From the NCBI GenBank assembly GCA_964639295.1, contig CAZXDT010000001.1:117068-181067 (forward strand): a DNA stretch of 64,000 nt. The letters are read 5' to 3'. This DNA is from an uncultured Candidatus Saccharibacteria bacterium (GTDB lineage: Bacteria; Patescibacteriota; Saccharimonadia; Saccharimonadales; JALRHH01). The translations under genes and the position numbers were made by a program. This document shows positions 1 through 64,000 of this stretch, piece by piece. Positions within the stretch are counted from its first letter, which is position 1. The number at the start of each line of letters is the position of its first letter. The notes under the pieces are model-generated. The model had not been told where the DNA came from and did no database searches. It worked only from the letters and a program-made list of their open reading frames with translations.

Positions 1-967
1 CTTTACGTACACCAATTTCACGAGTACGCTCCGTAACGGAGACCAACATAATATTCATAATACCCACACCGCCGACTATGAGTGATATAGCGGCGATACC
101 AGCGATAAGTCCGGTCAATAGGTTAAGAATATTACTAGCGATCGCCAGGCTATCTTCTTGGCGCAAGATCGTAAAGTCATCCTGGCCAGCATGTGCATCC
201 TGTAGGGCAGTATGAAGAGCCTGGACGGTAACGTCAGCCTTTGATGCATCTTTTGGCTTGACCATAATCTGCTGAATTCCAGTCTGGCCATTTGTTAATT
301 TCTTACCTGATTCAAACGGAATAAATATCGCAGAATTGTAGTCTGCATTCGGAATTAATGAAGTTGTTTTGAATTGCTCAAAAACACCAAGCACTACAAA
401 ACTACGCCCATGTATCTGCATGCTGCGACCAATAGGAACTGTCTCCTGGAACAGTGCTTCTGCAACGTTCCTACCAATCACGGCAACATCCTTACTACTG
501 TCATCTTGCCCAAAGAATGCCCCATACTCAACTTTTTGATTCAAAGATTCAGGCAGCCCGTCCGTTGTTCCCAGCACAAAACCATTTGCATACTCGCGGT
601 TCTCAACTTTAGGTGTAGCAGTCACAAAACTCATTGGCACTACACTAGCTACGCCTGGTGTTTTTCGCACAGCGTTTAAATCGTTCTCGTTCAATGCATT
701 ACCCGCAAAAGCCGTCATGTAATTAACGCCTGTGATCTTACCAGATTTATCACGAGTTACGGTCTTGCCCGGCTGTATAGTAATGAGATCGGGGCCACGG
801 TGACCAATCTGGTCACTAATCTGCTTTTTAACGCCTTCACCAATACTCACAATAGTAACCACACTCACGACACCAATAATAATACCCAGCATAGTCAGGA
901 AACTACGCCACTTTGAGGTCTTGATGGAATCCATGGCGATCTTGAAGTTGCCGGTGACCATTGCCAT
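1..967 (-). CDS. ABC transporter permease, MacB/FtsX family (N-terminal part; 3' end lies beyond the window start)
   Basis: Not in the ORF track because it runs off the edge. Manual minus-strand translation from the ATG at 967-965 gives MAMVTGNFKIAMDSIKTSKWRSFLTMLGIIIGVVSVVTIVSIGEGVKKQI... and continues to ...GGVGIMNIMLVSVTERTREIGVRK at base 1. The ATG overlaps the TAA of the upstream ATPase gene (TAATG). Confidence 0.85.
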   Translation of the reverse strand, partial: MAMVTGNFKIAMDSIKTSKWRSFLTMLGIIIGVVSVVTIVSIGEGVKKQISDQIGHRGPDLITIQPGKTVTRDKSGKITGVNYMTAFAGNALNENDLNAVRKTPGVASVVPMSFVTATPKVENREYANGFVLGTTDGLPESLNQKVEYGAFFGQDDSSKDVAVIGRNVAEALFQETVPIGRSMQIHGRSFVVLGVFEQFKTTSLIPNADYNSAIFIPFESGKKLTNGQTGIQQIMVKPKDASKADVTVQALHTALQDAHAGQDDFTILRQEDSLAIASNILNLLTGLIAGIAAISLIVGGVGIMNIMLVSVTERTREIGVRK

Positions 968-1857
968 TACTTAGTGCCTTCGGTTTTCTTAGCACGAGCC
1001 TTGTAGGTACGTTTCTTTTTGGGTGGGCTCTTTTTAGCGGTAGATTTTTTAGGCTTTTCCGGCTCTTGGTCGGGCATAGTCTTCATAAGTTCAGATACGC
1101 CCGCAAGGTCATCAGTAATAGTTTTCTTAGGCATGAAGTACATACTGCGCTTGAGCGTTGTTGGAATTTGCCCGAACTCAGTCTTTTCGTCAGCAACAAT
1201 ACTACCGTCGTGCATGAACACAACACGATCAGCGTACTTAGTTAGACTTGGGTTATGTGTAACCATCAAAATAGTGTTGCCAGCTTTATGAATATCACTC
1301 AGCAGTTCCATAACTAGTCGACTGCTTGCACTATCCAAGTTACCTGTGGGCTCATCAGCAATAATGATCTGTGGTTCGTTAATAAGTGCACGCGCAATTG
1401 CCACACGCTGCGCCTGACCGCCACTAAGTTGATGGGGAAGGAAGTATTCTCTATCAGACAGACCAACACGCTCCAGCATGATTGCAGCACGCTTAAGCCG
1501 CTTGGTTTGTAGTACACCTTTGTAGGCAAGGGGCAGCGCTACATTTTCGAGTACCGTCAGGCGGGGCAGTAGATTAAACGACTGGAAGACAAACCCAACC
1601 TTATCACGTCGAACTTTGGCACGCTGGTTGGATCGTAGCCGGGCAACGTGTTTTTCGTCGAGTATGTAATTACCATGTGTAGGACGATCTAAAAGACCGA
1701 TGAGATTCATAAGTGTTGACTTACCAGAGCCACTCGGACCCATGAAGGCAACGAACTCCCCGCGTTCAACAGAAAGACTAACTTCGTCGAGCGCAACCGT
1801 TGTCGCATCACCGAAGCCATACAGCTTATTTACATCTTCCAATCGAATAATAGGCAT
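967..1857 (-). CDS. ABC transporter ATP-binding protein (MacB/LolD-like) with a lysine-rich C-terminal tail
   Basis: Walker A GPSGSGKST, ABC signature LSGGQAQR and Walker B IIIADEPT. The C-terminus is EKPKKSTAKKSPPKKKRTYKARAKK. Translationally coupled to the downstream permease. Confidence 0.95.
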   Translation of the reverse strand: MPIIRLEDVNKLYGFGDATTVALDEVSLSVERGEFVAFMGPSGSGKSTLMNLIGLLDRPTHGNYILDEKHVARLRSNQRAKVRRDKVGFVFQSFNLLPRLTVLENVALPLAYKGVLQTKRLKRAAIMLERVGLSDREYFLPHQLSGGQAQRVAIARALINEPQIIIADEPTGNLDSASSRLVMELLSDIHKAGNTILMVTHNPSLTKYADRVVFMHDGSIVADEKTEFGQIPTTLKRSMYFMPKKTITDDLAGVSELMKTMPDQEPEKPKKSTAKKSPPKKKRTYKARAKKTEGTK

Positions 1858-1950
1858 TAACCTATAGTGTACCCCTTTAGTAACAGCGTATTCAAGATGA
1901 AAATTACCTATTTTTTAGGTATACTAGCCGAGTACTTAAAAAGACAGCAC

Positions 1951-2040
1951 GGAGAGGTCGCATAGTGGCCGAGTGCGCCACCTTGGAAAGGTGGTATATC
2001 CGCAAGGGTATCGAGGGTTCGAATCCCTCTCTCTCCGCCA
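1951..2040 (+). tRNA. tRNA-Ser (anticodon GGA), CCA encoded
   Basis: Acceptor GGAGAGG/TCTCTCC. Anticodon arm CCACC-TTGGAAA-GGTGG. Long variable arm. T-arm GAGGG-TTCGAAT-CCCTC. Ends GCCA. Confidence 0.9.
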
Positions 2041-2046
2041 CGATCA

Positions 2047-2619
2047 CTAGGTTATTGTAAGTTCTTCAATCAACCGTGGAAATTCTTCCGACTTCATGGT
2101 GTTACCGATCATAAAATGCCCGTAGCCACTGAGCTGTAACAGGTGACTACCTACGACCGTATCAGTAATGGCTCTGGCGCGTGCATTAATCCCATCACTG
2201 TCATCAATCGACGTCATAATAGTTAGTCGTTCAATTCTTTCCCGTAATTTATTGTCTATTTCAAATTCCGAAAAGTCACCGTATTTGGCATCAGCATCAG
2301 TCCATGGAGCTACCAATACAACCTTATTCGCCTCTTGCTGAGGATTCTCTGACAACCAACGCAAGATAAACTCTGCACCCGTACTATGTCCAACTAAAGA
2401 TGTTTGTGCAGTTAGGGGTTCGCGTTCAAAAACTGTCTTCCAATCCTTATATACTGGATGGTATGGTTTGGGCATAGCGAGTATCGAGGTTTTAATGCCG
2501 AGTCTACCTAACTCTTTTGCGGTCCATGGTAGCCAATTGGCCTCATGTGGCTTTGGTATATCAGGGTTCTCATATCGTTGGCGAGACGGTTTACCGTGTA
2601 CTATTATTGTATTTTTCAT
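2047..2619 (-). CDS. alpha/beta serine hydrolase, YdeN/RBBP9-like
   Basis: 190 aa with nucleophile elbow LVGHSTGA. Size and layout are typical of the small YdeN-type hydrolases. Confidence 0.6.
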   Translation of the reverse strand: MKNTIIVHGKPSRQRYENPDIPKPHEANWLPWTAKELGRLGIKTSILAMPKPYHPVYKDWKTVFEREPLTAQTSLVGHSTGAEFILRWLSENPQQEANKVVLVAPWTDADAKYGDFSEFEIDNKLRERIERLTIMTSIDDSDGINARARAITDTVVGSHLLQLSGYGHFMIGNTMKSEEFPRLIEELTIT

Positions 2620-2694
2620 ATTAAGTTATATTATACCATATATGTCAATATATCCAAGATAACCTACTCTTTAACAATCTGCTAGAGTATACGT

Positions 2695-3477
2695 ATGTAC
2701 GGCATGTCCGAAACCTTTGTCACAATTGCACTTACAGTTCTGATATATATGATCTCTTGGTTTGTTTTGGCAGTGTTGCTTAAACGCCGCGATGTTGTTG
2801 ATAGTGCCTGGGGTCTGGGCTTTATCTTAGTTGGTTTTGTCGCCTATAGCATGCGCAACAACGACTCCATTTTTACACATATCACTTTTGTACTAGTTAG
2901 TGCCTGGGGTCTACGTCTTTTCGCACACATCACTCGTCGCAACTGGAAGAAGAAAGAAGATTACCGCTACGCCGCGATGGGTAGCCTTAACGTATTTACC
3001 TCGTGGGTAAAAGTCTTCTTTAGCGTATTTGTACTACAAGGCATCCTCATGATTGCAATTAGCACACCCGTTATTACAATCATGGCGAGTTCTAATCAGG
3101 CCATCCCGGCGATTGCAGTAGTTGGTTCTACTGTCTGGCTACTAGGAATCGTCACGGAAGCAACTGCCGATTTCCAATTACGACGATTTATAACCGCCAA
3201 GAAAAAGGGAATCATGCAGTCAGGTCTGTGGCGCTACAGTCGTCACCCAAACTACTTTGGTGAAATTACTGCCTGGTGGGGTGCTGCCATCTTAGCTTTG
3301 TCATTCAATGAATGGTGGGGAATTATTGGTGCGCTGGTCATTACAATTTTAATTGTTAAGATATCTGGCATACCTTTGCTCGAAAAACGGTATGCCAAAG
3401 ACTCCGAGTATCAGAAATATGCCAAACGCACATCTAAGCTTATTCCGCTCCCCGTAAAAGGCCGTGAAAACGCGTGA
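2695..3477 (+). CDS. DUF1295 / steroid 5-alpha-reductase-like membrane protein
   Basis: Polytopic membrane protein with the C-terminal motif RYSRHPNYFGE, characteristic of the DUF1295/ICMT-like fold. Confidence 0.65.
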   Translation: MYGMSETFVTIALTVLIYMISWFVLAVLLKRRDVVDSAWGLGFILVGFVAYSMRNNDSIFTHITFVLVSAWGLRLFAHITRRNWKKKEDYRYAAMGSLNVFTSWVKVFFSVFVLQGILMIAISTPVITIMASSNQAIPAIAVVGSTVWLLGIVTEATADFQLRRFITAKKKGIMQSGLWRYSRHPNYFGEITAWWGAAILALSFNEWWGIIGALVITILIVKISGIPLLEKRYAKDSEYQKYAKRTSKLIPLPVKGRENA

Positions 3478-4076
3478 AAACTTCACATGTTATTCTCTAT
3501 ATCCCTGGGCTTGGGGACAAAAACCTTGGTGGACGACGAAAGCTGCTTTCACTCTGGCATTACAAGAATGTCTCTATTGAAATCTGCCCGATGTACTGGA
3601 CGGTTGACGAAACATGGCAGGTAAAACTAAGTAAACTACTAGCAAGAGTCGACGAGTTACACGCTCAAGGTAGGGTTGTGTCACTTATTGGCGAAAGTGC
3701 AGGCGCAACAGCTGTCGTTCAGGCACTCGAACAGAGGACTAGCTCTTTGAACCTCGTCATACTGCTTTGCGGCAAATCCCAGTTTCCGGAACGGGTGGCT
3801 GCAGCTCGCTATCGTGACAACCCAGCGCTCAAGAATGCCTTAGTTGCATCATCGCAGGCAGTTGCCAGACTTACCCCATCTCAAAAATCTATGATGATCA
3901 ATCTACACCCATTATTTGATCCAGTTGTGCCAGTACCCGAGACTAAAATACCCGAGGTCAAAAATATAATGATGCCGAGTATTGGTCATGCAACAAGTAT
4001 TGTCTTTGCAAACACACTTTGGAGCTGGAAGATTGTTCGGTGTATCAAAAAATCAGCTAATAGTCGTACCGACTGA
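3474..4076 (+). CDS. putative alpha/beta hydrolase (lipase-like GxSxG)
   Basis: 200 aa with LIGESAGA (GxSxG). Its start overlaps the stop of the upstream gene. Confidence 0.45.
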   Translation: MKTSHVILYIPGLGDKNLGGRRKLLSLWHYKNVSIEICPMYWTVDETWQVKLSKLLARVDELHAQGRVVSLIGESAGATAVVQALEQRTSSLNLVILLCGKSQFPERVAAARYRDNPALKNALVASSQAVARLTPSQKSMMINLHPLFDPVVPVPETKIPEVKNIMMPSIGHATSIVFANTLWSWKIVRCIKKSANSRTD

Positions 4077-4760
4077 TTCACCACGAGCTACGCGAAGAAT
4101 AGTGTCAGGTGTCATTGCGTCAAAGATAACTAGTTTCATGCCGTGCTCCATAGCAAGGCCCATGGCCGCTTTGTCCATAACCTGAATATTGTTATTGGCC
4201 AGTGCCTGGTCGTGCGTTACCGCATCAAGCTTTTCAGCATCATCGTGCTTTGCTGGATCCTTGTCATATACACCATCAACTTTTGTAGCTTTAAGTACGA
4301 CTTCGCAGTCCATCTCAAGCGCCAATACAACTGCCGCTGTATCAGTAGTCATATACGGACGGCCTGCGCCACCAGCCACTATCACAACACGACCTTTTTC
4401 GAGATGTTTCTCCGCTAAACGGAAGACGAACTTCTCCGCAACCTGTTCAGCAAAAATATTACTCAAACAGCGCGTAGCAACACCATGATGTTCAAAGATA
4501 TCTGTCAAAGCCAGAGCGTTGATCATGGTAGCAAGCATGCCCATGTGATCACCAGTAACACGCTTAATGCCATGTCCGGCAATTTGGGCACCGCGAACAA
4601 TATTGCCACCACCGATGACTATTACTATCCCTGTACCGTCTGCAACTACTTTTTTGACTTCTTCTGCCAGCCAACTAGCTACTTCTGGATCAATGCCATT
4701 TTCAAACTTGCCAGCTAGCTGCTCACCTGATAGTTTTAATAGAATTCGCTTATAAGCCAT
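4053..4760 (-). CDS. pyrH: UMP kinase
   Basis: MAYKRILLKLSGEQLAG..., VIVIGGGNIVRG. Start moved to the internal Met (MAYKR) of track ORF 4053..4820. Confidence 0.9.
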   Translation of the reverse strand: MAYKRILLKLSGEQLAGKFENGIDPEVASWLAEEVKKVVADGTGIVIVIGGGNIVRGAQIAGHGIKRVTGDHMGMLATMINALALTDIFEHHGVATRCLSNIFAEQVAEKFVFRLAEKHLEKGRVVIVAGGAGRPYMTTDTAAVVLALEMDCEVVLKATKVDGVYDKDPAKHDDAEKLDAVTHDQALANNNIQVMDKAAMGLAMEHGMKLVIFDAMTPDTILRVARGESVGTTIS

Positions 4761-4828
4761 TGGGTACCAGTGTAGCATATCTATCCCTGCGCTTGACACG
4801 CAGATCGTGTTACATAACACTAAGTATT

Positions 4829-5773
4829 ATGAGTCCAGATACAAACACGCCGCTCGGGCAACCAACACCCGTAACCGAACCACAAATCGCGAGAGCACCT
4901 GCATATAAGCTCTTTTCCTACGGCAGCATGCTCGTAGGTACCATCTTTGGCAGTGGTTTTGCATTCATATATTTCATGTATAAAAACTATAAGAATATGG
5001 GCATGCTCGGCAAAGCATGGACAAGTATCCCACTAGGACTCCTCGGGTTTGGAGCGATTATTTTTGGCACCATTTTCCTGGAAGACCACACATCCATAAC
5101 GCTAAACGCTGGTTCTGTGAACGGGATATATATAGCCTGCGCAATGTTAGCTATTCGAGCAACCCAGTACGAACGCGTTATGCAACATAAAAAATCCGGC
5201 GGCGAATTTTACTCAGGCGTACGAGTATTTATTATTTCGGTACTCGGGCTGCTACTGGCTCTTAGTACATTCGTAGGGTTGTTACTTATTGATGCTAGGC
5301 AAAACAAGGTATCACTGCTCGACCAACTTTCCATTACCTTATCAAATTATGATTCTGAAAAGCACGATCGGCTTATTAACGAGTTCAACGCCAATGAAGA
5401 GAAGGCGCTGGTAGTAAACGAGCTGCCAAGTACTACGCCAAGCAGTCAGTACATTGCGACCCTCGATAGTAGCGTTGCAATCTTCAAGCAAAATCTGAGT
5501 ATTCTAAACGAGATCCAGGCATTACCAGGACTACCTAAAAGACTGCAGCAAGATAATAGCAAGATGATTGAGTATGTGAATCTACGTATTCAAGAGTTTG
5601 GGTTACTTAAGCAAGAGGAGGTTGAAAAGGACTACGCCAAATACAAGAGTGAAATAGAGAGTATAGGCAATCGTATCCGTGCAATACAAAAGGAATTGGG
5701 CATTGAAGACACTACGCCAGCGCCTGACATGAGCCCGAGCAGCCTCACAGTCGACCCCGACCCATTGAATTAA
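4829..5773 (+). CDS. hypothetical membrane protein with a coiled C-terminal half
   Basis: Track ORF 4760..5773. The likely start is MSPDTNTPLG at 4829. Several hydrophobic helices are followed by a charged region. Confidence 0.5.
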   Translation: MSPDTNTPLGQPTPVTEPQIARAPAYKLFSYGSMLVGTIFGSGFAFIYFMYKNYKNMGMLGKAWTSIPLGLLGFGAIIFGTIFLEDHTSITLNAGSVNGIYIACAMLAIRATQYERVMQHKKSGGEFYSGVRVFIISVLGLLLALSTFVGLLLIDARQNKVSLLDQLSITLSNYDSEKHDRLINEFNANEEKALVVNELPSTTPSSQYIATLDSSVAIFKQNLSILNEIQALPGLPKRLQQDNSKMIEYVNLRIQEFGLLKQEEVEKDYAKYKSEIESIGNRIRAIQKELGIEDTTPAPDMSPSSLTVDPDPLN

Positions 5774-5816
5774 TTGCCAATAACCTGACAGCAATACTTA
5801 GAGATTGGAAGTAGTA

Positions 5817-5843
5817 AACACTCGCATCGAGCGAGTGTTTTTT
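5817..5843 (+). terminator. rho-independent terminator
   Basis: AACACTCGC-ATCGA-GCGAGTGTT followed by a T-run. Confidence 0.6.
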
Positions 5844-5870
5844 ATAACGGAGACATACTATACTAGTGAT

Positions 5871-6668
5871 ATGAAGATATACAGTTGGAACGTGAACGGA
5901 ATCAGGGCAGTTGTCAAAAAAGAAACTTTTCAAAGCTTCATGGCAGAGCACCAACCCGATATTCTGTGCCTACAAGAAACCAAGGCAGAACAGGGTCAAG
6001 CAATAATTGACCTAGATGGATATATGGAATACTGGAACTCGTCCCAGGCAAAAAAAGGCTACAGCGGTACTGCTATCTTTACCAAGACCACGCCTATTGC
6101 AGTTATTAATGACATCCCCGCAGAAATAGCGGATGCCAGTGGCCTTACTGCTGATGGATACGGTGATGCAAATAAAGAAGGTCGTGTTATCGCTGCTGAA
6201 TATGATGATTTTTATGTCGTAACTGCTTATACCCCAAACGCCAAAGATGGGCTAGCGCGCATTGATCTACGGCAGAAATGGGATGCAGCTATGATCACAT
6301 ATTGTGCGCAACTTCAGGAGAAAAAGCCTGTTATTTACTGTGGTGATATGAATGTTGCGCACACAGAAGACGACCTTGCAAACCCTAAGTCTAATCGTGG
6401 CAAAAAGGGCTTTAGCGATGAAGAACGTGCTGGGTTTGATGACTGGCTCGCAGCTGGTTTTATAGATACCTTACGGTTATTCAAAAAGGGTAATGGATTC
6501 TACACTTGGTGGAGCCACTTTGCTAATGCTCGTGCACGAAACGTTGGTTGGCGCATCGATTACTTCCTCGTATCTGCAAGTATCAAGGATATAGTCAAAG
6601 CTGCAGAGATACACCCATCAGTCATGGGCTCCGACCACTGCCCAGTCAGTGTACAAATGGACTTTTAG
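5871..6668 (+). CDS. xth: exodeoxyribonuclease III
   Basis: MKIYSWNVNGIRA, LCLQETK, C-terminal GSDHCPV. Start set at the internal Met of the track ORF. Confidence 0.9.
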   Translation: MKIYSWNVNGIRAVVKKETFQSFMAEHQPDILCLQETKAEQGQAIIDLDGYMEYWNSSQAKKGYSGTAIFTKTTPIAVINDIPAEIADASGLTADGYGDANKEGRVIAAEYDDFYVVTAYTPNAKDGLARIDLRQKWDAAMITYCAQLQEKKPVIYCGDMNVAHTEDDLANPKSNRGKKGFSDEERAGFDDWLAAGFIDTLRLFKKGNGFYTWWSHFANARARNVGWRIDYFLVSASIKDIVKAAEIHPSVMGSDHCPVSVQMDF

Positions 6669-7460
6669 ATGAGCTTGAATGAATACTGGCTCAAGCAGAC
6701 AACGGGGAAGCTACTCTTCCCAGAATTAGAGTGGTCTAAGCCAGAGAATAAACGACATGCAGGTAAGTTGCTCGTCATCGGTGGTAATTTGCATGGATTT
6801 TCTGCACCAGCAACCGCATTCAATGAGGCGGGTAAGGCAGGTATTGGTACTGCACGAGTTCTACTACCAGACGCTATCCAGAAAGTTGTTAAGACATTCT
6901 TGCCAGAAGCCAGCTATGGTCCAAGCACGCCAAGTGGTAGCTTTGCTCAGCGTAGTATTGCTGACTGGCTAGAACAGGCAAGCTGGGCTGACGGAGTACT
7001 ACTGGCAGGCGATCTTGGACGCAATAGTGAAACCGCAATTGTAGTAGAATCATTTCTGCAAAAACACACCGGAGCCGTTACGCTAACTAAAGATGCTGTG
7101 GATTATGTTACTACTAACCCTAGCCATGTACTGTCCCGACAGGACACCACACTCGTCCTTAGCTTTGCGCAACTACAGAGACTAGCTATTAACGCTAAGT
7201 TTACGAGCGCATTCACGTTTGATATGGATCTCATTCGACTGGTTGGCATGCTCCACGAATTCATTACCACGCATCAGTCATATATTGTCACCAAGCATCT
7301 TGATACTTTACTCGTTGCGGTAAACGGACAAGTTAGCACAACCAAGCTCGCAAAGGACATTGATGTGTGGCGCGCTGCTACGGCAGCCAAAACTGCTGTA
7401 TGGTGGCTCCAGCACCCAAACAAACCATTCGAAGCCCTGACAACCGCCCTTGTTGCCTAG
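6669..7460 (+). CDS. YjeF C-terminal/carbohydrate-kinase-like protein (divergent NAD(P)HX dehydratase-like)
   Basis: LLVIGGNLHGFSAPATAFNEAGKAGIGTARVLLP resembles the YjeF_C N-terminal signature. The usual C-terminal GxGD motif is not evident. Confidence 0.45.
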   Translation: MSLNEYWLKQTTGKLLFPELEWSKPENKRHAGKLLVIGGNLHGFSAPATAFNEAGKAGIGTARVLLPDAIQKVVKTFLPEASYGPSTPSGSFAQRSIADWLEQASWADGVLLAGDLGRNSETAIVVESFLQKHTGAVTLTKDAVDYVTTNPSHVLSRQDTTLVLSFAQLQRLAINAKFTSAFTFDMDLIRLVGMLHEFITTHQSYIVTKHLDTLLVAVNGQVSTTKLAKDIDVWRAATAAKTAVWWLQHPNKPFEALTTALVA

Positions 7461-7500
7461 AGGAGGGTGTAGTACAATACACCCCTGTAATATGATTTAA

Positions 7501-7588
7501 GCCGCGGTGGTGGAATTGGTAGACACGCCGGACTCAAAATCCTGTGAGCATTACGCTCGTGCCGGTTCAAGTCCGGCCCGCGGTACCA
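7501..7588 (+). tRNA. tRNA-Leu (anticodon CAA), CCA encoded
   Basis: Acceptor GCCGCGG/CCGCGGT. Anticodon loop CTCAAAA. Long variable arm. T-arm GCCGG-TTCAAGT-CCGGC. Confidence 0.9.
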
Positions 7589-7597
7589 AATAAAAAA

Positions 7598-7619
7598 CTC
7601 TACACGCGTAGAGTTTTTT
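7598..7619 (+). terminator. rho-independent terminator after tRNA-Leu
   Basis: CTCTAC-ACGC-GTAGAG followed by TTTTTT. Confidence 0.7.
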
Positions 7620-7655
7620 ATTTAGTTAAGCGCTACAGGTATAATAGGAATCAAC

Positions 7656-8885
7656 ATGGACCCATCAGATGACGATCAGACAAAACGGTACGACCTGTCA
7701 GCCCGCAATGACAAGGTTATTCAGCCCCTACATGATAATATCCAACCTGCCTCTCCAGTGAGTACTAATGCTGCTGCAGATCTTATCCGTAGCAAGCTCG
7801 ATAGCCTGTTTGCTGACGAACCCAAAGCTAAAGAAGAGATCGCTGAAGCAGAAGTCGTAAAACACCGTAGTAAGCACCAACAATTCATGTATGATCTGAG
7901 TCACTCTGGTAAATCCTTAGCAGATATCCAGACGCAGTGGCACCAATACTATGTGAACCTGCCGAATGACCAAAAACACGAAGTCTGGCAGGAATTCTAT
8001 GCCACACATAATCAAATCAATGTAGCTAAACCAGTGTCCCATAGCAATACCCCAGCTCATCGTGAGGCGCCGCAGCATCCTGCACATGTAGCAACAACAC
8101 ACGACCAACGGACCGCATCAGAAGTGAAGCAAGAACTCCTTGGTCACGTCCGAAAACGCCGCAAACTGACCAAGAAAGACCATTTGCATTCTCTTGCGTT
8201 TGGACTCAGCATGGGCCTAATCACCATATTATTCCTGTTATTTGGATTCTTTAACGAACGATTTATTGCGCCGTTTATTACCCCAAGCCGTAGTGTGAGC
8301 TCAACACCCATAATTATTGACCCGACTAATGCAGCAGTGGGTCCTGAATCTAAAATAATAATTCCGAAAATTAATGTAGAGATCCCTGTTATCAATGACG
8401 TACCCACTATCGAGGAGTCAGCTGTAGAGAAGGGTCTTGAACGGGGAGTTGTGCACTACGCTACTACCCCCAACCCCGGGGAAATCGGCAATGGTGTGAT
8501 ATTTGGCCACTCTGCCAACAACATCCTCAATCATGGCAAGTATAAATTCGCCTTTGTCCTGCTCAAACGACTCGAACCTGGAGATGTGTTCTATATTCAG
8601 AAGGACGGTAAGCGCTATGCCTACAAGGTTTTTGAAAAAAAGGTCGTACCACCAACTGATGTCTCAGTGCTATATCCAACATACCCAGATAAGCCGGCAA
8701 CCTTCACGCTCATCACCTGTGACCCACCAGGAACAAGCCTAAACCGTCTTGTAGTACATGCAGAGCAGATAAGCCCAGATCCAAAGGCTAACACCGCCAG
8801 CACCGCCAAACACACGACTGCTGAGCCGACAGTCTTGCCCAGCAACTCTCCGACACTCTGGCAGCGTATAAAAGACTGGTTCTAA
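7656..8885 (+). CDS. sortase family transpeptidase with a long N-terminal extension
   Basis: TM segment, then a catalytic domain with VIFGHSANN (His), TLITCDPPGT (TLxTC Cys) and a downstream Arg. Confidence 0.8.
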   Translation: MDPSDDDQTKRYDLSARNDKVIQPLHDNIQPASPVSTNAAADLIRSKLDSLFADEPKAKEEIAEAEVVKHRSKHQQFMYDLSHSGKSLADIQTQWHQYYVNLPNDQKHEVWQEFYATHNQINVAKPVSHSNTPAHREAPQHPAHVATTHDQRTASEVKQELLGHVRKRRKLTKKDHLHSLAFGLSMGLITILFLLFGFFNERFIAPFITPSRSVSSTPIIIDPTNAAVGPESKIIIPKINVEIPVINDVPTIEESAVEKGLERGVVHYATTPNPGEIGNGVIFGHSANNILNHGKYKFAFVLLKRLEPGDVFYIQKDGKRYAYKVFEKKVVPPTDVSVLYPTYPDKPATFTLITCDPPGTSLNRLVVHAEQISPDPKANTASTAKHTTAEPTVLPSNSPTLWQRIKDWF

Positions 8886-8888
8886 GTT

Positions 8889-9152
8889 ATGAGCAAGAAA
8901 AAACCTGTTGATGAAATCCAGCGCGGTTGGGATATATTTAAACGTCCAAACGATGGACAATTATTCCAACATTACAAGGGTGGGAAGTACATAATTGTTG
9001 CTACTGGTTTTTTAGAAGATAGCGAATCTCCGTGTGTCATATACCGTTCATTAGAAAAGAATATTGTCTGGGTACGCACCGCTAAAAATTTTCTCGAGGA
9101 AATCGAGCACAACGGCAAACAGGTGCCTCGGTTTAGACTAGTAGAAGGGTAA
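8889..9152 (+). CDS. DUF1653 domain protein
   Basis: FQHYKGGKYIIVATGFLEDSESPCVIYRSL...VWVRTAKNFLE matches my recollection of the DUF1653 pattern. Confidence 0.55.
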   Translation: MSKKKPVDEIQRGWDIFKRPNDGQLFQHYKGGKYIIVATGFLEDSESPCVIYRSLEKNIVWVRTAKNFLEEIEHNGKQVPRFRLVEG

Positions 9153-9156
9153 GTAA

Positions 9157-10638
9157 TTACTTCTTTTTGACGATAAGTTCAGTTCGGACGAGTGCTGATT
9201 TGGCACTGTCACCAGCCAGTGAAGGACTGTATGTAAACAGAGCGGTAAAGTCACGATCAAACATTGGAATGAAAGCCGGGTTCGCACTCACTAATGTCTG
9301 CTTGTTGAGTCCATCGAAGTCAAACACCTCCATTTTGCCCTTGCTCACAAACATCATACGATGGCCATCCATCCAGTTAACTTTCTGGCCTGGATCAAGA
9401 GGCAACCCAGTATCATAACGGTATTGTTGCTTGGTCTCCGCGTCGTATAGCTCGAACTTACTACCAGCCTGCACGGCCACAAAACGAGCATTAGCAGAGA
9501 AGGTTACGGAGTCTGGGTTATCTAATTTGAGAAGGAGTAACGGGATGTTGAGTGCCGTGTCACTTTTCTTAAGTGCGGTCAGTGGATTACGGTACAAGTA
9601 CACTTTACCATCTGCAGAGGAGCCTGTGGCGAGGTACATATCACCATCAAATTCAGCGATATTAAGTAGATATTTTGGGCCTGTGACGAGCTCGCGGACC
9701 AAGTAATCATTCGCCCCATCCTTAATATGAACATTTACTTTGCCAGATGCCGCACCCTTATCGGTGGTATACAGCACTGTGCCTTCTTTGTACGGCCAGA
9801 AAGCAAGTACTTGGTCAGCAACGGCTGTGGCAACCTTGTCTTTCAGCGTTACCGACTGGAGAATGCCCCCATTTACATCATGGGTGTAGAGTTGGTCAGC
9901 TTGCTTGTTACGTAAAGTAACCGAGGTAAAGTTCTTGCCAAGTAGCTGAGATATATTCGTGCTCTGTTCGGGATTCTCACGGTCGATCAGCAGATAGTCA
10001 TAACCACCTGTAAATGTATGTTTGAGGAGCACGTGTTTGTTGTCAGTTGACCATTCGGTGAATTCCAAGCCTTGAGTACCAGTGTGTGTGCCAAAGATGG
10101 CAGCAGGCACCGTAATAGGTACAGTTACGTTTTGCTTTGTACTTGTATCAATAATCTGGAACTTGGACAGATCATCCGGATAGTGAAGTACTATCCAGTG
10201 TCTATCCGGTGATTCCGTGACGACATCAGGTGTCGTAGCAAGTGCTGTTGTGATGTCTTTTGACTCAAGTGTGTTTGGGAACATGAACGGATAGACTAAT
10301 CGAACGATTCCACCACCCTCAACCGCAAAACTTCGTTTCCAGCTGCGGTAACCGTCACGTTGTAGCTCAACATTGTAGTTTCCGGCTTCTAGAACAAACC
10401 GACCATCGGTCTGGCCTTTATCTTGTCCATTTAATAGTATCTTTGCTGATTCAGGGTGAGCATCGACAAACACCAGTCCATTCTGAGTAACTTCACCAGT
10501 AGAACGGTTAATGCCGTAACCTAGTGCAGCAAACAGCAATAGTGTTGTGGCCAGAATAAGTGCAATACCAACCAATACATATCCGATCATCAACCGGATA
10601 GCATGGGCGCGTTTCTTCTTGGGATCAAGGAAATCCAT
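9157..10638 (-). CDS. membrane-anchored PEGA-domain protein with a beta-propeller-like C-terminal region
   Basis: N-terminal TM helix. PEGA-like segment VFVDAHPESAKILLNGQDKG...GNYNVELQRDGYRSWKRSF. Confidence 0.6.
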   Translation of the reverse strand: MDFLDPKKKRAHAIRLMIGYVLVGIALILATTLLLFAALGYGINRSTGEVTQNGLVFVDAHPESAKILLNGQDKGQTDGRFVLEAGNYNVELQRDGYRSWKRSFAVEGGGIVRLVYPFMFPNTLESKDITTALATTPDVVTESPDRHWIVLHYPDDLSKFQIIDTSTKQNVTVPITVPAAIFGTHTGTQGLEFTEWSTDNKHVLLKHTFTGGYDYLLIDRENPEQSTNISQLLGKNFTSVTLRNKQADQLYTHDVNGGILQSVTLKDKVATAVADQVLAFWPYKEGTVLYTTDKGAASGKVNVHIKDGANDYLVRELVTGPKYLLNIAEFDGDMYLATGSSADGKVYLYRNPLTALKKSDTALNIPLLLLKLDNPDSVTFSANARFVAVQAGSKFELYDAETKQQYRYDTGLPLDPGQKVNWMDGHRMMFVSKGKMEVFDFDGLNKQTLVSANPAFIPMFDRDFTALFTYSPSLAGDSAKSALVRTELIVKKK

Positions 10639-10786
10639 CTGGCAAATAGTATACCATCGTTGACTGAACTTGAGTTATTAAAATCCGTGCATAACAAAAG
10701 TACTCATTTTCTGTTGCAATAGTACATATTTACGGAGTACTATATGCATACCAGAGTAAACCGCTTAAGGTAGGGAAAAGCAAATA

Positions 10787-11866
10787 ATGACGAAAAACGT
10801 CATAGAACTGAACGGACAGAAGTACGACGCGCTGACGGGTAAAATGCTCGGATCTGTCGCTGCTCCTCAAAAACCAGTCAAAGCTAATGCAAGCGGTCCA
10901 AAGCACTTGGACGGCTTTACACGTCGCCCCAGCGCTGCCAAGACCACTCCTGTGGCTCATAAAGTTCACCACCAAACAGAGAAGTCCAAGACACTGATGC
11001 GTGCGGCAGTCAAAAAGCCCGCAGTACCCGCTAAAATTCACGCCAAAGCACCTGCCACCAGCTCTATTGCAAGTAAACCAGTGCATCAGACTGGTACCAG
11101 CCTTGGAGAAACCATCCGTCCCGGACGGGCAATTAGGGCAGTACATACGCAAAAGAGCAATCTTATTAGTAAGTTTGGTCAAGCTGCAGCCGCAATCAAG
11201 ACCGAAACATTACCCGTTAGGCCTGCTCCAGCAACGTTAAAGGCAGCAAAACTAGTTACCAAAACAGCCCCAGCTATTATCAACCACCCAGCGCAAACTC
11301 CAGTAATCGCCGATCCCTTCCAATCCGCCATAGAACAGGCAGTTAGTCACGAACAGCCAAAGATCAAAAAGACCAAAGTTCACCACCGCATTGCTAAGAA
11401 ACTTCATGTAAGCCCACGAATAGTCAATTTTGCTGCGGTTACGCTACTTGCACTTGGAGTTAGCGGATTTATTGCCTACCAGAATCTCCCTGAAATTGCC
11501 ATGCGTGTTGCAGCTACACGTGCAGGTTTGCACGCGAGTTTACCATCATACCAACCATCTGGTTTCGCTATGGCAGGCCCTATCAAATACCAGCCAGGCG
11601 AGGTGACACTTAACTACAAGTCTAACAGTGATGATCGTGGTTTCAACGTAGTCCAAAAGAATTCGTCCTGGAACAGCGAGACACTCCTAGAGAACTTCGT
11701 AACAGCAAGTAGCAAACCTTACCAAACATTCCAAGCCAACGGACGCACGATCTATATATATGATGGCAACAAAGCAACATGGGTAGATGGTGGCATCTGG
11801 TACAACATCGATGGCCAGTCTAACCTCAATAGCGACCAACTCCTCCGCATTGCCGGCAGCCTCTAG
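10787..11866 (+). CDS. hypothetical membrane-anchored protein
   Basis: 359 aa. Basic, low-complexity N-terminal half, a single TM helix (AAVTLLALGVSGFIAY) and a C-terminal globular domain. No motif recognised. Confidence 0.4.
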   Translation: MTKNVIELNGQKYDALTGKMLGSVAAPQKPVKANASGPKHLDGFTRRPSAAKTTPVAHKVHHQTEKSKTLMRAAVKKPAVPAKIHAKAPATSSIASKPVHQTGTSLGETIRPGRAIRAVHTQKSNLISKFGQAAAAIKTETLPVRPAPATLKAAKLVTKTAPAIINHPAQTPVIADPFQSAIEQAVSHEQPKIKKTKVHHRIAKKLHVSPRIVNFAAVTLLALGVSGFIAYQNLPEIAMRVAATRAGLHASLPSYQPSGFAMAGPIKYQPGEVTLNYKSNSDDRGFNVVQKNSSWNSETLLENFVTASSKPYQTFQANGRTIYIYDGNKATWVDGGIWYNIDGQSNLNSDQLLRIAGSL

Positions 11867-11954
11867 ATCATATTATTGCAACTAGTCAAAATTATTGGTA
11901 CCATAACAGCGTAACTTTTTGTTATTGCAGACGTTATGTGATTTCCCATGTACT

Positions 11955-12295
11955 GGAAGGCCGATGGTGCCACGAGCGAACTAACATCACCCCACGATGC
12001 GCTTGTGTTAACCCCCAGGCCATCGGCCTTCCGCCAACTGTTAGCGAAGCTCCTTCTCCCGGCAGGAGTAGAGTTAGCTAACAACAGGACCGACCGGCAG
12101 CTGTGTCTGTTCCTCTTCTCGAGGAGCTTCCTGTCAATCTGACACAGTGTGCTCAAGCAGCACTGCCGGTCGGTCCGTACTACCAGACTGAGATGAGCCC
12201 GAATGAAGCTTCCATAGTGTGGTTTCCCACACTAGGCACTTCGGTGACCATTGCTCCTCAGGAAGCTTCTGGTGCATCGGGCTCATCTCTCTGGT
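11955..12295. ncRNA. candidate large structured RNA of unknown class (strand undetermined)
   Basis: Perfect long-range stems: 11955-11967/12020-12032 (13 bp), 12087-12100/12163-12176 (14 bp) enclosing 12101-12107/12141-12147 (7 bp), and 12190-12202/12277-12289 (13 bp) enclosing 12205-12213/12261-12269 (9 bp). Only GC-artefact-looking ORFs overlap it. Confidence 0.4.
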
Positions 12296-12435
12296 CGAGA
12301 ATTATTGTTCGAGCTTTCGCTCCAATTCTTCTCCCAACCCACAATCACAAACGTCTGCTATCTTCCAGAATTCATAAACACTTATGACTTGTGAAAGATA
12401 CTTACAAACAGAGGTGTGCTAGACTATATCTGAAT

Positions 12436-13863
12436 ATGAAACCTGTCCGAACTCGTTTTGCACCATCACCAACCGGCTTTTTACATGTCGGAAACGTCCG
12501 TTCCGCACTGTTCCCATGGCTCGTCGCCAAACAAGCAGGCGGCAAGTTCATTTTGCGTATAGAAGACACTGACCAAGCCAGGGAAGTTGAAGGGGCTGTA
12601 GAAGTCTTGCACGAAACCTTGAACTGGATCGGCATCGATTGGGACGAAGGTCCTGACAAACAGGGTGAGTTTGGACCATACACTCAGAGTGAACGCCGTG
12701 ACATTTACCTTGCATGGGCACACAAACTTATCGCGTCTGGCCGTGCTTATGCTGACGTGCGCACCCCAGAAGAACTGACCGCACTCCGCGACCAGGCAAA
12801 AGCCGCTAAGAAGCCATTCCTGGCCCGCGAATTTCGTCCAGAAAATCCTCCTACATGGGAACCAGGCATGCCACTGCGATTCCTAAGCGAGCCAAAGGCC
12901 TATCAGTGGCATGATGCAGTAATGGGCGACCTCTCTGCAGGCGAGGAAGCTGTTGACGACTTCATTATCCTGAAGTCTGATGGGCTGCCTACCTACAACT
13001 TTGCACACATCGTCGATGATGCAGAAATGCAGATCACGCATGTTATCCGTGGCCTAGAATACATCGCTAGCGTACCTAAATACCTGAACTTATACGAAGC
13101 ACTTGGGGCTGAAGTACCTGTCCTAGCGCATGTGCCACATATCATGGCAGGTGATGGCAAGCGCAAACTCAGCAAACGTGATGGCGCAAAAAGCATCCTT
13201 GACTACCGTGACCAAGGATACACTCCTGAGGCAATGCTCAACTTCCTAGCATCTATGGGCTGGAATGATGGTACCGAACAAGAAATCTTTAGTAAGGAAG
13301 AGTTGGTTACTAAGTTTAACCTCGACCGCGTCCAACGTTCTGGCGCCAAGTTCGACGAACAGCGCCTGCAGTGGATGAACGGTAGCTGGATCCGCTCACT
13401 TGACACCAGTTCTATGTACACCCGTTGTCAAGATTTCTGGCCACCAGAGGCCAAAGATGCAACAGAGGACTACAAGATGCAAGTACTTGGCCTCGTCCAG
13501 GAACGCCTCAAGTACTTTGCTGAGCTCCCAGAACTTACTGCATTCTTTTTCCAAGATCTTCCGATCAACCCAGAACTTATCAGTGGCAACAAACAGCTCA
13601 GCAAGCTCGAACAATCAGATATTAAGAGCTATCTGGAGCAAGCAAAATCTATCTTAGAACAGAGTGATTTCACTGCAGAAGAGTTAACCAAAGAATTGAA
13701 CGAGTTATTAGAATCAACTGGTCAAAAGCCTGGCATTTTGTTTAGCCTTATCCGCATAGCAACAACTCAAGCCCCATTCAGCCCAGCCCTTGCTGATACA
13801 TTGGCGGTACTGGGCAAAGAAACCACCCTCCGCCGCCTCAACGCCCAACTAATCACCCTATAA
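12436..13863 (+). CDS. gltX: glutamate--tRNA ligase
   Basis: PSPTGFLHVGN (HIGH variant) and KLSKR (KMSKS variant). Start set at MKPVRTRFAPSPTG. Confidence 0.93.
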   Translation: MKPVRTRFAPSPTGFLHVGNVRSALFPWLVAKQAGGKFILRIEDTDQAREVEGAVEVLHETLNWIGIDWDEGPDKQGEFGPYTQSERRDIYLAWAHKLIASGRAYADVRTPEELTALRDQAKAAKKPFLAREFRPENPPTWEPGMPLRFLSEPKAYQWHDAVMGDLSAGEEAVDDFIILKSDGLPTYNFAHIVDDAEMQITHVIRGLEYIASVPKYLNLYEALGAEVPVLAHVPHIMAGDGKRKLSKRDGAKSILDYRDQGYTPEAMLNFLASMGWNDGTEQEIFSKEELVTKFNLDRVQRSGAKFDEQRLQWMNGSWIRSLDTSSMYTRCQDFWPPEAKDATEDYKMQVLGLVQERLKYFAELPELTAFFFQDLPINPELISGNKQLSKLEQSDIKSYLEQAKSILEQSDFTAEELTKELNELLESTGQKPGILFSLIRIATTQAPFSPALADTLAVLGKETTLRRLNAQLITL

Positions 13864-13928
13864 CTAGGCATTGGTTGTTTAATGACCGTTATATGGTAGA
13901 ATAGTCATTAACTATCAAGGAGTTACTC

Positions 13929-14282
13929 ATGTACGAAGCTGAATACAACAGCCGCAAAAGCGACCATGCCGATTTACTAAGCAACACACCAGTCAACCCA
14001 GCTTACTTACTCAGATCTTTGGGTGAAGTATCAGCAGCGGGTGAGACTGCTGCTACATCGGATGATGACGAGATCGGCACAATACGCTACGCTAATGAGA
14101 TGTACCAGCTATACAGTGGCGCACTTGCGCTCAATAACAGCGGACTTGTACAGCCGCCTCTATCTGAACTCCAGATCCATGGCATCAATCAAGAGATCGA
14201 ACGGTTATCCGTATTCACCCAAGGTAACGAAGAGACCGGTCCAACAAACGTCGCCGATCGACCTACGTCTGCAAAGAAATAG
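13929..14282 (+). CDS. hypothetical protein
   Basis: 117-aa ORF preceded by AAGGAG. No motif recognised. Confidence 0.35.
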   Translation: MYEAEYNSRKSDHADLLSNTPVNPAYLLRSLGEVSAAGETAATSDDDEIGTIRYANEMYQLYSGALALNNSGLVQPPLSELQIHGINQEIERLSVFTQGNEETGPTNVADRPTSAKK

Positions 14283-14293
14283 GATCATGAACC

Positions 14294-16489
14294 GTGAGTA
14301 GAATGCCAGAGTTACACACGGTTGAAACATATCCCATAACGAGTATTAAAGAACAGGCCGTGGCATGGGAGATTCCCGAATGTCCTTTGAGTGCTGATGC
14401 ACGTAAGCTGCTACTTACCGAATGCCCGGTAGTGGTTGATATGAACCATGTAACAACTATCCCTCGGCTAGAAGCAGACGAGCCATTATCTTTTACCGAA
14501 GCTCGAACCGTAGAAGGCTATGACCCCACTACAGTAACTCTCCATCAACCATCAAATGCCCACCAGCGCTCATTTGAACTTCACGGCGAGGCGTTCTCAA
14601 AGCCATGGCACGACGAACATGGTAATCGGTATGGTGCGTTTACGCTGAAGGGGAACAACTTTGCCAATCCTGGTGTTATGAGGCATCCAACAGCAGTTAA
14701 TGAGTTCATTGCGTGGGGGCTCCAAGAAAGCAAAATTATTGAGCGAGTACTCAAAGCGTCTGAAGTACTTCGTGAAAGAAACGTCAGCACTGAATACATC
14801 GTTGGTCTTGCAGAACCTCAAGCCTACCCATATGCCCAGCTTGGATACAGTACCACTGCATATGATTTACTGCCGCTTGCTGAATATAGACGACGTATAG
14901 TTGACAGTTATTGGAAGAGTTTGCCTAAGCCAGAGCAGTCATTTGACAAGCTCGTGGATATGCAAGGCAAATTCAACGACATGACATTCTACATTTCTAT
15001 GCGTGCTACTGACAGTGCGTATCGATTTGATGACCTGACCGCGGGCCACAAAACACGACGCCAAGAAGTATATGATGAGATTAATAAACAGTGGTTGCTC
15101 CCTGATGAAGAGCCATTATCTGCCGAAAAGCGCGAGGACTGGGCACGCTATATACAAAAATACCTCGCACGACCCTTTGGAGATAACCTAGCGCGGTTGC
15201 ATGTTGATCTAGCGCATGACTTTTTGCATGGGCTCAATATTACTGCACTTGGAGGCATAGTTGACTTAGATAGTGTGCACGGCGAGCCACTTGGATTTGG
15301 GGATGAGCCAATCGATAATGTCGATAGAGCAAAAGATTTCTTGCAAGCTGCAAAGGCTTTATTTACCGCTAGTCCTCTGGAGCAAGATGTCAAAATTACG
15401 CGTGATACTGTTTGGGAATTTGCCGTAAGTTATTTTGGCGAAACAAACCTTATAATGGATGATCCTGAAGCCAGTCGGTATCGGATTGCGAGTATTATTA
15501 CTAACGCTGAGGTAATGGCGGGCAATATCACAACTGATGACAAACTTATATATCAGGCTATTTGCGCGACATTTAGGGAAGCCTACAGAGACATGTATTT
15601 AAAATACGATGATGAGTTTAAAACACAAGATGCGGCTTTTCAAGACTTCATTGACATCTATAAAGTTAATCCAGATGATTTGAGCGATTATGCCCCGCTT
15701 ATGAATGACGACTTCTTGTCAAAAATCTCTGTAGAATTCATAAGCGAAAATATAGATACTATTCAAAATCGTTTCTTCGACGCTTTCAAATATATCTACC
15801 GGTGTAAAAATCCGATTACCGACGGTATTACTAGCGAAGTCAAACAACATTTAAAGGCTACTTTCTACAAAGAATGGGAAACCCTTGCCGAGCAGCACAT
15901 GCCTAAAATGCTGAGAGGTCTGGATAATGAGGCGTTGGAAACCACTTACCATGCACACTGTGATACATACGAACGCAAGTTTGACAAACTAGCTACCTAT
16001 ATTGCGACAAACCTTGTGTCAGAATATTGGGACACAATCACTGAACTCATTGAACCGGAATATGCTATACCTGCTCTTAAGGGTGACACGGACTATAACA
16101 CTCACGACACCGGTAAGCAGGTGTGGGCTATGACACGTGACGTATCTGTATATGCAGCACTACCGTATCTTGAAAAAATGACGCCACTTGAAAATGTCCA
16201 AGCACACACTATTACCTTTAATAAAGATATACCCGCTGGTTTTATAGAAATACAGGACGGCAAGAGTATATATGAAGTTATCACTAACACATCTGTAGGT
16301 TCATATATATATGAGGATAAACACCTCCGCTTAGATGTTGAAGGGATACCCTCTGATGAGCCAGCCTATGCACTCATCATCAGACAAGACGACAGTATGA
16401 AACGCTATGAGCTCCATATGTTACGCGATCAACGGGCAGCCATATATGACACAGCAAATGATGGCATGCTCTTTGGCGAAGATTATTAG
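14294..16489 (+). CDS. large hypothetical protein (731 aa)
   Basis: Long uninterrupted ORF with ordinary composition. No motif recognised. The start could be the ATG at 14303. Confidence 0.5.
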   Translation: MSRMPELHTVETYPITSIKEQAVAWEIPECPLSADARKLLLTECPVVVDMNHVTTIPRLEADEPLSFTEARTVEGYDPTTVTLHQPSNAHQRSFELHGEAFSKPWHDEHGNRYGAFTLKGNNFANPGVMRHPTAVNEFIAWGLQESKIIERVLKASEVLRERNVSTEYIVGLAEPQAYPYAQLGYSTTAYDLLPLAEYRRRIVDSYWKSLPKPEQSFDKLVDMQGKFNDMTFYISMRATDSAYRFDDLTAGHKTRRQEVYDEINKQWLLPDEEPLSAEKREDWARYIQKYLARPFGDNLARLHVDLAHDFLHGLNITALGGIVDLDSVHGEPLGFGDEPIDNVDRAKDFLQAAKALFTASPLEQDVKITRDTVWEFAVSYFGETNLIMDDPEASRYRIASIITNAEVMAGNITTDDKLIYQAICATFREAYRDMYLKYDDEFKTQDAAFQDFIDIYKVNPDDLSDYAPLMNDDFLSKISVEFISENIDTIQNRFFDAFKYIYRCKNPITDGITSEVKQHLKATFYKEWETLAEQHMPKMLRGLDNEALETTYHAHCDTYERKFDKLATYIATNLVSEYWDTITELIEPEYAIPALKGDTDYNTHDTGKQVWAMTRDVSVYAALPYLEKMTPLENVQAHTITFNKDIPAGFIEIQDGKSIYEVITNTSVGSYIYEDKHLRLDVEGIPSDEPAYALIIRQDDSMKRYELHMLRDQRAAIYDTANDGMLFGEDY

Positions 16490-19020
16490 CGGATTTTGAG
16501 TTCGGTAGGGTCTGATTGTGGTGGCTGGCCACCGTCTGATGGCTTCTTGCGGCGGGAGCGAGTTCTTTTGCGCTTTGGTTTAGGCTGATCATCACCAACC
16601 GTTGGTACTTGTGATGGACGGGCAGTCTGCTCAGCAAGTGTTTCTGGCACAACGGTAGTTACATCTTCTACGTTTTTAAAGACCTGTTTAGGAAGTTTGA
16701 CTGTGGGGTGAGGTTTAGGCTGCTTAGGTTGGTGCTGTTTGGCAGCCGGAGCCTCGTACCGTTCATGCATGAACGTTTCTATTTTGTCACGGGCAACGGC
16801 GTAATTTTGGCGGCTATTAGCCACAATGTAGCTGCTAAAGTCTGGCGGTTCTGGCGGGATAGCCATAGTTGTTGCACTAAAGGCCTGCGCCTTTTCACCA
16901 GCAATAGTCATACTGACGACAAAATGGCGGTTGTGCATATGGACCATATCGGACTCCTCGAACTTGGGCTCAAAATATTTGAGCATTACCCGAGCATCAT
17001 CGGCGCTTGTACGGAACGACACAATGGACCCGACGTTACCAAACACCGCATCTTTGACCTCCATGGACATCTGTGCGATGTATTGGTTCGCAACAGTCAG
17101 GTTAAGGGCATATTTACGGGCTTCTGATAGAATCACAGCAAACGAATCTGTGGCAAAGTTCTGGAACTCATCCACGTATAGATAGAAGGGAATGCGGTCG
17201 GCCTGAGGCACATCAGCCCGCGACATAGCACCCATCTGTATCTTTGTGACCAACAATGAACCAAGTAGGCTAGCGTTGTCTTCGCCAATTAACCCCCGTG
17301 ACAAGTTAACAATCAGGATTTTACGGTTATCCATGATCTCACGGATATTGAAGCTGCTCTTTGGCTGGCCAATGATGTTGCGCACAATTGGGTTGGCGGT
17401 GAAGGCACCAACTTTGTTCAGTACAGGCGCTACTGCTTCTGCTGCAAACTTGTCATTCCAGCTGGCAAACTCAACATTCCAGAAGTTCTTAACCACAGGG
17501 TCCTCGACATAACTAAGGACTTCTTCGCGGAACTTTTTCTCTGTCAAAATACGTGTAATATCCAGCATGGTTGCACCAGGGTAATCCAAAAGCGCCAAAA
17601 GACTGTAGCGAAGGATATATTCCAAACGTGGGCCCCATGATTCGAACATACGCTTAAGTACTCCGATCAGTTCTGAACAGGTGTGTGTCTTAAGCGTAGC
17701 GTCAGTAACCTCCATGGGGTTGAAAGCAATAGGGAAGTCCACGTCAGCTGGGTTGAAGTACACTACATCTTTCATACGATGTTCAGGGATACGCTTTAAG
17801 ATGCTCAAGGCATAATCACCATGTGGATCAATCACCGCAAACCCATATGGGCTGTAGATATCAGAGATAGTAAGAAGCTCAAGCATACCCGACTTACCAA
17901 CACCGGTCTGCCCAATGATGTACATGTGACGGCTACGATCAACGCGGGGCATACCAAACATCGTGTTGTGCCCACGGAAATTGGTGATAGCGATGGGGCT
18001 GACCTCATGCATATTCTGCTGCGTGGCAATAGGTAGGGTTGCAGGCGGTTCGGCTGTCTTGGCAATAGCCCAGAGAATATTTGGTGTCTCTACGTTAGTG
18101 TGGGGCAGGTGATAGAGACTAGCGACTTCTTCAATGTTTAGTACAAAGCCGCGCTTTCCCATTGCGCGGTTACGATAGAGCTGTACGTCGTAATCGCTAG
18201 TAGTAAATGTCTTCTGTGCAAAGCCGTTAAGATAGGTAGTGTTGAACTGTTTGAAGCTGGCGGTGATAGCCTGCATACGCATGCGCGCCTGTGGTGCAGC
18301 AATACCTCTATACACAATGCGCACAACGACTTCATATGCCAGCTTATGGGATTTTTCCTCTGCAGCATTAGCCCGAGCAGACTCATGCTCCGCAAGTTTA
18401 GGGGCGGTCGTGTTTGTCTCTGGTGGCGCCCATAAAGCACTGAGCATACCAGTGGTACTTGTCTTGCCACCACGAATCTTGCCGGCGTAGGCTTCGCTCT
18501 TTTTATACCAATTGTCTTCTGCAGGACGGACGATAACTTGCATCCAAGCTTCTTCGTTGGCATCAAACTGGGCAAGAGTAGCCGTGATGGCAGCCAGGGG
18601 GTCTACCTCAAAACTTGGGAAGGTCTTAACCGGCAGAGCCTCATGAGCGGTTAACTTGAGTTCCGTACTAAGAGACACGCCTGCACTATTTACATTCGTA
18701 ATTGTGTAGTCAGGTACCTCACTAATATGCACGGTGGGGTACTGGGCGTAAATCTGCTCTTCTACAAAGCTCTTGAGGTAGTTAGGCACCCATACATAGA
18801 AGCCAATTCGCTTGGCCTTAACCGCAATCTCAAAACTCAGACGTTCACGAATATTCTTAGAGCCCAGGAAGGTAGCATGACTACTAAGTAGTAGCCCATG
18901 AAGACTCGCCAACATCTGTTCGGCTGCGAGCTCCTTTTTCTCGTTGGTACGGGGGACCTGTAGTAGTAGAACAGCGCCGTCTACTTCGAGCTCTTGCGAC
19001 TGTTTTTTAGGAAAAAGCAT
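16486..19020 (-). CDS. TraD/VirD4-like (type IV coupling protein / DUF87-like) P-loop ATPase with a basic C-terminal tail
   Basis: Walker A GQTGVGKSG, Walker B-like FYLYVDEFQNF and ARKYALNLTVANQYIAQM, typical of TraG/TraD-type ATPases. The tail is KPKRKRTRSRRKKP. Start set at MLFPKKQ. Confidence 0.7.
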   Translation of the reverse strand: MLFPKKQSQELEVDGAVLLLQVPRTNEKKELAAEQMLASLHGLLLSSHATFLGSKNIRERLSFEIAVKAKRIGFYVWVPNYLKSFVEEQIYAQYPTVHISEVPDYTITNVNSAGVSLSTELKLTAHEALPVKTFPSFEVDPLAAITATLAQFDANEEAWMQVIVRPAEDNWYKKSEAYAGKIRGGKTSTTGMLSALWAPPETNTTAPKLAEHESARANAAEEKSHKLAYEVVVRIVYRGIAAPQARMRMQAITASFKQFNTTYLNGFAQKTFTTSDYDVQLYRNRAMGKRGFVLNIEEVASLYHLPHTNVETPNILWAIAKTAEPPATLPIATQQNMHEVSPIAITNFRGHNTMFGMPRVDRSRHMYIIGQTGVGKSGMLELLTISDIYSPYGFAVIDPHGDYALSILKRIPEHRMKDVVYFNPADVDFPIAFNPMEVTDATLKTHTCSELIGVLKRMFESWGPRLEYILRYSLLALLDYPGATMLDITRILTEKKFREEVLSYVEDPVVKNFWNVEFASWNDKFAAEAVAPVLNKVGAFTANPIVRNIIGQPKSSFNIREIMDNRKILIVNLSRGLIGEDNASLLGSLLVTKIQMGAMSRADVPQADRIPFYLYVDEFQNFATDSFAVILSEARKYALNLTVANQYIAQMSMEVKDAVFGNVGSIVSFRTSADDARVMLKYFEPKFEESDMVHMHNRHFVVSMTIAGEKAQAFSATTMAIPPEPPDFSSYIVANSRQNYAVARDKIETFMHERYEAPAAKQHQPKQPKPHPTVKLPKQVFKNVEDVTTVVPETLAEQTARPSQVPTVGDDQPKPKRKRTRSRRKKPSDGGQPPQSDPTELKIR

Positions 19021-19080
19021 TACCAATGAATTATACGACGAGACAGAGGTAAACCACAATTAAAAGCAAAAGCTTTATTT

Positions 19081-20400
19081 GTGCGGCCCAAGAACTTGTT
19101 TGAAACACTGCTTACGGCTATTATTAAGAGTATGATTGATGGTATCCAACCCCCTCGGCGATCAGCCGGCGTTAAAAAGACAGCCAAAATAACTCGCGAG
19201 GACGAGGCCGTAGAGCCAGCGTTTGTACCACCAGAGGCCGTAGCAGCCGAAGAGACACCAACTGTAAGCCTAGACGAGTCTGTAGAACCCAAAAAGTTTG
19301 TTCCGCCTGCCGGTGCAGTAAAGGGCCGTAAGTTCAACCCTGTTGAATGGTTTAAAAACCTCAGTAAAAAACAGAAGATCCTCGCAGTTATAGCAGCGGT
19401 AATCGTATTAGCAGGCCTTGGTGGTGGTGCATATGCTCTGTTCAAAAAACCAGCCCCTAAACCAGCTCCAGCACCCGTCGTAGAGAAGAAAGAAGAAGCT
19501 CCTAAAGAAGTTCCTATTTACTCACCACTTACTGGCATCGCAGTCACCAAAGAACAAGCCGCACTGCCCGTAACCGGAATCATGATAGAAAACAGCCCTG
19601 ACTCTCGGCCGCAAGCTGGTCTGAACCAGGCCGGTGTAGTCTTTGAAGCTATAGCTGAAGGTGGCATAACTCGTTTTCTAACCCTATGGCAAGAGGCGCA
19701 ACCTGACTATGTTGGTCCTGTACGATCCGTACGTGAATATTATGTTGACTGGCTCGAGGGCTTTGATGCGGCAATCGCTCATGTGGGTGGGCCCGGTGGC
19801 GCAATACAAAAGATCAAAAATGAAAACGTCAAAGATCTTGACCAATCCTATAACCCCAACTCGTTCAGAAGGGTCAATAATCGTGTTGCACCTCACAATG
19901 TATACACAAGTCTTCAAAACCTGATCGATCTGTCTAAATCAAAAGGCTGGACTAGCAGCACCTTTACTGGCTTCCCGCGCAAGGCAGAAAAGCCAAGTGA
20001 TGCCCCAACGGCGCGTGCTATAGACATCGTCATTTCTGGCCCACTATACAACGTGCATTATGACTATGATCTTGCAACGAACAGTTACAAGCGTTCTGAA
20101 GGTGGCAAAGCCCATGTCGATGAACGTTCTAAAGCCCAAATTAGCCCTAAAGTAGTCATCGGCATTGTGGTGCCATACAGCATCCAGAGTGATGGTCTCC
20201 ACTCTAACTATGGGACAATCGGCAAAGGCAAAGCTTACATCTTCCAGGACGGCAATAGTGTTGAAGGTACCTGGGAAAAGACCAGCGCTAAATCACAGAT
20301 TGTATTCAAAGATGCGGCAGGCGTAGCTCTCAAGCTAAACCCAGGTCAGACCTGGATCACCGCGACGAGTATCGCCAATAACGTAACGTATAGACCATAG
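19081..20400 (+). CDS. DUF3048 (YerB-like) membrane-anchored protein
   Basis: TM helix followed by NSPDSRPQAGLNQAGVVFEAIAEGGITRFLTLW and VRSVREYYVDW, which fit the DUF3048 pattern. Confidence 0.65.
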   Translation: MRPKNLFETLLTAIIKSMIDGIQPPRRSAGVKKTAKITREDEAVEPAFVPPEAVAAEETPTVSLDESVEPKKFVPPAGAVKGRKFNPVEWFKNLSKKQKILAVIAAVIVLAGLGGGAYALFKKPAPKPAPAPVVEKKEEAPKEVPIYSPLTGIAVTKEQAALPVTGIMIENSPDSRPQAGLNQAGVVFEAIAEGGITRFLTLWQEAQPDYVGPVRSVREYYVDWLEGFDAAIAHVGGPGGAIQKIKNENVKDLDQSYNPNSFRRVNNRVAPHNVYTSLQNLIDLSKSKGWTSSTFTGFPRKAEKPSDAPTARAIDIVISGPLYNVHYDYDLATNSYKRSEGGKAHVDERSKAQISPKVVIGIVVPYSIQSDGLHSNYGTIGKGKAYIFQDGNSVEGTWEKTSAKSQIVFKDAAGVALKLNPGQTWITATSIANNVTYRP

Positions 20401-20421
20401 ACAAAGAATAAGGCGGGTAGG

Positions 20422-21960
20422 GTGGACCACTTTAAGAAGCTTGAGAACCAGATACAGTCCCGGATTCTGGGCTCATATATTCTGGTGTTCGCCGTTACAT
20501 TTGGAGTAGTGTGGCTCGCCGCATTTGTCTTTTTACTACCAAATGTTGTGGCAGGAAGCATTGGTGTCGTAGTTGGTGGCTTCATGACACTGCTTTTAGC
20601 TAAACTCATGACCAACGCCGCCCTTGAACCCGTTAAGGCTATTTGGCAGGCAATATTGCACATTGATCCAGATCACCAAGGGACGCCGGCTCCGGACCTG
20701 AACAAGCTCAAGATCGGTCGAGAACTCGTTACTAGCCTTGTCTTAGAGGTCTACCAGTTTGCAAGCCAGCAAAACAGCAAAGAACTTATTGATCACCGTA
20801 AAGAGATCAGTCAGGCAGCTAATATCGTAGAACACCTGCCGTTACCACTCTTTGTATTTAATAAACAGATGCAGGTCACCAACGCCAGTTTATCTGCAAT
20901 TGAATACTGTAAGATTGAGAGCTCGGAACTATTTGGCAAACCAATATTTGACAGCTTGAGGCTTGAATTTGCTAGTGAATTGACGCTTGATGCCTGGGCA
21001 GCTGACTGCCAGCAAAACAAAGTCACCGACACAGCGTACTGGGAGCGTGTCCATGTATTATCTAAGCTCGACAACAGCTTAATGAAACAGTGTGATATTG
21101 CCGCATCTTATAACCGCGACAACACCAGTGGTACGGAATTTATTGTGACATTATTTGACCGCACCGAGCGTTACAATACCGACGATGACTCACTTGGCTT
21201 TGTGGCACTAGCAGTGCACGAACTCCGTACGCCAATAACCATGCTTCGCGGCTACATAGAGGTGTTTGAGGACGAACTAAACGACAAGCTGGATGATGAG
21301 CTGAAATCATTCATGATGAAGATGGACGCCAGCGCTAAGCGCCTCAGCGGCTTTGTGAGCAATATATTGAACGTCGCTCGTGTAGAGAACAATCAACTTG
21401 TCCTACATCTAACAGAGGAAGACTGGCCTGATGTGCTCAAAGCCAGCGTAACGGACGCCGAGCTACGAGCCAAAGTCCATGGCAAAACCATTGAATTCAC
21501 TATTGATAAAAACCTGCCTAAGGTTGCAGTCGACCGTGTCAGCATCTACGAGGTTATGAATAATCTGCTCGAAAATGCCATTAAATACAGCGGTGAATCA
21601 GAGCGTATTGTCGTAACAGCGTCCCTCGATAAAGACGGCAATGTATCGACAACCGTTCAAGACTTTGGTGGCGGTATTCCAACCAGTGTATTACCCAACT
21701 TATTTGAAAAGTTTTCTCGTAACCACCGTACTAAATCCCAAGTCAGCGGTACAGGGTTAGGGCTCTACCTTAGTAAATCAATTGTCACCGCACATGGTGG
21801 ACAAATAACGGCATCGTCGAAAGAGGGCGAAGGTAGTACATTTGGCTTCACATTACTGCCATACGCCAAATTGTCACAGGAAGAAAAAGACGGCGCCAAT
21901 AAGGAAATTACCCGTAGTGCCAACGGCTGGATTAAAAACCACTCCCTATATCGGCGATAA
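20422..21960 (+). CDS. sensor histidine kinase
   Basis: Two N-terminal TM helices. H-box AVHELRTPIT. HATPase G-boxes including GTGLGLYLSKSIV. Confidence 0.85.
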   Translation: MDHFKKLENQIQSRILGSYILVFAVTFGVVWLAAFVFLLPNVVAGSIGVVVGGFMTLLLAKLMTNAALEPVKAIWQAILHIDPDHQGTPAPDLNKLKIGRELVTSLVLEVYQFASQQNSKELIDHRKEISQAANIVEHLPLPLFVFNKQMQVTNASLSAIEYCKIESSELFGKPIFDSLRLEFASELTLDAWAADCQQNKVTDTAYWERVHVLSKLDNSLMKQCDIAASYNRDNTSGTEFIVTLFDRTERYNTDDDSLGFVALAVHELRTPITMLRGYIEVFEDELNDKLDDELKSFMMKMDASAKRLSGFVSNILNVARVENNQLVLHLTEEDWPDVLKASVTDAELRAKVHGKTIEFTIDKNLPKVAVDRVSIYEVMNNLLENAIKYSGESERIVVTASLDKDGNVSTTVQDFGGGIPTSVLPNLFEKFSRNHRTKSQVSGTGLGLYLSKSIVTAHGGQITASSKEGEGSTFGFTLLPYAKLSQEEKDGANKEITRSANGWIKNHSLYRR

Positions 21961-21977
21961 ATGATAGGATAAAAGCA

Positions 21978-22385
21978 ATGGATGATACACAAGTTACCCC
22001 CAATGGCATCAAAGTACTCGTTATAGAGGATGAGCACTTCATTAGCGAGCTGTACACACGTGCGCTCGGCAAGGCCGGTTATGAGAGCAAGGTCGTCGTT
22101 GACGGGGAAGAGGGTCTAAAAGAAGCTCAAACTGATACTTATGACGTTATCCTACTAGATATCATGATTCCAAACCTGACCGGATCAGAAATCCTAAGTC
22201 GCCTCCGCGCGCCAGATGCCAAGCCTATTCGTGCCAAAATCATTATTGCTACTAACCTGGAGCAGGGTGAACAGGGTCGCGCAGCAGTAGAGCAAAAAGC
22301 CGACGGCTACATAGTCAAAGCGGAAATGACCCCACGGCAATTAGTCGAATTCCTCGACCAATTCCACCTCGAAAACCGCAAATAA
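21978..22385 (+). CDS. single-domain response regulator (receiver only)
   Basis: VLVIEDE, DVILLDIMIPNLTG, GYIVKA. No output domain. Confidence 0.85.
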   Translation: MDDTQVTPNGIKVLVIEDEHFISELYTRALGKAGYESKVVVDGEEGLKEAQTDTYDVILLDIMIPNLTGSEILSRLRAPDAKPIRAKIIIATNLEQGEQGRAAVEQKADGYIVKAEMTPRQLVEFLDQFHLENRK

Positions 22386-22387
22386 TT

Positions 22388-22440
22388 TCACTTTTCGTCC
22401 TTTTGGACTCGTCAGTACGACTTACATTCGTATAAGTGAT
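22388..22440 (-). ncRNA. type III hammerhead ribozyme motif (HH1)
   Basis: Minus strand reads TCACTT-A|TACGA-ATGTAAG-TCGTA-CTGACGA-GTCC-AAAA-GGAC-GAA-AAGTGA. Stem III is 6 bp, stem I 5 bp, stem II 4 bp with G10.1/C11.1. Cleavage triplet is UUA. The 3' edge lies 3 nt from the convergent response-regulator stop codon. Confidence 0.82.
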
Positions 22441-22523
22441 ATTACAAGAAGGAGGTGGTGTTTGGCGTGCGTGGGGCACCAGATTCTGCTTTCGCAAGAA
22501 AATGATGCCCCACGCAGAATGAC

Positions 22524-22868
22524 TCAGTTGAACGTGATGTTCAGGTGGCCGGTACGGCGACGAGTGCTGTAGTAGCCCTCGAAGGTACCACCGCGTGCGG
22601 TGATGCCGTTGGCGTGTGCCTGAGTGGGGTAGTTGCCCTTGATGATCCAGCTTTCACCAGAACCGTCTTCAGCAGCAATACCCGTGACCTGGAGAAACTC
22701 CTCCGAGATTGCCGGGTCGCCACGCAGCGCCTCGGAGTGTCCCTTCACACGGAAGAGCTTCACGACGCGCATGCCATCATTGCCGATCATGCCGATCAAC
22801 GAGAGCTGCTGGAACAGGTCGAACTTGTTGTCACCATCGGTGATCACGAACTTCTCTACGGTAGACAC
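22524..22868 (-). CDS. small GC-rich cassette protein (114 aa), unknown function
   Basis: GTG start 6 nt after AAGGAG. G/C-rich third positions contrast with neighbouring genes. The C-terminus GGTFEGYYSTRRRTGHL resembles that of ORF 38972..39415. Confidence 0.6.
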   Translation of the reverse strand: MSTVEKFVITDGDNKFDLFQQLSLIGMIGNDGMRVVKLFRVKGHSEALRGDPAISEEFLQVTGIAAEDGSGESWIIKGNYPTQAHANGITARGGTFEGYYSTRRRTGHLNITFN

Positions 22869-22889
22869 CAGTCTACTCCTTCTTGTAAA

Positions 22890-22921
22890 GTGTCATGGTT
22901 CTAGAGCCAGACCTCTGTTAC
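22890..22921 (-). promoter_or_regulatory. conserved 5' leader motif shared with the 38918-38949 leader
   Basis: Minus strand reads GTAACAGAGGTCTGGCTCT-N4-CCATGACAC. The 19-nt and 9-nt blocks are identical to those in the leader of ORF 38972. Confidence 0.55.
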
Positions 22922-22978
22922 TTAGCCTAAGCCAAATCACTTATCACCAGATAAGAATATCCCTAAGGATTAACAATT

Positions 22979-23007
22979 ATTATAGCAAAATTATGTAGTT
23001 TTGTCAA
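22979..23007 (-). promoter_or_regulatory. consensus sigma-70-type promoter driving the HH1 cassette
   Basis: Minus strand reads TTGACA-N17-TATAAT. Both hexamers are perfect, with a 17-nt spacer. Confidence 0.7.
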
Positions 23008-23258
23008 TGTTGCAGACTCTGGTAATAAGCATATAATTAAGAGTAGCCACGTGGAGACTGGGCAACCTTTCTTTACGGACTTATACAACTTTTGGCAAGC
23101 ATCCTTCGGGCTCTGTGCGCCACATATACAACTCAGCTTCACCTGTAGATACATCACGAACGGTTGATTTATCTCTAGCAGGCAGCTACAACCTATAACC
23201 CGTTCCATCTGAATACCACACCAGATGTCTTTTGTTTTAACTAAAGAATTACCAGGAG

Positions 23259-23510
23259 TTGTATATGACACTTAACCAAGAAATTACTGTAACAGGCTAC
23301 TACTTTACTAAAGGCAAGAGCTTCCCCAGCCGCGTGCAGTTCGGCGAAGACGAACTAACCTTTGCTGAAATCGGACTTCGCTGCCTCGTTAACAAGGGCC
23401 AAGGGTTAATCGAAATATTTACCATGTCTGATGGGCGCGACAACTACACAATTCGCCATGAACGCGCCAATCACCACTGGACACTACTATCTAAGCGGGC
23501 AATGGCGTAA
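23259..23510 (+). CDS. hypothetical protein (83 aa), first gene of the umuD-like/umuC operon
   Basis: AGGAG precedes the ATG. Its stop overlaps the next start (TAATG). Confidence 0.4.
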   Translation: MYMTLNQEITVTGYYFTKGKSFPSRVQFGEDELTFAEIGLRCLVNKGQGLIEIFTMSDGRDNYTIRHERANHHWTLLSKRAMA

Positions 23511-23860
23511 TGTACCACGACAATATTCCAAAAGATGCGGGGATCTCAATCCATACCGGGTTCCCAAACCCAGCTATTGACGCATCGCTCAAGGACTTGG
23601 ATCTTAACCAATTACTCATCAGCCATAGCGCTGCGACCTACTTCATGGAGATAGAAGGCAACAACTGGAGGTCCTTGGGCATCTTCAATAGTGACCTGGT
23701 TATCATCGACCGAGCTATGAGCATACAACCAAATGATATCGTCGTCTGGTGGCACGAAGACGCCTTTACACTTAGCCATCTACACCAAGTCCCCAAAGAC
23801 GCCGTTGTTTGGGGCGTCATCACCGCTACAATCCATCGGTTCAAGCAGGTAACCAGATGA
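23510..23860 (+). CDS. UmuD/LexA-C-terminal-like (S24 fold) protein, apparently lacking the catalytic Ser
   Basis: GFPNPA...YFMEIEGNNWRSLGIFNSDLVIIDRAMSIQPNDIVVWW aligns to UmuD ...VSGDSMIDGGI..GDLLIVD, but GDSM is replaced by GNNW. Confidence 0.6.
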   Translation: MYHDNIPKDAGISIHTGFPNPAIDASLKDLDLNQLLISHSAATYFMEIEGNNWRSLGIFNSDLVIIDRAMSIQPNDIVVWWHEDAFTLSHLHQVPKDAVVWGVITATIHRFKQVTR

Positions 23861-25191
23861 AACAACCACAAGTTCTAGCCCTCATTGATTGCAACAACTT
23901 CTTTGTCAGCTGCGAACGGCTATTTCGGCCGGACCTTGAAGGCAAGCCAGTTGTTGTACTGAGCAGTAATGATGGCTGCGCTGTGTCACGTAGTAACGAG
24001 GCCAAGGCAATTGGCATTCCTATGGGTGCTCCCGTATTTAAGTACCGCGATGTTATGGAGCGACACAGTGTCGTGAAGTTCAGTGCAAACTTTGAACTTT
24101 ACGGCAATGTGTCGCGTCGTATTACCGCACTCCTGACATCTATAACGCCTCGTATCGAGATCTACTCCATAGACGAGTCATTCCTGGACCTCAGCCAGCT
24201 ACCAATCACCGATTACGAGGCGTGGGGCAGTGAGGTCCGTGAGCTGATTCTCAAATGGGTTGGCATTCCTGTTTCCGTTGGTATTGCACCAACCAAAACA
24301 CTCGCCAAATTGGCTAATTTATCCGCTAAAAAGAACCCAGAGCTAGGTGGGGTATTATCACTTGTGAAAAGTCGTGAAAAGTCCGACACTCCAGATATAG
24401 ATGTAGCCAAAACCTGGCAATATCTGGAGAGAATGCCCGTAGGGGATATCTGGGGTATCGGTTGGCGCCTAGCGCCCAAAATGAGGGCAGAGGGCATCAG
24501 TAATGCACTCCATATGGCATGTGCCAGGCCGCAGCGAGCCCAACAGCTAATGGGCATTCATGGCAGGCAATTAGTCGCCGAATTAAACGGCACCAGCTGC
24601 TACCCTCTAGAATTAGAAGGCAAATTACCCCAAAGCATTGCCTCGACCAGAACCTTCGGCGAAGACACGAGTGACCCGTATGCCATTGAAGCAGCCCTAG
24701 CCACCTTCGTGACAACTGCCAGTTTTAAACTACGACGTAGCCAACAAATGACCAAACGCATAACCCTATTTGCCACTACCAACAAACACAAACCTGGCTA
24801 TACCAGCTGGTGGCGTGAAGTACGATTAGACCAACCTACGGCGGATCCCGGCATACTCATCGCAAAGGCGAGAGAAGCATTCCATGAATTCTATAGTCCA
24901 CAGATCATGTACCACCGAGCAGGGATCACACTCCATGATTTTGTACCTGACAGCCAGCTACAAACTGATTTACTGGGTACTATCAATTCAACTATTCACG
25001 ATAGATCAAAAGACCGAATGCTAGCCTTTGATGCCATTAACCAGCGATATGGTAAGCGGACCATCCGGATGAGCTCAGAGCTGATGGCAAGTCAATGGAA
25101 GCCCAAATACCAACTCCGCAGCCCCCGCTACGTCAGTCGGTGGAATGAATTACCGCAAATAGCATCAACTTACTCAAGTGGCCGCAAGTGA
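23857..25191 (+). CDS. umuC: Y-family DNA polymerase (UmuC-like)
   Basis: ALIDCNNFFVSCE, SIDESFLDL. ATGA overlap with the upstream umuD-like gene. Start set at MKQPQVLALID. Confidence 0.85.
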   Translation: MKQPQVLALIDCNNFFVSCERLFRPDLEGKPVVVLSSNDGCAVSRSNEAKAIGIPMGAPVFKYRDVMERHSVVKFSANFELYGNVSRRITALLTSITPRIEIYSIDESFLDLSQLPITDYEAWGSEVRELILKWVGIPVSVGIAPTKTLAKLANLSAKKNPELGGVLSLVKSREKSDTPDIDVAKTWQYLERMPVGDIWGIGWRLAPKMRAEGISNALHMACARPQRAQQLMGIHGRQLVAELNGTSCYPLELEGKLPQSIASTRTFGEDTSDPYAIEAALATFVTTASFKLRRSQQMTKRITLFATTNKHKPGYTSWWREVRLDQPTADPGILIAKAREAFHEFYSPQIMYHRAGITLHDFVPDSQLQTDLLGTINSTIHDRSKDRMLAFDAINQRYGKRTIRMSSELMASQWKPKYQLRSPRYVSRWNELPQIASTYSSGRK

Positions 25192-25634
25192 ATACTGGCA
25201 GCGTCAAGATTGTCACCCGACGTTTGCGCACGACTTCCACAGATTCCAACTATATACTCAAAGCCTTCCTTTTGAACACGGAGCTTTAACACACCAGAAC
25301 AGTCTGAAAGCCGTTGTGTCATGTCATAACGCTCTTTGTCGATAGCTTCATCATTCTGGTCCATGGTTTCAGCAATATTGTGGCGTAAGTGTGCTTCGAA
25401 ACCAGCAATTTCTTCACCAACAATATCACTGGATAACCCAATAGCGTCACTTATTAGATCTTGCATAATGTCAGGCGTACCTTCCATTGCGATGGCTGCA
25501 AGAGCTTTAAACTGCTCGATACGGATATCGCTCAATCTGACCCGTTCCAGAGCAGCTAGTAAACCTGGGCACTTGAGGCAACGCACAGGTATCTCGGGTA
25601 GAAGGTGTTTCTCTGAAAGATTCATAGATTGCAT
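25170..25634 (-). CDS. hypothetical protein
   Basis: Track ORF 25170..25679. The likely start is MQSMNL, directly after a TATAAT. Contains CLKCPG. Its 3' end overlaps umuC convergently by 22 nt. Confidence 0.4.
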   Translation of the reverse strand: MQSMNLSEKHLLPEIPVRCLKCPGLLAALERVRLSDIRIEQFKALAAIAMEGTPDIMQDLISDAIGLSSDIVGEEIAGFEAHLRHNIAETMDQNDEAIDKERYDMTQRLSDCSGVLKLRVQKEGFEYIVGICGSRAQTSGDNLDAASIHLRPLE

Positions 25635-25826
25635 ATTATATAATTTATTATATCTGGTGTCCACAGAGTAGCTTGTCATGTGTACAATCTGTTAAAACAC
25701 ATAAAGGTATTGCTTATTTTAGTATTTTATGTTATTATAACGCTCGTCTTCGTTAATATAACGTTGATGCACCCGTCATGGTCCAAATTGGATCAGACAC
25801 CACAATCAGTTCAGAAGGGAACACTC

Positions 25827-26360
25827 GTGAAGCGCAAGCTCATGATCGTCAGCGCGTTCGTCCTTTGCTTCGTCGTCGGCATCACCCTCATGGGGAACAC
25901 CGCCGCCAACGCCAAGGGCAAGCCCGCACCGGCCACCGACCCGTCATCGCTCGTCGCCAACGTGTACATCAACTACTCGCAGGACTACAACGGCAACTTC
26001 GTCGTCTACGCCAGCCAGTTCGATCACATGGAGGCCACTGAGTGGGGCTCCTACCCGGTGTTCGAGCCCTGCGCTCCGGAGGTCTGCGGCACGCTGGTGA
26101 TCAGCCACAAGGGCAAGACGCCGACGCTGACGCTGACGCTGTCCAAGCTCGCCACCGAGACACTCGTGTCCGGCAGCAAGAGCTACAGCAGCCCGGACTA
26201 CTCGCAGTACCACTACTACACCTGGGACGGCTCGTCCATCCCGCTGGTGCGGAAGTTCAAGGACTCGGGCAAGCCCGTCTCCGTACCGCTGCAGTACGCA
26301 TCGATCAGCCTGTACCTCGAGGGTGCTCCGGTACCCCCGTCGGGCTCGTGCTGCAAGTGA
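25827..26360 (+). CDS. GC-rich secreted protein, unknown function
   Basis: GTG start after GAAGGGA. Signal-like VKRKLMIVSAFVLCFVVGITLMGNTAANA. Line 26041-26100 counts 42/60 G+C. The AT-rich N-terminal extension in the track ORF is probably leader, not coding. Confidence 0.6.
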   Translation: MKRKLMIVSAFVLCFVVGITLMGNTAANAKGKPAPATDPSSLVANVYINYSQDYNGNFVVYASQFDHMEATEWGSYPVFEPCAPEVCGTLVISHKGKTPTLTLTLSKLATETLVSGSKSYSSPDYSQYHYYTWDGSSIPLVRKFKDSGKPVSVPLQYASISLYLEGAPVPPSGSCCK

Positions 26361-26508
26361 TGTTCTGACGTCGTGGGAGGCAACACCTCAACAGGAGTTG
26401 CCTCCCACGGCTCACATCACCCCGCACGCACCACAATCCCTTCTGAACTATTACACTTTGATTTTTTGCCAAAGAACCCTAAAAGGGTTCTTTTTTTATC
26501 AAGCAAAA

Positions 26509-27561
26509 CTAGTATGGATCAAAGAAAGTTACAGGGTAGGTGTAGGCAGAAACTCGCGCGCCACTCGAACTTATAACGCCAGAAATGGTCACAGAGTATG
26601 TTCCACTCCTTGAGTAGCCAGTTGGCATATTCCAGACAACAGTTGGTCGATTTTCTGCTGTAGTGCGTGCGACGAGAGTGATTGGTACTCGTACACCGTT
26701 ATGCGTTACAGTCACACTTGCGGATTTAATATTGTAACCCTCTAAGGTAGAGATGGACCAATGTCCCTCTTTCGGGTCCGAGGAGCCAGTTAGTAAGCCA
26801 TAAAGCTCGTAGCCCGGTGCTAATGGAGATGGGAAATAACCTCGTGACGGCCATAAGACCCAACGTGGGTCATTATTAGTACTGTCGGTGCTGAGATTCA
26901 ATACTTGTACCACTCCTGAAGTTTTTGTCACTCCAAATGCAAAAGTATTAGCATCAGGGTTAAAAAGCCATTGCCTGTGCCCAACTAGGTCGTTACTACT
27001 ACCAGGCTCAGCCAACATTTGCGTAATCATGTTAACGGGCGTAGTTTCAGGAAAAACAGCAGCAAGGTTTGATAGACGTGATGTCACATCACCATTTGTG
27101 GCGTAGCACCGCCATGTACCTGGAGGATAGTGCGATAAAGCACCTCTGTCATAATTTGCAGCCTGCATCAATGCCGCTCTCTGTACATTGGCCTGTGCCG
27201 TACTAGTTAAAGACACCGCTGTTACAGGAACCAGATCATTTAATTCGCGAGCAAAGTTAGTTACCTGCAAAGCAGCAGATCGAGCAGCAGATGTTATGCT
27301 TCCTGGCTTACAGTCAGAGACTGAGCCCGTCCAACCAGATCTTACGGCAGCATTCGCTGCCACCATAGTTTGGAACTTAGAGTTTACTTCACTCTTGCTA
27401 TATACGTTTATGCCAGTTGCTGTTAATGCATGGCTGTTACGTAACATGACATAGCTACCAATGCCACCTACTGCAATAATCGCCAACACTGCAATAAATA
27501 GTTCCATGTGGCCGAAGCCTTTTATATTGAGTTTCTTGAGATGTTTCATGAAGTTTTTCAC
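26509..27561 (-). CDS. secreted CAP/SCP (PR-1-like) domain protein with a C-terminal beta-rich domain
   Basis: N-terminal TM/signal helix. CAP-like NFARELN...ALMQAANYD...VGHRQWLFNP. Confidence 0.65.
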   Translation of the reverse strand: MKNFMKHLKKLNIKGFGHMELFIAVLAIIAVGGIGSYVMLRNSHALTATGINVYSKSEVNSKFQTMVAANAAVRSGWTGSVSDCKPGSITSAARSAALQVTNFARELNDLVPVTAVSLTSTAQANVQRAALMQAANYDRGALSHYPPGTWRCYATNGDVTSRLSNLAAVFPETTPVNMITQMLAEPGSSNDLVGHRQWLFNPDANTFAFGVTKTSGVVQVLNLSTDSTNNDPRWVLWPSRGYFPSPLAPGYELYGLLTGSSDPKEGHWSISTLEGYNIKSASVTVTHNGVRVPITLVARTTAENRPTVVWNMPTGYSRSGTYSVTISGVISSSGARVSAYTYPVTFFDPY

Positions 27562-27852
27562 TTTTTCTACTTATGGTTAGAGCGTAACGCTGTCTTACAC
27601 CCCTGTCAAGTAATGAGCGGTGGAGGTCAACCTTACATAACATACAGACGACCACTGCAGCTCTAAGCCTCTTAACAGATGTAATAGGCGCTAATACTCA
27701 TATGCTCGAAAAAAGCCCAGCGAAAGCTGAGATTATTGCGTAGTGACCGCGCGGGGAAAGTGCACGTCTACAGCCATGCTCGGAATAAACTCCTGCGCAT
27801 GGCTTGGATGACCGAACCCCTGCGGGCTTCGTGTTCGCTATGCGAACTAACC

Positions 27853-27879
27853 AAAACAAAAACCCCAGACTAGCTGGGG
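27853..27879 (-). terminator. rho-independent terminator after the partial tRNA-Glu 3' copy
   Basis: Minus strand reads CCCCAG-CTAGT-CTGGGG followed by TTTTTGTTTT. Confidence 0.6.
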
Positions 27880-27888
27880 CACTTGTTT

Positions 27889-27910
27889 TGGTGATCTCGA
27901 GGGGAATCGA
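27889..27910 (-). repeat. 22-nt direct repeat of the tRNA-Glu 3' end (att-like)
   Basis: TGGTGATCTCGAGGGGAATCGA is identical to 28076-28097. Identity stops inside the T-loop. Confidence 0.85.
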
Positions 27911-28041
27911 CCTACCTTCGGCAGGCCCGAAACTACGTCCTTGAAAACCAGTTTTCAAGAGTAGGTTTCCTTGCGAATTGCCACAGGCAATTCTCACCCT
28001 ATTACCAGCCGGCAACAGGCGTTTGATTCCGCAATAACAGT

Positions 28042-28073
28042 AAAAAAGGACCACCTGATGGTGATCCTTTTTT
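28042..28073. terminator. bidirectional terminator hairpin 3' of tRNA-Glu
   Basis: A-run, GGACCACC-TGAT-GGTGATCC, T-run. Confidence 0.6.
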
Positions 28074-28075
28074 AC

Positions 28076-28150
28076 TGGTGATCTCGAGGGGAATCGAACC
28101 CCTATTGCCAGGATGAGAACCTGGCGTCCTAACCGTTAGACGACGAGACC
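28076..28150 (-). tRNA. tRNA-Glu (anticodon CTC), CCA encoded
   Basis: Minus strand reads GGTCTCGTCGTCTAACGGTTAGGACGCCAGGTTCTCATCCTGGCAATAGGGGTTCGATTCCCCTCGAGATCACCA. Anticodon loop is TTCTCAT. Confidence 0.9.
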
Positions 28151-28304
28151 ATGTTGTTGTAAGACCGAAAAATCATACCATAGAAGTCATCAGGGGTCCA
28201 GGGGTGAGAAAGACTAAATGTGTCTACACTGATACTGTTGTATAAAATGGTAAATTATTGTATTATTCGCAATCAGCAGTTTCCACTAGAACCTATCTGA
28301 GGAT

Positions 28305-29228
28305 GTGAAGGCTATGCACATTTTGAAGTGGTGCACCGTCGTGATCGTAGCGGTGATCTTCATCGCATGGTTCATCGACGCACGCATGAAGAAGACATTC
28401 CGCAAGCAGGCAGATGCCTGGCTCGAGGAGCGCACGGCAGTTCGCGAGTCCGGTAACACACAGCAGATCCTGCAGTTCCTGGACTCCAACCCGGTACCGG
28501 CTGGCAGTAAGCGGTTCGGTGACATCAGGCTGGCTCTCGGCGCGCACAAGCGTCTCTGCGAGGAGCTCAAAGACGAGATCAAGCTCGGGAAGCGTCGCAA
28601 GTACAACGCAGGCAGGGTCAACAAGATCAAGCTGATCGACTCGATCGACGAGCAGTACAATGCGTTGATCAACATCGGTGAACTGCGGTTCGGCCAGATG
28701 GTGGATGGTTATCGGTATTCCGACAGAGTCGTTCTTAATCCCAAGGACGCCGAGTGGATCACCGCTGAGCTGACCAAGCTGGCCGCCGCCAAAGCAGCAC
28801 GCTTGCTAGCTGCCGCCGAGAACGGTGACCAGGGAGCGTTCATGGAACTCCATGAGTTCACCCGCAAGAGTTCTGATACATGGGCTAGCAGAGAGGAGTA
28901 CATTCGACAGACGATGGGCAAGCCCTACGAGACACCACCCAACTGGGACGAGCTACTGGTCCGTTTCTACGAGAACCCCACGGTGAACCAGTTCCGTTGC
29001 CAGGTAAGTCCCTCGGCTTACGGTGATGCCGGCATCAGCACGATGGCTGCTCAGGCTCTTCGCAAGCGCAATCTCGTAGTGCTCCGTTACATCATGGTGC
29101 GCTGTGCAACTTACGGGGGTTACCGCGCTGAGCTGGGTGACGTCTTGTACGCCGAGATCGTCAAGATGGCCGATCAGCTGTACACCGAGCTGAAGACCAG
29201 CTCCACCTGCACCACCACAATTTCATAA
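28305..29228 (+). CDS. GC-rich membrane-anchored protein (307 aa), unknown function
   Basis: N-terminal TM helix (WCTVVIVAVIFIAWFI). Line 28441-28500 counts 36/60 G+C. G/C-ending codons. Confidence 0.6.
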   Translation: MKAMHILKWCTVVIVAVIFIAWFIDARMKKTFRKQADAWLEERTAVRESGNTQQILQFLDSNPVPAGSKRFGDIRLALGAHKRLCEELKDEIKLGKRRKYNAGRVNKIKLIDSIDEQYNALINIGELRFGQMVDGYRYSDRVVLNPKDAEWITAELTKLAAAKAARLLAAAENGDQGAFMELHEFTRKSSDTWASREEYIRQTMGKPYETPPNWDELLVRFYENPTVNQFRCQVSPSAYGDAGISTMAAQALRKRNLVVLRYIMVRCATYGGYRAELGDVLYAEIVKMADQLYTELKTSSTCTTTIS

Positions 29229-29246
29229 GCCCGTGCCCTTAGTAGA

Positions 29247-29307
29247 GCCCGACCCGGAGGAGTGTATTCGCCTTCGGCGAATATGTTCCTTCGGGTCGGG
29301 CTTTATT
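29247..29307 (+). terminator. nested GC-rich terminator hairpin
   Basis: GCCCGACCCG...CGGGTCGGGC encloses ATTCGCC-TTCG-GCGAAT and is followed by TTTATT. Confidence 0.6.
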
Positions 29308-29412
29308 AATTTGTATCCTTTTTGAGGCCGCAAAGCAGTGGTATAACCCTAGTGCTTACCGTATACTACTAACAAGCGTACGTGTTGGAATCTCCTCGGG
29401 TGGGGACCACAG

Positions 29413-31188
29413 GTGCTTAAAAAGCATATGCAATCAGTCAACGACAAATGGTACATAGGGTATAGATGGGCAACACTTATAACAAGTGCTCTGCTTTTGG
29501 TCGTTGCCGCTCTGTCTTGGTGGATGCCTGATCTTGTAAAGATTCTTGGCATACAAAAAGGTGACATCACGTACTTCAGCGGCATCGTAGCCGCATGTTC
29601 AATCGCATACGGAGTATTAGTCTATGACCGTATGGCATCCAAAACCACTCATTGGGAGGCTATGCTCCTGCTGGTCATGATTCAAGCGACAGTGGTTTTG
29701 AGCGTAGTGCAGACCACCGGACAAATGAGCTCCTACTTCCTCATATGGTGGGGTGTTATGTTGCTGCTTGGTGGCATGTTTGGAGTATATGGATCGTCGG
29801 GCTCGGCTTTCTTAACCGTGATGTATTTTATCCTCTCATCGACCGATACCGCCGGTAAGCCTCATTACACGGTTGAGGGTGGTGTTGTACTTGGGGCGCT
29901 CCTTTTCCTAAGTATAATCAGTCAACTTTTTTGGCGACGCCACTATACCGACCAGGACAGTGCCCGTGTCGCTAACTTGCGTGGGCAGCTCAAGACTAAC
30001 CAGCAACAGTCAGAAATCCTCGTGGAATCCCTCACGGACGGTATTTTGTTACTCGACACCGAGGGTGCTATTAGTCTTATGAACCCAGCGGCTGCTACTA
30101 TGACTGGCTGGCATGTCGAGGACGGTATCGGCACAGACTATAGGTCAGTTGTAACACTCAAGAATGAAGATGGCAGTGATATCGCAGCCACCGAAAACCC
30201 TCTGACGAAAATTTTCGAAACCAAAGCCGCAACTACTAAAACTCTCCAGCTTATCAGTCGAGATGGCAAACAAATGGTCATATCATTGGTGACTTCGCCA
30301 ATAGTAAATCCTAAGACCGAGGAACTGGCCGGAGCCGTGGCCGTAATACGTGACATTAGCGTTACTCACCAGTCCGACAAGCAACGAGCTGAGTTCATAA
30401 GTACTGCTAGCCACGAAATGCGTACACCCGTAGCCGCTATCGAGGGCTATCTGCAGCTTGCGCTTAATGAAAAAGTGGCAAAGGTAGACCCCAAGGCACG
30501 TAGTTTCCTGGAAAAAGCTCTTGATTCCACACACCACCTCGGACAGTTATTCCAAGACCTTCTCACAAGTGCTAAAGCAGAGGACGGTCGTCTAGTCAGT
30601 CACCCATCTGTCGTGGAACTAGGCGCCTACTTGGAGGCCTTGGCCGAAACATTCAAGTTCTCCGCAGACAAGAAAGGGCTGTTAACCGACTTTATTTTTG
30701 GCAGTAGTAAAGATGGTGTTGGTAGTCAAGCAGGTGAGCACGTAGTCCGGCCGCTATATTACGTTAATGTTGACCCTGACCGCTTACGTGAAGTCATTAC
30801 CAACTTATTTGATAATGCCGTTAAGTACACGCCCTCGGGCAAAATATCGGTCGGCCTAACTGGCAACAATGAGGTTGTGCAATTGTTCGTAAAAGACACT
30901 GGGCCCGGTATCCCACCAGAGGACGTTCCGCACCTCTTCCAGAAGTTCTACCGCGTCGATAACTCAGCCACTCGTACCATTGGTGGTACCGGACTGGGCC
31001 TGTTCATATGTAAGAAGATTATTGAGATCTATAAAGGCCGTATTTGGGTAGAGAGCACTGTTAACAAGGGCAGCACCTTCTATATCAACCTACCACGCCT
31101 CACAGCACAACATGCTACGGAGCTCAAGACAAGCCAGGCAACAGCTAGCGAACCAGAGCCAATTAGTTCACTAACTACACCGGTCTAA
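29413..31188 (+). CDS. PAS-domain sensor histidine kinase
   Basis: Multi-TM N-terminus, a PAS-like segment, H-box SHEMRTPVAAI and GGTGLGLFICKKII. Confidence 0.85.
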   Translation: MLKKHMQSVNDKWYIGYRWATLITSALLLVVAALSWWMPDLVKILGIQKGDITYFSGIVAACSIAYGVLVYDRMASKTTHWEAMLLLVMIQATVVLSVVQTTGQMSSYFLIWWGVMLLLGGMFGVYGSSGSAFLTVMYFILSSTDTAGKPHYTVEGGVVLGALLFLSIISQLFWRRHYTDQDSARVANLRGQLKTNQQQSEILVESLTDGILLLDTEGAISLMNPAAATMTGWHVEDGIGTDYRSVVTLKNEDGSDIAATENPLTKIFETKAATTKTLQLISRDGKQMVISLVTSPIVNPKTEELAGAVAVIRDISVTHQSDKQRAEFISTASHEMRTPVAAIEGYLQLALNEKVAKVDPKARSFLEKALDSTHHLGQLFQDLLTSAKAEDGRLVSHPSVVELGAYLEALAETFKFSADKKGLLTDFIFGSSKDGVGSQAGEHVVRPLYYVNVDPDRLREVITNLFDNAVKYTPSGKISVGLTGNNEVVQLFVKDTGPGIPPEDVPHLFQKFYRVDNSATRTIGGTGLGLFICKKIIEIYKGRIWVESTVNKGSTFYINLPRLTAQHATELKTSQATASEPEPISSLTTPV

Positions 31189-31425
31189 CATGATATGAAG
31201 CACACCTCTCGCTTGAGTCAGATTGTGGACGATCCTGAGGAACGTAAAGGAGCCGTACTGAAGTACGGTGACTGCGTACCGGAGGGATTGGGTGCAATCT
31301 GGCCAAGAGGCAAGCAGATCTTGGGCTCTGCCCGAGAACAGATTGCCGCCGAGAGGCGTGCTTATGATACAATGACAAGCATAAGAACAAACAATCAAAT
31401 TAACGGATAATAGAGGGCACTATTC

Positions 31426-32718
31426 ATGGCAAAAATCATGCTCGTCGAGGACGACAATAATCTACGCGAAATCTATGAAGCGCGTCTGCTTGCAGAGGGC
31501 TACGAGATCGTTGCAGCTAAGGACGGGGAAGAAGCACTCGCGCTAGCCGTCAAGGAAAAGCCAGATCTCATTATTTCTGATGTCATGATGCCTAAAATCA
31601 GTGGTTTTGACATGCTCGACATTCTCCGCAGCACCGCAGAAACTAAGAATACAAAGGTTATTATGATGACCGCACTCAGCCAGGCAGAGGACAAATCTCG
31701 CGCCGACAAGCTTGGTGCCGACCGATACCTGGTCAAATCACAGGTAACCCTTGAAGACGTTGCTAAGGTAGCACATGATGTACTTACGGGAGAGAATCCA
31801 GCTACCAGCGCCCCGGCTGCTCCGACTGTAACCGAAACGCCCGTTCCAAGTGCACCAGTAGATACACCTGTTGCTGCAGCTCCTGCGGAACCCCAAGCAA
31901 CACCAACAATTCCTGTAACGCCACCCGCTCCGGACCCTGTGACACCCGTCATTGAAGAACCCGTTGTAACACCTCCTGCTGACCCAGCAACACCGCCCGA
32001 AACACCTGTCGCACCGACCCCAGAGCCAGTGGCCACTCCAGAAGTAAGTGCACAACCGGAGTCACCAGTCGAAACACCTGTAGCAGAGTCAACCCCCGAG
32101 GCCCCAGAGGTATCTACCGAAACATCGCCAGAGCCCGCTGGTGTTAAGAACGATCTGAGTCAAACAACCGCAGAGGAAGAAAAAGCCATCGAGTCACAGA
32201 TTAGTGCTATCTTTGCAGAACCCGTAACAGCTGATTCCGAACAGCCTCATACAGAAACACCCCCACCTGACATGTCTGAGCCTGGCAGTGCACCATCCAC
32301 AGAAGCTACTGCAACACCACCTGCGTCAGAGCCGGTCGTAGAGCCATCAGCTCCGCAAGTTGTTGAAGCGCCAGTAAGTACAACAATCCCCGTAACAGAA
32401 ACCATAGAACCAACCGAACCTGCAGTCGCACCAGAACCAGCACCTTTTGAGCCAGCTCAAGAAGCAAACCCTGGTTCCGTACCCGTTATGGGCAAGAAGG
32501 TAATCCAGCCTATCAGTGACATGAGCAAAGGTCCAGACATCAACGAGTTGCTACAAAAAGAAGGTGAAAATGCAGCTGTACCTTCAGCTCCGGCCACTTC
32601 AGTTGTTTCTCCTGGTGGGCAAACTACCATCCCAGTAACCACTGACGCAGGTCCAGAAGTCGCACCAGAACCAAAGCAGCCTGGTAACGTCATTAGTCCC
32701 GGCGATATAGCGCTGTAA
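31426..32718 (+). CDS. response regulator receiver domain fused to a ~300-aa Pro/Thr/Glu/Ala/Val-rich low-complexity tail
   Basis: IMLVEDDNNLREIY, DLIISDVMMPKISGFD. From about residue 125 the sequence is repetitive P/T/E/A/V-rich with no recognisable output domain. Confidence 0.8.
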   Translation: MAKIMLVEDDNNLREIYEARLLAEGYEIVAAKDGEEALALAVKEKPDLIISDVMMPKISGFDMLDILRSTAETKNTKVIMMTALSQAEDKSRADKLGADRYLVKSQVTLEDVAKVAHDVLTGENPATSAPAAPTVTETPVPSAPVDTPVAAAPAEPQATPTIPVTPPAPDPVTPVIEEPVVTPPADPATPPETPVAPTPEPVATPEVSAQPESPVETPVAESTPEAPEVSTETSPEPAGVKNDLSQTTAEEEKAIESQISAIFAEPVTADSEQPHTETPPPDMSEPGSAPSTEATATPPASEPVVEPSAPQVVEAPVSTTIPVTETIEPTEPAVAPEPAPFEPAQEANPGSVPVMGKKVIQPISDMSKGPDINELLQKEGENAAVPSAPATSVVSPGGQTTIPVTTDAGPEVAPEPKQPGNVISPGDIAL

Positions 32719-32840
32719 TGAGACACCCATTCTGGGTTTCTCATCGCGCTAGCAAAAAGGCGTGACTTTTTGTTGGGCTGCTCTTCCCAGCCAGTAGTAG
32801 TCTGCTAGTTAATATGGCAGCTCTTCTGTATCCTTAGAGG

Positions 32841-33506
32841 ATGCGAATTAATAAATACATTGCCCTAGCCACAAACCTCAGTCGTCGCGGAGCCGATGCT
32901 GCTATCGCCGACTACCGTGTTGGCATAAACGGTAAAACTGCTCAAATGGGCAGTGAGGTAACTGACACCGACGTTGTGACCCTTGACGGCCGCGTTATTA
33001 CACCTCCTGTCAATAGAGTGACTATCATGCTCAACAAACCACCTGGATACATCGTCAGTAAAGACGGGCAGGGTGGCGAGACAATTTACGATCTACTACC
33101 ATTTGATTACGAGCGGCTCAACCCGGTAGGCAGACTCGATAAAGATTCATCAGGTCTGTTGCTACTGACCAATGACGGCGATCTGGCTCAAGAGCTAACA
33201 CATCCCAGTCACCAGAAGCGCAAAGTCTACGAGGTAACGTTAGACAAGCCCCTCCAGCCGTTGCACCGGCAAATGATAAGTGATCATGGGCTTAAACTAG
33301 AAGACGGACTCAGCAAGTTACAGCTTGAGCGGCTACACGACGGCAATGACTTAGAGTGGAAAATCACCATGAGCGAGGGCCGCAACCGCCAAATCCGCCG
33401 TACCTTTGGCAGTCTCGACTATGATGTACGAGCACTCCATAGAACATCATTTGGCAAATATATGCTCGGTAGCCTAGAAAGCGGCACTTACAAAGAAATC
33501 CAATAG
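32841..33506 (+). CDS. RsuA/RluB-family pseudouridine synthase
   Basis: N-terminal S4-like segment. Catalytic motif GRLDKDSSGLLLLTNDG. Confidence 0.85.
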   Translation: MRINKYIALATNLSRRGADAAIADYRVGINGKTAQMGSEVTDTDVVTLDGRVITPPVNRVTIMLNKPPGYIVSKDGQGGETIYDLLPFDYERLNPVGRLDKDSSGLLLLTNDGDLAQELTHPSHQKRKVYEVTLDKPLQPLHRQMISDHGLKLEDGLSKLQLERLHDGNDLEWKITMSEGRNRQIRRTFGSLDYDVRALHRTSFGKYMLGSLESGTYKEIQ

Positions 33507-33576
33507 GTTGTTTAAGCAATCTATACTACTTATTTTTGATTAGTCAATAGTCTCCACATCTGTTATACTTACAACA

Positions 33577-35025
33577 ATGAGTAAGAAGTTACCGATTATC
33601 GCCATCGTTGGCCGTGCCAACGTTGGTAAGTCCAGCCTGTTCAACGTCATCCTTGATCGACGTGAGGCTATTATCGCGCGTGAAGCGGGGACAACCCGTG
33701 ATTCGTTGTGGGCAAAGGCAGAGTACAACGGCCAGAACTTCTGGATAGTAGACACCGCTGGCATGAAGGACGCTGAGGATGACTTCGAACTAACAATTCA
33801 AGAACAAATTGGCGAAGCCGCAGCTGCAGCCGATGTTATCTGGGTAACGATTGAGGCCGACACGCTTATCACTGAAGAGGACCGCCGCGTTGCTAAAATG
33901 GCTCTCCGAACAAAGAAACCAGTATTCCTCGTAGTTAACAAGGCTGACAAGGCCAAGAAAGCCGTCCCCGAAGATTATCAGCGGCTCGGCATTAAACCAA
34001 TTTTCCTAACTAGTGCCACGCAAAGCACTGGTGTAGACATGCTGCTTGGCTCTTTGCTCGACATTATTCCTAAAGCCGTCCAGGAAGACGATGACGATCG
34101 CCTGTGTGTTGCACTATTGGGTCGCCCAAACGTCGGTAAATCAAACCTGTTTAACTCACTCGCTAAGAAACAGCAGGCAATCGTAGCTGACCGTGCTGGA
34201 ACCACTCGTGATATTAACCGTACCTCTGTTAAGTTCGAAAAGCGTGAAGTAGAATTGCTCGACACCGCTGGTATTCGCCGAAACGGCAAGATAGAAACAG
34301 GAATTGAGCAGTTTAGCGTGCTCCGCTCATTGGCTGCTATTGAACAAGCCGATATTTGCCTCTTCCTGATGGATGTCAATGAGCTCAACACCGCTCTAGA
34401 CCAAAAGATTGCCGGTATGATCAAAGAAGCAGGCAAGGGTCTGATTTTTGTTGTTACAAAATGGGACAGCGCAGATAAAGACCCCTTTACCCGCGACCAA
34501 CTAGCTGCCGAGATCCGCCGAACTTACGACTTTATCCCATGGGCACCACTCATCTTTACCAGCGCCGTTACCGGACAGAATGTTACCAAGATTTTTGAAC
34601 TAGCTATGGAAATTGATCAGGAACGACACAAACACATCAAAACAAATGAGCTGAACCGTTGGCTCAGTGAAATCATCAACAAGCACCCGCCAGCCGGGCT
34701 CAAAGGCCGCCTACCGAAGCTCAACTATATGTTGCAAGAAGAGGGCAACGACGCCCCAAACTTCAAGATTTACGGCGCGCACACCAAATTGCTCCACTGG
34801 AGCTACAAGCGATACATGGAACGTGAACTTCGCCAGAAGTTTGGTTTTAATGGCACAGCTATAAAGTTCTGGTTCTTTGAAAAGCATGTCACACACAAGC
34901 ACGGTCAAAGCCCGACTAAAGCAGAAGGCAAATCCGACTTGCAGCGTTTCATCGCTGACAAGAAAGCCCGCGCCGGCAAGGGTCCTGCTCGCCCTAAGCG
35001 TAGCCAAAACAGCCAACCAGAGTAA
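33577..35025 (+). CDS. der: ribosome-associated GTPase Der (EngA)
   Basis: Two tandem G domains (GRANVGKSSLFN and GRPNVGKSNLFN, each with DTAG). KH-like C-terminus plus a basic tail. Confidence 0.92.
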   Translation: MSKKLPIIAIVGRANVGKSSLFNVILDRREAIIAREAGTTRDSLWAKAEYNGQNFWIVDTAGMKDAEDDFELTIQEQIGEAAAAADVIWVTIEADTLITEEDRRVAKMALRTKKPVFLVVNKADKAKKAVPEDYQRLGIKPIFLTSATQSTGVDMLLGSLLDIIPKAVQEDDDDRLCVALLGRPNVGKSNLFNSLAKKQQAIVADRAGTTRDINRTSVKFEKREVELLDTAGIRRNGKIETGIEQFSVLRSLAAIEQADICLFLMDVNELNTALDQKIAGMIKEAGKGLIFVVTKWDSADKDPFTRDQLAAEIRRTYDFIPWAPLIFTSAVTGQNVTKIFELAMEIDQERHKHIKTNELNRWLSEIINKHPPAGLKGRLPKLNYMLQEEGNDAPNFKIYGAHTKLLHWSYKRYMERELRQKFGFNGTAIKFWFFEKHVTHKHGQSPTKAEGKSDLQRFIADKKARAGKGPARPKRSQNSQPE

Positions 35026-35105
35026 AAACAGGAGAAGAGAACAGGGACAAGGGCTATTTATGCCCCCTTATCTCTATTCTCTTGGCTCTTATCTCTTTAT
35101 TAGCT

Positions 35106-35750
35106 ATGCTAATACCCATGGCATTATTCCAAAAACGACCTGATCTAGGCTCCAACCTTCCCGTATACTCACTTGGTCTTACAAAGACAGTCTTAATCGT
35201 GGGCCTTGGAAATGTGGGCAAAAAGTATGATGGCACTCGCCATAATATTGGCTTTGCAGCTGTGGATGAGCTGGCCGCTAGACAAGATTTTGAACCCTGG
35301 GTAGAGAAAAAAGACCTCAAATGTCTCCTCACAACCGCGACTATCGGCGATTGTCGAGTTATCCTGATCAAACCAACCACATTCATGAACCTCAGTGGGG
35401 AAGCCGTTCAGGCCGTCGGTCACTTCTATAAGATACCCGTGACGCACACGTTGGTCGTCCACGACGAACTCGATATTCCATTTGGCCAGATTAGAACCCG
35501 CATTGGCGGCTCAGCAGCAGGGAATAATGGCGTTAAGTCAATCATCCAACATCTAGGCGAAGATTTTGGCCGCGTACGTATAGGTATTCAAGCAGATACA
35601 CCTATGGAGGCCTCTGATTTTGTACTAGCCAAATTCAGCAAAGAAGAACAGACAGAACTGCCAGCACTACTAAAAGAGTCCACAGCCATCCTCACCGAAT
35701 ACATCCACGCTGGAGCCCTACTTCAAGAGACCCGCAGCTTCTTGATCTAA
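35106..35750 (+). CDS. pth: peptidyl-tRNA hydrolase
   Basis: LIVGLGNVGKKYDGTRHNIGF. The start is uncertain (candidates at 35082, 35106 and 35118). Confidence 0.85.
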   Translation: MLIPMALFQKRPDLGSNLPVYSLGLTKTVLIVGLGNVGKKYDGTRHNIGFAAVDELAARQDFEPWVEKKDLKCLLTTATIGDCRVILIKPTTFMNLSGEAVQAVGHFYKIPVTHTLVVHDELDIPFGQIRTRIGGSAAGNNGVKSIIQHLGEDFGRVRIGIQADTPMEASDFVLAKFSKEEQTELPALLKESTAILTEYIHAGALLQETRSFLI

Positions 35751-36065
35751 ATTTGTGTCATGACCCTGTGTAAGTAAATGTGTATTTGTATATTCTTCAG
35801 GAAAATACTCCTGCTCTAGTGTCACCAAATCGTCAAAAGCTCTTTGTAGAACGTCCTCTCGTCTTGATATCTTCATACCCTTAACAATGGATGAAGCACG
35901 TACTATTACTTGTACTTCACGATTAAATGCCAACAACTCATGGATGCTCTTTTTTATGACAAACAATTCAGAGACAGGCATTCGTCCAAGTATCCGAGGC
36001 AAGCGCATCGCATCACACTCCTCTTGGTTGAAAGTTATCAGCTCGTTCTCTTTATCAAACTCCAT
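35718..36065 (-). CDS. hypothetical protein
   Basis: Track ORF 35718..36137, with a likely start at MEFDKEN. Its 3' end overlaps pth. No motif recognised. Confidence 0.3.
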   Translation of the reverse strand: MEFDKENELITFNQEECDAMRLPRILGRMPVSELFVIKKSIHELLAFNREVQVIVRASSIVKGMKISRREDVLQRAFDDLVTLEQEYFPEEYTNTHLLTQGHDTNLDQEAAGLLK

Positions 36066-36184
36066 ACCTATCAGTATTAACCACGTCCGTATAATTAACA
36101 GTAACCTCACGCAAGGTAATAAGGTGATAATCCTCACATGTCGTAATTGTGGCTAAGGATACCGGATCAACTAAAAAGAGCCTG

Positions 36185-36560
36185 CAGAGGGGGTGGGCAC
36201 CGCTGCAGACTCATTTCAGGGCTCGAGACATGCTCAAGCCAGGAATACACCCTTCAACCCACCCGAGCGAAACATCATCACCTAACAATAGTGGCGTGTG
36301 TCTACTTACGTAATCATTTAGATTCGCTTTGATCGGGAGCCGGGGGCCTTGTCGAAACAAGGTCCGGGGATCTGTTAAAGGGATTAGTTTGTTTTAGAAC
36401 GTCTAGCGATAAATCACTAGAGCAAAGAGTAAGTGGAGGGTAACAACTTATGATTGGCGCGCTCTAAAACAATCTAACGTTAACGTCGTAAAGACGCTAA
36501 TGCTAAAATGGGGGTTATAAGGTGCGAAAGCGCTTTACAGCACTTACGAGTTGCAATTCT
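36185..36560. ncRNA. candidate structured RNA of unknown class upstream of dprA (strand undetermined)
   Basis: No credible ORF in 450 nt. Stems: GGGTGGG 36191-36197 / CCCACCC 36258-36264, GGCCTTGT-CGAA-ACAAGG 36345-36362, and a 12/13 long-range pair 36389-36401 / 36460-36472. Confidence 0.3.
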
Positions 36561-36600
36561 AGCAAATATGTTTCGTTATGTCAATACTTAAACACTTAAT

Positions 36601-37461
36601 ATGAACAAAGTCAAGACGCTTACGCTAAATTCACCCCTGTTTCCGGAGCAGCTTCAGCATATAGCTGATCCGCCCCGGCAATTATATTATTTAGGCGATC
36701 TAGAGAATGCTCTCAACAAACCGCGCCTGGCTATAGTAGGGAGCCGTAAGGTATCTGCCTATGGGAAATCCGTCACTCTCAAATTGGCCAGAGAGGCCGC
36801 AGAGCAGGGTATTGCTATTGTCAGTGGGCTTGCGCTCGGTATTGATGGGTTAGCCCATCAGGCGGCCTTAGAAGCAGGCGGATTGACCATAGCCGTATTA
36901 CCTAGCGGTCTTGATAAAATCTATCCTGCAAGTCACCACAACCTTGCAGAACGTATTCTAAAACAAGGTGGGGCGCTTATTACCGAGTTTCCCTTCGGTA
37001 CGCAACCGTTTAAGATAAACTTCTTGATCAGAAACCGCATTATCTCTGGCATCAGTGACGCTGTACTGATAACGGAGGCAGCCGTCAGGAGCGGGAGCCT
37101 CAACACAGCCCGTCATGCCCTAGAGCAGGGTAGAGATGTTATGGCAGTACCCGGCAATATCACCAGCGAGCTGTCTGCTGGTACAAATAACCTTATTAAA
37201 CTTGGCGCCACCCCTGTAACGGAGATCCGAGACATCTTGGCAGCTATGGACCTAAAGCAGACGGGGAAGAAGACCGCCCCTATGGGCAGCAGCCCAGAAG
37301 AAAGCGTTATTATAGAACTCCTCGTTAGGGGTGTTAGTGATTCAAGTGAGTTATTGCATCATAGCGAACTGACTCCACCAATATTCAATCAAACGCTCAC
37401 CATGCTGGAAATAACAGGTAAGGTCCGGCCTCTTGGTGCAGGACACTGGGGTATTGTCTAA
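36601..37461 (+). CDS. dprA: DNA processing protein DprA
   Basis: GSRKVSAYG, SGLALGIDGLAHQAAL, VPGNITS. Confidence 0.88.
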   Translation: MNKVKTLTLNSPLFPEQLQHIADPPRQLYYLGDLENALNKPRLAIVGSRKVSAYGKSVTLKLAREAAEQGIAIVSGLALGIDGLAHQAALEAGGLTIAVLPSGLDKIYPASHHNLAERILKQGGALITEFPFGTQPFKINFLIRNRIISGISDAVLITEAAVRSGSLNTARHALEQGRDVMAVPGNITSELSAGTNNLIKLGATPVTEIRDILAAMDLKQTGKKTAPMGSSPEESVIIELLVRGVSDSSELLHHSELTPPIFNQTLTMLEITGKVRPLGAGHWGIV

Positions 37462-37661
37462 TGTGGTTATTCGACTGGTTATTCCCGACGAGTAAACACG
37501 ACCGCAAAATGTGCAAAGATAAGGTTCGCTACGCAAACGAGCCCGCAGCACTCCAAGCTATACGGAATATCAACCCTGAGCGGAGCAAAAACAAGCCAAA
37601 CCGAGCCTACAAATGCCCTATCTGCCGTGGCTATCACTTAACACGTGCGCCCAAACGGTAA
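37461..37661 (+). CDS. small putative zinc-ribbon protein (66 aa)
   Basis: The ATG overlaps the dprA stop. A Cys in KMCKDK plus YKCPICRGYHLT suggest a small zinc-binding motif. Confidence 0.45.
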   Translation: MWLFDWLFPTSKHDRKMCKDKVRYANEPAALQAIRNINPERSKNKPNRAYKCPICRGYHLTRAPKR

Positions 37662-37911
37662 TACAGACTTTTACAGATATAATTCAGTATAAATACTCTT
37701 GCTTAAATAAGCAGATTGTTTTATACTTGATAGGTTTTGTTGACGGTTTGAGAACATTTTTCTCACCTCCAAAATGCACATTTGACAAGTAGATTGAGCC
37801 GCACAAAGCGAGGCATCGGACCATGGGTGGAAATGGTTCGTTTTCTCGCTTTGTGCCACAGAAGAGCACGTCATTACGCATGATACCCGCGAGAGCAAGT
37901 TAGGAGCCGCC

Positions 37912-38214
37912 ATGTACCTTAAGCGACGCGATCGTGTACTCGTATACGGACCGTCGAACGCTCAGTTTGCACTTCTCGGTTTGAACATTGATCAAACCAG
38001 AGCAGAGCAACTGGAGCGTGTGATCAAGCAAAGATTCAGAGCTGAGATCACCAGTGTTTGGGTCAGTCCTGACGTCCCCGGACAGTTCAGTGTCATGATC
38101 AGTGAAGACAAGTCCCGCACACCCTCGAGCCACCTGCTCGAACGCGTGGCCCGCTTCACACAGTACGACATCGGCTGGAACCCCAATAACACCCAAGTTA
38201 TCACCCGACCCTGA
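37912..38214 (+). CDS. small GC-rich cassette protein (100 aa), unknown function
   Basis: AGGAG lies 7 nt upstream of the ATG. G/C-rich codons. The 193-aa antisense ORF 37900..38481 is judged a GC artefact. Confidence 0.55.
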   Translation: MYLKRRDRVLVYGPSNAQFALLGLNIDQTRAEQLERVIKQRFRAEITSVWVSPDVPGQFSVMISEDKSRTPSSHLLERVARFTQYDIGWNPNNTQVITRP

Positions 38215-38223
38215 AAGGCACAC

Positions 38224-38412
38224 ATGCTTCGACCTACGCGAGATGACAACGGTTACCCGGTCTACGAAGGACGACAGTACGTCGACCTGCACATCGCAAT
38301 CCACGGCTTCGACCCGACTCCTACGGCCCACAACACCACGCCCATCCGCTCTACCAGGAACAACAGTTCCAACGCTGGCCTGGTGAGCTGGTTCTTCGGC
38401 TTGTTCCTGTAG
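38224..38412 (+). CDS. small GC-rich cassette protein (62 aa) with a hydrophobic C-terminus
   Basis: Follows the previous ORF by 9 nt. Ends GLVSWFFGLFL. Same composition as the previous ORF. Confidence 0.4.
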   Translation: MLRPTRDDNGYPVYEGRQYVDLHIAIHGFDPTPTAHNTTPIRSTRNNSSNAGLVSWFFGLFL

Positions 38413-38510
38413 GGACACGCTGATTGCCAAGGGGGCGACCAATACCCACACGCTGCGTGTGTTGGTCGCCCTCGGCGCCACTCTTCAAACCCCGCTCTCT
38501 ACTTGTCAAA

Positions 38511-38577
38511 TTCACTATACGAATAGGGGACCACGCGTCCCGAGTCGTACTGATGAGTCGTAAACGACGAAAGTGAA
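38511..38577 (+). ncRNA. type III hammerhead ribozyme motif (HH2)
   Basis: TTCACT-A|TACGA-(ATAGGGGACCACGCGTCCCGAG)-TCGTA-CTGATGA-GTCG-TAAA-CGAC-GAA-AGTGAA. The cleavage site (CUA) lies after 38517. Stem I is capped by an inner GGGAC/GTCCC hairpin. Confidence 0.85.
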
Positions 38578-38591
38578 ACTGCAATCAATTG

Positions 38592-38833
38592 TTGCGTTGA
38601 AGGCTAAAGCCTTCACCACCTTCTTTTCTGTGCCGACAGAAAAGAAGCAAAAGAGGCTCGTGGCGACATCAAAACGAGATTACAAGTATAACCTGGCTAT
38701 TTGCGTATCGACAGAACGCAAGCGGCCCATTTTTTTATTTAGGATCAAAATGGGCATGCTGTCGGTTTGATTCGCAAATAGTCTGAATACTTGTATCTGT
38801 TTTGCTGAGCCACCCAACCACGCCCGGACGGTT
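38592..38833 (+). ncRNA. unclassified structured element, copy A1 (A-type middle domain)
   Basis: TTGCGT, HP1 TGAAGGC-TAAA-GCCTTCA, HP2 CTTCTTTTCTGT-GCCG-ACAGAAAAGAAG, then GAAGCAAAAGA. Internal helices covary with copy A2. The 3' motif is CCACGCCCGGACGGTT. Confidence 0.6.
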
Positions 38834-38861
38834 GAGGGGATTGTTAACAATATGGTATAAT
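38832..38861 (+). promoter_or_regulatory. probable promoter of the HH3 cassette (extended -10)
   Basis: TTGAGG-N18-TGgTATAAT. The -35 overlaps the 3' end of element A1. Confidence 0.55.
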
Positions 38862-38917
38862 ATATCTTAATCTACGGATATTTCCTCATGTATGTGGGGT
38901 GGCTCAACGCACGTTGA

Positions 38918-38949
38918 GTAACAGAGGTCTGGCTCTGATTCCATGACAC
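38918..38949 (+). promoter_or_regulatory. conserved 5' leader motif (paralogue of 22890-22921)
   Basis: GTAACAGAGGTCTGGCTCT-GATT-CCATGACAC. Confidence 0.55.
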
Positions 38950-38971
38950 CTATTAACAAGGAGGTGGACGT

Positions 38972-39415
38972 ATGTCCACTGCACAAGAAAAAATCGTTGT
39001 CCCTAAAAGACTGGAGATCTTCAAAGGTCCAGGGTTCGGTGAACTGAACGGACAACTGACAGACATCAGTCGTTCGGTTGCATTGGATGGGAAGCGATTT
39101 CCGTTCACGTTCCACGTGAGGCCTATTGATGTGCCGGATAAGGACGAGTTCACCCTTGAAGTGCTGCTTAGCGGGCTTGCTTCCGTGCACGGTGATGGCT
39201 ACTCGTACCGGTTTCCTTCATATGCTGAAAAAGAGCGTGAGTGGTACTTCCGCGGTGTTGTAGATAATTACGGAAGTGAGAGCAGTAACGCTGGGCTGTA
39301 CAAGAGCATCATGTTCGGCGGGGCTGATCCAGTGATCATCAAACAGTGCCGTGGTCGCTACGACACGCACAGCCGTAGTGGCTACATTGAGCCGGGAAGC
39401 TGGAAGTTCGAGTGA
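38972..39415 (+). CDS. small GC-rich cassette protein (147 aa), unknown function
   Basis: AAGGAGG lies 7 nt upstream of the ATG. The C-terminus CRGRYDTHSRSGYIEPGSW aligns with FEGYYSTRRRTGHLNITF of ORF 22524..22868. Confidence 0.6.
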   Translation: MSTAQEKIVVPKRLEIFKGPGFGELNGQLTDISRSVALDGKRFPFTFHVRPIDVPDKDEFTLEVLLSGLASVHGDGYSYRFPSYAEKEREWYFRGVVDNYGSESSNAGLYKSIMFGGADPVIIKQCRGRYDTHSRSGYIEPGSWKFE

Positions 39416-39476
39416 CGTGCCGGGAGGCGATGTTGATGCGTTCGCATCGCCTCCCGCAGTCCCTCCTTGTTAATAA

Positions 39477-39529
39477 TCACTTATACAAATGTGTATTTGT
39501 ACTGATGAGACCAAAAGGTCGAAAAGTGA
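39477..39529 (+). ncRNA. type III hammerhead ribozyme motif (HH3)
   Basis: TCACTT-A|TACAAAT-GTGT-ATTTGTA-CTGATGA-GACC-AAAA-GGTC-GAA-AAGTGA. Cleavage (UUA) occurs after 39483. Confidence 0.85.
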
Positions 39530-39535
39530 CAAAAC

Positions 39536-39759
39536 AAACCGTCTGAGCGTGGGGTGGGCATCGGCTTTGGCCCGAGGAGTGACTCAAAGAATCTGGGCGT
39601 TCTTAAAATATGGCTGTTTGAGGCCCCGAATGGCCGAGTTCCGCATTTTTAGGCCAGATTACTTGAGGTACTTCCCGGAGACAAAACGCAGCACATGGGT
39701 TTTTGCTTCTTTTGGGCTAAGCCAAAAGAAGGTGAGCAGGCATTCATGCCTGATCGCAA
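39536..39759 (-). ncRNA. unclassified structured element, copy B1 (B-type middle domain)
   Basis: Minus strand reads TTGCGA, HP1 CAGGCA-TGAA-TGCCTG, HP2 CTTCTTTTGG-CTTAGC-CCAAAAGAAG, GAAGCAAAAA, then a B-type core (CTGCGTTTTGTCTCCGGGA...GGAACTCG...CAAACAGCCA...) collinear with copy B2. Confidence 0.55.
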
Positions 39760-39789
39760 TCTAAGCTAAAAGGTATTAGAATAAGCTTT

Positions 39790-39963
39790 ATGAGTACAAA
39801 AACACTAATTTATATAGGTATTGCCGTAGGTGGGCTAATCGGGGGCTGGCTGGGTAGCATGTTGGACCATGGCAACCCATTTGGTGCCTGGGGCATAATA
39901 CTGGGCACTGTGGGCAGTTTTGCGGGCATTTGGGCCGGTTATAAGCTCGGGCAGGGTATTTGA
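39790..39963 (+). CDS. small glycine-zipper membrane protein (57 aa)
   Basis: Below the track cutoff. Manual translation gives MSTKTLIYIGIAVGGLIGGWLGSMLDHGNPFGAWGIILGTVGSFAGIWAGYKLGQGI. Confidence 0.45.
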   Translation: MSTKTLIYIGIAVGGLIGGWLGSMLDHGNPFGAWGIILGTVGSFAGIWAGYKLGQGI

Positions 39964-40051
39964 CCGTATTTGCATTCGTAATGGTTCTAGGCTACTCTAG
40001 GACGGTTTGCATATATAAGAACTAACCGTTCATAAGGTATACTTAAGCGTA

Positions 40052-42361
40052 ATGGCAAAAAACCTCGTTATTGTGGAGTCTCCGGCCAAGGCCAAGACGA
40101 TCGAAAAATATTTAGGTAAAGACTTTACTGTCAAAAGTAGTTTTGGCCATATTCGTGATCTCCCGAAAAAGGGCCTCAATATTGATATTGCTAACGATTT
40201 TGAGCCAACGTACGCGATTGCATTGGATAAGAAGAAGGTTGTAAGTGAGCTTAAAGCGGCCGCCAAAGGTGCTGAAGTCTGGCTCGCAAGCGATGAAGAC
40301 CGTGAAGGGGAGGCTATTGCGTGGCACTTGAGCGAGGCTCTGGGACTAGATGCCAAGAAGACCAAGCGTATCGTCTTCCACGAAATCACTAAAACTGCTA
40401 TTGAAGAAGCCGTTAAGAACCCCCGTGTTATTGACCAAAACTTGGTTGATGCCCAACAAGCCCGTCGTATTTTGGACCGACTCGTTGGTTATGAACTAAG
40501 TCCAGTACTCTGGAAAAAGGTCCGCCCAGGTCTATCTGCCGGCCGCGTGCAATCTGTTGCAGTACGTCTAATTGTAGAGCGTGAGCGTGATATCAAGGCG
40601 TTTGAGGCAGAGAGCAAGTACAAAGTTACCGCTACCTTTACTGTAGAAAAAACCGACCTACCTGCAGAGTTGAACACTCGTTTTGAAAGCTTAGAGCTCA
40701 GCCGTGAGTTCCTAGAAGCCAACAAGGGTGCTACCTACGCAGTAAGTGCAGTTGAACAGAGCCCTGGTGTCCGCAACCCTGGCGCACCATTTACCACGAG
40801 TACACTCCAGCAAGAAGCCTCTCGCCGCCTTGGTTACGGTGTAAAGCAGACCATGATGTTGGCCCAGCGCTTGTACGAAGCTGGTCTTATCACCTACATG
40901 CGTACTGACAGCACCACTTTGTCCGGATTTGCTATTAAGGCAGCTGAGGAACAGATCGTCAGCGCCTATGGCAAGGAATACCACAAAGTCCGCCAGTTCA
41001 AGACCAAGAACGAATCCGCCCAGGAAGCTCACGAAGCTATCCGCCCAACCAACTTTGCAACGCTTTCCGCTGGTGCAGACGCCCAGCAAACCAAGTTATA
41101 TGAACTTATCTGGCGCCGCGCCATAGCTAGCCAAATGGCTCCAGCAAGCATTGATAAAACTGAGATCAAGATTGCCATCAGCACCCGCAAAGAAACCTTT
41201 AGTGCCAAGGGTGAAGTACTTAAATTCGATGGTTTCCTCCGCGCCTACGGTGGCGGTAAAGACGATGTTATTCTACCTCCAGTTAAGGAAGGGCAGCCAC
41301 TTACTGCACAGGTCCTCAACGCATCGCAAGTCTTTAGCCGTCCACCGGCTCGCTATTCAGAAGCCAGCCTGGTCAAGGCACTCGAAGAAAACGGCATTGG
41401 CCGCCCGAGTACTTACGCACCGACTATCAGCACTATCCAGGCTAGGGAATATGTTATCAAGGCAGACCTTGAGGGCGTAGAACGCGAAGTTCAGACCCTA
41501 GAACTCAAAGACGGTGCAATTACAGAGGAAGTTAAGACAGAAACCACCGGCGCAGACCGCAACAAACTACTGCCAACAGCCCTCGCAGATGTCACAACTG
41601 ACTTCTTAGTTAAGAACTTCCCAACAGTGGTAGATTACGACTTTACAGCCCGCGTAGAAGGCGACTTTGATGGTGTAGCCGAAGGCAAAGAGACCTGGAA
41701 GCGCATGATCAAGGACTTCTACAAGGATTTTCACCCACTTATTGAACAATCCGACAGCATTAGCAGGGAAGAGTCCACTCAAACCCGCAAACTTGGCGAT
41801 GATCCTAAATCTGGTAAGCCAATCATGGCACGCTACGGTCGCTATGGCCCAATGCTCCAACGCGGCGAAACCGTACAAAAAGAGGGCGAAGAAGACGTAA
41901 AACCTGACTTTGCGCCAATGCCAGCAGATACAACTATAGAAAGTGTCACCTTTGAACAGGCACTTGAAATGTTCAAGTTGCCACGCCTTGTAGGTACGAC
42001 AGAGGACGGCAAAGACATCAAGGCTAACATTGGCCGTTTTGGTCCATATATCCAGGTAGAGAAGCTCTACGTGTCTATCAAGCCCCATGACCCTATGAAG
42101 ATTACCGAAGAAGAAGCCCGCGAATTGTATGCTGAAAAACTAGAGAAAGAAGCCAACAAAAACATCCAAATTTTTGAGAAATCAGGCATCAAAATCCTTA
42201 ATGGTCCGTATGGTCCGTATGTAACTGATGGCAAAAAGAACGCTCGTATTGCAAAAGACGTTGACCCTACCAAAATCACCGAAAAAGAAGCTAAGGAAAT
42301 GATTGCCAAAGCTCCTATCAAGAAAAAGAAGTTTGTCCGCCGAGCTGCCAAAAAAGCCTAA
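40052..42361 (+). CDS. topA: DNA topoisomerase I
   Basis: TOPRIM LVIVESPAKAKTIEKYLG, active-site ITYMRTDST, lysine-rich C-terminal repeats. Confidence 0.95.
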   Translation: MAKNLVIVESPAKAKTIEKYLGKDFTVKSSFGHIRDLPKKGLNIDIANDFEPTYAIALDKKKVVSELKAAAKGAEVWLASDEDREGEAIAWHLSEALGLDAKKTKRIVFHEITKTAIEEAVKNPRVIDQNLVDAQQARRILDRLVGYELSPVLWKKVRPGLSAGRVQSVAVRLIVERERDIKAFEAESKYKVTATFTVEKTDLPAELNTRFESLELSREFLEANKGATYAVSAVEQSPGVRNPGAPFTTSTLQQEASRRLGYGVKQTMMLAQRLYEAGLITYMRTDSTTLSGFAIKAAEEQIVSAYGKEYHKVRQFKTKNESAQEAHEAIRPTNFATLSAGADAQQTKLYELIWRRAIASQMAPASIDKTEIKIAISTRKETFSAKGEVLKFDGFLRAYGGGKDDVILPPVKEGQPLTAQVLNASQVFSRPPARYSEASLVKALEENGIGRPSTYAPTISTIQAREYVIKADLEGVEREVQTLELKDGAITEEVKTETTGADRNKLLPTALADVTTDFLVKNFPTVVDYDFTARVEGDFDGVAEGKETWKRMIKDFYKDFHPLIEQSDSISREESTQTRKLGDDPKSGKPIMARYGRYGPMLQRGETVQKEGEEDVKPDFAPMPADTTIESVTFEQALEMFKLPRLVGTTEDGKDIKANIGRFGPYIQVEKLYVSIKPHDPMKITEEEARELYAEKLEKEANKNIQIFEKSGIKILNGPYGPYVTDGKKNARIAKDVDPTKITEKEAKEMIAKAPIKKKKFVRRAAKKA

Positions 42362-42378
42362 TTACTTCTTACAGATCA

Positions 42379-42406
42379 TTGCTTATACTCATAAAAATGA
42401 TATAAT
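42379..42406 (+). promoter_or_regulatory. possible promoter of the HH4 cassette
   Basis: TTGCTT-N16-TATAAT. The GATATAATT context resembles 37676-37684 upstream of the HH2 cassette. Confidence 0.4.
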
Positions 42407-42554
42407 TATCACGTTTTGTTGATGCCCGTAAAGCGTCCAAACGTTATTTGACAAGTAGACAAGAAAGAAATGACAGAAGAGTCTAGCTTACTAGGTTGTT
42501 CTGTCATTTCTTCAAGAGAACACCCAACCCCTCCCAGTTAGGAAGCGTGAGTAC

Positions 42555-42890
42555 ATGAAGCACCGCATGACCGAGGTTGAAAAGAAAGTTGCTGATCTGG
42601 AATACCGGACCAGTATTACCTTCGACGAAGAGCAGAACGTATGGCGCCTTACCTGTGAGTCCGTCGATATCTCGACCCCCTCACATCCGAAAACGGGCAG
42701 AGTACCTCCCGAAGTCTTGTGTGACTTCAGAGAAGCTGTCGCCAAGACATACCGAGGACGTCTGCTTCGAGGACAGGTCATCACCGCCATAAGCCGCCGC
42801 TATGAAGAGGCCATCACGAAGTACAAACCCTTCATCAGACGACAAACCATGTTCGACGAGATGCGAGCGGTCGCTGGTCAGATCAGTTGA
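42555..42890 (+). CDS. small GC-rich cassette protein (111 aa), unknown function
   Basis: GGAAG precedes the ATG. The composition contrasts with flanking topA. Confidence 0.55.
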   Translation: MKHRMTEVEKKVADLEYRTSITFDEEQNVWRLTCESVDISTPSHPKTGRVPPEVLCDFREAVAKTYRGRLLRGQVITAISRRYEEAITKYKPFIRRQTMFDEMRAVAGQIS

Positions 42891-42974
42891 TCACGTAGAC
42901 GGGGGTGGGTGTGCACTCGAGTTGCTGCCTCTGGCCGCACTCCTGCGCATTCTCGCCCCCGTCTACTTGTCATA

Positions 42975-43031
42975 TCTTTACTATACGAATGCGTATTTGT
43001 ACTGATGAGATCAAAAGATCGAAAGTAAAGA
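42975..43031 (+). ncRNA. type III hammerhead ribozyme motif (HH4)
   Basis: TCTTTACT-A|TACGAAT-GCGT-ATTTGTA-CTGATGA-GATC-AAAA-GATC-GAA-AGTAAAGA. Stem III is 8 bp. Cleavage (CUA) occurs after 42983. Confidence 0.85.
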
Positions 43032-43222
43032 TAAACCTTATCCACAAGTTGAACACCTAGCAACATCATTTTGTTGTAATATTTCTATGCAATTATTGGG
43101 CAGGGAAGTCTATTTAGTGCTAGAATAAGTGCATAAGCGTGGATGTATTGACTTAAAAACAATATTGTTTTACAATAGTACCTAATTACTTGATATAACA
43201 GATTAACGTAAGGATTATAGTA

Positions 43223-44266
43223 ATGACCGAATCGGCCACTAAAACGCTCCCAGTAGAGAAGATCGTAAATGATGTTCTTGCAACCATCGACCGTGAACGC
43301 GAACGAGAAATTGTTTCTCGCCGCTATGGTTTGTTTGATCGCAAGGAAACACTGGAACAGATTGGTGAACTGTTAGGTATTACTCGTGAGCGCGTACGTC
43401 AGCTTGAAAAGGCTGTCGTAGCTCGTCTTAAGGCTCAGGCAGCTGCTGGCGAATTGCCACATGTTGCAGAGGTACAGGCTGACTTTGTCGCCGCAGTGAA
43501 CGAAATGGGCAAAGTTGCTCGTATTGCTGATCTCAGTGCCAAGTTTACTAAGGAAAACACTAAGATCGACCAAGCTCGTATCGCTTTCCTTGCACAACTC
43601 AGCCCAGAACTTGCTGTTATAGAAGACAACGACCACTTCCACCATGCTGTTGGTGTTGCAGTCCACCACGACGAAGCCAAGATCAAGAAGCTCGTCGATG
43701 GACTCATCGACTCTATCAAAAAGCATGGTGAACCTGCTGATATCAAGACTGTTGCTAGCAAAGCTGGTCACACCGACGAAAAGCACACAGAAGCCCTTGC
43801 AAGCGTTAGTAAGCACCTCGCAACCCTCAACGGTCGCTGGGGACTTATCAAGTGGCCTATGGTCAACCCCAAGAACATTCGTGACAAAATCTACGTTATC
43901 CTCAAGGAAAATGGCAAGCACATGCACTTTAACGAAATCTCTGAGGCCATCAAGGGCAGTGATTTCAAGCGCAAAGATGTTACTACTCAGGCAATCCACA
44001 ACGAATTGATCAAAGACAAGCGCTTTGTATTGATCGGCCGTGGTATCTACGCTCTAAAAGAATGGGGTTACAGCAAGGGAACCGTTGCTGACATCATTAG
44101 CGATGTACTCAAGAAGGCAGGGGAGCCTCTTCACCGTGACGAAATCGTCAAGCGCGTACTCAAGAGCCGCTACGTTAAAGAGACTACTATTCTCTTGAAC
44201 CTCCAAGGTAAAGACCAGTTCAAGCGCGTAGCAAAAGCTACCTACACCCTCGCCGACGCGGAGTAG
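43223..44266 (+). CDS. sigma-70 region-4-like HTH protein with C-terminal HARE-HTH-like domains
   Basis: ETLEQIGELLGITRERVRQLEKAVVARL (sigma region 4 pattern). MHFNEISEAIKG...IHNELIKDKRFVLIGRGIYALKEW resembles HARE-HTH. Confidence 0.55.
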   Translation: MTESATKTLPVEKIVNDVLATIDREREREIVSRRYGLFDRKETLEQIGELLGITRERVRQLEKAVVARLKAQAAAGELPHVAEVQADFVAAVNEMGKVARIADLSAKFTKENTKIDQARIAFLAQLSPELAVIEDNDHFHHAVGVAVHHDEAKIKKLVDGLIDSIKKHGEPADIKTVASKAGHTDEKHTEALASVSKHLATLNGRWGLIKWPMVNPKNIRDKIYVILKENGKHMHFNEISEAIKGSDFKRKDVTTQAIHNELIKDKRFVLIGRGIYALKEWGYSKGTVADIISDVLKKAGEPLHRDEIVKRVLKSRYVKETTILLNLQGKDQFKRVAKATYTLADAE

Positions 44267-44268
44267 AT

Positions 44269-45147
44269 ATGGCAGGCGCATCTGGTGAACTATTCGACCG
44301 AAGCGCAGAAGTGATCGGTCAACGCATTGCTCTCGAACTCGAGCGCTTTCACGGACAGGAGGTCACTCATCCTCTCATTGAAACGATCCAAGAAAGAGTA
44401 GCAACAAGTATAGGCGGCCTTCTTGGACTTCGTGATGCAGCAGATATGCTAGGAGTCAGCAGGCAACGCGCTCTACAACTTCTTGATACGGAAGACCATA
44501 CAATTCATGGACGGAGAACACCTCCACCAAGCCCTATAGCGAGATTGCGTGCAACGCCAGTATGGCTAACGGCAGATATTGCTGATTTTGGCTCAAGACG
44601 AAAGACGGCAATAGATCGAGAGCCAGTTGTACTCATCGCACCAAAAGCTCCTATTAATACTACTCATGAAACAGATGCAGTTCGAACACATAGATTCTCA
44701 GACATAACTAGGCGAGATGACGTATTACTTCGAGAACATTTCGAGGATCTAGCACTTGGCTCATCAATACCTGCCAGAAACTTTATTGGTGCATTCCATA
44801 AAATAGTCGACGGCAATAAAGCAGACTCTTACGATCGTCTTTTTGAATTCAGGCATGAGCCAGGCGTTACCAAGTATAAATATCAATGCCGCGAACCCAA
44901 GCCTCAGTTTGGTGCGATCGTTGTAAAGCGTGCCGAACATGGCATTCCACCTTACGGTCCTTATAATATACGTGGAACGAGAATTGCCGACACAGAAGCA
45001 AAAATAATAGCAGAATACGCCATAAAGGCCGGTAGTGTTTTAGACGGACTACACACATTTAAATACGAAAACTTTTCTAAAGCAGGCAAAATACTACAGG
45101 CTTTACAAACGCTAGTGCTTGCACTTAGCGTTCAAATCAAAGATTAA
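44269..45147 (+). CDS. hypothetical protein with a putative HTH
   Basis: 292 aa. AADMLGVSRQRALQLLD looks like an HTH. Nothing else recognised. Confidence 0.45.
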   Translation: MAGASGELFDRSAEVIGQRIALELERFHGQEVTHPLIETIQERVATSIGGLLGLRDAADMLGVSRQRALQLLDTEDHTIHGRRTPPPSPIARLRATPVWLTADIADFGSRRKTAIDREPVVLIAPKAPINTTHETDAVRTHRFSDITRRDDVLLREHFEDLALGSSIPARNFIGAFHKIVDGNKADSYDRLFEFRHEPGVTKYKYQCREPKPQFGAIVVKRAEHGIPPYGPYNIRGTRIADTEAKIIAEYAIKAGSVLDGLHTFKYENFSKAGKILQALQTLVLALSVQIKD

Positions 45148-45847
45148 CTGAACGTTTTGCGAACATTGTTTTTATTCGTGCGTAGTAGGGTTTATGTGCA
45201 GGTTGGTACGTATTATCACAAAAGTGTGTGGTGGTAGGGCCGGGTACGAATTATTAAAAATTAAACGTGTGTGGTGGGCGAAACCAGATTTTAAAAGTCA
45301 GAAACCATGCAGCAGTGCACCAAATCCGAACATATACACAACGTCGCACAATGTATATTTTGCGACTCTTAATAGTAGTTTATAGATGATAACTAGTCCA
45401 CCCCTTGTAGGGGACTATTTCACTAATACAGCGTTACTTTACATAACCGTTGCCCGCGTGCAGTAACTACACTGCGCATCTAGCCATAACTATACATATG
45501 TACTGAAAGTCCCCCGAACAGTATCGTGGGACATGTCATGCGTTGTAAATTCCTACATGTGTGTAAGTTATCCACAGCAGGCCCGTGAAAAGTTTTGCTT
45601 TTTTGACTTTTCATGACTTTATTATACTTTTCCCCTCCTCACCCTGTTATTCACTATATTTTTTGACAATCCCCTACTTTTGTATGATTGTATAGTTTTT
45701 TGATATATACCCATATATAAAAGTATGAACATTTTACGAACAGGCAGAGCAGTAGAATAGGGGGAACAACTTCTGATCAGTCGTTGTTAAAAGACACACA
45801 GCCCAAGCCTGGGCTGTTTTACTATCCATAATTAGCGTAGTCATGTT

Positions 45848-46744
45848 CTACTTGTAGTAAGCGCGTTCCTCTACCCTGACGTCTATATATTCTTTTGGTA
45901 CTTCCCTGTTTCCTTCAAGGCGTTTCTTTACAGCCAGGAAGGTGCCAGTCTGTAAACGTGCATCACCCAAGGTGTTGTATCGGATTGCGTATGGTTGACC
46001 TACAATACGTACTTGTAGCTCATTCACTTCCAGGGGTAGCGTAACTGACTGAACAGGGGTGTTAGTAGCCTGTAACTGCTTGATAACGCTACTTATGAAC
46101 GTGACAGTATCTGTTGGTAAAATCTGCTTGCCAACGGTAATAGGCAGGTTTGTTTCATCAGTCACTGTTAGTATGTTTGGCAATGGGTTCTCGACTTCGC
46201 TCACTTTTACCAGAGGCATGCCGTCGGCGCTGACATAATAAGCACCACTTGTACTTGCCAGGATAAATGCAGGGCTAGAAACAGCAATATGTACAACCGG
46301 GCGATGGCCGACAAGTGGTATGGTCACAATTGCATTCGCTACTTCCGGGAACTGCTTTTGTAGCCCAACTACCATGGATTCACTGTTAAACGTCAGTTTC
46401 GATCGATTAGTGAACGATCCGGCTAACTGTTGGTCAATATATGCTTCGTAGACCTTAGTGGGGCGCTGCAGGGGCTTTCCGGTACTACTGGCAGATATCA
46501 TAACCCTAGGCTTGTTATCGAGGAGTGACGCATAGAACAGACAGCCAACAATGACAATAATTGCTATCGTGGTTGGCAGATGCTTGAGACGCTCGAAGCC
46601 CTGTCTTTGCCCTGCAGGGGGTTCGTAGCGACCACGTGCAGTCTCGCCGCCAGAACGACTGGAATGGTACGAGAACACAGGGGAGCTTGCCCTATCGAGG
46701 GGGCGCACGTTTCTAGGTTGGTTTTTGATTTTCTTATTAAACAT
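45848..46744 (-). CDS. ftsQ: FtsQ/DivIB-like cell division protein
   Basis: Single TM helix plus an extracytoplasmic domain. Positioned at the end of the dcw cluster directly after murG. Confidence 0.55.
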   Translation of the reverse strand: MFNKKIKNQPRNVRPLDRASSPVFSYHSSRSGGETARGRYEPPAGQRQGFERLKHLPTTIAIIVIVGCLFYASLLDNKPRVMISASSTGKPLQRPTKVYEAYIDQQLAGSFTNRSKLTFNSESMVVGLQKQFPEVANAIVTIPLVGHRPVVHIAVSSPAFILASTSGAYYVSADGMPLVKVSEVENPLPNILTVTDETNLPITVGKQILPTDTVTFISSVIKQLQATNTPVQSVTLPLEVNELQVRIVGQPYAIRYNTLGDARLQTGTFLAVKKRLEGNREVPKEYIDVRVEERAYYK

Positions 46745-46745
46745 A

Positions 46746-47960
46746 TTAGGTCTGACTTAGGATAATTCCAGCTAGTTTCTGTGCGGCGTCGGTTAGGGTA
46801 ATTTCGTGGAGCTTTGTGGCAAGTTGTTCTCGTTTTTCTGGACTAGTAAGTAAGCTGCGGATTGCGGTATCTAGGGCAACTGCGTCAGTTGCATCGGCAG
46901 TTTCCGGAACAACCAGTGCAGCTTCAGCACTAGATAATGCCTGAGCATTCTTTAGCTGATGACCACCTGTCAGAAGGGGGTTTGGCACGACAATAACTGC
47001 CTTCCCCTGCACCCCTAACTCAGAAACTGTGTTGCCACTTGCTCGTGCCACGACAACATCTGCCGCCCCCGTATAAACATACATTGGACGCATAAATTCT
47101 ACGACTTTGAGCCTATCGTTTTGATACTCCCCATAAATCTTTGCCTTGCCCCTCCCTGTCTGATGCACAATCACCAGTTCCGGGAAGTCTGTTAGCAATT
47201 TGTCAGCTATCAACACAACAGCTCTATTCACATTTGTTGCACCACTACTACCACCAGTGATCAGCACAACTGGTGAGCTTCCTGATATATCTAAGCCTTG
47301 TTTCATATCTGCCTGTATTTCAGGGGTTACAAACTGGAAATGTGGCTCAACTAAAACGCCAACTTGGACTGTCTCGTCGATAGGATAGGCATATGTTTCT
47401 GGAGGCAATGCTACAGCATGGAGTACTGCCCAGCGACCAACAAGTCGATTAGCTAAACCAGGAAGCGCATCGGAGTCGTGTGTGACAAAAGGCTTACGCA
47501 GTAAATGTGCAGCAATACCTACGGGGACACCCACAAATCCACCTTTTAGAAAAACCACTTCAGGCCGGATTTTCCTCAGTAAAAACCAACTCTGTACTGT
47601 CCCAAATAAGAAGTAAAACAGATCACGGAAGTTCAAAAGGTTGGTTTTGACCGCAAATAATCGTTTAATCCAGGATTCACCATGGTAGCGCCTAAATTTA
47701 CCAGCCCAAATAGTATGCGTCTCGTCAATTGCCTCGTGTGTAGCTGTCAGCTCCTGGAATTTGCCACCCCGTTCACCAATGTAGACAGTACGTACGGTTG
47801 GGTCCTGTTTCTTAAGCTCGTGAGCCACGGCCAAAATAGGCGTTATGTGACCACCAGTCCCACCGCCGGTTAACACTATGGTTTTAGCGTCTTGTGTAAG
47901 ATTGGCCAAGGGAATATCTCCTGTTAGGTTGCGTGGGAATACGAGTTTCTGCTCCGTCAT
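46746..47960 (-). CDS. murG: UDP-N-acetylglucosamine--N-acetylmuramyl-(pentapeptide) pyrophosphoryl-undecaprenol N-acetylglucosamine transferase
   Basis: LTGGGTGGHITPILAV. An alternative TTG start at 47909, preceded by AGGAG, would shorten the overlap with ftsW. Confidence 0.9.
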   Translation of the reverse strand: MTEQKLVFPRNLTGDIPLANLTQDAKTIVLTGGGTGGHITPILAVAHELKKQDPTVRTVYIGERGGKFQELTATHEAIDETHTIWAGKFRRYHGESWIKRLFAVKTNLLNFRDLFYFLFGTVQSWFLLRKIRPEVVFLKGGFVGVPVGIAAHLLRKPFVTHDSDALPGLANRLVGRWAVLHAVALPPETYAYPIDETVQVGVLVEPHFQFVTPEIQADMKQGLDISGSSPVVLITGGSSGATNVNRAVVLIADKLLTDFPELVIVHQTGRGKAKIYGEYQNDRLKVVEFMRPMYVYTGAADVVVARASGNTVSELGVQGKAVIVVPNPLLTGGHQLKNAQALSSAEAALVVPETADATDAVALDTAIRSLLTSPEKREQLATKLHEITLTDAAQKLAGIILSQT

Positions 47961-49113
47961 TAATACCGTAGGTTGTATATCGTGAAATATTAAACACCAG
48001 TCCGATCGCTGCAGTCACAAAGATGATACTCGTACCACCATAACTGATAAGCGGTAGAGTGATTCCTTTTAGTGGCAGTAGCCCAATCATGGCCCCAATA
48101 TTAATAATTGCCTGTGTACTGAGCCACGCCAATATACCAATAACAACCAGCCGGGAAAAATCATCCGGGGCCCGTTCAATGATGTTCTTGAGCCTTGTAA
48201 AGAACGCCCAGAATACACATAACAACGCTGTCACCCCTACAAATCCAAACTTTTCTGCCAAGATTGAGAAGATTGAGTCATTAGCAGCCTCTGGAACGTA
48301 TCCGTAAGCCTGCGCACCGTGTCCAAGCCCTTTACCAAACAAACCACCAGAACCAACCGCAATCAATGCCTGACATGCCTGATAACCTGCCGTCTGACAA
48401 TCACGTTCCGGATGCATAAATGTTAGTAACCGGTCACGCCTATAGCTACTCGATCCAATTGCTAGTAACAATACCAGTGCCACTCCACCAAGCCCAACAG
48501 CTATATATTTAGCCGGGAGACCTGCTACAAACCACATTGCACCAACCATAGCGATAATAACACCCGTAGATCCAAGGTCACTCTGTAACCCTGCGATCAT
48601 AACTGCAAGAATACCAAATGCAATCGCAATGGGCTTTATCGCCTTATCCACATGAGACACTTCTTGTCGCTTTATTCTCTCTGTTAAGAACGCCGCAAAT
48701 ACGAAGATTACCGCAAACTTTACGAGCTCCACGGACTGAAATGACAAACTGCCAAGTCGTATCCAACGATGAGCCGGATACTGCTCACTGACAGGCATAG
48801 CAAGCGCCAACAGCGTCGCCCCAATTGCCGCAACTATGAGTGGCTTCTGAAGCTTACGCCAGAGGTCATAAGGTATGGTGGCCATAATGCCAAAAGTAAC
48901 AAGCCCAAGACTAATCGCGATGAGTTGCTTCACCACATAGTAGTTCTCACTGACGTGGCGCTGTACGGCTAAACCAGGGCTAATAGAGTAAATGACGACT
49001 AAGCCGATAACGAGCAATACTGCGCTCAGTACAAGCAACATATAGTCAGGCTTATGACGGCGCTGCGTTACCCCACGCTGCATCACCGCTGGTCGGCGGC
49101 GAACAGAACTCAT
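47884..49113 (-). CDS. ftsW: SEDS-family peptidoglycan glycosyltransferase FtsW/RodA
   Basis: 10-TM SEDS pattern with ...GITLPLISYGGTS. Confidence 0.85.
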   Translation of the reverse strand: MSSVRRRPAVMQRGVTQRRHKPDYMLLVLSAVLLVIGLVVIYSISPGLAVQRHVSENYYVVKQLIAISLGLVTFGIMATIPYDLWRKLQKPLIVAAIGATLLALAMPVSEQYPAHRWIRLGSLSFQSVELVKFAVIFVFAAFLTERIKRQEVSHVDKAIKPIAIAFGILAVMIAGLQSDLGSTGVIIAMVGAMWFVAGLPAKYIAVGLGGVALVLLLAIGSSSYRRDRLLTFMHPERDCQTAGYQACQALIAVGSGGLFGKGLGHGAQAYGYVPEAANDSIFSILAEKFGFVGVTALLCVFWAFFTRLKNIIERAPDDFSRLVVIGILAWLSTQAIINIGAMIGLLPLKGITLPLISYGGTSIIFVTAAIGLVFNISRYTTYGINDGAETRIPTQPNRRYSLGQSYTRR

Positions 49114-50157
49114 CTAGCGGCTCCCCAGGAGGAACAGAATAAGTCCGAGTACTCCTGTAACCTGCCCAATAACCCAAAATCGCATGGTGACCTTGGTCTC
49201 TTCCCAACCTGATGCTTCGAAATGATGATGAATCGGTGCGATTTTGAAGATTTTTTTACCATTACGTAACTTCTTGGACAAAATCTGAATCATTGATGAG
49301 CCAGCCTCCACAACAAACAGCAAACCAATAACTGGCAATATAAACACCGTATCGGTCAGCATAGCAACCACGCCCAACGCCGTACCAAGTGCAAACGATC
49401 CAACATCGCCCATGAAGAAACGAGCTGGGTGGATATTAAACCAGGTGTAGCTCAGTAATCCGCCGACAATGGTCATACAGAACGCTGCGACACCAAATCG
49501 CTCCTGTAATAATGCAATCACCGCGTAAGATGCAAAAGCGCTTGTAGCCAAGCCGCCCGCCAAACCGTCCAAACCATCAGAAATGTTTACTGCGTTGGCA
49601 GTCGATACAACGACAAGCACGAACAATGGAATAACCAACCAACCAATAGAGAGCGGGTTATGAACAAAAGGAATCGAGATACTCGTAACATCAAGCTTAT
49701 AGAAGAACCATAAGCCACCAACCAACGCAATAATCGTGGTTAACAGTAGTTTTAGCTTTGATGGGAGTCCTGCGACCCCTTTACCACTGCCCCGGATATT
49801 AATGAGATCGTCCAGTAAGCCAACTGCCCCTGCCCCTGCGAACGCTGCCAATGGTAGCCAAGTTTCTGTACGTTCTAAGTTAAAAAGCAGTGTCACAATC
49901 GCTGTTGCAGCTACAAAAATAATACCCGCCATGGTTGGTATGTGACGTTTATGCTTGGCTGCATGTAACTTGTTAAATACAGTTGCTGCTTCGCCAGTAG
50001 TTGTTGTTTCCCTGGGTTTCTTCCACCACTGATATTTGTAGGCCATCGTGGTGTATATAGGAGTTATGAGGGTGCTCAGGGCAAAACCTAAAAAGCCGAG
50101 TAACAGCACGCGCACGAGCGTGTCGGTCTGTACTGCAATATTGATAACATCTGACAT
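49114..50157 (-). CDS. mraY: phospho-N-acetylmuramoyl-pentapeptide transferase
   Basis: NAVNISDGLDGLA, HHHFE. Confidence 0.93.
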   Translation of the reverse strand: MSDVINIAVQTDTLVRVLLLGFLGFALSTLITPIYTTMAYKYQWWKKPRETTTTGEAATVFNKLHAAKHKRHIPTMAGIIFVAATAIVTLLFNLERTETWLPLAAFAGAGAVGLLDDLINIRGSGKGVAGLPSKLKLLLTTIIALVGGLWFFYKLDVTSISIPFVHNPLSIGWLVIPLFVLVVVSTANAVNISDGLDGLAGGLATSAFASYAVIALLQERFGVAAFCMTIVGGLLSYTWFNIHPARFFMGDVGSFALGTALGVVAMLTDTVFILPVIGLLFVVEAGSSMIQILSKKLRNGKKIFKIAPIHHHFEASGWEETKVTMRFWVIGQVTGVLGLILFLLGSR

Positions 50158-50217
50158 ATATTTATATTCGCTTTCTTAGGTATGAGTATACCGCTAAAGT
50201 ACTATTTTTAACAGATG

Positions 50218-51987
50218 TCATGACTTCGGTGTCACCCCGTAACTATCGATTAACATATTGGCTAGTTTTACAAATACCGGCGCCGCAGCCTTGGATCCGG
50301 CATAGCCTGCAATCTTTGGCTTGTTGATACGCACAACAATCACATATTGTGGCTTATCGCCACCAACAAAGCCCAAATACATACCGTTAAACTGATCATC
50401 ATAATAGCCACCTGTTGGCTTACTAATCTGGGCTGTACCAGTTTTACCACCAATTGCGTATTCAGGACGTGTTTGGCGCATGCCATATACCACACGGTTG
50501 TACTCGTACGTTGTTTCAAGCATACCGACCAACTGACTACTCACGCCCGGCATCACGACATCTTTCTTGACTACCTGGGGCTCTTGTTTAACTTTTTTAC
50601 CAGAAGAATCTGTCTTATATTCGATAAGCGTTGGCTTGTAGTAGGTGCCGCCGTTAACAATTGATGCGAATGCCGCACCCATCTGTACTGGAGTTGCCGT
50701 CATACCCTGGCCGAAAGCACTGTTGGCGTAGGTAATATTAAGCCCGTAGCCATTGATTGGGTCCGGAATAATACCATCCGCCTCATACCCCTGCTCTATG
50801 CCAGTTGGTTTACCAAGCAAGTAGTGATTGAGCATATAGTCATTCCAAGTAGTTCTTGCCTGAGCGTTGATCTCTCCCCCGCCCATCTGCATAAGTAACC
50901 AAGTAGCACCTGTATTGAGGGAGTATTTGAGGATATCTGTCACTGAACGACGAGCAGCGCCGCCATCTTCCTCGATATTAGTTACAGTTGCATCACCAAT
51001 TTTGTAGTATCCGGGATCGTTATAGGCCGTATTTGGGTTTACAACACCTTTATCCATAGCAGCAGCAGCCGTAAACGGCTTCATCACGGATCCAACTTCT
51101 AAGGGAGAAGAAACTGCCCCGTTATTGAAGACATCTGGGTTGGAAACCTTGTAATACTCTGCAGGATTATATGTTGGATATCCTGCCATTGCACGTACGG
51201 CTCCACTACTGGCATCCATAATAATTGCACTGCCAGATTCTGCTTTAGCATCTTCAACACCCTGCTTTATGATGTCCTCAAGTTGCTGTTGTAGGCCAAT
51301 ATCAATCGTCAGGGTCAGTTTTTGCCCACTACGAGGTGCAATGTTCACATTATCCTTGTTTGCGGCCAGAGGAACGCCTGCGGCATCAGTAATCGCCTTC
51401 AACTGGCCCGGCGTACCACCAAGCTCCTTATTGAGCGCCTGTTCAAGTCCGTACTTACCTTCACCATCGTCATTCACAAAGCCCAAAATCTGCGCTGCCA
51501 ATTGGCCATCAGGATAGGTTCGGTATTGTGCCTCGCGCGTACCAATCCCTTTTAATTTTAGCTTTGTAATCTTGTCATTTTGATCACGATTGAGTCGCTT
51601 GGATAAAATCGTGTATCGTGGCGAGTCAGGTTTTTCAATCTTCTTCTTATAATCGTCTTTATTGCCACCGATCGCTTGCTGAATGGAATTTGCTGCCGCA
51701 TCCACGTCTTTAACGTACTTAGGATCGGCAAACAATGTATATAAAGTCTCGTTCAATACCAAAGGAATCGTACTGTCGCCACTTTTGGCTTCAATTACGC
51801 CACGGGCTGCAGGTATTTCGTATTGTTTAAGCTGACTAAATGTAGCTGATTTTTGGTAATAATCATGTCGGATGACCTGTAAATAAAATAAACGGATCGT
51901 AAACAACCCGCCTAATAGCAAAAGCAACGCATACCATATTCGAATGCGTTGTATTGGTCCAAATAATGATCGTGTCTCGGGTCGCAT
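50218..51987 (-). CDS. ftsI: class B penicillin-binding protein (FtsI/PBP2-type transpeptidase)
   Basis: N-terminal TM helix and dimerisation domain. SVMK (SxxK), SLN (SxN), KTGTA. Confidence 0.88.
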   Translation of the reverse strand: MRPETRSLFGPIQRIRIWYALLLLLGGLFTIRLFYLQVIRHDYYQKSATFSQLKQYEIPAARGVIEAKSGDSTIPLVLNETLYTLFADPKYVKDVDAAANSIQQAIGGNKDDYKKKIEKPDSPRYTILSKRLNRDQNDKITKLKLKGIGTREAQYRTYPDGQLAAQILGFVNDDGEGKYGLEQALNKELGGTPGQLKAITDAAGVPLAANKDNVNIAPRSGQKLTLTIDIGLQQQLEDIIKQGVEDAKAESGSAIIMDASSGAVRAMAGYPTYNPAEYYKVSNPDVFNNGAVSSPLEVGSVMKPFTAAAAMDKGVVNPNTAYNDPGYYKIGDATVTNIEEDGGAARRSVTDILKYSLNTGATWLLMQMGGGEINAQARTTWNDYMLNHYLLGKPTGIEQGYEADGIIPDPINGYGLNITYANSAFGQGMTATPVQMGAAFASIVNGGTYYKPTLIEYKTDSSGKKVKQEPQVVKKDVVMPGVSSQLVGMLETTYEYNRVVYGMRQTRPEYAIGGKTGTAQISKPTGGYYDDQFNGMYLGFVGGDKPQYVIVVRINKPKIAGYAGSKAAAPVFVKLANMLIDSYGVTPKS

Positions 51988-52042
51988 AAGCGTTACTTAA
52001 AGTATACCTGACTGCCCATTTGAAAAACAGTCAAGCCTAGGG

Positions 52043-52390
52043 TTAGTTTTGAATCGTACCACTTGGGGCGACAGATACCATATTCTTAGCAACATCGCTG
52101 TTTTTGACACGATCCAATGCCTGTAAACGGGCTGCTGATACTTGTAAATCAGCATTCTCGTCTTTGAGCTTGGTCGACTGCTGCTGTAGGTCGTTAATCT
52201 TGTAGCCATACGCATTTGTCTTCGTGACCTGCGTCAGATACAAGAGACCGAGCAAGCATGCCAAAATAATCAGCATAATAGTATTGCTGATTGGGCCAAG
52301 TGTTCGATCATTCGATCGGAACCGTGTGGTGTTTTGGTTTCTGCCAAAACCTTGCTGGCGTCGCATCGCCAGTGAGCTTGAATAAGTCAT
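52043..52390 (-). CDS. FtsL/septum-formation-initiator-like protein
   Basis: 115 aa with a single TM helix then a coiled-coil. Positioned between rsmH and the PBP gene. Confidence 0.5.
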   Translation of the reverse strand: MTYSSSLAMRRQQGFGRNQNTTRFRSNDRTLGPISNTIMLIILACLLGLLYLTQVTKTNAYGYKINDLQQQSTKLKDENADLQVSAARLQALDRVKNSDVAKNMVSVAPSGTIQN

Positions 52391-52559
52391 ATTTATTTTT
52401 GTTTATTTTTTGTATTAGGGTTGTTTGCCTAAATCCGCACCGGGGGCTGTCACCCCCGATACGGCGAGCGCAAATGTTATTGTTCGATACGAACAGTAAC
52501 CTTATACGCACGGGAGAGGTTTTTGACCTGTATAGGCATATCTCTACCCTTTCTTGTTT

Positions 52560-53438
52560 TTATTTTTTAACTGCGGCTCGGAGCTTAGCGCTCCTTGCGC
52601 GCGGATTAAAAACTATTTCGTCTGCCCCGCCCGAAACCGGTTGCTTAACAAGCAAACGTAGGACGGCGTCGTAGCGATTACCAGAATGTTCTGCAAAAAA
52701 CTGCTTCACTATTCTATCTTCCAAACTATGGAAGCTGATAACCGCTATTCGCCCTCCCGGAGCCAGCAAATCTATCCATATCGGCAAACTTTCCTCTAGA
52801 AGATCTAGTTCATTGTTAACCGCAATACGAATAGCTTGGAACGTCCTCGTAGCTGGATGGACTTTACTGTACCCCGGCCAAGCTTGGGCGACGATCCTTG
52901 CAAGTTCATGTGTTGTGGCAATGGGCCGATGTTCCTCTATCAAACGAGCTATTTTATTCGCCCGCGGCTCTTCGCCGTACACACGGATAATTCGGGCTAA
53001 TTCTGTGCCGTCATAGCTATTAACTATGTCCGCAGCAGTCAGAGCTTGCGTTTCGTCCATGCGCATATCTAGTGGTCCATCTGCTTTAATGCTGAACCCA
53101 CGACTTGCGTTATCAAGGTGCGGTGACGACACGCCTAAATCTGCCAAAATAATATCGAACTGCTTGTTCTGCTCTTTCAGTTCGCGACTTGCGCTCAAAA
53201 AATCTTTTTGGATAATCTGAACGCCACGATCGCCAAACTTCGATTGCAGATGTGCAATTGCGTTTTGATCGCGATCGACAAGAGTTGTGTTGTGAGGCTT
53301 CAAGGTGCGATCCAGCACTTCTCCAGCGTGTCCACCGTATCCGGCCGTCAGGTCAAGGTAGGAATCCCCTTCCTTCGGATCGAGATATTGCAGTACTTCT
53401 GTCAAAAGTACAGGATAATGTTTTGTAAAATCATTCAT
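52560..53438 (-). CDS. rsmH: 16S rRNA (cytosine1402-N4)-methyltransferase
   Basis: HYPVLLTEVL, DLTAGYGGHA, DLGVSSPHLD, ISFHSLEDR. Confidence 0.92.
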   Translation of the reverse strand: MNDFTKHYPVLLTEVLQYLDPKEGDSYLDLTAGYGGHAGEVLDRTLKPHNTTLVDRDQNAIAHLQSKFGDRGVQIIQKDFLSASRELKEQNKQFDIILADLGVSSPHLDNASRGFSIKADGPLDMRMDETQALTAADIVNSYDGTELARIIRVYGEEPRANKIARLIEEHRPIATTHELARIVAQAWPGYSKVHPATRTFQAIRIAVNNELDLLEESLPIWIDLLAPGGRIAVISFHSLEDRIVKQFFAEHSGNRYDAVLRLLVKQPVSGGADEIVFNPRARSAKLRAAVKK

Positions 53439-53877
53439 TGCTGATGATAGTATACGTTTTTTATTTTGGTTTTTTTAGGTTTTCTCTCCGTCTTCCCTGT
53501 CAGGAAGCCGAAGGTTTGTGTTTATTTTTGACTTTTTATCAAAGTCACCTATTCAGCAGTCAACTTTTTTGTTTTTTGGGTTGTTTTTGTTTTTGTTTGT
53601 TTACTTTCGTAAACGGTGTTCTTAACAGTATGTAAGAGCAGCCTAGGAACTGTCGTTCTAAGGGTTACCTTCACTGGCTAAGAACTAAGTGTTGAGAGAC
53701 TTATGTGTGAGGTGGAGTTTTGGGAGGTGTTTTGAGGTAAGGTGCTAAGGTTTTTTATATGGTTACCTTCAGCCCATATGTTGACTGCCGAATAGCTAAC
53801 TTCGAACGCAAATAGCGCATTCATTTTGCTTCTTCGGACTTAAACGAGTTGTTAAGGTTCTACAAAAATACCAACAC

Positions 53878-54237
53878 TCATGCCGCTTGGATTCGCCAGT
53901 ACTTACCTGCACGCACCGCGATAACATCACGATCAATACCCGCATAGTCCAGCAAGTGCTGTTCTACTGTGACACGACCCTGTTTTTGGTCAAGTTCGTC
54001 ATCACTCTTCCCCATTCGGAACTGAACGTTTAGGTCGGCCGTAGTTTCGTCCAGGATATTACCCTGAAGCTGCGGTTCGACTTCGTTGTCCCAAATAGAT
54101 TTTGGATATAGGTGCAGGTACTGTTTGAAACCCCTGGTAAGCACTACTCCGCTTTCGAACTCCGCTCGAAGCTCGGCTGGTATGGTTAACCGCCGCTTGT
54201 CATCAAGCTTTCGTTCAAAGTAGTCTACCGTGGCCAT
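53878..54237 (-). CDS. mraZ: transcriptional regulator MraZ (short form)
   Basis: GTG start. KLDDKRRLTIPAELR and a second VDQKQGRVTV-type repeat. Heads the dcw cluster. Confidence 0.8.
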   Translation of the reverse strand: MATVDYFERKLDDKRRLTIPAELRAEFESGVVLTRGFKQYLHLYPKSIWDNEVEPQLQGNILDETTADLNVQFRMGKSDDELDQKQGRVTVEQHLLDYAGIDRDVIAVRAGKYWRIQAA

Positions 54238-54468
54238 TGGTACCCTTATTAAATTACAGTGGTTTTTTTGTTTTTTGTCGGGGGGGAGTCTGTTTTGGAC
54301 TACCCACGATTACCCACTGGAGTCATCATACAACCCACTCTTACCCACACGCAATAGTTTTATTTGCAAAATGCCTATACTTATCCACAGTTTTCTAAGG
54401 GGCGCTATATCTAGTTATAAATTAAAAAGACCGGCACTAGGCCGGTCTTCGGTAATGAATCGAATGAA

Positions 54469-55011
54469 TTACTGTATTGCAGTAGGTAAATCAGAACCCT
54501 GGTCTACGCCAGTGTGCCCTTGCTCAACTGGAGGTAATGGATCTTGGCGGTCTGGATTATTAATATCTTCAACACCATACTTTTCAACAGCTGCTGGATC
54601 TACCAATGCCTTTTCAACAACTACCTGGTCGTACCCACCCTGGAGACCTGGGTCAAGTTGAGCATCTGCTTGGGGCTTAATCTGTTGTGTAAGCTCCCAT
54701 TGGTTACCTGAATCTTTTTCAATCAAAGTAGCAAACCGTGATGCAGACATATCTTCTGGCGCCTGAAGCCGGACCACCTTATTGTGAGGGATTTGATCAC
54801 CATTTAAATACTCTTGCAGTGCATCTGGACGTTGCAAGTTATCTACAAGCTTTTCATGTGCCTGGTGGTTCTGAACTGCTTGAACAATATTTGGGCCTTC
54901 AGCAGCGCCGAGACCAACAACTACAAGTGCAGCAGCACCTAAAGCCTTACCTAAGGGTGTTACCCTGGTACCTGACTTACGATTTGGGTTGGTTCGGTTT
55001 GCTTCTGACAT
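54469..55011 (-). CDS. hypothetical membrane-anchored protein
   Basis: Basic N-terminus then a TM helix (ALGAAALVVVGLGAA). No motif recognised. Confidence 0.4.
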   Translation of the reverse strand: MSEANRTNPNRKSGTRVTPLGKALGAAALVVVGLGAAEGPNIVQAVQNHQAHEKLVDNLQRPDALQEYLNGDQIPHNKVVRLQAPEDMSASRFATLIEKDSGNQWELTQQIKPQADAQLDPGLQGGYDQVVVEKALVDPAAVEKYGVEDINNPDRQDPLPPVEQGHTGVDQGSDLPTAIQ

Positions 55012-55066
55012 AATAGCTATATACTAGCATAGCGTAAGCTTTTTGTCAAGGTTATGGTTTGGTAGG

Positions 55067-56341
55067 TTAACTAAGGTGTTTGATACGGTCGGCAAACCAC
55101 TCGGCACTTGGGCGGATAGTTCGTTTCATGCCGTTCTTTCGGTCAACTTGTACAAGCCCAAACTTCGGCCACCAGCCATCTTGCCATTCAAAGTTATCGA
55201 GCAGACTCCAGTGGAAGTAACCACGGAGATCCACGCCTTCACTAATCGCCTTCTCCATTGCTACGATAGTTTCTTCTATCCACCAGCGGCGGTATTGATC
55301 CTGGCTATCAGCTAGGCCGTTCTCTGTAATAAAGATCGGTTTTTTGAACCTGGCCCACGTACGGAGTAATAACGGATAAATACCCTCTGGCTCCATGTAC
55401 CAGCCCATGTCATTAAGAGGGACTTTAGGGTTAGCACGCTTGCCAAGACCCGTGAAGTAATCACTAAAATAATAATTAAGCCCAATGAAGTCCTGGTGAT
55501 GACGGATCCTTCGCAAGAACCACCAGTTCCAGAAATACCGCATCCATTGAGTGGTTAGTTCATCTAGGTATTTGTGTGGACGCTTAGCCTGAATATTGGC
55601 CAGCTGCATAGCAATACCCACTTGAAGGCTTGGTTTGTTAGTTTTTAGAATCTTGTAGGAGGCCCTGTGAGCCCGTGCTAAGTTCCTATATGTTTTAGCG
55701 AATTTGAGCACACTCTTCTCTGCTGGTGGATGAGAGGCCACTAAGTAGCTAAATGCAGCATCAACGTTTGGTTCGTTGATAGTCAGTACATATTCCACAT
55801 CATCGAGTAAATCTTCGGATACCTTCTCAACAAATCTGGTGAAATACGCGATGTTTTCTTTCTTTTCGAATCCACCCTTCTCCGCAAACCAGACTGGCGC
55901 CGTCCAGTGCCAAATGTTCAAGAAAGGCTCTAGCTTTTGCGCACGTAGCTCACGAATATACGTCTTGTAGTGAGCAATCGCTTCTGCATTCCATGCGCCT
56001 TCTTCTGGCTCGATTCTGGACCATTCAACAGTAAACCTAAAGGCGTTTAGGTTAAGCTTCCGGGCGATACCAAAGTCTTCTTTGTATCTGTTGTAGTGAT
56101 CAACTCCACGACCCGATACATAGTTATCTGGCTCTTCTGCCTGGTCCTTAATCTGATGCCAGTTTGGCAGCCAACTCAGGCGCTGGTGCGCTGTCTGAGC
56201 TAGTTCCTTGGCATGTTCTAGCTCCCACTTAGACCATTGGTTGTAGTTGCCACCTTCTACCTGGTGAGATGCCGTACTGGCACCCCAAAAGAAGTGTTTT
56301 GGGAATATGTCATTTTTGTTTTCGTTGTTACTTTCATTCAT
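55067..56341 (-). CDS. glycoside hydrolase family 1 (beta-glucosidase-like)
   Basis: FFWGASTASHQVEGG, TINEPN (acid/base Glu), FITENG (nucleophile Glu). Confidence 0.9.
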   Translation of the reverse strand: MNESNNENKNDIFPKHFFWGASTASHQVEGGNYNQWSKWELEHAKELAQTAHQRLSWLPNWHQIKDQAEEPDNYVSGRGVDHYNRYKEDFGIARKLNLNAFRFTVEWSRIEPEEGAWNAEAIAHYKTYIRELRAQKLEPFLNIWHWTAPVWFAEKGGFEKKENIAYFTRFVEKVSEDLLDDVEYVLTINEPNVDAAFSYLVASHPPAEKSVLKFAKTYRNLARAHRASYKILKTNKPSLQVGIAMQLANIQAKRPHKYLDELTTQWMRYFWNWWFLRRIRHHQDFIGLNYYFSDYFTGLGKRANPKVPLNDMGWYMEPEGIYPLLLRTWARFKKPIFITENGLADSQDQYRRWWIEETIVAMEKAISEGVDLRGYFHWSLLDNFEWQDGWWPKFGLVQVDRKNGMKRTIRPSAEWFADRIKHLS

Positions 56342-56455
56342 TAGGGAACATTATAACGCAGGAACGGAGAAATAAACGTGTTTACATGTTTATCTCGAGT
56401 ACCGCTCGTTTCAGCAATATGAAATATTGCTATACCCTATCTGATAGACAAGGTT

Positions 56456-56881
56456 CTATACGCCCATTGCTCCAATAACAGCTGCTGCTACCATGATGGT
56501 CACAAACTCGTGCACAATGTTGAGGAGAGTCAACTTCTTACGGCGGCCTTCAAATGCGTCATGTACATACAGGCGCGTTACTACAAGCCCAAGCCATAAC
56601 CAAAACCCAGTAGACAATGCATCTTGCATGAAAGAGTTCTGAAAGAATGTATTAGATAGATACGTAACGTGAGCCAGGACGTATGTCATAACCAGTGATG
56701 CAATAAATGTGGTACCCATAAGCCACGCCATTTCACTTGCCGGCGGTGTCTTGCCTATCTTTACATTGGCGAGCTTGGCCCAGGTTTTACCAAAGACACT
56801 CATTGAATACCAAATACCGCCGACCACCATTGTTGAAGCCGCAGCTAAAAAAACCGCTAGAACGTTAATCTGCACATCCAT
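56456..56881 (-). CDS. DUF1761 membrane protein
   Basis: INVLAVFLAAASTMVVGGIWYSMSVFGKTWAKL fits the DUF1761 N-terminal pattern. Four TM helices. Confidence 0.65.
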   Translation of the reverse strand: MDVQINVLAVFLAAASTMVVGGIWYSMSVFGKTWAKLANVKIGKTPPASEMAWLMGTTFIASLVMTYVLAHVTYLSNTFFQNSFMQDALSTGFWLWLGLVVTRLYVHDAFEGRRKKLTLLNIVHEFVTIMVAAAVIGAMGV

Positions 56882-56942
56882 AGTGAGAACTCCTTATTTA
56901 TAGAATTAAGTATGCTCTCAGGAAATTAGAAAAACAATAGAG

Positions 56943-57169
56943 TTGCGTTGAAGGCTAAAGCCTTCACCACCTTCATTTCTTGTGTCGACAAGAAACTGAA
57001 GCAAAGAAACTCGGACTGCGTTTTGTCTCCGGGATGCCTGGCAAGCAATTGAGCCTAAAATTTTGGAACTCGCGGTTTAGCGCTTCAAACAGCCAAAATT
57101 TCAGAACGGCTCAATTCTATGCCAGTCCTCTCGGGCCGAAGCCGATGTCCGGACCACGCCCGGACGGTT
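56943..57169 (+). ncRNA. unclassified structured element, copy B2 (B-type middle domain)
   Basis: The first 33 nt (56942-56974) are identical to A1 38591-38623. The B-type core is collinear with B1 and has compensatory helices (CAATTGAGCC/GGCTCAATT versus AATCTGG/CCAGATT). The 3' 16 nt CCACGCCCGGACGGTT are identical to A1. Confidence 0.55.
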
Positions 57170-57245
57170 TATCAATAATCATAAAGCCTGTGTACAAGCA
57201 AAAAAACGGCGAGGAATTCTCGTCGTCGGCTTAAATGCTTAAATA

Positions 57246-57614
57246 CTACTGGTGGCCTGAAGTACGAACTTCAATCTTCTGGCCAATCTCGAGTGGTTGC
57301 TGAACATTAATAGCCACACCACCAAGATGCGCCTCAATAACAGCTAAATCATGTAGCTGCTCTGCGTTATCCATCGCAAACCTTTTAGCAGATTCCATGT
57401 CATTTGCATACTGCCGTCGCTGAATATCAACTACCTGTTGCTCATTGTATTCCACCCATCTTTGAGGCAATCCTGGACCACCTTGCCGCAAATCAGTTTT
57501 TTTAAGCTCTCTAAATTCTGTCTCGGCGTTTTCAGCTAATCTAGCACGTAGCTCATGACTTGTGTAATGTGCTACTGCTTCTTTACGAATTTCGTTTAGT
57601 GTTTTTCTTGACAT
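57246..57614 (-). CDS. hypothetical protein (122 aa), cargo of the second A/B-bracketed unit
   Basis: ORF with ordinary composition. There is no SD. TTGACA-N17/18-TAATTA lies just upstream, suggesting a near-leaderless mRNA. A terminator hairpin plus T-run lies downstream at about 57190-57240. Confidence 0.5.
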   Translation of the reverse strand: MSRKTLNEIRKEAVAHYTSHELRARLAENAETEFRELKKTDLRQGGPGLPQRWVEYNEQQVVDIQRRQYANDMESAKRFAMDNAEQLHDLAVIEAHLGGVAINVQQPLEIGQKIEVRTSGHQ

Positions 57615-57667
57615 ACTATATAATTAATCATACTCATGCTTTTTTGTCAATAATGTGTAACTATAAT

Positions 57668-57909
57668 CATCGTCCGGGCGGGGTTTGTGCATCGGAAAAA
57701 CCGGTGGCTGGCATCAGGGCTACTCCGAATCAAGTCGGCAGTGTCCCCTATTTCCATCCTAAGTAAAGAAATAGGGGCGCTTGCGTTCTGTCGACGCGGA
57801 GTAGCCCTGGTTTGACTGCCAACAGTGTTTTTTCGCCGCACGAGCTTCTTTTGCTTCATTTCTTGCGATCAAGAAAAGAAGTTGGGCGGACCTTTAGGTC
57901 CGGACGAAA
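57668..57909 (-). ncRNA. unclassified structured element, copy A2 (A-type middle domain)
   Basis: Minus strand reads TTTCGT, HP1 CGGACC-TAAA-GGTCCG, HP2 CTTCTTTTCTTG-ATCG-CAAGAAATGAAG, GAAGCAAAAGA. The helix CCCCTATTTC/GAAATAGGGG replaces A1 GCCCATTTT/AAAATGGGC, with a conserved loop TTAYTTAGGAT. CTACTCCG/CGGAGTAG replaces CTATTTGCG/CGCAAATAG. Confidence 0.6.
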
Positions 57910-57921
57910 CTTGAGCTAAAA

Positions 57922-58959
57922 CTATTTCTTTAATTCGTCTGAAAGATTCAGGGCTTCTTTGGTTTCATCGTCTTCGGTTAGTTTGAGCGGCTTTTTGCTC
58001 TTGATCTCGTAACGGAGGCCGGTCATTGGTGATTCGTAGTAATCGTCGTTGAGGAGGTTTACGAACTTAGTCAGGTCTTTAGTATCCATTATGATGATTG
58101 AACCGTCAGTGTCGGTCATTAGATCAATACCGAGCTCTTCTGCGTGGTTTAGCAACTCATCTTGTTTAACGGCATTGGTGTCGATCTTCTGCAATTTGTT
58201 GATGAGTGGCTTTTTCTCCATGACGAGGCTATTCATTGTGGCACCGTCAGCAAAGCTGAGTTTGAAATTCTCTTGAATCTCGGCAACCTTTTTCTCTGCA
58301 ATGGCGGCTTTTTTAGCGTTGTAGTTGAACAGCTGCTCGAGTTTGGCTTGGTTAAAAACATAGATGTCTTGTTCCAGAATGAGCATTTGGTTGTCATTTG
58401 GCACGCGGAAGGCACCATCTGCGTCAAATGGCACGAATTTGCCACCACGCATTAGCCAGCCGACATTGCCCTTCATGACATTGGCGCTTGGCATAATTTT
58501 AGGTACGTAGAATGGCTGCGTTAAGCTTGGGTGGCTGACGCGAGCGATGATACCTTTAATACGCTTGAGGTCGTGCTCTTCCTCAACAAATTGCTCTATC
58601 TCCGCTTCTTGGGTCTTCAGCCAGCTTAAAGTCTCACGAGCTTTAGGCACGTTCTTAAGCCTGGTACGTTGCAGCACCATTTGCTCTGCCTCGGCTTCCT
58701 CGAAGCTTCTAACAGTTAGGCCAACATCCGCACCTTCTAGTACGTATTCTAGGATTGGGTCAATAAGTGCTTGGTGGAGTGATAGTTCGAGGTCTTTACT
58801 CCGGGAAGTCTTGTAGACTACTCCGTTTTTGTTTATCAGAAATAGCTCAATTTTGAGCTCTTCTTTAATCTGGACTAGGTTATTAGCCCATAAGAAAATG
58901 TCTGTCTCGACGTAATCGTCGGCGTGTTCGCTAAAAGTAGGTGTAGTTTTGTCTTCCAT
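57922..58959 (-). CDS. hypothetical protein (345 aa)
   Basis: Acidic, soluble-looking protein with no catalytic motif recognised. A vague resemblance to DUF4868-type proteins could not be verified. Confidence 0.5.
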   Translation of the reverse strand: MEDKTTPTFSEHADDYVETDIFLWANNLVQIKEELKIELFLINKNGVVYKTSRSKDLELSLHQALIDPILEYVLEGADVGLTVRSFEEAEAEQMVLQRTRLKNVPKARETLSWLKTQEAEIEQFVEEEHDLKRIKGIIARVSHPSLTQPFYVPKIMPSANVMKGNVGWLMRGGKFVPFDADGAFRVPNDNQMLILEQDIYVFNQAKLEQLFNYNAKKAAIAEKKVAEIQENFKLSFADGATMNSLVMEKKPLINKLQKIDTNAVKQDELLNHAEELGIDLMTDTDGSIIIMDTKDLTKFVNLLNDDYYESPMTGLRYEIKSKKPLKLTEDDETKEALNLSDELKK

Positions 58960-59014
58960 CCAGACTATTCTACCCTACCATCTGCAGTTTAACCGTTGTG
59001 ATTTACTCCTTGTA

Positions 59015-59473
59015 TTAAGCAGCAAGTAGAGATTCTACTGAATGAACTGGGACAAACACACCGGAGCGTATTCGTTCACCTACGAACAGAGGGTTTGATT
59101 TACTTGCAAGAACTCGTGCTTCGCAAAGCTGTAAACACAGGCTAGAGAGTGTCCCGTAACGGATAAATGTAAAACGACTGAAGTTACTATGCATCACGGC
59201 ATCCGCAAAATAGGTGTCGTGATATAGCTGTTCATCAGATGATACTGCATTCTTCCCTTGGTACAACACAAGGGCGCCCAAAGTATGCACAATTACCTTG
59301 TTACCACCATGCAGCTCACGCGGGTCACCCATAACTTCTATGGCTTCGGCGGCGAAAACGACCTGCATTTCTGCTTCCATTGTTGCAAGGTTAGTCTGTA
59401 GTTCCTTGGCAACTTGTAGAGTATCCGCCGGGACAACGAGGTTAGATCTTGGTGATAAGTCTATGGCTTCCAT
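59015..59473 (-). CDS. hypothetical protein (152 aa)
   Basis: Co-oriented with 57922..58959 and 55 nt upstream of it. No motif recognised. Confidence 0.45.
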   Translation of the reverse strand: MEAIDLSPRSNLVVPADTLQVAKELQTNLATMEAEMQVVFAAEAIEVMGDPRELHGGNKVIVHTLGALVLYQGKNAVSSDEQLYHDTYFADAVMHSNFSRFTFIRYGTLSSLCLQLCEARVLASKSNPLFVGERIRSGVFVPVHSVESLLAA

Positions 59474-59510
59474 AAACCGATTATAGAACTAACTTCACAT
59501 ACTGCAATAG

Positions 59511-59900
59511 CTACATAGATCCGACGTTCAGAATGTTGCCATCTGGATCCTTGAACCATGCAGTCTTCATGGCCATATCGCCTTCCCACACATGAATATC
59601 ACCCTGGAGAGTTGCCCCTGGCATGTCATAGTGTTCGAACGTCACTCCATTTTCCTTCAGTTGAGCTACAGCAGCTTCAACATCAGTAACATTCCAAGTT
59701 GCACAGGTTGCCTGGTTGGTGCCTGCTGTACCTGATTGGTACACAAACACCCTACTGCCCCCACCGCATTCGTAGGTAACGCCGGCCGGATTTTCCTCGA
59801 CCTGTTTGAGACCTAGTTTTTCTCCGTAAAATGCCTTGCCCGCTGCAATATCGCTAACTGCAATCGTAGCAAGTACTCTTCCTTCTGATAACATAAGCAC
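59511..59900 (-). CDS. VOC/glyoxalase-bleomycin-resistance family protein
   Basis: 129 aa. VSDIAAGKAFYGEKLGLK and C-terminal FKDPDGNIL are typical of the VOC fold. Confidence 0.7.
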   Translation of the reverse strand: MLMLSEGRVLATIAVSDIAAGKAFYGEKLGLKQVEENPAGVTYECGGGSRVFVYQSGTAGTNQATCATWNVTDVEAAVAQLKENGVTFEHYDMPGATLQGDIHVWEGDMAMKTAWFKDPDGNILNVGSM

Positions 59901-59966
59901 CTCCTCGTTAGTACATATAGTATGCGCCTGGTATGGCAGATTTACTACCTTGACTAATGTGATATA

Positions 59967-60206
59967 ATGTTTATTAGTATGGATAGTTCATTCTATAAAC
60001 CCGAAGTTCTTGAGGAACTACGTGACACCCGCACGCATCTGTTTATGCTCCGGACACACCCCGAAGGTATATTTAATTTTGATAGCACGGAAGAACGTAA
60101 TCAACTTGGTCAAGACCTTTTAGATGAGATCGCAGCCCTCGAAGAGTTTCTGATCCCTAAAAACGACTTTGTCGTCCGCGCCTTGCTACTCCGCCCCAGA
60201 GACTAA
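59967..60206 (+). CDS. hypothetical protein (79 aa)
   Basis: ORF only. No motif recognised. Confidence 0.3.
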   Translation: MFISMDSSFYKPEVLEELRDTRTHLFMLRTHPEGIFNFDSTEERNQLGQDLLDEIAALEEFLIPKNDFVVRALLLRPRD

Positions 60207-60207
60207 G

Positions 60208-60642
60208 CTAAGCTTTTGTAGTCCTTGCCTTATTAGCCCATTCGTCAGCTAATTCGTTCCCTGGGTCGTCGTTATGTCCACGCACCCAAATAAGTTCTGC
60301 TTTTGATGGTCGGTGGAGCGCACAGGCTTCTTTAACTATGTCGAGGTTCTTTATCTCCCCGCCCTTCTTTTTCCAACCTTTTTCTTCCCATCCTATGGAC
60401 CACTTAGTAATCACGTTTATCCAGAATTCACTGTCTGTGTAGATCTGACATGGCTCACCATCAGCGTCTTTTAGTGCCGCAATAATTGCTAAACCTTCCA
60501 TGCGAATATTAGTTGTTTCTGGTTCACTACCCAATACTTGTGGCTTCATATCACGGATAACCGCAAATCCGCCCGGACCCGGGTTAGGACTCGCACTGCC
60601 ATCGGTATAATAAATAATCATTCGTCTAGTATACAGGCTCAT
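60208..60642 (-). CDS. rnhA: ribonuclease HI
   Basis: YTDGSASPNPGPGGFAVI, NIRMEGLAIIAAL, IYTDSEF, GHNDDPGNELADEWA. Confidence 0.88.
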   Translation of the reverse strand: MSLYTRRMIIYYTDGSASPNPGPGGFAVIRDMKPQVLGSEPETTNIRMEGLAIIAALKDADGEPCQIYTDSEFWINVITKWSIGWEEKGWKKKGGEIKNLDIVKEACALHRPSKAELIWVRGHNDDPGNELADEWANKARTTKA

Positions 60643-60713
60643 CTATATCCCGCATAAGACTTCAGCAAGTTCTTAGAATTAATAGCTACACTACTGATAA
60701 TAAGGAGAAAAAT

Positions 60714-60983
60714 ATGTATTTTGCAGAAATAGTCAGACGGTTTGATGGCCCAGTAAGAGAAAGTATTGGCGGACGCCAGGAGGATTGGACTCACCCAATG
60801 CTAACTTTACTTACTGTTCTGATAATTGCTGGTGTGGCTGTATACCTTATCAAGGCAGTAACACAGAGCAAGGCCACAAATCAGGAAGAAAAGCGTGACC
60901 CATTAGACTTCGCCAAAGAACGCTTTGCTAAAGGCGAGATTAGCAAAGAAGAACTATCCGAAATCAAAAAAGAACTCAAATAA
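60714..60983 (+). CDS. SHOCT-domain small membrane protein
   Basis: One TM helix. C-terminal AKERFAKGEISKEELSEIKKEL fits the SHOCT pattern. Confidence 0.55.
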   Translation: MYFAEIVRRFDGPVRESIGGRQEDWTHPMLTLLTVLIIAGVAVYLIKAVTQSKATNQEEKRDPLDFAKERFAKGEISKEELSEIKKELK

Positions 60984-60985
60984 CC

Positions 60986-61210
60986 CTAGGTATCGATTCT
61001 GACCAGTTTGTGTTTTGAGGTATGGCCACCAACAATCTCAACTTGTGACTTTGAGACTTCGTAATATTTTGCCAGTAGTTCAATAACCGCTTTGTTTGCT
61101 TTGCCCTCTAGTGCGGGCTCGCGTACATACACCAATAACTCACCCATCAGACTAGGCTGCACCAACGGCCCCTTCTTGCTACCTGGCTTAACCGTAACGG
61201 TAACTTTCAT
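60986..61210 (-). CDS. DUF167 (YggU-like) protein
   Basis: VKPGSKKGPL...ALEGKANKAVIELLAKYYEVSKSQVEIVGGHTSKHKLVRI. Confidence 0.7.
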   Translation of the reverse strand: MKVTVTVKPGSKKGPLVQPSLMGELLVYVREPALEGKANKAVIELLAKYYEVSKSQVEIVGGHTSKHKLVRIDT

Positions 61211-61668
61211 GCTATCGTATTTTGCTCAAGCACCCTCTTACCTTCTTGTTGAAGTTCAAGCGGTAACTCATTTACGTCATCGTACCAGTGGTCACCATTC
61301 AAGGGTTTTTCTACTGTAGTGCCGTAGTATTTTTGCATTCCATATTTTTTCCAAAATTCATAAATATGCTCCACGTTTTCTAATGTCGACTTGAGCCCGA
61401 CGGTTGTGTAGTGGGTAAAAGTATTTTCAATCTTGTGCCACACCAAGTAATCCTGAATAAAAGTACGCTTTGTGCGTTTGGATATTGATTTTTCCAACGA
61501 AAATAGCCCTATAATCTCATCATTGGGATACTCAACTATGCCACTAATTATTACAATTCCCAGAGGGCTAAATCTACGAGTATTGTATATTTTAAATTCG
61601 TCCTTGAACTTTGGGTTCAGCCTAATGTATTCGTCTATTGTTGGATGAAATGGCATAGGCATGGACAA
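61207..61668 (-). CDS. hypothetical protein (153 aa)
   Basis: Its stop overlaps the downstream DUF167 start. No motif recognised. Confidence 0.4.
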   Translation of the reverse strand: MSMPMPFHPTIDEYIRLNPKFKDEFKIYNTRRFSPLGIVIISGIVEYPNDEIIGLFSLEKSISKRTKRTFIQDYLVWHKIENTFTHYTTVGLKSTLENVEHIYEFWKKYGMQKYYGTTVEKPLNGDHWYDDVNELPLELQQEGKRVLEQNTIA

Positions 61669-61679
61669 TCGCTTATCTG

Positions 61680-62975
61680 TTAAGGCTTACCTTTTTCTAA
61701 ATCATCAATATTTACGCGCTCTTGTTCGGTAGTGTCTCGGCTTCTCACCGTCACCATGTTGTCTTCCAGGGTGTCGAAGTCGATTACTACGCAGTATGGG
61801 GTACCGATTTCATCTTGGCGACGGTAACGTTTGCCAATGTTGCCGTTATCGTCCCACATGACTGCTCCGTGCTTTTTCTTGAGCGCGTCATAGACTTCAC
61901 GTGCTTTTGCCACAAGTTCTGGCTTGTTCTTAAGTAGCGGTGATACGCAGTACTTAACAGGTGCTAAGTGCTCTGGGAGCTTCAGTACAATACGATCATT
62001 TTCTTCATCGTTCCAGTATGCAGCTGATAGTACGGCCATGATTGCACGATCAAGGCCAATGGTTGGCTCAATAACGTGTGGTACAAACTTTTCAGTTGTG
62101 CCTTTTATAGTGTATTCCATGCTCTTTTTACTTACACGCTCGATGTTATCAAGGTCAAAGCTCGTGCGGTATGCAAGGCCAGCAAGCTCTTCTTTACCAA
62201 TTGGGTAGTCAAACTCAAAGTCTACTGTTCGTTTACTGTAGTGTGCACGATCATCCTCTGGAACTTCCAGTTCGTGGATGGATTCCTTTGGCAAACCAAG
62301 TGCATCAAAATATGCGTGCCATTGTTCCTGCCAGTGTACAAACGCCTCTTCCCACTTGTCTGGGTGTACAAAGTATTCGATTTCCATCTGTTCAAATTCA
62401 CGACCACGGAATACAAAATCACGTGGACTAATCTCGTTACGGAAGGCCTTACCCTGCTGACCAATACCAAATGGTAGGTCTGGGTAGAAGCTATCAACAA
62501 TATTCTTGAAGTTAGTAAAGATACCTTGTGCGGTCTCAGGGCGTAAGTACGTCACCGACGCTTCGTCATCAACTGGGCCGGCATTTGTCTTGAACATCAT
62601 ATTGAACTGCTTCGCTTCACCAAAGGTGCCCTTTTGGCCACAGGTTGGACATTTGCTTGTGTCAATTTTGTCGGCACGGAAACGTCCGTGACAGTTGCTA
62701 CACTCAACAAGTGGATCCGTGAATGTGTCTACATGGCCGCTGGCTTGCCAGACTTTCTGGTTCATCAATATTGCTGCATCGACACCGTACATATCATCAC
62801 GGCCGTCTACAAACATCTGCCACCACAAGTTCATAATGTTGCGCTTAAGCGTCACACCAAGTGGACCATAATCCCAGGTACCACTCAGGCCACCATAGAT
62901 CTCAGAGCCCTGATAAATAAAACCGCGGCGTTTGCACAAACTAACAATATCTTCGAGTGAGGTTTCTTTGCTCAT
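61680..62975 (-). CDS. glyQS: glycine--tRNA ligase (dimeric class II form)
   Basis: IYGGLSGTWDYGPLG, FRNEISPR (motif 2). C-terminal anticodon-binding domain. Start set at MSKETSLEDI. Confidence 0.92.
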   Translation of the reverse strand: MSKETSLEDIVSLCKRRGFIYQGSEIYGGLSGTWDYGPLGVTLKRNIMNLWWQMFVDGRDDMYGVDAAILMNQKVWQASGHVDTFTDPLVECSNCHGRFRADKIDTSKCPTCGQKGTFGEAKQFNMMFKTNAGPVDDEASVTYLRPETAQGIFTNFKNIVDSFYPDLPFGIGQQGKAFRNEISPRDFVFRGREFEQMEIEYFVHPDKWEEAFVHWQEQWHAYFDALGLPKESIHELEVPEDDRAHYSKRTVDFEFDYPIGKEELAGLAYRTSFDLDNIERVSKKSMEYTIKGTTEKFVPHVIEPTIGLDRAIMAVLSAAYWNDEENDRIVLKLPEHLAPVKYCVSPLLKNKPELVAKAREVYDALKKKHGAVMWDDNGNIGKRYRRQDEIGTPYCVVIDFDTLEDNMVTVRSRDTTEQERVNIDDLEKGKP

Positions 62976-63069
62976 ATTAAGCACAATTATACCAGTTGAA
63001 CGGAGGAAAGCAGAAGTTTACTTCTGTTTTCCGGGCACAATGTCGTAAGCAAAGCTATGACAGATGAAG

Positions 63070-63516
63070 TTACTGTTTTTTTGAGCGAAACGCTTGGTAC
63101 ACTATCCACTCTGCATCAACTACAATTTCTTTTGCCTTTTTTATGTCTTTGTAGGCTCTAGCTATATCTGGATCTTGGTTGCTTTTAATATACTCACGAC
63201 GAATGACCCAGCCCGCGCCAGCAGCGATTAAGAGTCCTGATCCTAAGAATATTAAAGCGTCTCTGTAGTCATCGGAGTCAACAGGATCAACAATTGGAGC
63301 TTCCGCTGACATAGTGCCTCGTCGCTCTTCCCCACCAGAGCATAAAAACCCAGGAGCCTGAATGAATGCGTCATACGCTACTCTGACACCACATTCAGGT
63401 AGCAACGCTTGTTCCACGGATTCTACCGAACTTGGGTGTGCCTCTGCAGGATTAAAAAATCCCGAGCTTAACGCTAAGCCAACACCAAGACCAACTGCAC
63501 CGGGCAACTTGTTCAT
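63070..63516 (-). CDS. hypothetical membrane protein
   Basis: Signal/TM helix at the N-terminus and a second TM helix (ALIFLGSGLLIAAGAGWVI). No motif recognised. Confidence 0.4.
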   Translation of the reverse strand: MNKLPGAVGLGVGLALSSGFFNPAEAHPSSVESVEQALLPECGVRVAYDAFIQAPGFLCSGGEERRGTMSAEAPIVDPVDSDDYRDALIFLGSGLLIAAGAGWVIRREYIKSNQDPDIARAYKDIKKAKEIVVDAEWIVYQAFRSKKQ

Positions 63517-63556
63517 GGCGCTATTAAATACCCGTACTGTGCTTTTGTAAAGGGCC

Positions 63557-64000
63557 TCAGACCCTCAGTGTGTACTTCAGCATACTTTTTGTCATTTGGA
63601 GTGCCGTGGCTCGAAGTTGTTCAGATGCCTTTACTTGGGCAAGATTAGCTGGAGATGTTGCCACGAATGTCATTCGCAAATATTTGATAAGGTCTGTTGT
63701 TGGCTCGCCTTCTGGCCCAATCGCAAAGGTCATTTCATCAAAACTAAAGATGTATGATTTGCCCGGTTCGAGTGGCTTACCAGTACTATCTGTCCGTAAG
63801 TTTGGTGTATGGCCAGTCATATCGAGCAGCCGCATATTGAACCATGTCTCTACCGTCTCTATTGGAACGTCAAAATTATCTAGGCCCGCTAACCCACTGC
63901 TGAGTAAGTCAAAATATTCCCCACCAGATGTTTCTTCTAATATCTTTCCTAAATTTTTAAGGAACTCATAGCCCAACATGGTGCGCTGAATATCTTTAAC
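63557..64000 (-). CDS. recO: DNA repair protein RecO-like (C-terminal part; 5' end beyond the window end)
   Basis: The frame stays open to base 64000 (...VKDIQRTMLGYEF...). WFNMRLLDMTGHTPNL resembles the RecO helical region. No zinc-finger Cys seen. Confidence 0.55.
   Translation of the reverse strand, partial: VKDIQRTMLGYEFLKNLGKILEETSGGEYFDLLSSGLAGLDNFDVPIETVETWFNMRLLDMTGHTPNLRTDSTGKPLEPGKSYIFSFDEMTFAIGPEGEPTTDLIKYLRMTFVATSPANLAQVKASEQLRATALQMTKSMLKYTLRV

Follow-up and report, generated by a model that had tools for sequence, protein, structure and literature searches.

Two paralogous small-protein genes with a shared structured leader, predicted closure of the mRNA on its own 3′ end, and hammerhead motifs in the terminator position

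Two transcription units designated as unit 1 and unit 3, which lie 16 kb apart in the window (the whole stretch of 64,000 nt of DNA that was analysed), are paralogous copies of a conserved chromosomal gene for a small protein, and their mRNA is probably designed to persist and to have its translation masked. The homology of the two units, the helices of their leaders, the long-distance pairing between leader and 3′ UTR, and the hammerhead core motifs were demonstrated by computation and are described below, together with ten metagenomic loci that share the leader.

Genomic setting and related loci

The window is bacterial chromosome and not phage. Genes for DprA, topoisomerase I, DUF3048, histidine kinase, response regulator, UmuD, UmuC, and peptidyl-tRNA hydrolase were recognized in it by Pfam. 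A phage origin was considered and rejected, as these are housekeeping chromosomal genes and megablast gave 0 matches to the phage collection. Four hammerhead units are present in the window, two of class A (units 1 and 3) and two of a second kind, class B, which have other cargo and a different leader. Unit 1 is situated between an operon of DUF3048, histidine kinase, and response regulator genes and an operon of an 83-aa ORF, umuD, and umuC. Unit 3 is situated between dprA and topA.

Ten further loci with the same leader were found (L001, which equals L003, L002, L004, L007, L008, L009, L015, L016, L018, and L019); their sources are contigs encoding members of the protein family and one motif scan of metagenomes. 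Two other members of the family, L014 and L017, have other leaders lacking the pseudoknot described below. Where neighbouring genes were called, the arrangement around unit 1 was found in part in L001, L008, L014, L015, L018, and L019, while identity to the unit 1 protein falls to about 30–45% among relatives. No match was obtained when the protein was searched by tblastn in plasmid and phage collections, and a protein-pattern scan of GTDB representatives gave 58 pattern matches, none of which is a homologue. Conserved synteny despite low identity, together with the missing plasmid and phage matches, points to a unit-1-type gene that is vertically inherited on the chromosome and is not a mobile repeat; unit 3 is a diverged second copy. 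The preliminary description of this DNA spoke of a cassette pair, and the term is misleading for the unit-1-type gene because of its conserved chromosomal position.

Encoded proteins

The ORF of unit 1 (22524–22868, minus strand) encodes 114 aa and belongs to an unannotated family of small proteins. The ORF of unit 3 (38972–39415, plus strand) encodes a divergent paralogue of 147 aa with two insertions. Pairwise BLASTP of the two proteins gave nothing significant. When the 147-aa protein was aligned in hhalign with a profile of 32 family sequences, the match ran from end to end (probability 97.6%, E 3.2e-12), and the family HMM picks only these two ORFs in the window (E 1.3e-9). Models computed in AF2 have a pLDDT of 85.6 for the 114-aa protein and 74.9 for the 147-aa protein, and both have the same order of elements, i.e., a strand, a helix, and five strands. 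The profile and structure comparison that had been proposed for these proteins thus did detect a relationship between them. As judged from these alignments, the two proteins are true and old paralogues, homologous over their full length. The C-terminal pattern G-x-Y-x-T-x-x-R-x-G reported in the preliminary description is real and is the most conserved motif of the family, but the homology was found not to be confined to the C-terminus.

A word-indexed search found two relatives of the 114-aa protein and none of the 147-aa protein, while 110 representative clusters, mostly of 100–125 aa, were obtained in an exhaustive profile search at E up to 0.001. The family has the motifs I-x-DG-x-NKF-x-LF-x-QL, INGI-x-AEDGSG-xx-WII-x-G, and F-x-G-x-YNTRTR-x-G; the highly conserved YNTRTRxG in the last of these is basic, and the net charge of the protein, counted on the translated sequence, is roughly neutral. 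Both window proteins are beta-rich, soluble by prediction, and free of any hydrophobic stretch, so they do not have the character of small hydrophobic toxins. No Pfam-A domain was found in 31 of the 32 members, and the remaining one has a weak, sub-significant match to DUF4903 (E 0.0073). The two window proteins have no match in PHROGs, and a profile search of the family in PDB gave no match. In Foldseek, the best TM against PDB and BFVD was 0.41, with nothing at E 0.001 or better. Judged by the predicted structures, the protein family is new, with no detectable fold relatives in PDB/BFVD.

Promoters and leader hairpins

Unit 1 has the promoter TTGACA-17-TATAAT (22979–23007, minus strand), with 12 of 12 consensus matches. 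The promoter scan located TTGAGG-18-TATAAT (38832–38861, plus strand) in front of unit 3. The -10 box is preceded by TG in both. The two promoters are as they had been described, and reading of both regions also bore out that both leaders open with TTAATC..GGATATT. Near-consensus promoters are in the same place in all related loci.

The leader is about 105 nt long and has a common plan, in which the promoter is followed by hairpin P0, hairpins P1 and P2 with short conserved linkers, the shared block, UUAACAAG with the SD, and a 6-bp hairpin at the start codon. In unit 1 (minus strand), P0 (AUCC-UUAG-GGAU, 22959–22970) lies 2–4 nt from a transcript 5′ end at about 22972, which was inferred solely from the position of the -10 box; four of five P0 pairs change on both sides among the 12 leaders. 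P1 (CUUAUC-UGGU-GAUAAG, 22940–22955) is 100% paired in the 12 leaders, with three compensatory pairs. P2 (UUUGGC-UUAG-GCUAAG, 22921–22936) is the covarying hairpin that had been noticed just 5′ of the block in both leaders, and all six of its pairs change on both sides. The start-codon hairpin of unit 1 (GUAGAC-UGGU-GUCUAC, 22861–22876) is 90% paired and has four compensatory pairs; the GUG start (22868–22866) is at the border of loop and stem, and the 3′ arm of the hairpin makes up codons 2–3. The 12-leader alignment places the hairpins of unit 3 (plus strand) at 38870–38879 (P0), 38884–38899 (P1), and 38903–38918 (P2), and the predicted 5′ end of this transcript is near 38868. The start-codon hairpin of this unit, GUGGAC-GUAU-GUCCAC, is at 38964–38979, with AUG at 38972–38974. 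Start-codon hairpin, SD/3′-UTR pairing, and conserved synteny are three features that the preliminary description had missed.

Alignment of the leaders, which had been suggested earlier, revealed common helices that stay paired across the 12 through compensatory changes. In this alignment, which was fitted to the model and so favours the structure, and which includes several closely related leaders, 92.9% of cells are standard pairs, compared with 33–46% when the 3′ partners were slid by 1–3 columns; a plain MAFFT alignment is 90.6% paired. Pairs changing on both sides were 21 out of 33, and none of 500 shuffles reached the observed percentage paired or the covariation score. No match to the 110-nt leader was found in Rfam (15), riboswitch aptamer models included, although matches up to an E of 10 were considered. 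When 10 leaders were used to build a covariance model, it recovered both window copies and the 10 metagenomic leaders from about 100 kb of sequence (E 1e-19 to 1e-28), with no other match there. As one covariance model covers both leaders and the protein profiles agree with it, the earlier claim that the two units are homologous outside their ribozymes holds.

The shared block and its pseudoknot

The 19-nt block GTAACAGAGGTCTGGCTCT was located by exact matching at 22903–22921 (minus strand) in unit 1 and at 38918–38936 (plus strand) in unit 3. As had been claimed, it is followed directly on its 3′ side by four nucleotides and then CCATGACAC in both leaders. The window has exactly two copies, with no third site even at three mismatches, and 100 shuffles of the sequence gave 0 matches. 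When the proposed search for the motif was extended to relatives, the ten metagenomic loci with the same leader were added to the two window copies. A scan of GTDB representative genomes gave 0 matches, and none were found in the phage and plasmid scans, so the block is not a generic repeat scattered through the DNA. Four motif matches on viral contigs were rejected, as they are chance hairpins without the second half of the block.

The block had been called invariant. It is identical in the window pair, but it is altered in the relatives L008, L009, L018, and L019, and the changes are compensatory. Its conserved pairing identifies it as the putative core of either an H-type pseudoknot or two mutually exclusive hairpins, the covariation being compatible with both. 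In unit 1 (22892–22916, minus strand), helix S1 (AGAG/CUCU; 22913–22916 with 22903–22906) is interleaved with helix S2 (GUCUGG/CCA(U)GAC; 22907–22912 with 22892–22898), with a variable loop of 4 nt. In unit 3 (38923–38947, plus strand), S1 pairs 38923–26 with 38933–36 and S2 pairs 38927–32 with 38941–47. Interleaved in this way, S1 and S2 would give a pseudoknot of the H type, whose sequence varies in the 4-nt loop and at a single bulge. Its linkers L1 and L2 are of zero length, which is sterically tight.

S1 is 97.9% and S2 98.6% paired, and in each of them both partners are exchanged at two pairs (in L008, L009, L018, and L019). The compensatory variants of S1 are ACGG/CCGU in L018 and AGGG/(A)CCU in L019; those of S2 are C-G at 66–84 in L008 and C-G at 68–81 in L009 and L018. 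The variable positions are the unpaired ones, i.e., the 4-nt loop and the bulge, and the conserved positions are helical. Because the two interleaved helices stay paired through about five compensatory changes, the block is an element at the level of RNA. The preliminary description had proposed a cis-regulatory RNA or a protein-binding site, and the compensatory changes support this proposal in the form of an RNA-level element. Locus L014 encodes the family protein and has the long-distance pairing and the hammerhead, and the pseudoknot is absent there; the pseudoknot is therefore dispensable in at least one lineage.

Other roles for parts of this region were considered and rejected. An uORF starting from the ATG in CCATGAC could open the SD helix by translational coupling, but L008 is without this ATG and the ATG bases are part of S2. 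The sequence AACAGAGG is not a decoy SD for the 3′ anti-SD, as the S1 changes of L018 are compensated inside the pseudoknot and not in the anti-SD. Coupling of pseudoknot and hammerhead was dismissed because each occurs without the other, the pseudoknot in L004 and the hammerhead in L014. The 5′ strand of the pseudoknot, AGGUCUG, is alternatively paired with UGGACCU just 5′ of the start codon when L008, L009, and L016 are folded to the MFE; L008 has a matching change, and units 1 and 3 and L015 do not share the pairing.

Pairing of the SD region with the 3′ UTR

The SD is 1–3 nt 3′ of the pseudoknot and has a complementary sequence, an anti-SD, in the 3′ UTR of the same mRNA. In unit 1 (minus strand), the 5′ arm UUACAAGAAGGAG (22876–22888), which includes the SD, is predicted to pair with the 3′ arm CUCCUUCUUGUAA (22442–22454); the MFE fold contains 12 of the 13 pairs, and the mean pair probability is 0.92. 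In unit 3 (plus strand), the arms are UAUUAACAAGGAGG (38951–38964), again including the SD, and CCUCCUUGUUAAUA (39462–39475), with 13 of 14 pairs and a probability of 0.95. Both anti-SDs were identified in duplex and whole-mRNA folds. In every locus with both ends, the anti-SD is 0–3 nt 5′ of hammerhead stem III and is complementary to the SD and to 8–10 nt upstream of it. The helix has 12–14 contiguous pairs in most loci, with a conserved UUAACAAG/CUUGUUAA core. Its duplex energy is -19 to -32 kcal/mol (z of -3.2 to -5.8 against shuffled 3′ segments), and the mean is -25.4 kcal/mol for cognate arms versus -19.7 kcal/mol for non-cognate ones, a difference of 5.7.

Fold-back of the transcript by 5′-3′ pairing is predicted in whole-mRNA folds, which span 520–616 nt from the inferred start to the predicted cleavage site. 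Each of the 12 processed mRNAs that were modelled has the pairing in its MFE structure, at mean pair probabilities of 0.87–0.99. The complementarity of the anti-SD is thus kept among the relatives (12 of 12 modelled mRNAs) and the two arms co-vary, which is the sequence hallmark of pairing of the icaR type. When the leader of unit 1 was folded alone, the SD was unpaired, so translation of the nascent RNA should be possible until the 3′ arm has been synthesized.

Hammerhead ribozymes and 3′ ends

In unit 1, a G+C-rich hairpin without a U tract follows the stop codon in the 3′ UTR (22468–22516, minus strand), and a G+C-rich 3′-UTR hairpin was likewise recognized by sequence and fold in unit 3 (39420–39456, plus strand). 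The type III hammerhead of unit 1 is at 22388–22439 (minus strand; RF00008 25.1 bits, E 0.007), with predicted cleavage after A22433. That of unit 3 is at 39477–39529 (plus strand; RF00008 22.7 bits, E 0.23), with predicted cleavage after A39483. The core motif search located the cores CTGACGAG...CGAAA (22393–22415, minus strand) and CTGATGAG...CGAAA (39502–39524, plus strand), and units 1 and 3 both have the hammerhead core C3-U4-G5-A6-N7-G8-A9...G12-A13-A14 with three stems, stem III being open. Four type III cores were observed in the window, while 0.18 are expected by chance. The RF00008 gathering threshold of 48.5 bits is reached neither by the two units nor by the relatives, which score 24–44 bits (units and relatives together, 22.7–43.7 bits); the short loops of stems I and II probably cost Rfam score. 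A three-stem junction folds in three of the four hammerheads tested (unit 3, L016, and L019). In unit 1 the MFE structure splits stem I, and the canonical fold is possible.

Hammerhead cores are apparently impaired in some relatives, by a change of U4 to C in L002 and L009 and by an interruption in L015, and none is recognisable in L018. Locus L004 has kept the leader and the anti-SD and has an intrinsic terminator in place of the hammerhead; in the distant member L017, too, an intrinsic terminator stands at the end. Mainly because terminator and hammerhead are interchangeable in this way (L004 and L017), the job of the hammerhead would be the formation of the 3′ end, and the ribozyme most likely makes the 3′ end of the mRNA. 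In unit 1, 3 nt separate the end of the hammerhead from the stop codon of the response-regulator gene that converges on it, and with so short a gap the predicted cleavage would also detach antisense read-through.

Proposed mechanism and alternative explanations

According to the preferred explanation, a near-consensus sigma-70-type promoter would start the transcript a few nt 5′ of P0. The leader would fold into three hairpins and then into a compact H-type pseudoknot with the block as its core, with the SD and the start-codon-bearing hairpin coming 1–3 nt later. After the ORF and the G+C-rich hairpin, the 3′-UTR anti-SD would pair with the SD region and close the mRNA on itself. The type III hammerhead, which adjoins the anti-SD, would cut the transcript in vivo and thereby make a 3′ end in place of a terminator. 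Nascent RNA would be translatable until the 3′ arm is transcribed, and translation of the finished RNA would be masked until the RNA is opened. The place where the pseudoknot abuts the closing helix is most likely the site where a putative effector would act. As effector, a protein, possibly the gene product itself, is favoured over a small ligand because the helices are conserved, the unpaired positions vary, and the pseudoknot was found only with this protein family. On a wider scale, and as a tentative proposal, the lineage may use a general and so far undescribed modular mRNA platform composed of a strong promoter, 5′-3′ closure, a hammerhead 3′ end, and varied cargo, for which the class A pseudoknot would be the release switch. 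Cargoes of such a platform in the window would be the class A proteins and those of the two class-B units, which are unrelated.

A more specific version of the preferred explanation is an autoregulatory leader, similar to the leaders of ribosomal-protein mRNAs or to the T4 gene 32 pseudoknot, in which the gene product would attach to the pseudoknot of the mRNA that encodes it and adjust the degree to which the closed mRNA opens. The restriction of the pseudoknot, within the sequence covered, to the upstream side of genes of this protein family, the different leader of the class-B units with other cargo, the conserved helices with a variable loop and bulge, which fit recognition by a protein, and the basic character of YNTRTRxG all speak for it. 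Autoregulation is nevertheless possible rather than probable, as L014 and L017 are members without the pseudoknot, the protein is roughly neutral in net charge, and no similarity to known RNA-binding folds was found by the PDB profile search and Foldseek. If the pseudoknot were instead the aptamer of an orphan riboswitch, a small molecule would alter the stability of the adjacent SD/anti-SD helix. Such a compact, nearly invariant H-type pseudoknot directly 5′ of the RBS does resemble preQ1-I and SAM-II, and the promoter is apparently strong and constitutive, so that control would be post-transcriptional. A riboswitch is still unlikely, since it has no Rfam riboswitch match, the sole positions left unpaired, in the 4-nt loop and at the bulge, are variable and no conserved pocket is apparent, and the gene has no metabolic context.

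Slightly less likely still is a module like a type I toxin, in which a harmful protein would be encoded by an mRNA kept inert by fold-back, as in hok and aapA1, until trimming of its 3′ end or the disappearance of an antisense RNA activates it. The 5′-3′ pairing that covers the SD, the precisely defined (predicted) 3′ end, the strong promoter, and the presence of more than one copy in the genome fit such a module. The protein does not, as it has 100–150 aa and is soluble, without a hydrophobic stretch, and it is absent from the plasmid and phage collections. Moreover, the antisense strand has only promoter-like sequences with 9 of 12 matches, in a number within chance and none of them convincing, and synteny of the unit-1 type across relatives at 30–50% identity fits vertical inheritance and not an addiction module. 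An element acting as DNA, whether operator, recombination site, or end of a mobile cassette or repeat, might be suspected from two identical 19-mers 16 kb apart beside diverged coding sequence and from hammerhead units that sit between housekeeping genes. Such an element is very improbable, as the block changes in a way that preserves RNA helices of one strand, it is not palindromic and has no flanking repeats, the synteny is conserved, plasmids, phages, and GTDB representatives gave no match, and the matches on viral contigs are due to chance. An mRNA that would close on its own 3′ end, with the pseudoknot as its probable control point, is the best supported of these explanations.

Comparison with known systems

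To our knowledge, few examples of 5′-3′ UTR pairing are known in bacteria. The kind of control proposed here is already among them, and what is new is the leader pseudoknot motif, which is absent from Rfam. A literature search for natural hammerheads with an anti-SD or with a role in 3′-end formation found no description of the arrangement, and per the literature searched, the combination of a pseudoknot leader, an SD masked by the mRNA's own 3′ end, and a hammerhead for a terminator was not previously described as a unit. The 5′-3′ pairing has comparative support from 12 loci here, in addition to a leader pseudoknot supported by covariation. The position of the hammerhead where relatives have a terminator, adjoining a conserved anti-SD, suggests a testable role for it, namely to make the 3′ end of a self-closing mRNA. 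If this is true, chromosomal bacterial hammerheads would have a concrete physiological role, 3′-end formation coupled to storage of silent mRNA. Being self-contained and about 0.6 kb in length, this small system is amenable to direct tests by reporter fusions.

The ribozymes resemble type III hammerheads (RF00008) in the CUGANGAG core, the stem II hairpin of 3–4 bp, CGAAA, the open stem III, and the UH cleavage site. Unlike known RF00008 members, they score below gathering and are placed right after a 3′-UTR anti-SD in the position of a terminator. A small pseudoknot immediately 5′ of the RBS is present also in the preQ1-I and SAM-II riboswitches and in the protein-binding pseudoknots of T4 gene 32 and E. 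coli rpsO, and in these the SD or the start codon is within the pseudoknot or overlaps it. Here, in contrast, the pseudoknot is separate, the SD is predicted to be masked by the 3′ UTR, and the loops are not conserved.

The next closest analogues after icaR are hok (fbi/tac) and aapA1, in which, as predicted here, the full-length mRNA is inert by 5′-3′ pairing and a defined 3′ end matters. They encode hydrophobic peptides of <60 aa, have an antisense RNA as antitoxin, and form the 3′ end by a terminator and exonuclease trimming. The proteins described here have 114 and 147 aa and are non-hydrophobic, no convincing antisense promoter was recognized, and the 3′ end would be that of a putative ribozyme. 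Neither a 3′ end set by a ribozyme nor a separate pseudoknot leader is known for icaR, hok, and aapA1.

In the icaR mRNA of S. aureus, translation is controlled through base pairing between an anti-SD in the 3′ UTR and the SD region further 5′ (PMC3868564). This mRNA is the closest functional analogue, as an anti-SD in the 3′ UTR that is directed to the mRNA's own SD region is common to both. In icaR, a terminator forms the 3′ end, and RNase III processes the duplex. The units described here differ from icaR in the anti-SD that adjoins a hammerhead, in a helix of 12–14 bp in most loci, and in a pseudoknot leader that stands against this helix.

Class-B hammerhead units

Two hammerhead units of a second kind, designated class B, lie on the plus strand at about 37660-38570 (hammerhead core 38550-38572) and about 42365-43030 (core 43002-43024). 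They have a common leader of their own, with GTTTTGTTGAYG... and ATTTGACAAGTAGA, and their type III hammerhead is directly preceded by the 3' segment TCTACTTGTCA(AAT), through which the 5' and 3' regions pair perfectly over 12-14 bp. The SD is not covered by this pairing. The cargo ORFs (37912-38214, 38224-38412, and 42555-42890, all on the plus strand) are unrelated to the class-A protein family, and a comparison of 37912-38214 with 42555-42890, the longer two, shows that these are likewise unrelated to each other.

Leader pairing and hammerheads of class A

In four metagenomic loci with the class-A leader, L007, L008, L009, and L016 (for example, L016 1448-1500), the sequence UGGACCU just 5' of the GUG start is a further complement of the 5' strand of the leader pseudoknot, AGGUCUG. 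This pairing was chosen in all three leader-only MFE folds tested (L008, L009, and L016), and L008 has a matching GGCC/GGGCC change in it. The pairing is conserved neither in the two class-A units of the window nor in the related locus L015, and it may represent an alternative conformation of the leader.

Hammerheads of unusual form were seen in several class-A relatives. Those of L002 (about 812-820) and L009 (about 866-874) have the core CCGAnGAG, with U4 changed to C, and in L015 (about 1915-2045) some 95 nt are apparently inserted between CUGAU and stem II. Downstream of the anti-SD of L018, at about 1935-2000, a hammerhead was not recognisable. Some lineages may not need the ribozyme, or it may be in decay there. 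In the window, the region of the hammerhead of class-A unit 1 (22365-22444, minus strand) has weak similarity to the Rfam motif RAGATH-12 (14.5 bits, E 4.7), which starts with a similar CACUUAUA segment; the similarity is probably noise.

Region upstream of unit 1

Unit 1 is adjoined by a divergent operon of an 83-aa ORF, umuD, and umuC. The first ORF (23259-23510, plus strand) is one of several small ORFs of 83-88 aa that adjoin a unit of this kind, the others being in three of the metagenomic loci (L001 9351-9602, L008 2108-2359, and L018 308-574), and umuD is directly downstream of the small ORF in the window and L001. No Pfam match was found for the small ORF in the window, L001, L008, or L018. 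Between the window and L001, the 250-bp intergenic region from the unit-1 promoter to the operon (23008-23260; L001 9595-9861) has 96% sequence identity, against only 89% for the products of the adjacent ORFs. This intergenic stretch may have a regulatory role or may represent an ncRNA of the SOS-type operon.

Follow-up and report, generated by a model that had tools for sequence, protein, structure and literature searches.

The window, a stretch of 64,000 nucleotides, belongs to a Saccharibacteria chromosome. Because it carries cellular housekeeping genes, is syntenic with Saccharibacteria MAGs and has no phage DNA match, a phage or prophage origin was rejected. Among its housekeeping genes, which include dprA, topA, a sigma-like gene and a response-regulator gene as immediate neighbours, lie small gene units that we number as modules. 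Modules 1 to 4 each end in a type III hammerhead motif (HH1 to HH4), listed here with bit scores from the Rfam model RF00008 and from R1, a covariance model built from 87 related hammerheads:

22388..22439, minus strand: HH1, type III hammerhead; predicted cleavage after A22433; R1 65.6 bits, RF00008 25.1 bits
38511..38577, plus strand: HH2, type III hammerhead with an extra hairpin in loop 1; predicted cleavage after A38517; R1 56.9 bits, RF00008 20.1 bits
39477..39529, plus strand: HH3, type III hammerhead; predicted cleavage after A39483; R1 72.6 bits, RF00008 22.7 bits
42973..43033, plus strand: HH4, type III hammerhead with a 10-bp stem III; predicted cleavage after A42983; R1 69.0 bits, RF00008 32.0 bits

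These are the only complete type III hammerheads on either strand of the window, as determined with a descriptor of our own (the CUGANGA and GAA strands, 3 bp or more in stem II, 4 bp or more in each of stems I and III, and any base but G at H17), for which first-order Markov simulations of the window give a chance expectation of 0.02 matches on average. An initial annotation had placed full type III cores at the same four sites; the letters read as it gave them, and its cleavage positions (22433|22432 on the minus strand, 38517|38518, 39483|39484 and 42983|42984) are right by counting. The core strand C3 U4 G5 A6 N7 G8 A9 reads CTGACGA in HH1 and CTGATGA in HH2 to HH4, and C3 to A9, G12A13A14, A15.1-U16.1 and a non-G H17 (A in the window; C, A or T in relatives) are intact in all four copies, as is the G10.1-C11.1 pair that closes helix II. 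The topology is that of type III: loops cap helices I and II, and helix III is open. The MFE fold of HH2 is the hammerhead fold. In thermodynamic folds of whole precursors the hammerhead is part of the MFE structure in module 4 only, and stem III reaches a probability of 0.97 there, of 0.32 in module 2 and of less than 0.1 in both module 1 and module 3; with the hammerhead mostly outside the precursor MFE, cleavage would depend on co-transcriptional folding, or might be regulated. The four sites are genuine hammerhead motifs, and we infer that they cleave themselves.

A search of the window at Rfam gathering thresholds reports no hammerhead. The initial annotation had pointed to RF00008 (Hammerhead_3) as a check and had named sub-threshold scores at all four sites as grounds for rejection. 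Under E-value thresholds RF00008 is indeed the best Rfam family at every site, and all four scores do fall below its gathering score of 48.5 bits, which is the curation cut-off of one model and no biochemical criterion. R1, from whose training set HH2 was left out, scores the four sites at 56.9 bits or higher, the next best site in the window reaching 9.9 bits; HH2 itself obtains E = 6e-18, and a search with filters off finds no further hammerhead in the window. We judged the sub-threshold criterion inadequate because these scores, the excess of complete motifs among relatives and the pairing statistics of the stems (both below) speak otherwise. The low RF00008 scores reflect a compact, lineage-specific subfamily and are no sign that the motif is absent. 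The family therefore escapes standard Rfam annotation and needs a dedicated model.

Scanning 185,579 species genomes with a pattern that fixed only the core and loop 2 yielded about 90 relatives. Stems I and III and a non-G H17 are also present in 76 of 90 genome matches, compared with 0.9% when the flanks are random. Patescibacteria account for 63 of the 76 named genome records (83%), and 47 of these are Saccharibacteria, a spread of which the initial annotation was unaware. The catalytic nucleotides are invariant in 87 distinct copies, in part by construction, since the pattern fixed the core strand and G10.1-C11.1; position 16.1, which the pattern left free, is T in 87 of 87. Standard pairs fill 94.6% of pair cells, as against 30–45% when the partners are slid, and double changes occur in 14 of 17 pairs (5 of 6 in helix III, 6 of 7 in helix I, 3 of 4 in helix II), so that the covariation first noticed among the window copies extends across the 87 relatives to all three stems. 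A U-G atop stem I, likewise unconstrained by the search, is at least 90% conserved. Stem I comes in two forms, one of 7 bp closed by GYGU and one of 5 bp with a loop of 7–9 nt, stem II has 4 bp with an AAAA or UAAA loop, and stem III has 4–10 bp; two sets of loops 1 and 2 recur, namely 7 bp and GYGU with AAAA, and 5 bp and a long loop with GYCG-UAAA-CGRC. The conserved U-G and the recurring loop sets bear on a putative tertiary contact of loops 1 and 2, which hammerheads need to be active at physiological Mg2+. Some relatives look degenerate; L111 and L115, for example, carry a U at 10.1. A viral origin of the family was considered and rejected: 10 IMG/VR contigs carry the motif, and L100, the one examined, encodes GroEL and has no phage hallmark genes. 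In the literature searched, no paper ties self-cleaving ribozymes, hammerheads included, to Saccharibacteria, Patescibacteria or CPR. The hammerhead class itself is known; this subfamily, its context and its coupling to the 5'-3' pairing described below appear to be undescribed.

The family members hold a constrained position with respect to the gene that precedes them. About 74% of roughly 96 members have a same-strand upstream gene, with a median distance of 84 nt from stop codon to hammerhead; in the window the distances are 84, 98, 61 and 82 nt for HH1 to HH4, within the 60–100 nt first reported. The 100 nt on the 5' side of the hammerhead are strongly structured across the family (mean z of −3.3, against −1.8 downstream), and terminator-like sites there occur at the random rate (10 of 91 compared with 59 of 600). 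Fail-safe terminators just 3' of the hammerheads are not enriched either (19 of 90, compared with 99 of 516 other gene ends). A shared upstream protein family was sought and rejected: an all-against-all BLAST of 73 ORFs gave only two three-member clusters, and 8 of 68 have a Pfam match.

In the window, modules 1 to 4 share a common order of features, which are given here from promoter to 3' arm:

Module 1
22979..23007, minus strand: sigma-70 consensus promoter, TTGACA-17-TATAAT with upstream TG; 12 of 12 matches
22876..22888, minus strand: 5' arm TTACAAGAAGGAG, over the u1 Shine-Dalgarno; inverted repeat I11, 13 nt, 100%; paired in the MFE fold, probability 0.91
22524..22868, minus strand: u1, 114-aa orphan ORF; GC3 0.75; AAGGAG 7 nt before the GTG start; gene call on Logan contigs
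22468..22516, minus strand: GC-rich 3'-UTR hairpin with no T-run; inverted repeat I5
22442..22454, minus strand: 3' arm CTCCTTCTTGTAA, ending 2 nt before HH1

Module 2
37780..37793, plus strand: 5' arm ATTTGACAAGTAGA, in the leader; inverted repeat I8, 14 nt, 100%; pair probability 0.97
37801-37856, plus strand: leader hairpin of 24 bp, 3' of the 5' arm
37912..38412, plus strand: u2a and u2, one reading frame with an in-frame TGA at 38212-38214; GC3 signal unbroken across the TGA
38433..38471, plus strand: GC-rich 3'-UTR hairpin with no T-run; read from the sequence
38498..38511, plus strand: 3' arm TCTACTTGTCAAAT, abutting HH2

Module 3
38832..38861, plus strand: promoter, TTGAGG-18-TATAAT with TG; 10 of 12 matches; downstream of HH2
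38951..38964, plus strand: 5' arm TATTAACAAGGAGG, over the u3 Shine-Dalgarno; inverted repeat I10, 14 nt, 100%; pair probability 0.95
38972..39415, plus strand: u3, 147-aa orphan ORF; AGGAGG 7 nt before the ATG
39421..39456, plus strand: GC-rich 3'-UTR hairpin with no T-run; inverted repeat I16
39462..39475, plus strand: 3' arm CCTCCTTGTTAATA, ending 1 nt before HH3

Module 4
42398..42406, plus strand: extended -10 (TGaTATAAT) upstream of the leader; read from the sequence
42446..42460, plus strand: 5' arm ATTTGACAAGTAGAC, in the leader; inverted repeat I9, 15 nt, 93%; pair probability 0.68
42465-42512, plus strand: leader hairpin of 22 bp, 3' of the 5' arm
42555..42890, plus strand: u4, 111-aa orphan ORF
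42892..42969, plus strand: long GC-rich 3'-UTR hairpin with no T-run; inverted repeat I2
42961..42975, plus strand: 3' arm GTCTACTTGTCATAT, overlapping the first bases of the extended stem III of HH4

The -10 of module 4 was missed by the promoter scan because its -35 is weak. A motif TTGTCA...TCACTATA on the 5' side of the hammerheads was considered as a promoter (phage T7-like, or a sigma-70 -35); this reading was dropped because no -10 lies at a workable spacing and because the motif is the reverse complement of leader sequence. The GC-rich hairpin without a T-run that the initial annotation had described between stop codon and hammerhead is present in all four modules, and with the T-run absent none of the four hairpins passes an intrinsic-terminator test (hairpin plus U-tract). 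Rfam searches with the leader motif, a repeat that follows HH2 and a structured region at 11.9-12.3 kb gave no matches.

The ORFs upstream of the hammerheads are GC-rich, as had been noted, with GC3 values of 0.57–0.76 compared with 0.48–0.53 in housekeeping genes. We consider it unlikely that they are non-coding, given strong Shine-Dalgarno sequences at the right spacing, periodic GC3 and gene calls elsewhere for two of them; the u2a/u2 assignment is the shakiest of the four, and the coding content of module 2 is doubtful. No homologue of u1 was found in syntenic loci, and a protein search with u3 returned only itself among 5.8e9 proteins and only weak partial matches among 1.8e9 representatives. 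The modules vary in presence and absence among syntenic Saccharibacteria genomes, with different orphan ORFs at the same spots: the dprA-topA interval holds differing ORFs in the window, L035 and L076, as does the rlu-der interval in L007, L073 and L074. GC content between the arms is 0.52–0.62, versus 0.32–0.47 in the flanks.

Each hammerhead is directly preceded by 12–15 nt that form the reverse complement of part of its own gene's 5' leader, a complementarity that the initial annotation overlooked. In modules 1 to 4 these inverted repeats are 13–15 nt long and 93–100% complementary, differ in sequence from module to module, and are paired in whole-transcript MFE folds with probabilities of 0.68–0.97. 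Across the family, exact reverse-complement matches of at least 10 nt occur upstream in 16 of 87 members, compared with 1 of 70 downstream and 1 of 87 for direct repeats, and in 14 of the 16 arm-bearing members the match lies 0–3 nt from the hammerhead; clear arms are a feature of only about a quarter of family members. Different genomes have an TTNACAAG/CTTGTNAA core of the arms in common, and metagenome copies show a covarying extension of an TGACAAGCA core. The arms are nearly all Watson-Crick, sense and antisense duplex energies are alike, and the few mismatches are roughly balanced between G:U (5) and A.C (3), so that an RNA-level role is not separable on these grounds from a DNA-level inverted repeat. 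The 5' arm lies over the Shine-Dalgarno or ribosome-binding site in modules 1, 3 and 5 and elsewhere in the leader in modules 2 and 4. Translation would be repressed by a 13-bp duplex covering the Shine-Dalgarno, an odd property in a unit whose promoter matches the consensus.

A further unit in the window, module 5, has the arms and no hammerhead:

25808..26500, plus strand: module 5, without hammerhead; identified from inverted repeats I12 and I7, the terminator scan and the sequence; arm pair probability 0.97
25808-25820, plus strand: 5' arm AGTTCAGAAGGGA, over the Shine-Dalgarno
25827-26360, plus strand: ORF with signal peptide; GC3 0.93
26372-26409, plus strand: GC hairpin
26437-26449, plus strand: 3' arm
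26471-26493, plus strand: intrinsic terminator, then seven T

In another genome, L124 has the same arms and likewise carries an intrinsic terminator in the hammerhead's position. Judged from sequence, then, hammerhead and intrinsic terminator interchange at one position, which lends independent support to the initial suggestion that the ribozyme takes a terminator's place. An orthologue of module 5, L133, encodes a protein 63% identical to that in the window, and both its arms are 100% identical. Fresh horizontal transfer as the source of the high GC3 is weakened by this orthologue, which keeps its high GC3 at that degree of protein divergence.

Several other explanations bear on these observations. 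Reading the motifs as look-alikes that arose by chance, or as relics that have decayed and lost activity, would fit their scores below the Rfam gathering threshold, their short, AU-rich stems II and III and the degenerate look of relatives such as L111 and L115, but four were found where 0.02 are expected, no catalytic position varies among the 87 distinct sequences and the stems show covariation, and we give this reading almost no credence. Hardly more credible is the idea that HH2 and HH3 together free an RNA whose 5'-OH and 2',3'-cyclic phosphate ends are brought close by the arms and sealed into a circle by an RtcB-type ligase. The two lie 966 nt apart on the same strand with no terminator-like site between them, and Perreault et al. 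raised such a possibility for tandem prophage hammerheads (PMC3088659), yet they did not detect circular products; moreover, module 3 is served by a promoter of its own beyond HH2, modules 1 and 4 carry a single hammerhead each, and the 5' arm is internal to the transcript, away from any ribozyme-made 5' end. The hammerheads might instead serve the genes downstream, trimming long or read-through leaders of topA, the sigma-like gene and others to a structured 5'-OH end in the manner of RiboJ. The next downstream gene is on the same strand in about 58% of members, the body of the hammerhead stays on the downstream RNA after cleavage as a 5' structure, and in the haloarchaeal viruses HF1/HF2 a hammerhead precedes a start codon by 13 nt (PMC3088659). 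Against this, HH1 has no downstream gene on its own strand and faces a conserved convergent gene, that of the response regulator, whose stop lies 2 nt away; in 11 of 36 convergent cases in the family the opposite stop is 0–3 nt from the hammerhead; distances to the downstream start scatter from 3 to >900 nt (189–522 nt in the window), whereas the distance from the upstream stop is tight; and the predicted promoters of u3 and of the sigma-like gene sit downstream of HH2 and HH4. We hold a role of this kind to be improbable.

A less remote, though still unlikely, explanation is that the arms act on DNA. The GC-rich ORF and its hairpin would then form either an invertible segment or a mobile or captured cassette, for which phage morons, MITEs and integron cassettes are parallels, set in a conserved platform that supplies promoter, leader and hammerhead. 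The hammerhead would either move with the element or be part of the site where it docks, and the host would benefit only secondarily, if at all. This would account for the presence/absence variation with different orphan ORFs at the same spots, the GC contrast between the inter-arm segments and their flanks, the perfect Watson-Crick arms with an TTNACAAG/CTTGTNAA core kept across genomes, the lack of an excess of G:U over A.C, and the mutually unrelated ORFs with so few Pfam matches. However, inspection by eye found no target-site duplications or direct repeats around the arms, and no transposase or recombinase gene is present among the window genes examined. Within one genome the arms of different copies have only an ACAAG core in common, which is not what the ends of a transposon family show; with differing repeats, no flanking direct repeats and unrelated cargo ORFs, the modules do not have the makeup of a transposon or MITE. 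Nor does a DNA-level role sit easily with the 5' arm on the ribosome-binding site in three modules, with the long vertical persistence of L133 (protein 37% diverged, arms unchanged, GC3 still high), or with the single orientation found in contigs from SRR8931239, SRR8931241 and SRR8931242, and it leaves the exact 0–3 nt abutment to stem III unexplained.

The reading that we favour, with a probability of about 0.6, is that active type III hammerheads close independent units and form the 3' ends of panhandle mRNAs in a terminator's stead. On this view each unit starts from a strong promoter, of consensus type or with an extended -10, and runs through the leader and an orphan ORF that is small and GC3-rich to a GC-rich hairpin lacking a U-tract; a C/U-rich linker then closes in the 12–15 nt leader-complementary arm, with the hammerhead 0–3 nt beyond. 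As the polymerase passes, the 3' arm would pair with the 5' arm and close the mRNA as a panhandle; the hammerhead would then fold and cut itself off in vivo, leaving the mRNA with a 2',3'-cyclic phosphate end 7–13 nt beyond the duplex and behind a stable hairpin. The RNA detached with a 5'-OH would be read-through that otherwise enters topA or the sigma-like gene; read-through past HH1, also cut loose, would be antisense to the convergent response-regulator gene. The ribozyme would in this way perform the RNA-end-forming job of an intrinsic terminator, and canonical terminators appear to be infrequent in these genomes. A hammerhead cuts RNA but leaves the polymerase running, and because it cannot stop RNA polymerase it could replace a terminator only as regards formation of the RNA 3' end. 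If the mRNAs of icaR and hbs (below) are a guide, the 5'-3' duplex probably tunes stability, translation or both.

Compared with RF00008 (clan CL00010), the present subfamily has the identical core, three helices, an open end at helix III and cleavage after a non-G H17; it differs in its scores (20–32 bits versus 48.5), in being very compact, and in its location, which centres on Patescibacteria chromosomes instead of viroids, satellites, eukaryotic repeats or prophages. Hammerheads that set an RNA end from an mRNA untranslated region, or that decouple neighbouring sequence, are familiar from the rodent Clec2 3'-UTR hammerhead, which is discontinuous, eukaryotic and lowers expression, and from engineered 3' or insulator ribozymes such as RiboJ, which are synthetic. 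We know of no natural bacterial hammerhead family in this role. Intrinsic terminators follow the 3' arm in module 5 and L124 as the hammerhead does elsewhere, but they release polymerase and leave a 3'-OH U-tail, whereas a hammerhead only cuts and leaves a 2',3'-cyclic phosphate, and the GC hairpins of modules 1 to 4 have no U-tract. Among bacterial hammerheads the nearest likeness is with prophage clusters that flank single genes in Clostridium scindens, Azorhizobium caulinodans and Agrobacterium tumefaciens (Perreault et al. 2011, PMC3088659), where the bracketed genes are non-conserved and mostly hypothetical and the role proposed is the cutting of transcripts to gene-length mRNAs (PMC3088659). 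There, too, several nearby hammerheads bracket single non-conserved genes; the units in the window are instead chromosomal, stand among housekeeping genes with a promoter each, and have hammerheads that are fixed after a 3'-UTR hairpin, abut a leader-complementary arm and are interchangeable with a terminator.

The arms, for their part, resemble two known cases of pairing between the ends of one mRNA. In Staphylococcus aureus icaR, an anti-SD motif in the 3' UTR masks the Shine-Dalgarno and makes an RNase III substrate (PMC3868564), and in Bacillus subtilis hbs a 14-bp long-range duplex modulates RNase Y cleavage (PMC5737220). As in those mRNAs, a 3'-UTR stretch is complementary to the leader of the same transcript, and in modules 1, 3 and 5 the 13–14 nt arm targets the Shine-Dalgarno. 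Whereas icaR and hbs are single, gene-specific cases with ordinary terminators, the predicted pairing here recurs in many unrelated genes, with a partly conserved ACAAG/CTTGT core, 0–3 nt from a hammerhead. By the pattern of their bases the arms qualify for icaR/hbs-type pairing between 5' and 3' UTR, and they may act in this way in the RNA.

The roles of bacterial hammerheads are largely unknown, and most are tied to prophages. This family offers a concrete role, namely 3'-end formation and the insulation of single-gene units, in an informative context of fixed ribozyme position, interchange with a terminator and an adjoining long-range 5'-3' helix. To our knowledge, such helices have so far been described in few bacterial mRNAs (icaR and hbs), and the RNA biology of the candidate phyla radiation is almost unexplored. 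Saccharibacteria have recently become genetically tractable, and compact 50-nt ribozymes with a cassette layout could serve as parts for their genetics. We propose, tentatively and with somewhat less than even confidence, that a modular mRNA architecture with a ribozyme-made 3' end and a 5'-3' panhandle, in which hammerhead and terminator are interchangeable, is lineage-wide in Patescibacteria. If so, these would be the first natural bacterial hammerheads that set chromosomal mRNA 3' ends across a lineage, coupled to pairing between 5' and 3' UTRs, and they could let fast-turning-over orphan genes between essential genes be expressed without disturbing their neighbours.

A descriptor of the type III hammerhead (CUGANGA and GAA, a minimum of 3 bp in helix II and of 4 bp in helices I and III, residue 17 other than G) matched the 64-kb window at exactly four sites, against 0.02 matches expected on average from first-order Markov simulations of the window:

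22439-22388, minus strand: hammerhead HH1
38511-38577, plus strand: hammerhead HH2
39477-39529, plus strand: hammerhead HH3
42973-43033, plus strand: hammerhead HH4

Reading the window sequence bore out the motifs that the initial annotation had written out at these sites, and the cleavage positions it predicted for HH1-HH4 are correct. At gathering thresholds, Rfam returned three tRNAs from the window and no hammerhead family. Under E-value thresholds, RF00008 (Hammerhead_3) was the top family at all four sites, with 25.1, 20.1, 22.7 and 32.0 bits, each below its gathering score of 48.5 bits. The initial annotation had named such scores as grounds for refutation, and the case must therefore rest on other evidence.

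We searched 185,579 species, one genome each, with the pattern GTACTGAYGAGNNNWAAANNNCGAAA, whose only fixed positions are the core, loop 2 and three helix I bases. By record title, the 90 stretches returned comprise 47 from Saccharibacteria or Saccharimonadales, 16 from other Patescibacteria (Woese-, Gottesman-, Kaiser-, Berkel- and Shapirobacteria, Paceibacterota, "Patescibacteria group"), 14 titled "bacterium" without further taxon, and 13 with other labels (Gammaproteobacteria or Pseudomonadales MAGs, Cytophagales, Verrucomicrobiota). The loci with non-Patescibacteria MAG labels are L003, L038, L064 and L087 (one 'Pseudomonadales' MAG); L053, L055, L060, L065 and L066; and L023, L027, L040 and L083. 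They may be mis-binned CPR contigs or true family members beyond Patescibacteria. Helix II has 4 bp in 86 of the 90 matches with full flanks. Although the pattern leaves helices I and III and residue 17 unconstrained, 76 of the 90 form a complete hammerhead, compared with 0.9% when random flanks from the same loci are attached. In an alignment of 87 distinct copies, standard pairs fill 94.6% of pair cells, versus 30-45% when the partners are slid, and U16.1 is invariant although the search pattern left it free. Covariation of the stems, claimed earlier from the four window copies, extends to the family, with changes on both sides in 14 of 17 pairs. A covariance model built from this alignment, with HH2 absent from the training set, found exactly four sites in the window, at 72.6, 69.0, 65.6 and 56.9 bits; the next match scored 9.9 bits. 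We conclude from these sequence comparisons that HH1-HH4 are genuine type III hammerheads, predicted to self-cleave, and that they belong to a compact, lineage-enriched subfamily to which the Rfam model gives too low a score.

Ten IMG/VR contigs classed as viral (L092-L101) also carry family members. One of them, L100, holds three copies (2670-8004); this was the one contig inspected, and the 12 kb covered contain no phage hallmark genes. Its neighbouring genes include GroEL and a gamma-glutamyl-cyclotransferase-like protein.

Each window hammerhead lies directly 3' of a small orphan ORF (u1, u2a/u2, u3 and u4 for HH1 to HH4) in a transcription unit that we call modules 1-4. Promoter elements were located as follows:

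23007-22979, minus strand: u1 promoter, a perfect TTGACA-17-TATAAT with an upstream TG
38832-38861, plus strand: u3 promoter, TTGAGG-18-TATAAT with TG, downstream of HH2
43148-43176, plus strand: the sigma-like gene's own promoter, downstream of HH4

In addition, u4 has an extended -10 element (TGaTATAAT), and a Shine-Dalgarno sequence stands at normal spacing in front of every ORF of the units. These promoters and Shine-Dalgarno sequences indicate that the hammerheads close separate single-gene units, which are probably strongly transcribed, rather than serving as leaders of the next gene.

The units sit in a chromosomal setting; phage DNA was considered as an identity for the window and rejected. 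Window genes encode a histidine kinase, response regulators, a pseudouridine synthase, Der/EngA, peptidyl-tRNA hydrolase, DprA, topoisomerase I and a sigma-region-4/HARE-HTH protein, and the window is syntenic with several Saccharibacteria MAG loci at 65-83% DNA identity. These loci conserve the backbone HK-RR-rlu-der-pth-dprA-topA-sig and contain no counterparts of u1, u2a/u2, u3 or u4. Different small ORFs with a hammerhead occupy the same dprA/topA junction in L035 and L076, and others lie antisense between rlu and der (L007, L073, L074) or at the 3' end of an 857-aa gene (L084, L048, L031). The only match to u3 among 5.8 billion proteins is u3 itself, and 1.8 billion representatives, scanned in full with HMMER, gave weak partial matches only. 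The u2a and u2 ORFs form one reading frame split by an in-frame TGA (38212-38214) and three codons, with GC3 periodicity continuous across the stop; the interruption may mark a pseudogene or a read-through site, or stem from a sequencing error. Called-gene records exist for none of u2a, u2 and a 193-aa antisense ORF.

Crude ORF calls around approximately 96 hammerheads show the same placement across the family. A same-strand neighbour lies upstream in ~74% and downstream in ~58%, and the spacing between the upstream stop codon and the hammerhead varies little (median 84 nt, interquartile range 57-109). Upstream ORFs are small (median 130 aa), are mutually unrelated, match Pfam in 8 of 68 cases, and have a GC3 of 0.62 versus 0.49 for other genes at the same loci. 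Structure is strong in the 100 nt 5' of the hammerhead (mean z -3.3, 76% below -2; -1.8 on the 3' side), and the last 20 nt are rich in C/U and poor in G. Where genes converge, the opposing stop codon falls 0-3 nt from the hammerhead 3' end, the outer end of helix III, in 11 of 36 arrangements (L007, L015, L039, L043, L044, L050, L056, L058, L060, L090 and window 22383-22388), so that the hammerhead appears packed against the end of the neighbouring gene. HH1 is one such case, with a conserved response-regulator gene (21978-22385) stopping 2 nt away.

Immediately 5' of each window hammerhead stand 12-15 nt whose reverse complement occurs in the leader of that unit, a relation seen by eye, confirmed independently by repeat search, and overlooked in the initial annotation. 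These 5' and 3' arms, with their length and complementarity, are:

Module 1, minus strand: 5' arm 22876-22888, 3' arm 22442-22454; TTACAAGAAGGAG / CTCCTTCTTGTAA; 13 nt, 100%
Module 2, plus strand: 5' arm 37780-37793, 3' arm 38498-38511; ATTTGACAAGTAGA / TCTACTTGTCAAAT; 14 nt, 100%
Module 3, plus strand: 5' arm 38951-38964, 3' arm 39462-39475; TATTAACAAGGAGG / CCTCCTTGTTAATA; 14 nt, 100%
Module 4, plus strand: 5' arm 42446-42460, 3' arm 42961-42975; ATTTGACAAGTAGAC / GTCTACTTGTCATAT; 15 nt, 93%

In modules 1 and 3 the 5' arm coincides with the Shine-Dalgarno region. The 5' arms of modules 2 and 4 are found ~100 nt before the start codon, each with a leader hairpin of 22-24 bp after it. Arm sequence varies from module to module around a common ACAAG/CTTGT core while complementarity is kept, and the arms pair with each other in whole-transcript MFE folds (540-790 nt) with probability 0.68-0.97. 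Among 87 family members, 16 have an exact upstream reverse-complement match of at least 10 nt, 14 of these at 0-3 nt from the hammerhead; the controls yield one match in 70 cases downstream and one in 87 for direct repeats. Duplexes at or below -20 kcal/mol occur in 28 of 80 upstream and 9 of 64 downstream regions. A search of metagenomes for hammerheads preceded by CTTGTCA retrieved 25 contigs, ~15 of which carry a TGACAAGCA partner 430-920 nt upstream, with covarying extensions (GCAGACAT/ATGTCTGC, GCAGATA/TATCTGC, GCAGAC/GTCTGC). Clear arms are present in only about one quarter of family members, mostly Saccharibacteria. Behind perfect ACAAGCAGACAT/ATGTCTGCTTGT arms, L111 (~8928-8990) and L115 (~1510-1570) have U for G at 10.1 and a non-canonical helix II closing pair, and may be inactive or variant hammerheads.

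The leaders have other features in common. Those of u3 (38918-38964, plus) and u1 (22921-22876, minus), whose proteins are unrelated, share a ~45-nt motif, GTAACAGAGGTCTGGCTCT-N4-CCATGACAC...ACAAG(A)AGGAG, with no further copy in the fetched loci and no Rfam match; this motif may act as a cis-regulatory element in the leader. Modules 2 and 4 resemble each other in their leaders (37734-37856, 42413-42512): both have GTTTTGTTGAYG just past the promoter, the TTGACAAGTAGA arm, and a long hairpin, of 24 bp in module 2 and 22 bp in module 4, with different sequence and conserved structure. Just 3' of HH2, 38594-38651 (GTTGCGTTGAAGGCTAAAGCCTTCACCACCTTC... and a 12-bp hairpin) is repeated 18 kb away at 56945-57005 with 90% identity, and ACCACGCCCGGACGGTT recurs ~200 nt past each copy (~38833-38848, 57156-57171). 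This repeat has no Rfam match and may be a duplicated small RNA or repeat element.

Hammerheads and terminators interchange behind such arms. The unit we call module 5 has the layout of modules 1-4 with no hammerhead after its 3' arm:

25808-25820 / 26437-26449, plus strand: inverted repeat, 13 nt, 100%
25827-26360, plus strand: signal-peptide ORF (GC3 0.93), its GAAGGGA Shine-Dalgarno spanned by the 5' arm
26372-26409, plus strand: GC hairpin without T-run, followed by a C-rich linker and the 3' arm
26471-26493, plus strand: textbook intrinsic terminator plus seven T at the hammerhead position

The sole homologue of its ORF, in the syntenic place on ENA contig L133, has 63% protein identity. 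L133 retains the terminator, both 13-nt arms 100% identical, and the hairpin with a compensatory change. Arms unchanged at this protein divergence are evidently under purifying selection, and an equally high GC3 indicates a bias that is maintained, not freshly imported. The same holds for L124, where a T-run and terminator hairpin come after the conserved-core arms TGACAAGCGGAAT / ATTCCGCTTGTCA. These two cases are the strongest indirect support for the original proposal that the ribozyme takes the place of a terminator. Across the family, terminator-like sites occur at the random rate 5' of the hammerhead (10/91 vs 59/600) and as often 3' of it as at other gene ends (19/90 vs 99/516); canonical terminators are infrequent overall in genomes carrying the family.

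Two ORFs of the window, 25827-26360 and 28305-29228, combine extreme GC3 (0.93 and 0.75; genome 47% GC) with N-terminal signal or transmembrane segments. Both adjoin tRNA-Glu; the former belongs to module 5, and the latter closes with a hairpin that has 34-bp arms and a T-rich tail. A partial direct copy of the tRNA-Glu 3' half (27889-27925 vs 28076-28112, 81% identity, 187 nt from the gene) resembles a scar left where an element integrated into the tRNA. Elsewhere, three perfect 13-14-bp hairpins (11955-12032, 12087-12176, 12190-12289) lie in a 520-nt gap before a glutamyl-tRNA-synthetase-like gene. At E <= 1, Rfam gave this region (~11950-12290) only one chance-level microRNA-family match (E = 0.31); the gap may harbour a non-coding RNA or form a large structured leader.

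The arms might instead act at the DNA level, as terminal inverted repeats of captured cassettes or as invertible segments. Their pairing is almost purely Watson-Crick, with equal sense and antisense energies and balanced G:U (5) and A.C (3) mismatches, figures that do not separate an RNA-level from a DNA-level role. A DNA-level role would suit the conserved core, the variable presence of modules between genomes and the step in GC from the flanks (0.32-0.47) to the segment enclosed by the arms (0.52-0.62). We nevertheless consider it unlikely: no target-site duplications were found at the arms, arm sequences within one genome are unlike one another, the 5' arm coincides with the ribosome-binding site, L133 attests long vertical persistence, and contigs from three runs show one orientation only.

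Several hammerheads flanking single non-conserved genes are already known from prophages (PMC3088659). Hammerheads in bacteria, and long-range 5'/3'-UTR pairing in a few bacterial mRNAs, are likewise known. Literature searches of incomplete coverage found neither a link between hammerhead or other self-cleaving ribozymes and Saccharibacteria, Patescibacteria or CPR, nor a hammerhead that abuts a 5'-3' helix or is interchangeable with a terminator; given that coverage, the missing precedents are absence of evidence only.

If the arms pair in RNA, the long-range helix would form in the nascent transcript once the 3' arm is transcribed, and the hammerhead would fold next and cleave. The hammerhead shape is the MFE structure for three of the four isolated window sequences; in thermodynamic folds of whole precursors it lies within the MFE for module 4 alone (stem III probability 0.97); module 2 reaches 0.32 and modules 1 and 3 stay below 0.1, so one has to invoke kinetic folding or regulation. 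Cleavage would leave an mRNA ending in a 2',3'-cyclic phosphate, 7-13 nt beyond the long-range helix and behind a stable hairpin, and would cut read-through RNA loose with a 5'-OH. More speculatively, by analogy with glmS and RNase J1, an RNase J-type enzyme could degrade the detached RNA 5'-to-3' and then dislodge the polymerase. Uncut read-through would enter topA or the sigma-like gene, or form antisense RNA against the convergent response regulator. The duplex itself would set stability and/or translation, by analogy with icaR, where anti-SD pairing blocks translation and provides an RNase III substrate (PMC3868564), and hbs, where a 14-bp 5'/3' duplex modulates RNase Y (PMC5737220).

Follow-up and report, generated by a model that had tools for sequence, protein, structure and literature searches.

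The window, a 64-kb stretch of DNA from an uncultured Saccharibacteria bacterium, contains four copies of a folded non-coding unit, arranged as two inverted pairs that each enclose one small gene. The genomes of Saccharibacteria are tiny and poor in recognisable mobile elements, but their accessory genes turn over fast. The question raised by the locus is whether such units act as RNA, either as genes of their own or within longer transcripts, whether they are sites in DNA that bracket exchangeable genes, or whether they persist as neutral or selfish palindromes.

Modular units in inverted doublets

The positions of the four copies given in the preliminary description are confirmed by profile searches and alignment, and the profile searches find no fifth copy in the window (Table 1). 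A unit of 224–264 nt begins on the outside with a tag (TTAGCTCA..TTGCG), continues inward with the 5′ module of two short hairpins and a long imperfect rod, and closes with an inner tag (CCACGCCCGGACG); it folds into three domains. Alignment and folding reproduce the anatomy described before, which includes TTGCG, hairpin 1, the CCACCTTC linker, hairpin 2, and GAAGCAAA, followed by the long middle rod, of two types in the window (A and B), and by the 3′ motif CGCCCGGACG, which is degenerate in B1. Many copies reach approximately 10–25 nt further outward than first described (TTAGCTCA, sometimes TATTCTAATACC). A1 and B2 have no outer extension at all, and hammerhead HH1 adjoins A1, where TTAGCTCA is absent. 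The first 39 nt of B2 and A1 are 97% identical. The contig start common to records at 38594 was considered as a transcript end and rejected; it is an assembly break at a 33-nt repeat shared by A1 and B2. Exact-protein look-ups of the window genes return the same strain only.

Table 1 Coordinates of the units and neighbouring features in the window
Feature	Coordinates	Strand	Description	Evidence
A1	38580..38835	+	A-type module, from outer 5′ module to inner CGCCCGGACG motif	nhmmer 38593-38835, E = 3e-60
Cargo 1 promoter-like site	38832..38861	+	TTGAGG-18-TATAAT with TG	promoter scan, 10/12 matches
Cargo gene 1	38972..39415	+	147-aa orphan protein	ORF list
HH2	39477..39529	+	type III hammerhead at 3′ end of cargo 1, after GC-rich hairpin	Rfam Hammerhead_3 E = 0.09; descriptor search
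B1	39533..39781	-	B-type module including outer extension TATTCTAATACCTTTTAGCTTAG	nhmmer profile placement 39533-39758
B1 outer 5′ module	39687-39759			
B2	56943..57173	+	B-type module	nhmmer 56944-57173, E = 2.5e-66; repeat family D4
Terminator-like hairpin, then U7	57200..57231	-	downstream of cargo 2	read from sequence; hairpin also matched incidentally in the Rfam E-value mode
Cargo gene 2	57246..57614	-	122-aa orphan protein	ORF list
Promoter-like module TTGACAAAAAAGCATGAGTATGAT	57627..57650	-	inner side of A2	read from sequences; not called by consensus scan
A2	57665..57919	-	A-type module including outer TTTTAGCTCAAG extension	nhmmer 57665-57908, E = 4.5e-65

The four copies represent an undescribed repeat family, palindromic and modular in build, in the chromosomes of Saccharibacteria. 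A search for homologues adds 17 copies from other Saccharibacteria-like genomes or contigs, at least five in number, which brings the total to 21 and the number of middle-domain types to three (A, B, and C). A literature search found nothing on these elements in Saccharibacteria or Patescibacteria. Scanning of a genome collection returns 15 matches, about the chance level, one of which is real (L128), and five of the seven matches in metagenomes are real. Strict A-type and B-type patterns have zero matches in viral contigs, and the 116 matches to a loose two-motif pattern in the same contigs are all due to chance; the family is not phage-borne in the viral collection scanned.

Ten inverted doublets, in which the outer modules face outward and the inner ends face each other, account for 20 of the 21 copies; the sole singleton is that of L139. 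The doublets are positioned between core genes at many unrelated intergenic sites. The arrangement of a pair around one gene, first noticed in the window, recurs in other genomes. By contrast, the asymmetry of one A and one B unit is not a rule, because A/A and A/C doublets exist beside A/B doublets.

Hammerhead ribozymes, an independent feature that the preliminary description missed, flank A1 and B1. The window contains four type III hammerheads, and relatives contain another ten. The 14 homologues covary (score of 0.65 versus 0.22), with 96.6% of the cells paired and the core CUGANGA...GAAA invariant, and they have stems I, II, and III, are open at stem III, and contain an NUH cleavage triplet. 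Their Rfam scores of 20–23 bits are below the gathering threshold of 48.5. Judged by these sequence features, they are genuine type III ribozymes, which terminate many small orphan genes within the hotspots that the doublets occupy. HH2, with predicted cleavage after position 39483, is part of the cargo cassette and not of the element family. A functional link between hammerheads and units is rejected, because hammerheads are absent from most loci that bear the elements and present in relatives without them. No literature on hammerheads in Saccharibacteria or Patescibacteria was found.

Conserved fold and strand symmetry

Three of the window copies fold far better than their dinucleotide shuffles (z = -7.1 for A1, -6.5 for A2, and -4.3 for B2), and the result for B1 is marginal (z = -1.9); the mean z over 17 copies is about -5.5. 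The fold has conserved asymmetric internal loops, a mini-hairpin or three-way junction, and invariant unpaired stretches. Compensatory changes in the helices, previously seen by eye, generalise to an alignment of ten A-type copies from the window and six other contigs, in which 88.4% of the cells are paired, compared to 69.4% in shuffles. Both sides have changed with pairing kept at 43 of the 68 base pairs, whereas shuffles give 27.4 +/- 2.6 (none of 500 reaches the observed value), and the covariation score of 0.50 falls to 0.08–0.13 when the partners are slid. The structure of the unit is under selection across genomes. The unpaired stretches GAAGCAAA, TTGATTCG, and CTGCGTTTTG are conserved across genomes; AACGCAAGCG, as a correction to the preliminary description, is not invariant and is replaced in some copies by a longer mini-hairpin.

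The preliminary description did not recognise the units as any of several known RNA classes, and Rfam 15 agrees: no family matches them in the gathering or E-value mode, even at E up to 10. In the E-value mode, the units are overlapped only by chance-level matches to miRNA, snoRNA, and CRISPR-DR models, with E above 2, and the only window hits that pass the gathering threshold are three tRNAs.

It is possible, although on the unlikely side, that the units act in cis as structured RNA modules, insulating the cassette, and are carried in longer transcripts without promoters of their own. Owing to the inverted layout, a transcript that enters or leaves the slot would then meet the same orientation of the unit on whichever side it does so, and the unit would block, process, or stabilise the RNA, like the hammerhead at the 3′ end of neighbouring cassettes. 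The size and elaboration of the fold, its strong covariation, and the conserved unpaired stretches argue for this possibility. Furthermore, the opposite strand of the invariant A-type motif reads CG-CUUG-CG, a hairpin with a stable RNA tetraloop, and on the opposite strand G·U pairs occur in several helix extensions. However, the fold shows no preference for a strand once composition is controlled, with z-scores equal on both strands. Mismatches in the helices shared by the predictions for the two strands are symmetric (G-T 22, A-C 29, other 52; the 51 informative cells give the comparison modest power). In favour of RNA, G·U pairs are also infrequent in the hammerheads of the same genomes (2.6%). 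Used as control RNA, on the other hand, these hammerheads have six G-U cells and, by a reading of their alignment, no A-C cells.

The strand that had been assigned to the units is not supported by the equal z-scores and symmetric wobble counts. The opposite strand, initially suggested by raw folding energies and by wobble counts, was dropped because the composition-controlled z-scores are equal and the shared-helix counts symmetric. As the strand is not assignable, neither is the label of convergent or divergent pairs. Long-range pairing of the two outer modules into an RNase III stalk was also rejected, since hairpin 1 differs between the partners in most pairs.

Slot contents and rearrangement at orthologous sites

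The slot between the inner ends of a doublet is empty, contains a promoter with hairpins, or holds one unrelated accessory gene. In L134 pair 1, the slot measures 19 nt between the inner tags and 13 nt between the annotated element ends, and it has no terminators; the slots of L138 and L134 pair 2 contain two hairpins and a promoter. Cargo genes from different slots are mutually unrelated (orphans, NUDIX, YdjC), and their junctions are located directly at the inner tag. The protein of cargo 1 has no Pfam or PADLOC family and matches only itself among 5.8 billion proteins; that of cargo 2 has no Pfam or PADLOC family and no record elsewhere.

Cargo usually has its own promoter abutting the A unit. 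The earlier view of the cargo as promoter-bearing is correct for locus 1, where the -35 of a strong promoter-like site overlaps the inner tail of A1, but locus 2 has no more than a TTGACA box, and its -10 is ambiguous. The TTGACAAAAAAGCATGAGTATGAT module of locus 2 is identical at 23 of 24 positions to the sequence beside an A copy in L137, which has a different cargo. In most loci, according to a tally of layouts, transcription from the central or cargo promoter would run through the downstream unit and on into the gene beyond it, in line with units that are parts of longer RNAs, and the units share hotspots and their position relative to small genes with the self-cleaving hammerheads. By contrast, B2 may not be co-transcribed with cargo 2, because the terminator-like hairpin lies between them, and the hairpins of the units are not intrinsic terminators, because no U-tracts follow them.

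The preliminary description had also offered a pair of sRNA genes, which would be transcribed as convergent pairs from the outer end towards the cargo. The fold and covariation agree with this alternative, as do a -10-like TCTAAT/TAGAAT in the outer extension of some copies and the small hairpins that L138 and L134 pair 2 have after the inner ends. Nevertheless, independent sRNA genes are very improbable. Consensus scans of four loci detect no dedicated sigma-70-like promoter upstream of any unit and no intrinsic terminator after it, only the cargo and central promoters, and the outer extension itself is missing from A1 and B2. In L139, the ATG of a divergent dinB-like gene lies directly at the outer end of the unit, the terminator-free units of L134 pair 1 leave almost no room at their inner ends, Rfam contains no relative, and the 51 informative cells show no excess of G·U, unlike the neighbouring hammerheads.

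The site between dprA and topA has been rearranged among relatives. The window has the order A-cargo-B, whereas L142 has B-(other cargo, reversed)-A, with flanks collinear with those of the window from inside the right outer module, position 39687 onward, and with the B middle domain matching that of the window in inverted orientation (both by BLAST). A simple inversion in place was rejected as the origin of this difference, in favour of replacement, because the middle domains have no special orthology and the cargo differs. In the identity matrix, the similarities of the 5′ modules are incongruent with those of the middle domains: A1 resembles B2 (90%), and B1 is 95% identical in the right outer module of this site to the A-type copy of L142, despite their different middle types. 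L145 retains at this site only a scar of roughly 50 nt, in which two outer half-hairpins are fused at the hairpin-1 loops and the arms are mismatched (scar junction at L145 12697-12726). The slot between topA and sigma is occupied by element pairs in L142 and L160 and by hammerhead cassettes in the window and L150. Pairs have been lost or are decaying in some lineages, such as L160 and L145.

The opposite arrangement, cargo replacement, and scar at one orthologous site favour the previous suggestion that the units are ends of a recombining cassette; together with the shuffling of modules, they are left unexplained by cis-acting RNA alone. Target-site duplications are absent from the flanks of the complete pairs read, although their outer tags TTAGCTCA and TGAGCTAA are inverted.

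The reading tentatively preferred, with a probability of roughly 45%, is that the units are non-autonomous, REPIN/BIME-like palindromic bookends of a cassette slot that are read as folded DNA. The doublet would define a slot in which small accessory genes are swapped, inverted, or lost. In single-stranded DNA, as at the replication fork or after uptake by natural transformation, each unit would have to fold into its hairpins for a trans-acting enzyme to recognise it. Being conserved inverted repeats, the outer modules could recombine, and the internal segment could in this way be replaced in either orientation or deleted. The fold with its covariation, the doublet layout, the diversity of cargo, the shuffling of modules, the opposite arrangement with other cargo, and the scar are observed; that DNA and not RNA is the folded form, that there is a dedicated enzyme, and the way in which new sites are colonised are inferred. 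Against the bookends stands the fold of ~230 nt, the elaboration of which no known DNA recombination site approaches and which is typical of functional RNAs. The scar of L145 and the rearrangement of L142 could have arisen by ordinary homologous or palindrome-stimulated recombination, without dedicated machinery. Moreover, the copy number looks low, and gene searches indicate no trans-acting enzyme in the window or beside the pairs: recombinase and transposase genes are absent from both.

The absence of mobility genes nearby, the symmetric mismatch spectrum, the mosaic modules, and the loss or decay of pairs in L160 and L145 would also suit neutral or selfish long palindromes, the arms of which are kept complementary by mismatch correction or gene conversion in hairpins. 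The spread of such palindromes would depend solely on transformation, through homologous recombination that involves the core genes on either side. However, homogenisation of the arms would erase loops and bulges, yet the loops, the junction, and the unpaired stretches are conserved across genomes whose dprA genes share only about 80% identity in DNA sequence, and the pairs occur at many unrelated intergenic sites. This explanation is improbable.

Doublets and hammerhead-terminated cassettes in the same intergenic hotspots mark the positions at which the set of small orphan genes changes by gain, replacement, and loss; therefore, they may be part of the machinery, or at least the signature, of gene turnover. 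Among non-coding elements absent from RNA databases, the units rank with the largest and most strongly covarying. If they act as RNA, the Candidate Phyla Radiation has a new class of large structured RNA. In either case, the defined slots with conserved flanks provide a handle for genetics in cultivable, naturally competent Saccharibacteria.

Comparison with known repeats and recombination sites

REP sequences are palindromes of 20–40 bp with a GTAG or CGTC tag (PMC3733652), built as tag, stem, 4-nt loop, stem, and CCA, and in REPINs and BIMEs they form head-to-head dimers, including heterodimers, with DNA inserted between the partners (PMC3733652, PMC3116915). The units described here are likewise extragenic palindromes between core genes, mostly in inverted dimers and often in heterodimers, with a mosaic modular make-up; they are non-autonomous and contain no transposase. 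Hairpin 1 resembles a REP in having a tag, a 6–8-bp stem, a 4-nt loop, and a CCA-like tail. Unlike REPs, the units are about 6–10 times longer (230–260 nt compared to 20–40), fold into three domains, and have internal loops that are conserved; a complete gene together with a promoter is regularly found inside the doublet, and the copy number is low (four per 64 kb), whereas REP families have tens to hundreds of copies in a genome. The GTAG tag is missing; the usual tag is TTGCG, and CGTC is found only in A2. There is no RAYT gene and no Y1 transposase in the window or in the loci of relatives, which are at most 21 kb each. The doublets share with composites of MITEs and with invertons that two inverted non-coding repeats flank a gene or promoter and that both orientations occur among relatives. 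However, a single unit has no terminal inverted repeats, there is no target-site duplication or cognate invertase or transposase nearby, and the difference from the relative is a replacement of cargo, unlike the simple flip of an inverton. Beside REPs, REPINs, and BIMEs, the NIMEs of Neisseria are a further analogue of the units.

In size and degree of covariation, the units are comparable to the large structured RNAs curated in Rfam, although no Rfam 15 model matches them. Analogies to tRNA-like structures, group II introns, omega or bridge RNA, rolling-circle single-strand origins, dif/Xer sites, and telomeres were set aside on anatomical grounds.

Strand-specific recognition of folded single-stranded DNA is an established mechanism for the attC sites of integrons. 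Like attC sites, the units are conserved in structure and variable in sequence and bracket single, mostly orphan accessory genes, with a promoter on one side of the slot, as in integrons. By contrast, attC sites are single hairpins of 57–141 nt in direct orientation, one per cassette, that require an adjacent IntI integrase and attI, whereas the units form inverted pairs of three-domain structures with one slot per pair, the cargo usually has its own promoter, and no integrase is encoded in the window or the loci of relatives. In a test against the attC core (RYYYAAC / GTTRRRY), GTTGCGT / ACGCAAC deviates from the consensus at one position. If the units function as folded DNA, they extend the concept of REP and attC to a much more elaborate site. 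A bolder version, which is unlikely, would make them the recognition sites of a previously unknown chromosomal system of gene-cassette exchange in ultra-small CPR bacteria, with large folded single-stranded DNA (or RNA-guided) bookends at which transformed DNA swaps, flips, and deletes single accessory genes in fixed slots between essential genes. Such an exchange system would be functionally an integron without an integrase, operating on a new kind of site.

Selection on the fold and distribution of the element

The four copies of the structured element (units) reported for the window in the preliminary description, and their division into types A and B according to the middle domain (rod), were recovered by alignment, motif searches and profile searches; the motif and profile searches identified no fifth copy in the 64-kb window. 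In each window copy the fold opens with a pair of short hairpins at the 5' end, continues as a long imperfect rod and closes with a short 3' tail; z-scores relative to dinucleotide shuffles are -7.1 (A1), -6.5 (A2), -4.3 (B2) and -1.9 (B1). The units match no Rfam family: Rfam 15 at gathering thresholds finds only three tRNAs in the window, and in E-value mode nothing meaningful overlapping the units.

Pattern scans of species-representative genomes, JGI metagenomes and viral contigs, together with neighborhoods of dprA homologues, provided 17 further copies: two in a Candidatus Saccharibacteria MAG (L128); four, two and two at loci L134, L137 and L138 of metagenome Ga0172379; one on a metagenome contig (L139 = L140); four in ENA/JGI assemblies (L142 = L143); and two in a Logan assembly (L160). 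The scans of viral contigs yielded no copy. Three rod types exist, of which A is the most frequent, and B and C are mutually related. The 5' module is common to all copies, the inner tag CCACGCCCGGACG to most; many carry the outer tag TTAGCTCA, and some TATTCTAATACC further out.

The fold is under selection, in agreement with the compensatory pairing described previously. In ten A-type copies (68 base pairs, 500 shuffles), standard pairs fill 88.4% of pair cells, compared with 69.4% after shuffling, and both sides have changed in 43 of the 68 pairs, compared with 27.4 +/- 2.6 (0/500 shuffles). Covariation scores 0.50 in these copies, whereas shuffles reach 0.16 and slid partners 0.08-0.13. Helices of types B and C are likewise supported. 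Copies without the AACGCAAGCG stretch have a longer mini-hairpin in its place, which indicates that a three-way junction is conserved. It is improbable that the units are neutral palindromes.

Paired units, cargo and neighboring genes

Twenty of the 21 copies are paired as ten inverted doublets, in which the 5' modules point outward and the inner tags face each other. The slot between partners holds 19 nt between inner tags (13 nt between annotated element ends) in L134 pair 1, a short AT-rich spacer in L160, and a promoter-like site amid two small hairpins in L138 and L134 pair 2. Each window pair encloses one gene (cargo), encoding a 147-aa orphan (ORF147, pair A1/B1) or a 122-aa orphan (pair B2/A2); the other single-gene pairs enclose orphans of 70, 282 and 184 aa and a YdjC-like protein. 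The sole unpaired copy, in L139, has a co-oriented NUDIX hydrolase gene downstream, and its outer end touches the ATG start of a divergently oriented dinB-like gene. In every case cargo is co-oriented with the adjoining A unit, whose inner end abuts the cargo promoter. A 24-nt promoter-like module beside A2 recurs in L137 (23/24 identical), next to an A copy whose cargo is different. Cargo junctions lie exactly at inner tags; for example, in L142 CGCCCGGACG is directly followed by the YdjC stop codon. Housekeeping genes flank the units (dprA, topA, mnmA, alaS, rseP-like, RNase J, signal peptidase, prmC and htrA), and no transposase, integrase or recombinase genes are near them in the window or the relatives' loci. 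Scans of four loci identified no sigma-70-like promoter or intrinsic terminator dedicated to a unit, which makes it very unlikely that the units are free-standing sRNA genes.

An outer extension, AGCTAAAAGGTA(T/C)TAGAATA, is common to unrelated loci. Within it, a TAGAAT resembling a -10 box faces outward and lies exactly 7 nt before the ORF57 ATG; a leaderless start of ORF57 is possible. Units may in this way provide the neighboring gene with a putative promoter at their outer end. Several cargo genes also look leaderless: they lack a Shine-Dalgarno sequence, and their -10 box ends ~7 nt ahead of the ATG.

A gene for a KwaB-like protein (Kiwa anti-phage defense; Pfam and PADLOC matches) adjoins pair B2/A2, with no recognizable KwaA partner nearby; the 152-aa ORF upstream belongs to no family. 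Elsewhere in the window, a second copy of the 3' part of a tRNA gene (81% over 37 nt) lies at a distance of 187 nt, beside GC-rich islands; integration at the tRNA gene may have left this duplication as a scar. The UmuD-like peptidase and Y-family polymerase gene adjoining the HH4 cassette, like the dinB-like neighbor of the L139 unit, may be there by coincidence.

Coordinates of the units, hammerheads and neighboring features
Feature	Sequence	Positions	Strand
A1	window	38592-38833	+
B1	window	39536-39759	-
B2	window	56943-57169	+
A2	window	57668-57909	-
HH1, type III hammerhead	window	38511-38577	+
HH2, type III hammerhead	window	39477-39529	+
HH3, type III hammerhead	window	42977-43029	+
HH4, type III hammerhead	window	22388-22439	-
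Hammerhead cassettes	window	37900-38590; 38840-39530; 42400-43030	
Hammerhead cassette	window	22390-23010	-
Hammerheads	L145	~11975-12030; ~12625-12680	
Hammerhead	L147	~5100-5165	
Decayed hammerhead	L142	10890-10965	
ORF147 5' leader	window	38917-38963	+
Leader copy	window	22876-22922	-
Outer extension	window	39760-39789	
Outer extension	L134	6962-6985	
Outer extension	L142	12121-12150	
Apparently leaderless cargo start	L128	2164-2200	-
Apparently leaderless cargo start	L142	11860-11900	-
Apparently leaderless cargo start	window	57614-57650	-
KwaB-like gene	window	57922-58959	-
152-aa ORF	window	59015-59473	-
tRNA gene	window	28079-28150	-
tRNA 3'-part duplication	window	27889-27925; 28076-28112	
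GC-rich island (0.60)	window	26001-26500	
GC-rich island (0.57)	window	28501-29000	
UmuD-like peptidase and Y-family polymerase gene	window	23510-25191	+
dinB-like gene, starting immediately at outer end of A unit	L139	1166-1928	+

Hammerhead cassettes and orthologous sites

Beside A1 and B1, the CTGATGAG...CGAAA cores belong to genuine type III hammerheads, of which the window contains four, each directly 3' of a small, relatively GC-rich orphan gene followed by a GC-rich hairpin, and relatives have ten more at the same hotspots (including four in L150, two in L155 and one in L160). In the 14 aligned hammerheads, the core is invariant, 96.6% of cells are paired, and stems I-III covary (0.65 vs 0.22); the scores are under the Rfam gathering score. 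Literature searches turned up no account of hammerheads in either Saccharibacteria or Patescibacteria. Their occurrence is independent of the A, B and C units, and they probably cut the cassette transcript from that of the downstream core gene.

These small cassettes are a second class, ordered as own promoter, leader, 60-150-aa orphan ORF (GC 0.52-0.58 vs ~0.46 for the genome), GC-rich hairpin and hammerhead. They occupy the dprA-topA and topA-sigma hotspots, where relatives hold different cassettes. A copy of the ORF147 leader (81% over 47 nt) precedes the unrelated 114-aa ORF of the HH4 cassette, which suggests a leader or ribosome-binding module common to cassettes.

Relatives keep the gene order Pth-dprA-ORF57-topA-sigma, with variable segments after dprA and topA. 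The dprA-topA interval of the window contains a hammerhead cassette and then A1-ORF147-HH2-B1. In L142 (dprA 89% identical to that of the window) it contains a decayed hammerhead and then B-(YdjC, reversed)-A; in L145 (82%), hammerhead cassettes and then a ~50-nt scar; and in L150 (77%) and L155 (72%), only hammerhead cassettes. The topA-sigma interval holds an A/ORF184/A pair in L142 and a decaying A/C pair in L160; in the window and in L150 it is occupied by hammerhead cassettes. According to BLAST, the window and L142 are collinear across dprA and again from window position 39687, within the B1 5' module, and the B middle domain matches inverted, on the unit's other side. The two right outer modules share 95% identity, the one in the window being attached to a B rod and the one in L142 to an A rod, and no special orthology links the rods of the two loci. 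Within the window, the A1 and B2 outer modules are near-identical over 39 nt. These comparisons point to separate histories of outer modules and rods, and to replacement of the internal segments between conserved outer modules in either orientation. The L145 scar, TTAGCACAAGTTGCGTTGAAGGC-TTCA-GGTTTGAACGCAATATGAGCTAA, consists of the outer halves of a left and a different right hairpin 1, loop-fused with mismatched arms; whole units can be lost, with endpoints in hairpin-1 loops.

The decayed L142 hammerhead, between dprA and the element pair, has broken stems II and III and no ORF ahead. Its ortholog in the window, the HH1 cassette, is intact; cassettes decay in place.

Role of the units and comparison with known systems

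Raw energies and first wobble counts favored the strand opposite to that originally described; this was rejected, as the effect disappeared once composition was controlled. The mean z over 17 copies is then -5.48 for the described strand, which is lower in G+T, and -5.46 for the opposite one. Helices predicted on both strands contain 22 G-T, 29 A-C and 52 other mismatches over eight types. G-T and A-C are equally common, and per type each is only ~2x as frequent as the others, which does not exceed the expectation from transition bias alone. The equal z-scores and counts thus give no sign of a transcribed strand tolerating G·U, among only 51 informative cells and with G·U at just 2.6% in the hammerhead control (14 genuine copies, same genomes), which has six G·U cells and, by reading the alignment, no A·C.

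Cis-acting RNAs with an insulator or processing role are the less likely reading, even though an elaborate loop-conserving fold has better precedent among RNAs. The weight of evidence favors a DNA-level role. The units would bracket a cassette slot as palindromic, non-autonomous bookends, a tentative reading to which we assign a probability of about 0.45.

The units lack the target-site duplication of MITEs. Conceptually they are also close to the attC sites of integrons, where folded sites of conserved structure enclose orphan cassettes, but they fail on orientation, core sites and integrase. The closest organization is that of REP/REPIN/BIME doublets. Although the units differ from these in size and tag, the likeness extends to head-to-head heterodimers, mosaic make-up, DNA between partners, and the tag-stem-loop-CCA shape of hairpin 1 (PMC3733652, PMC3116915).
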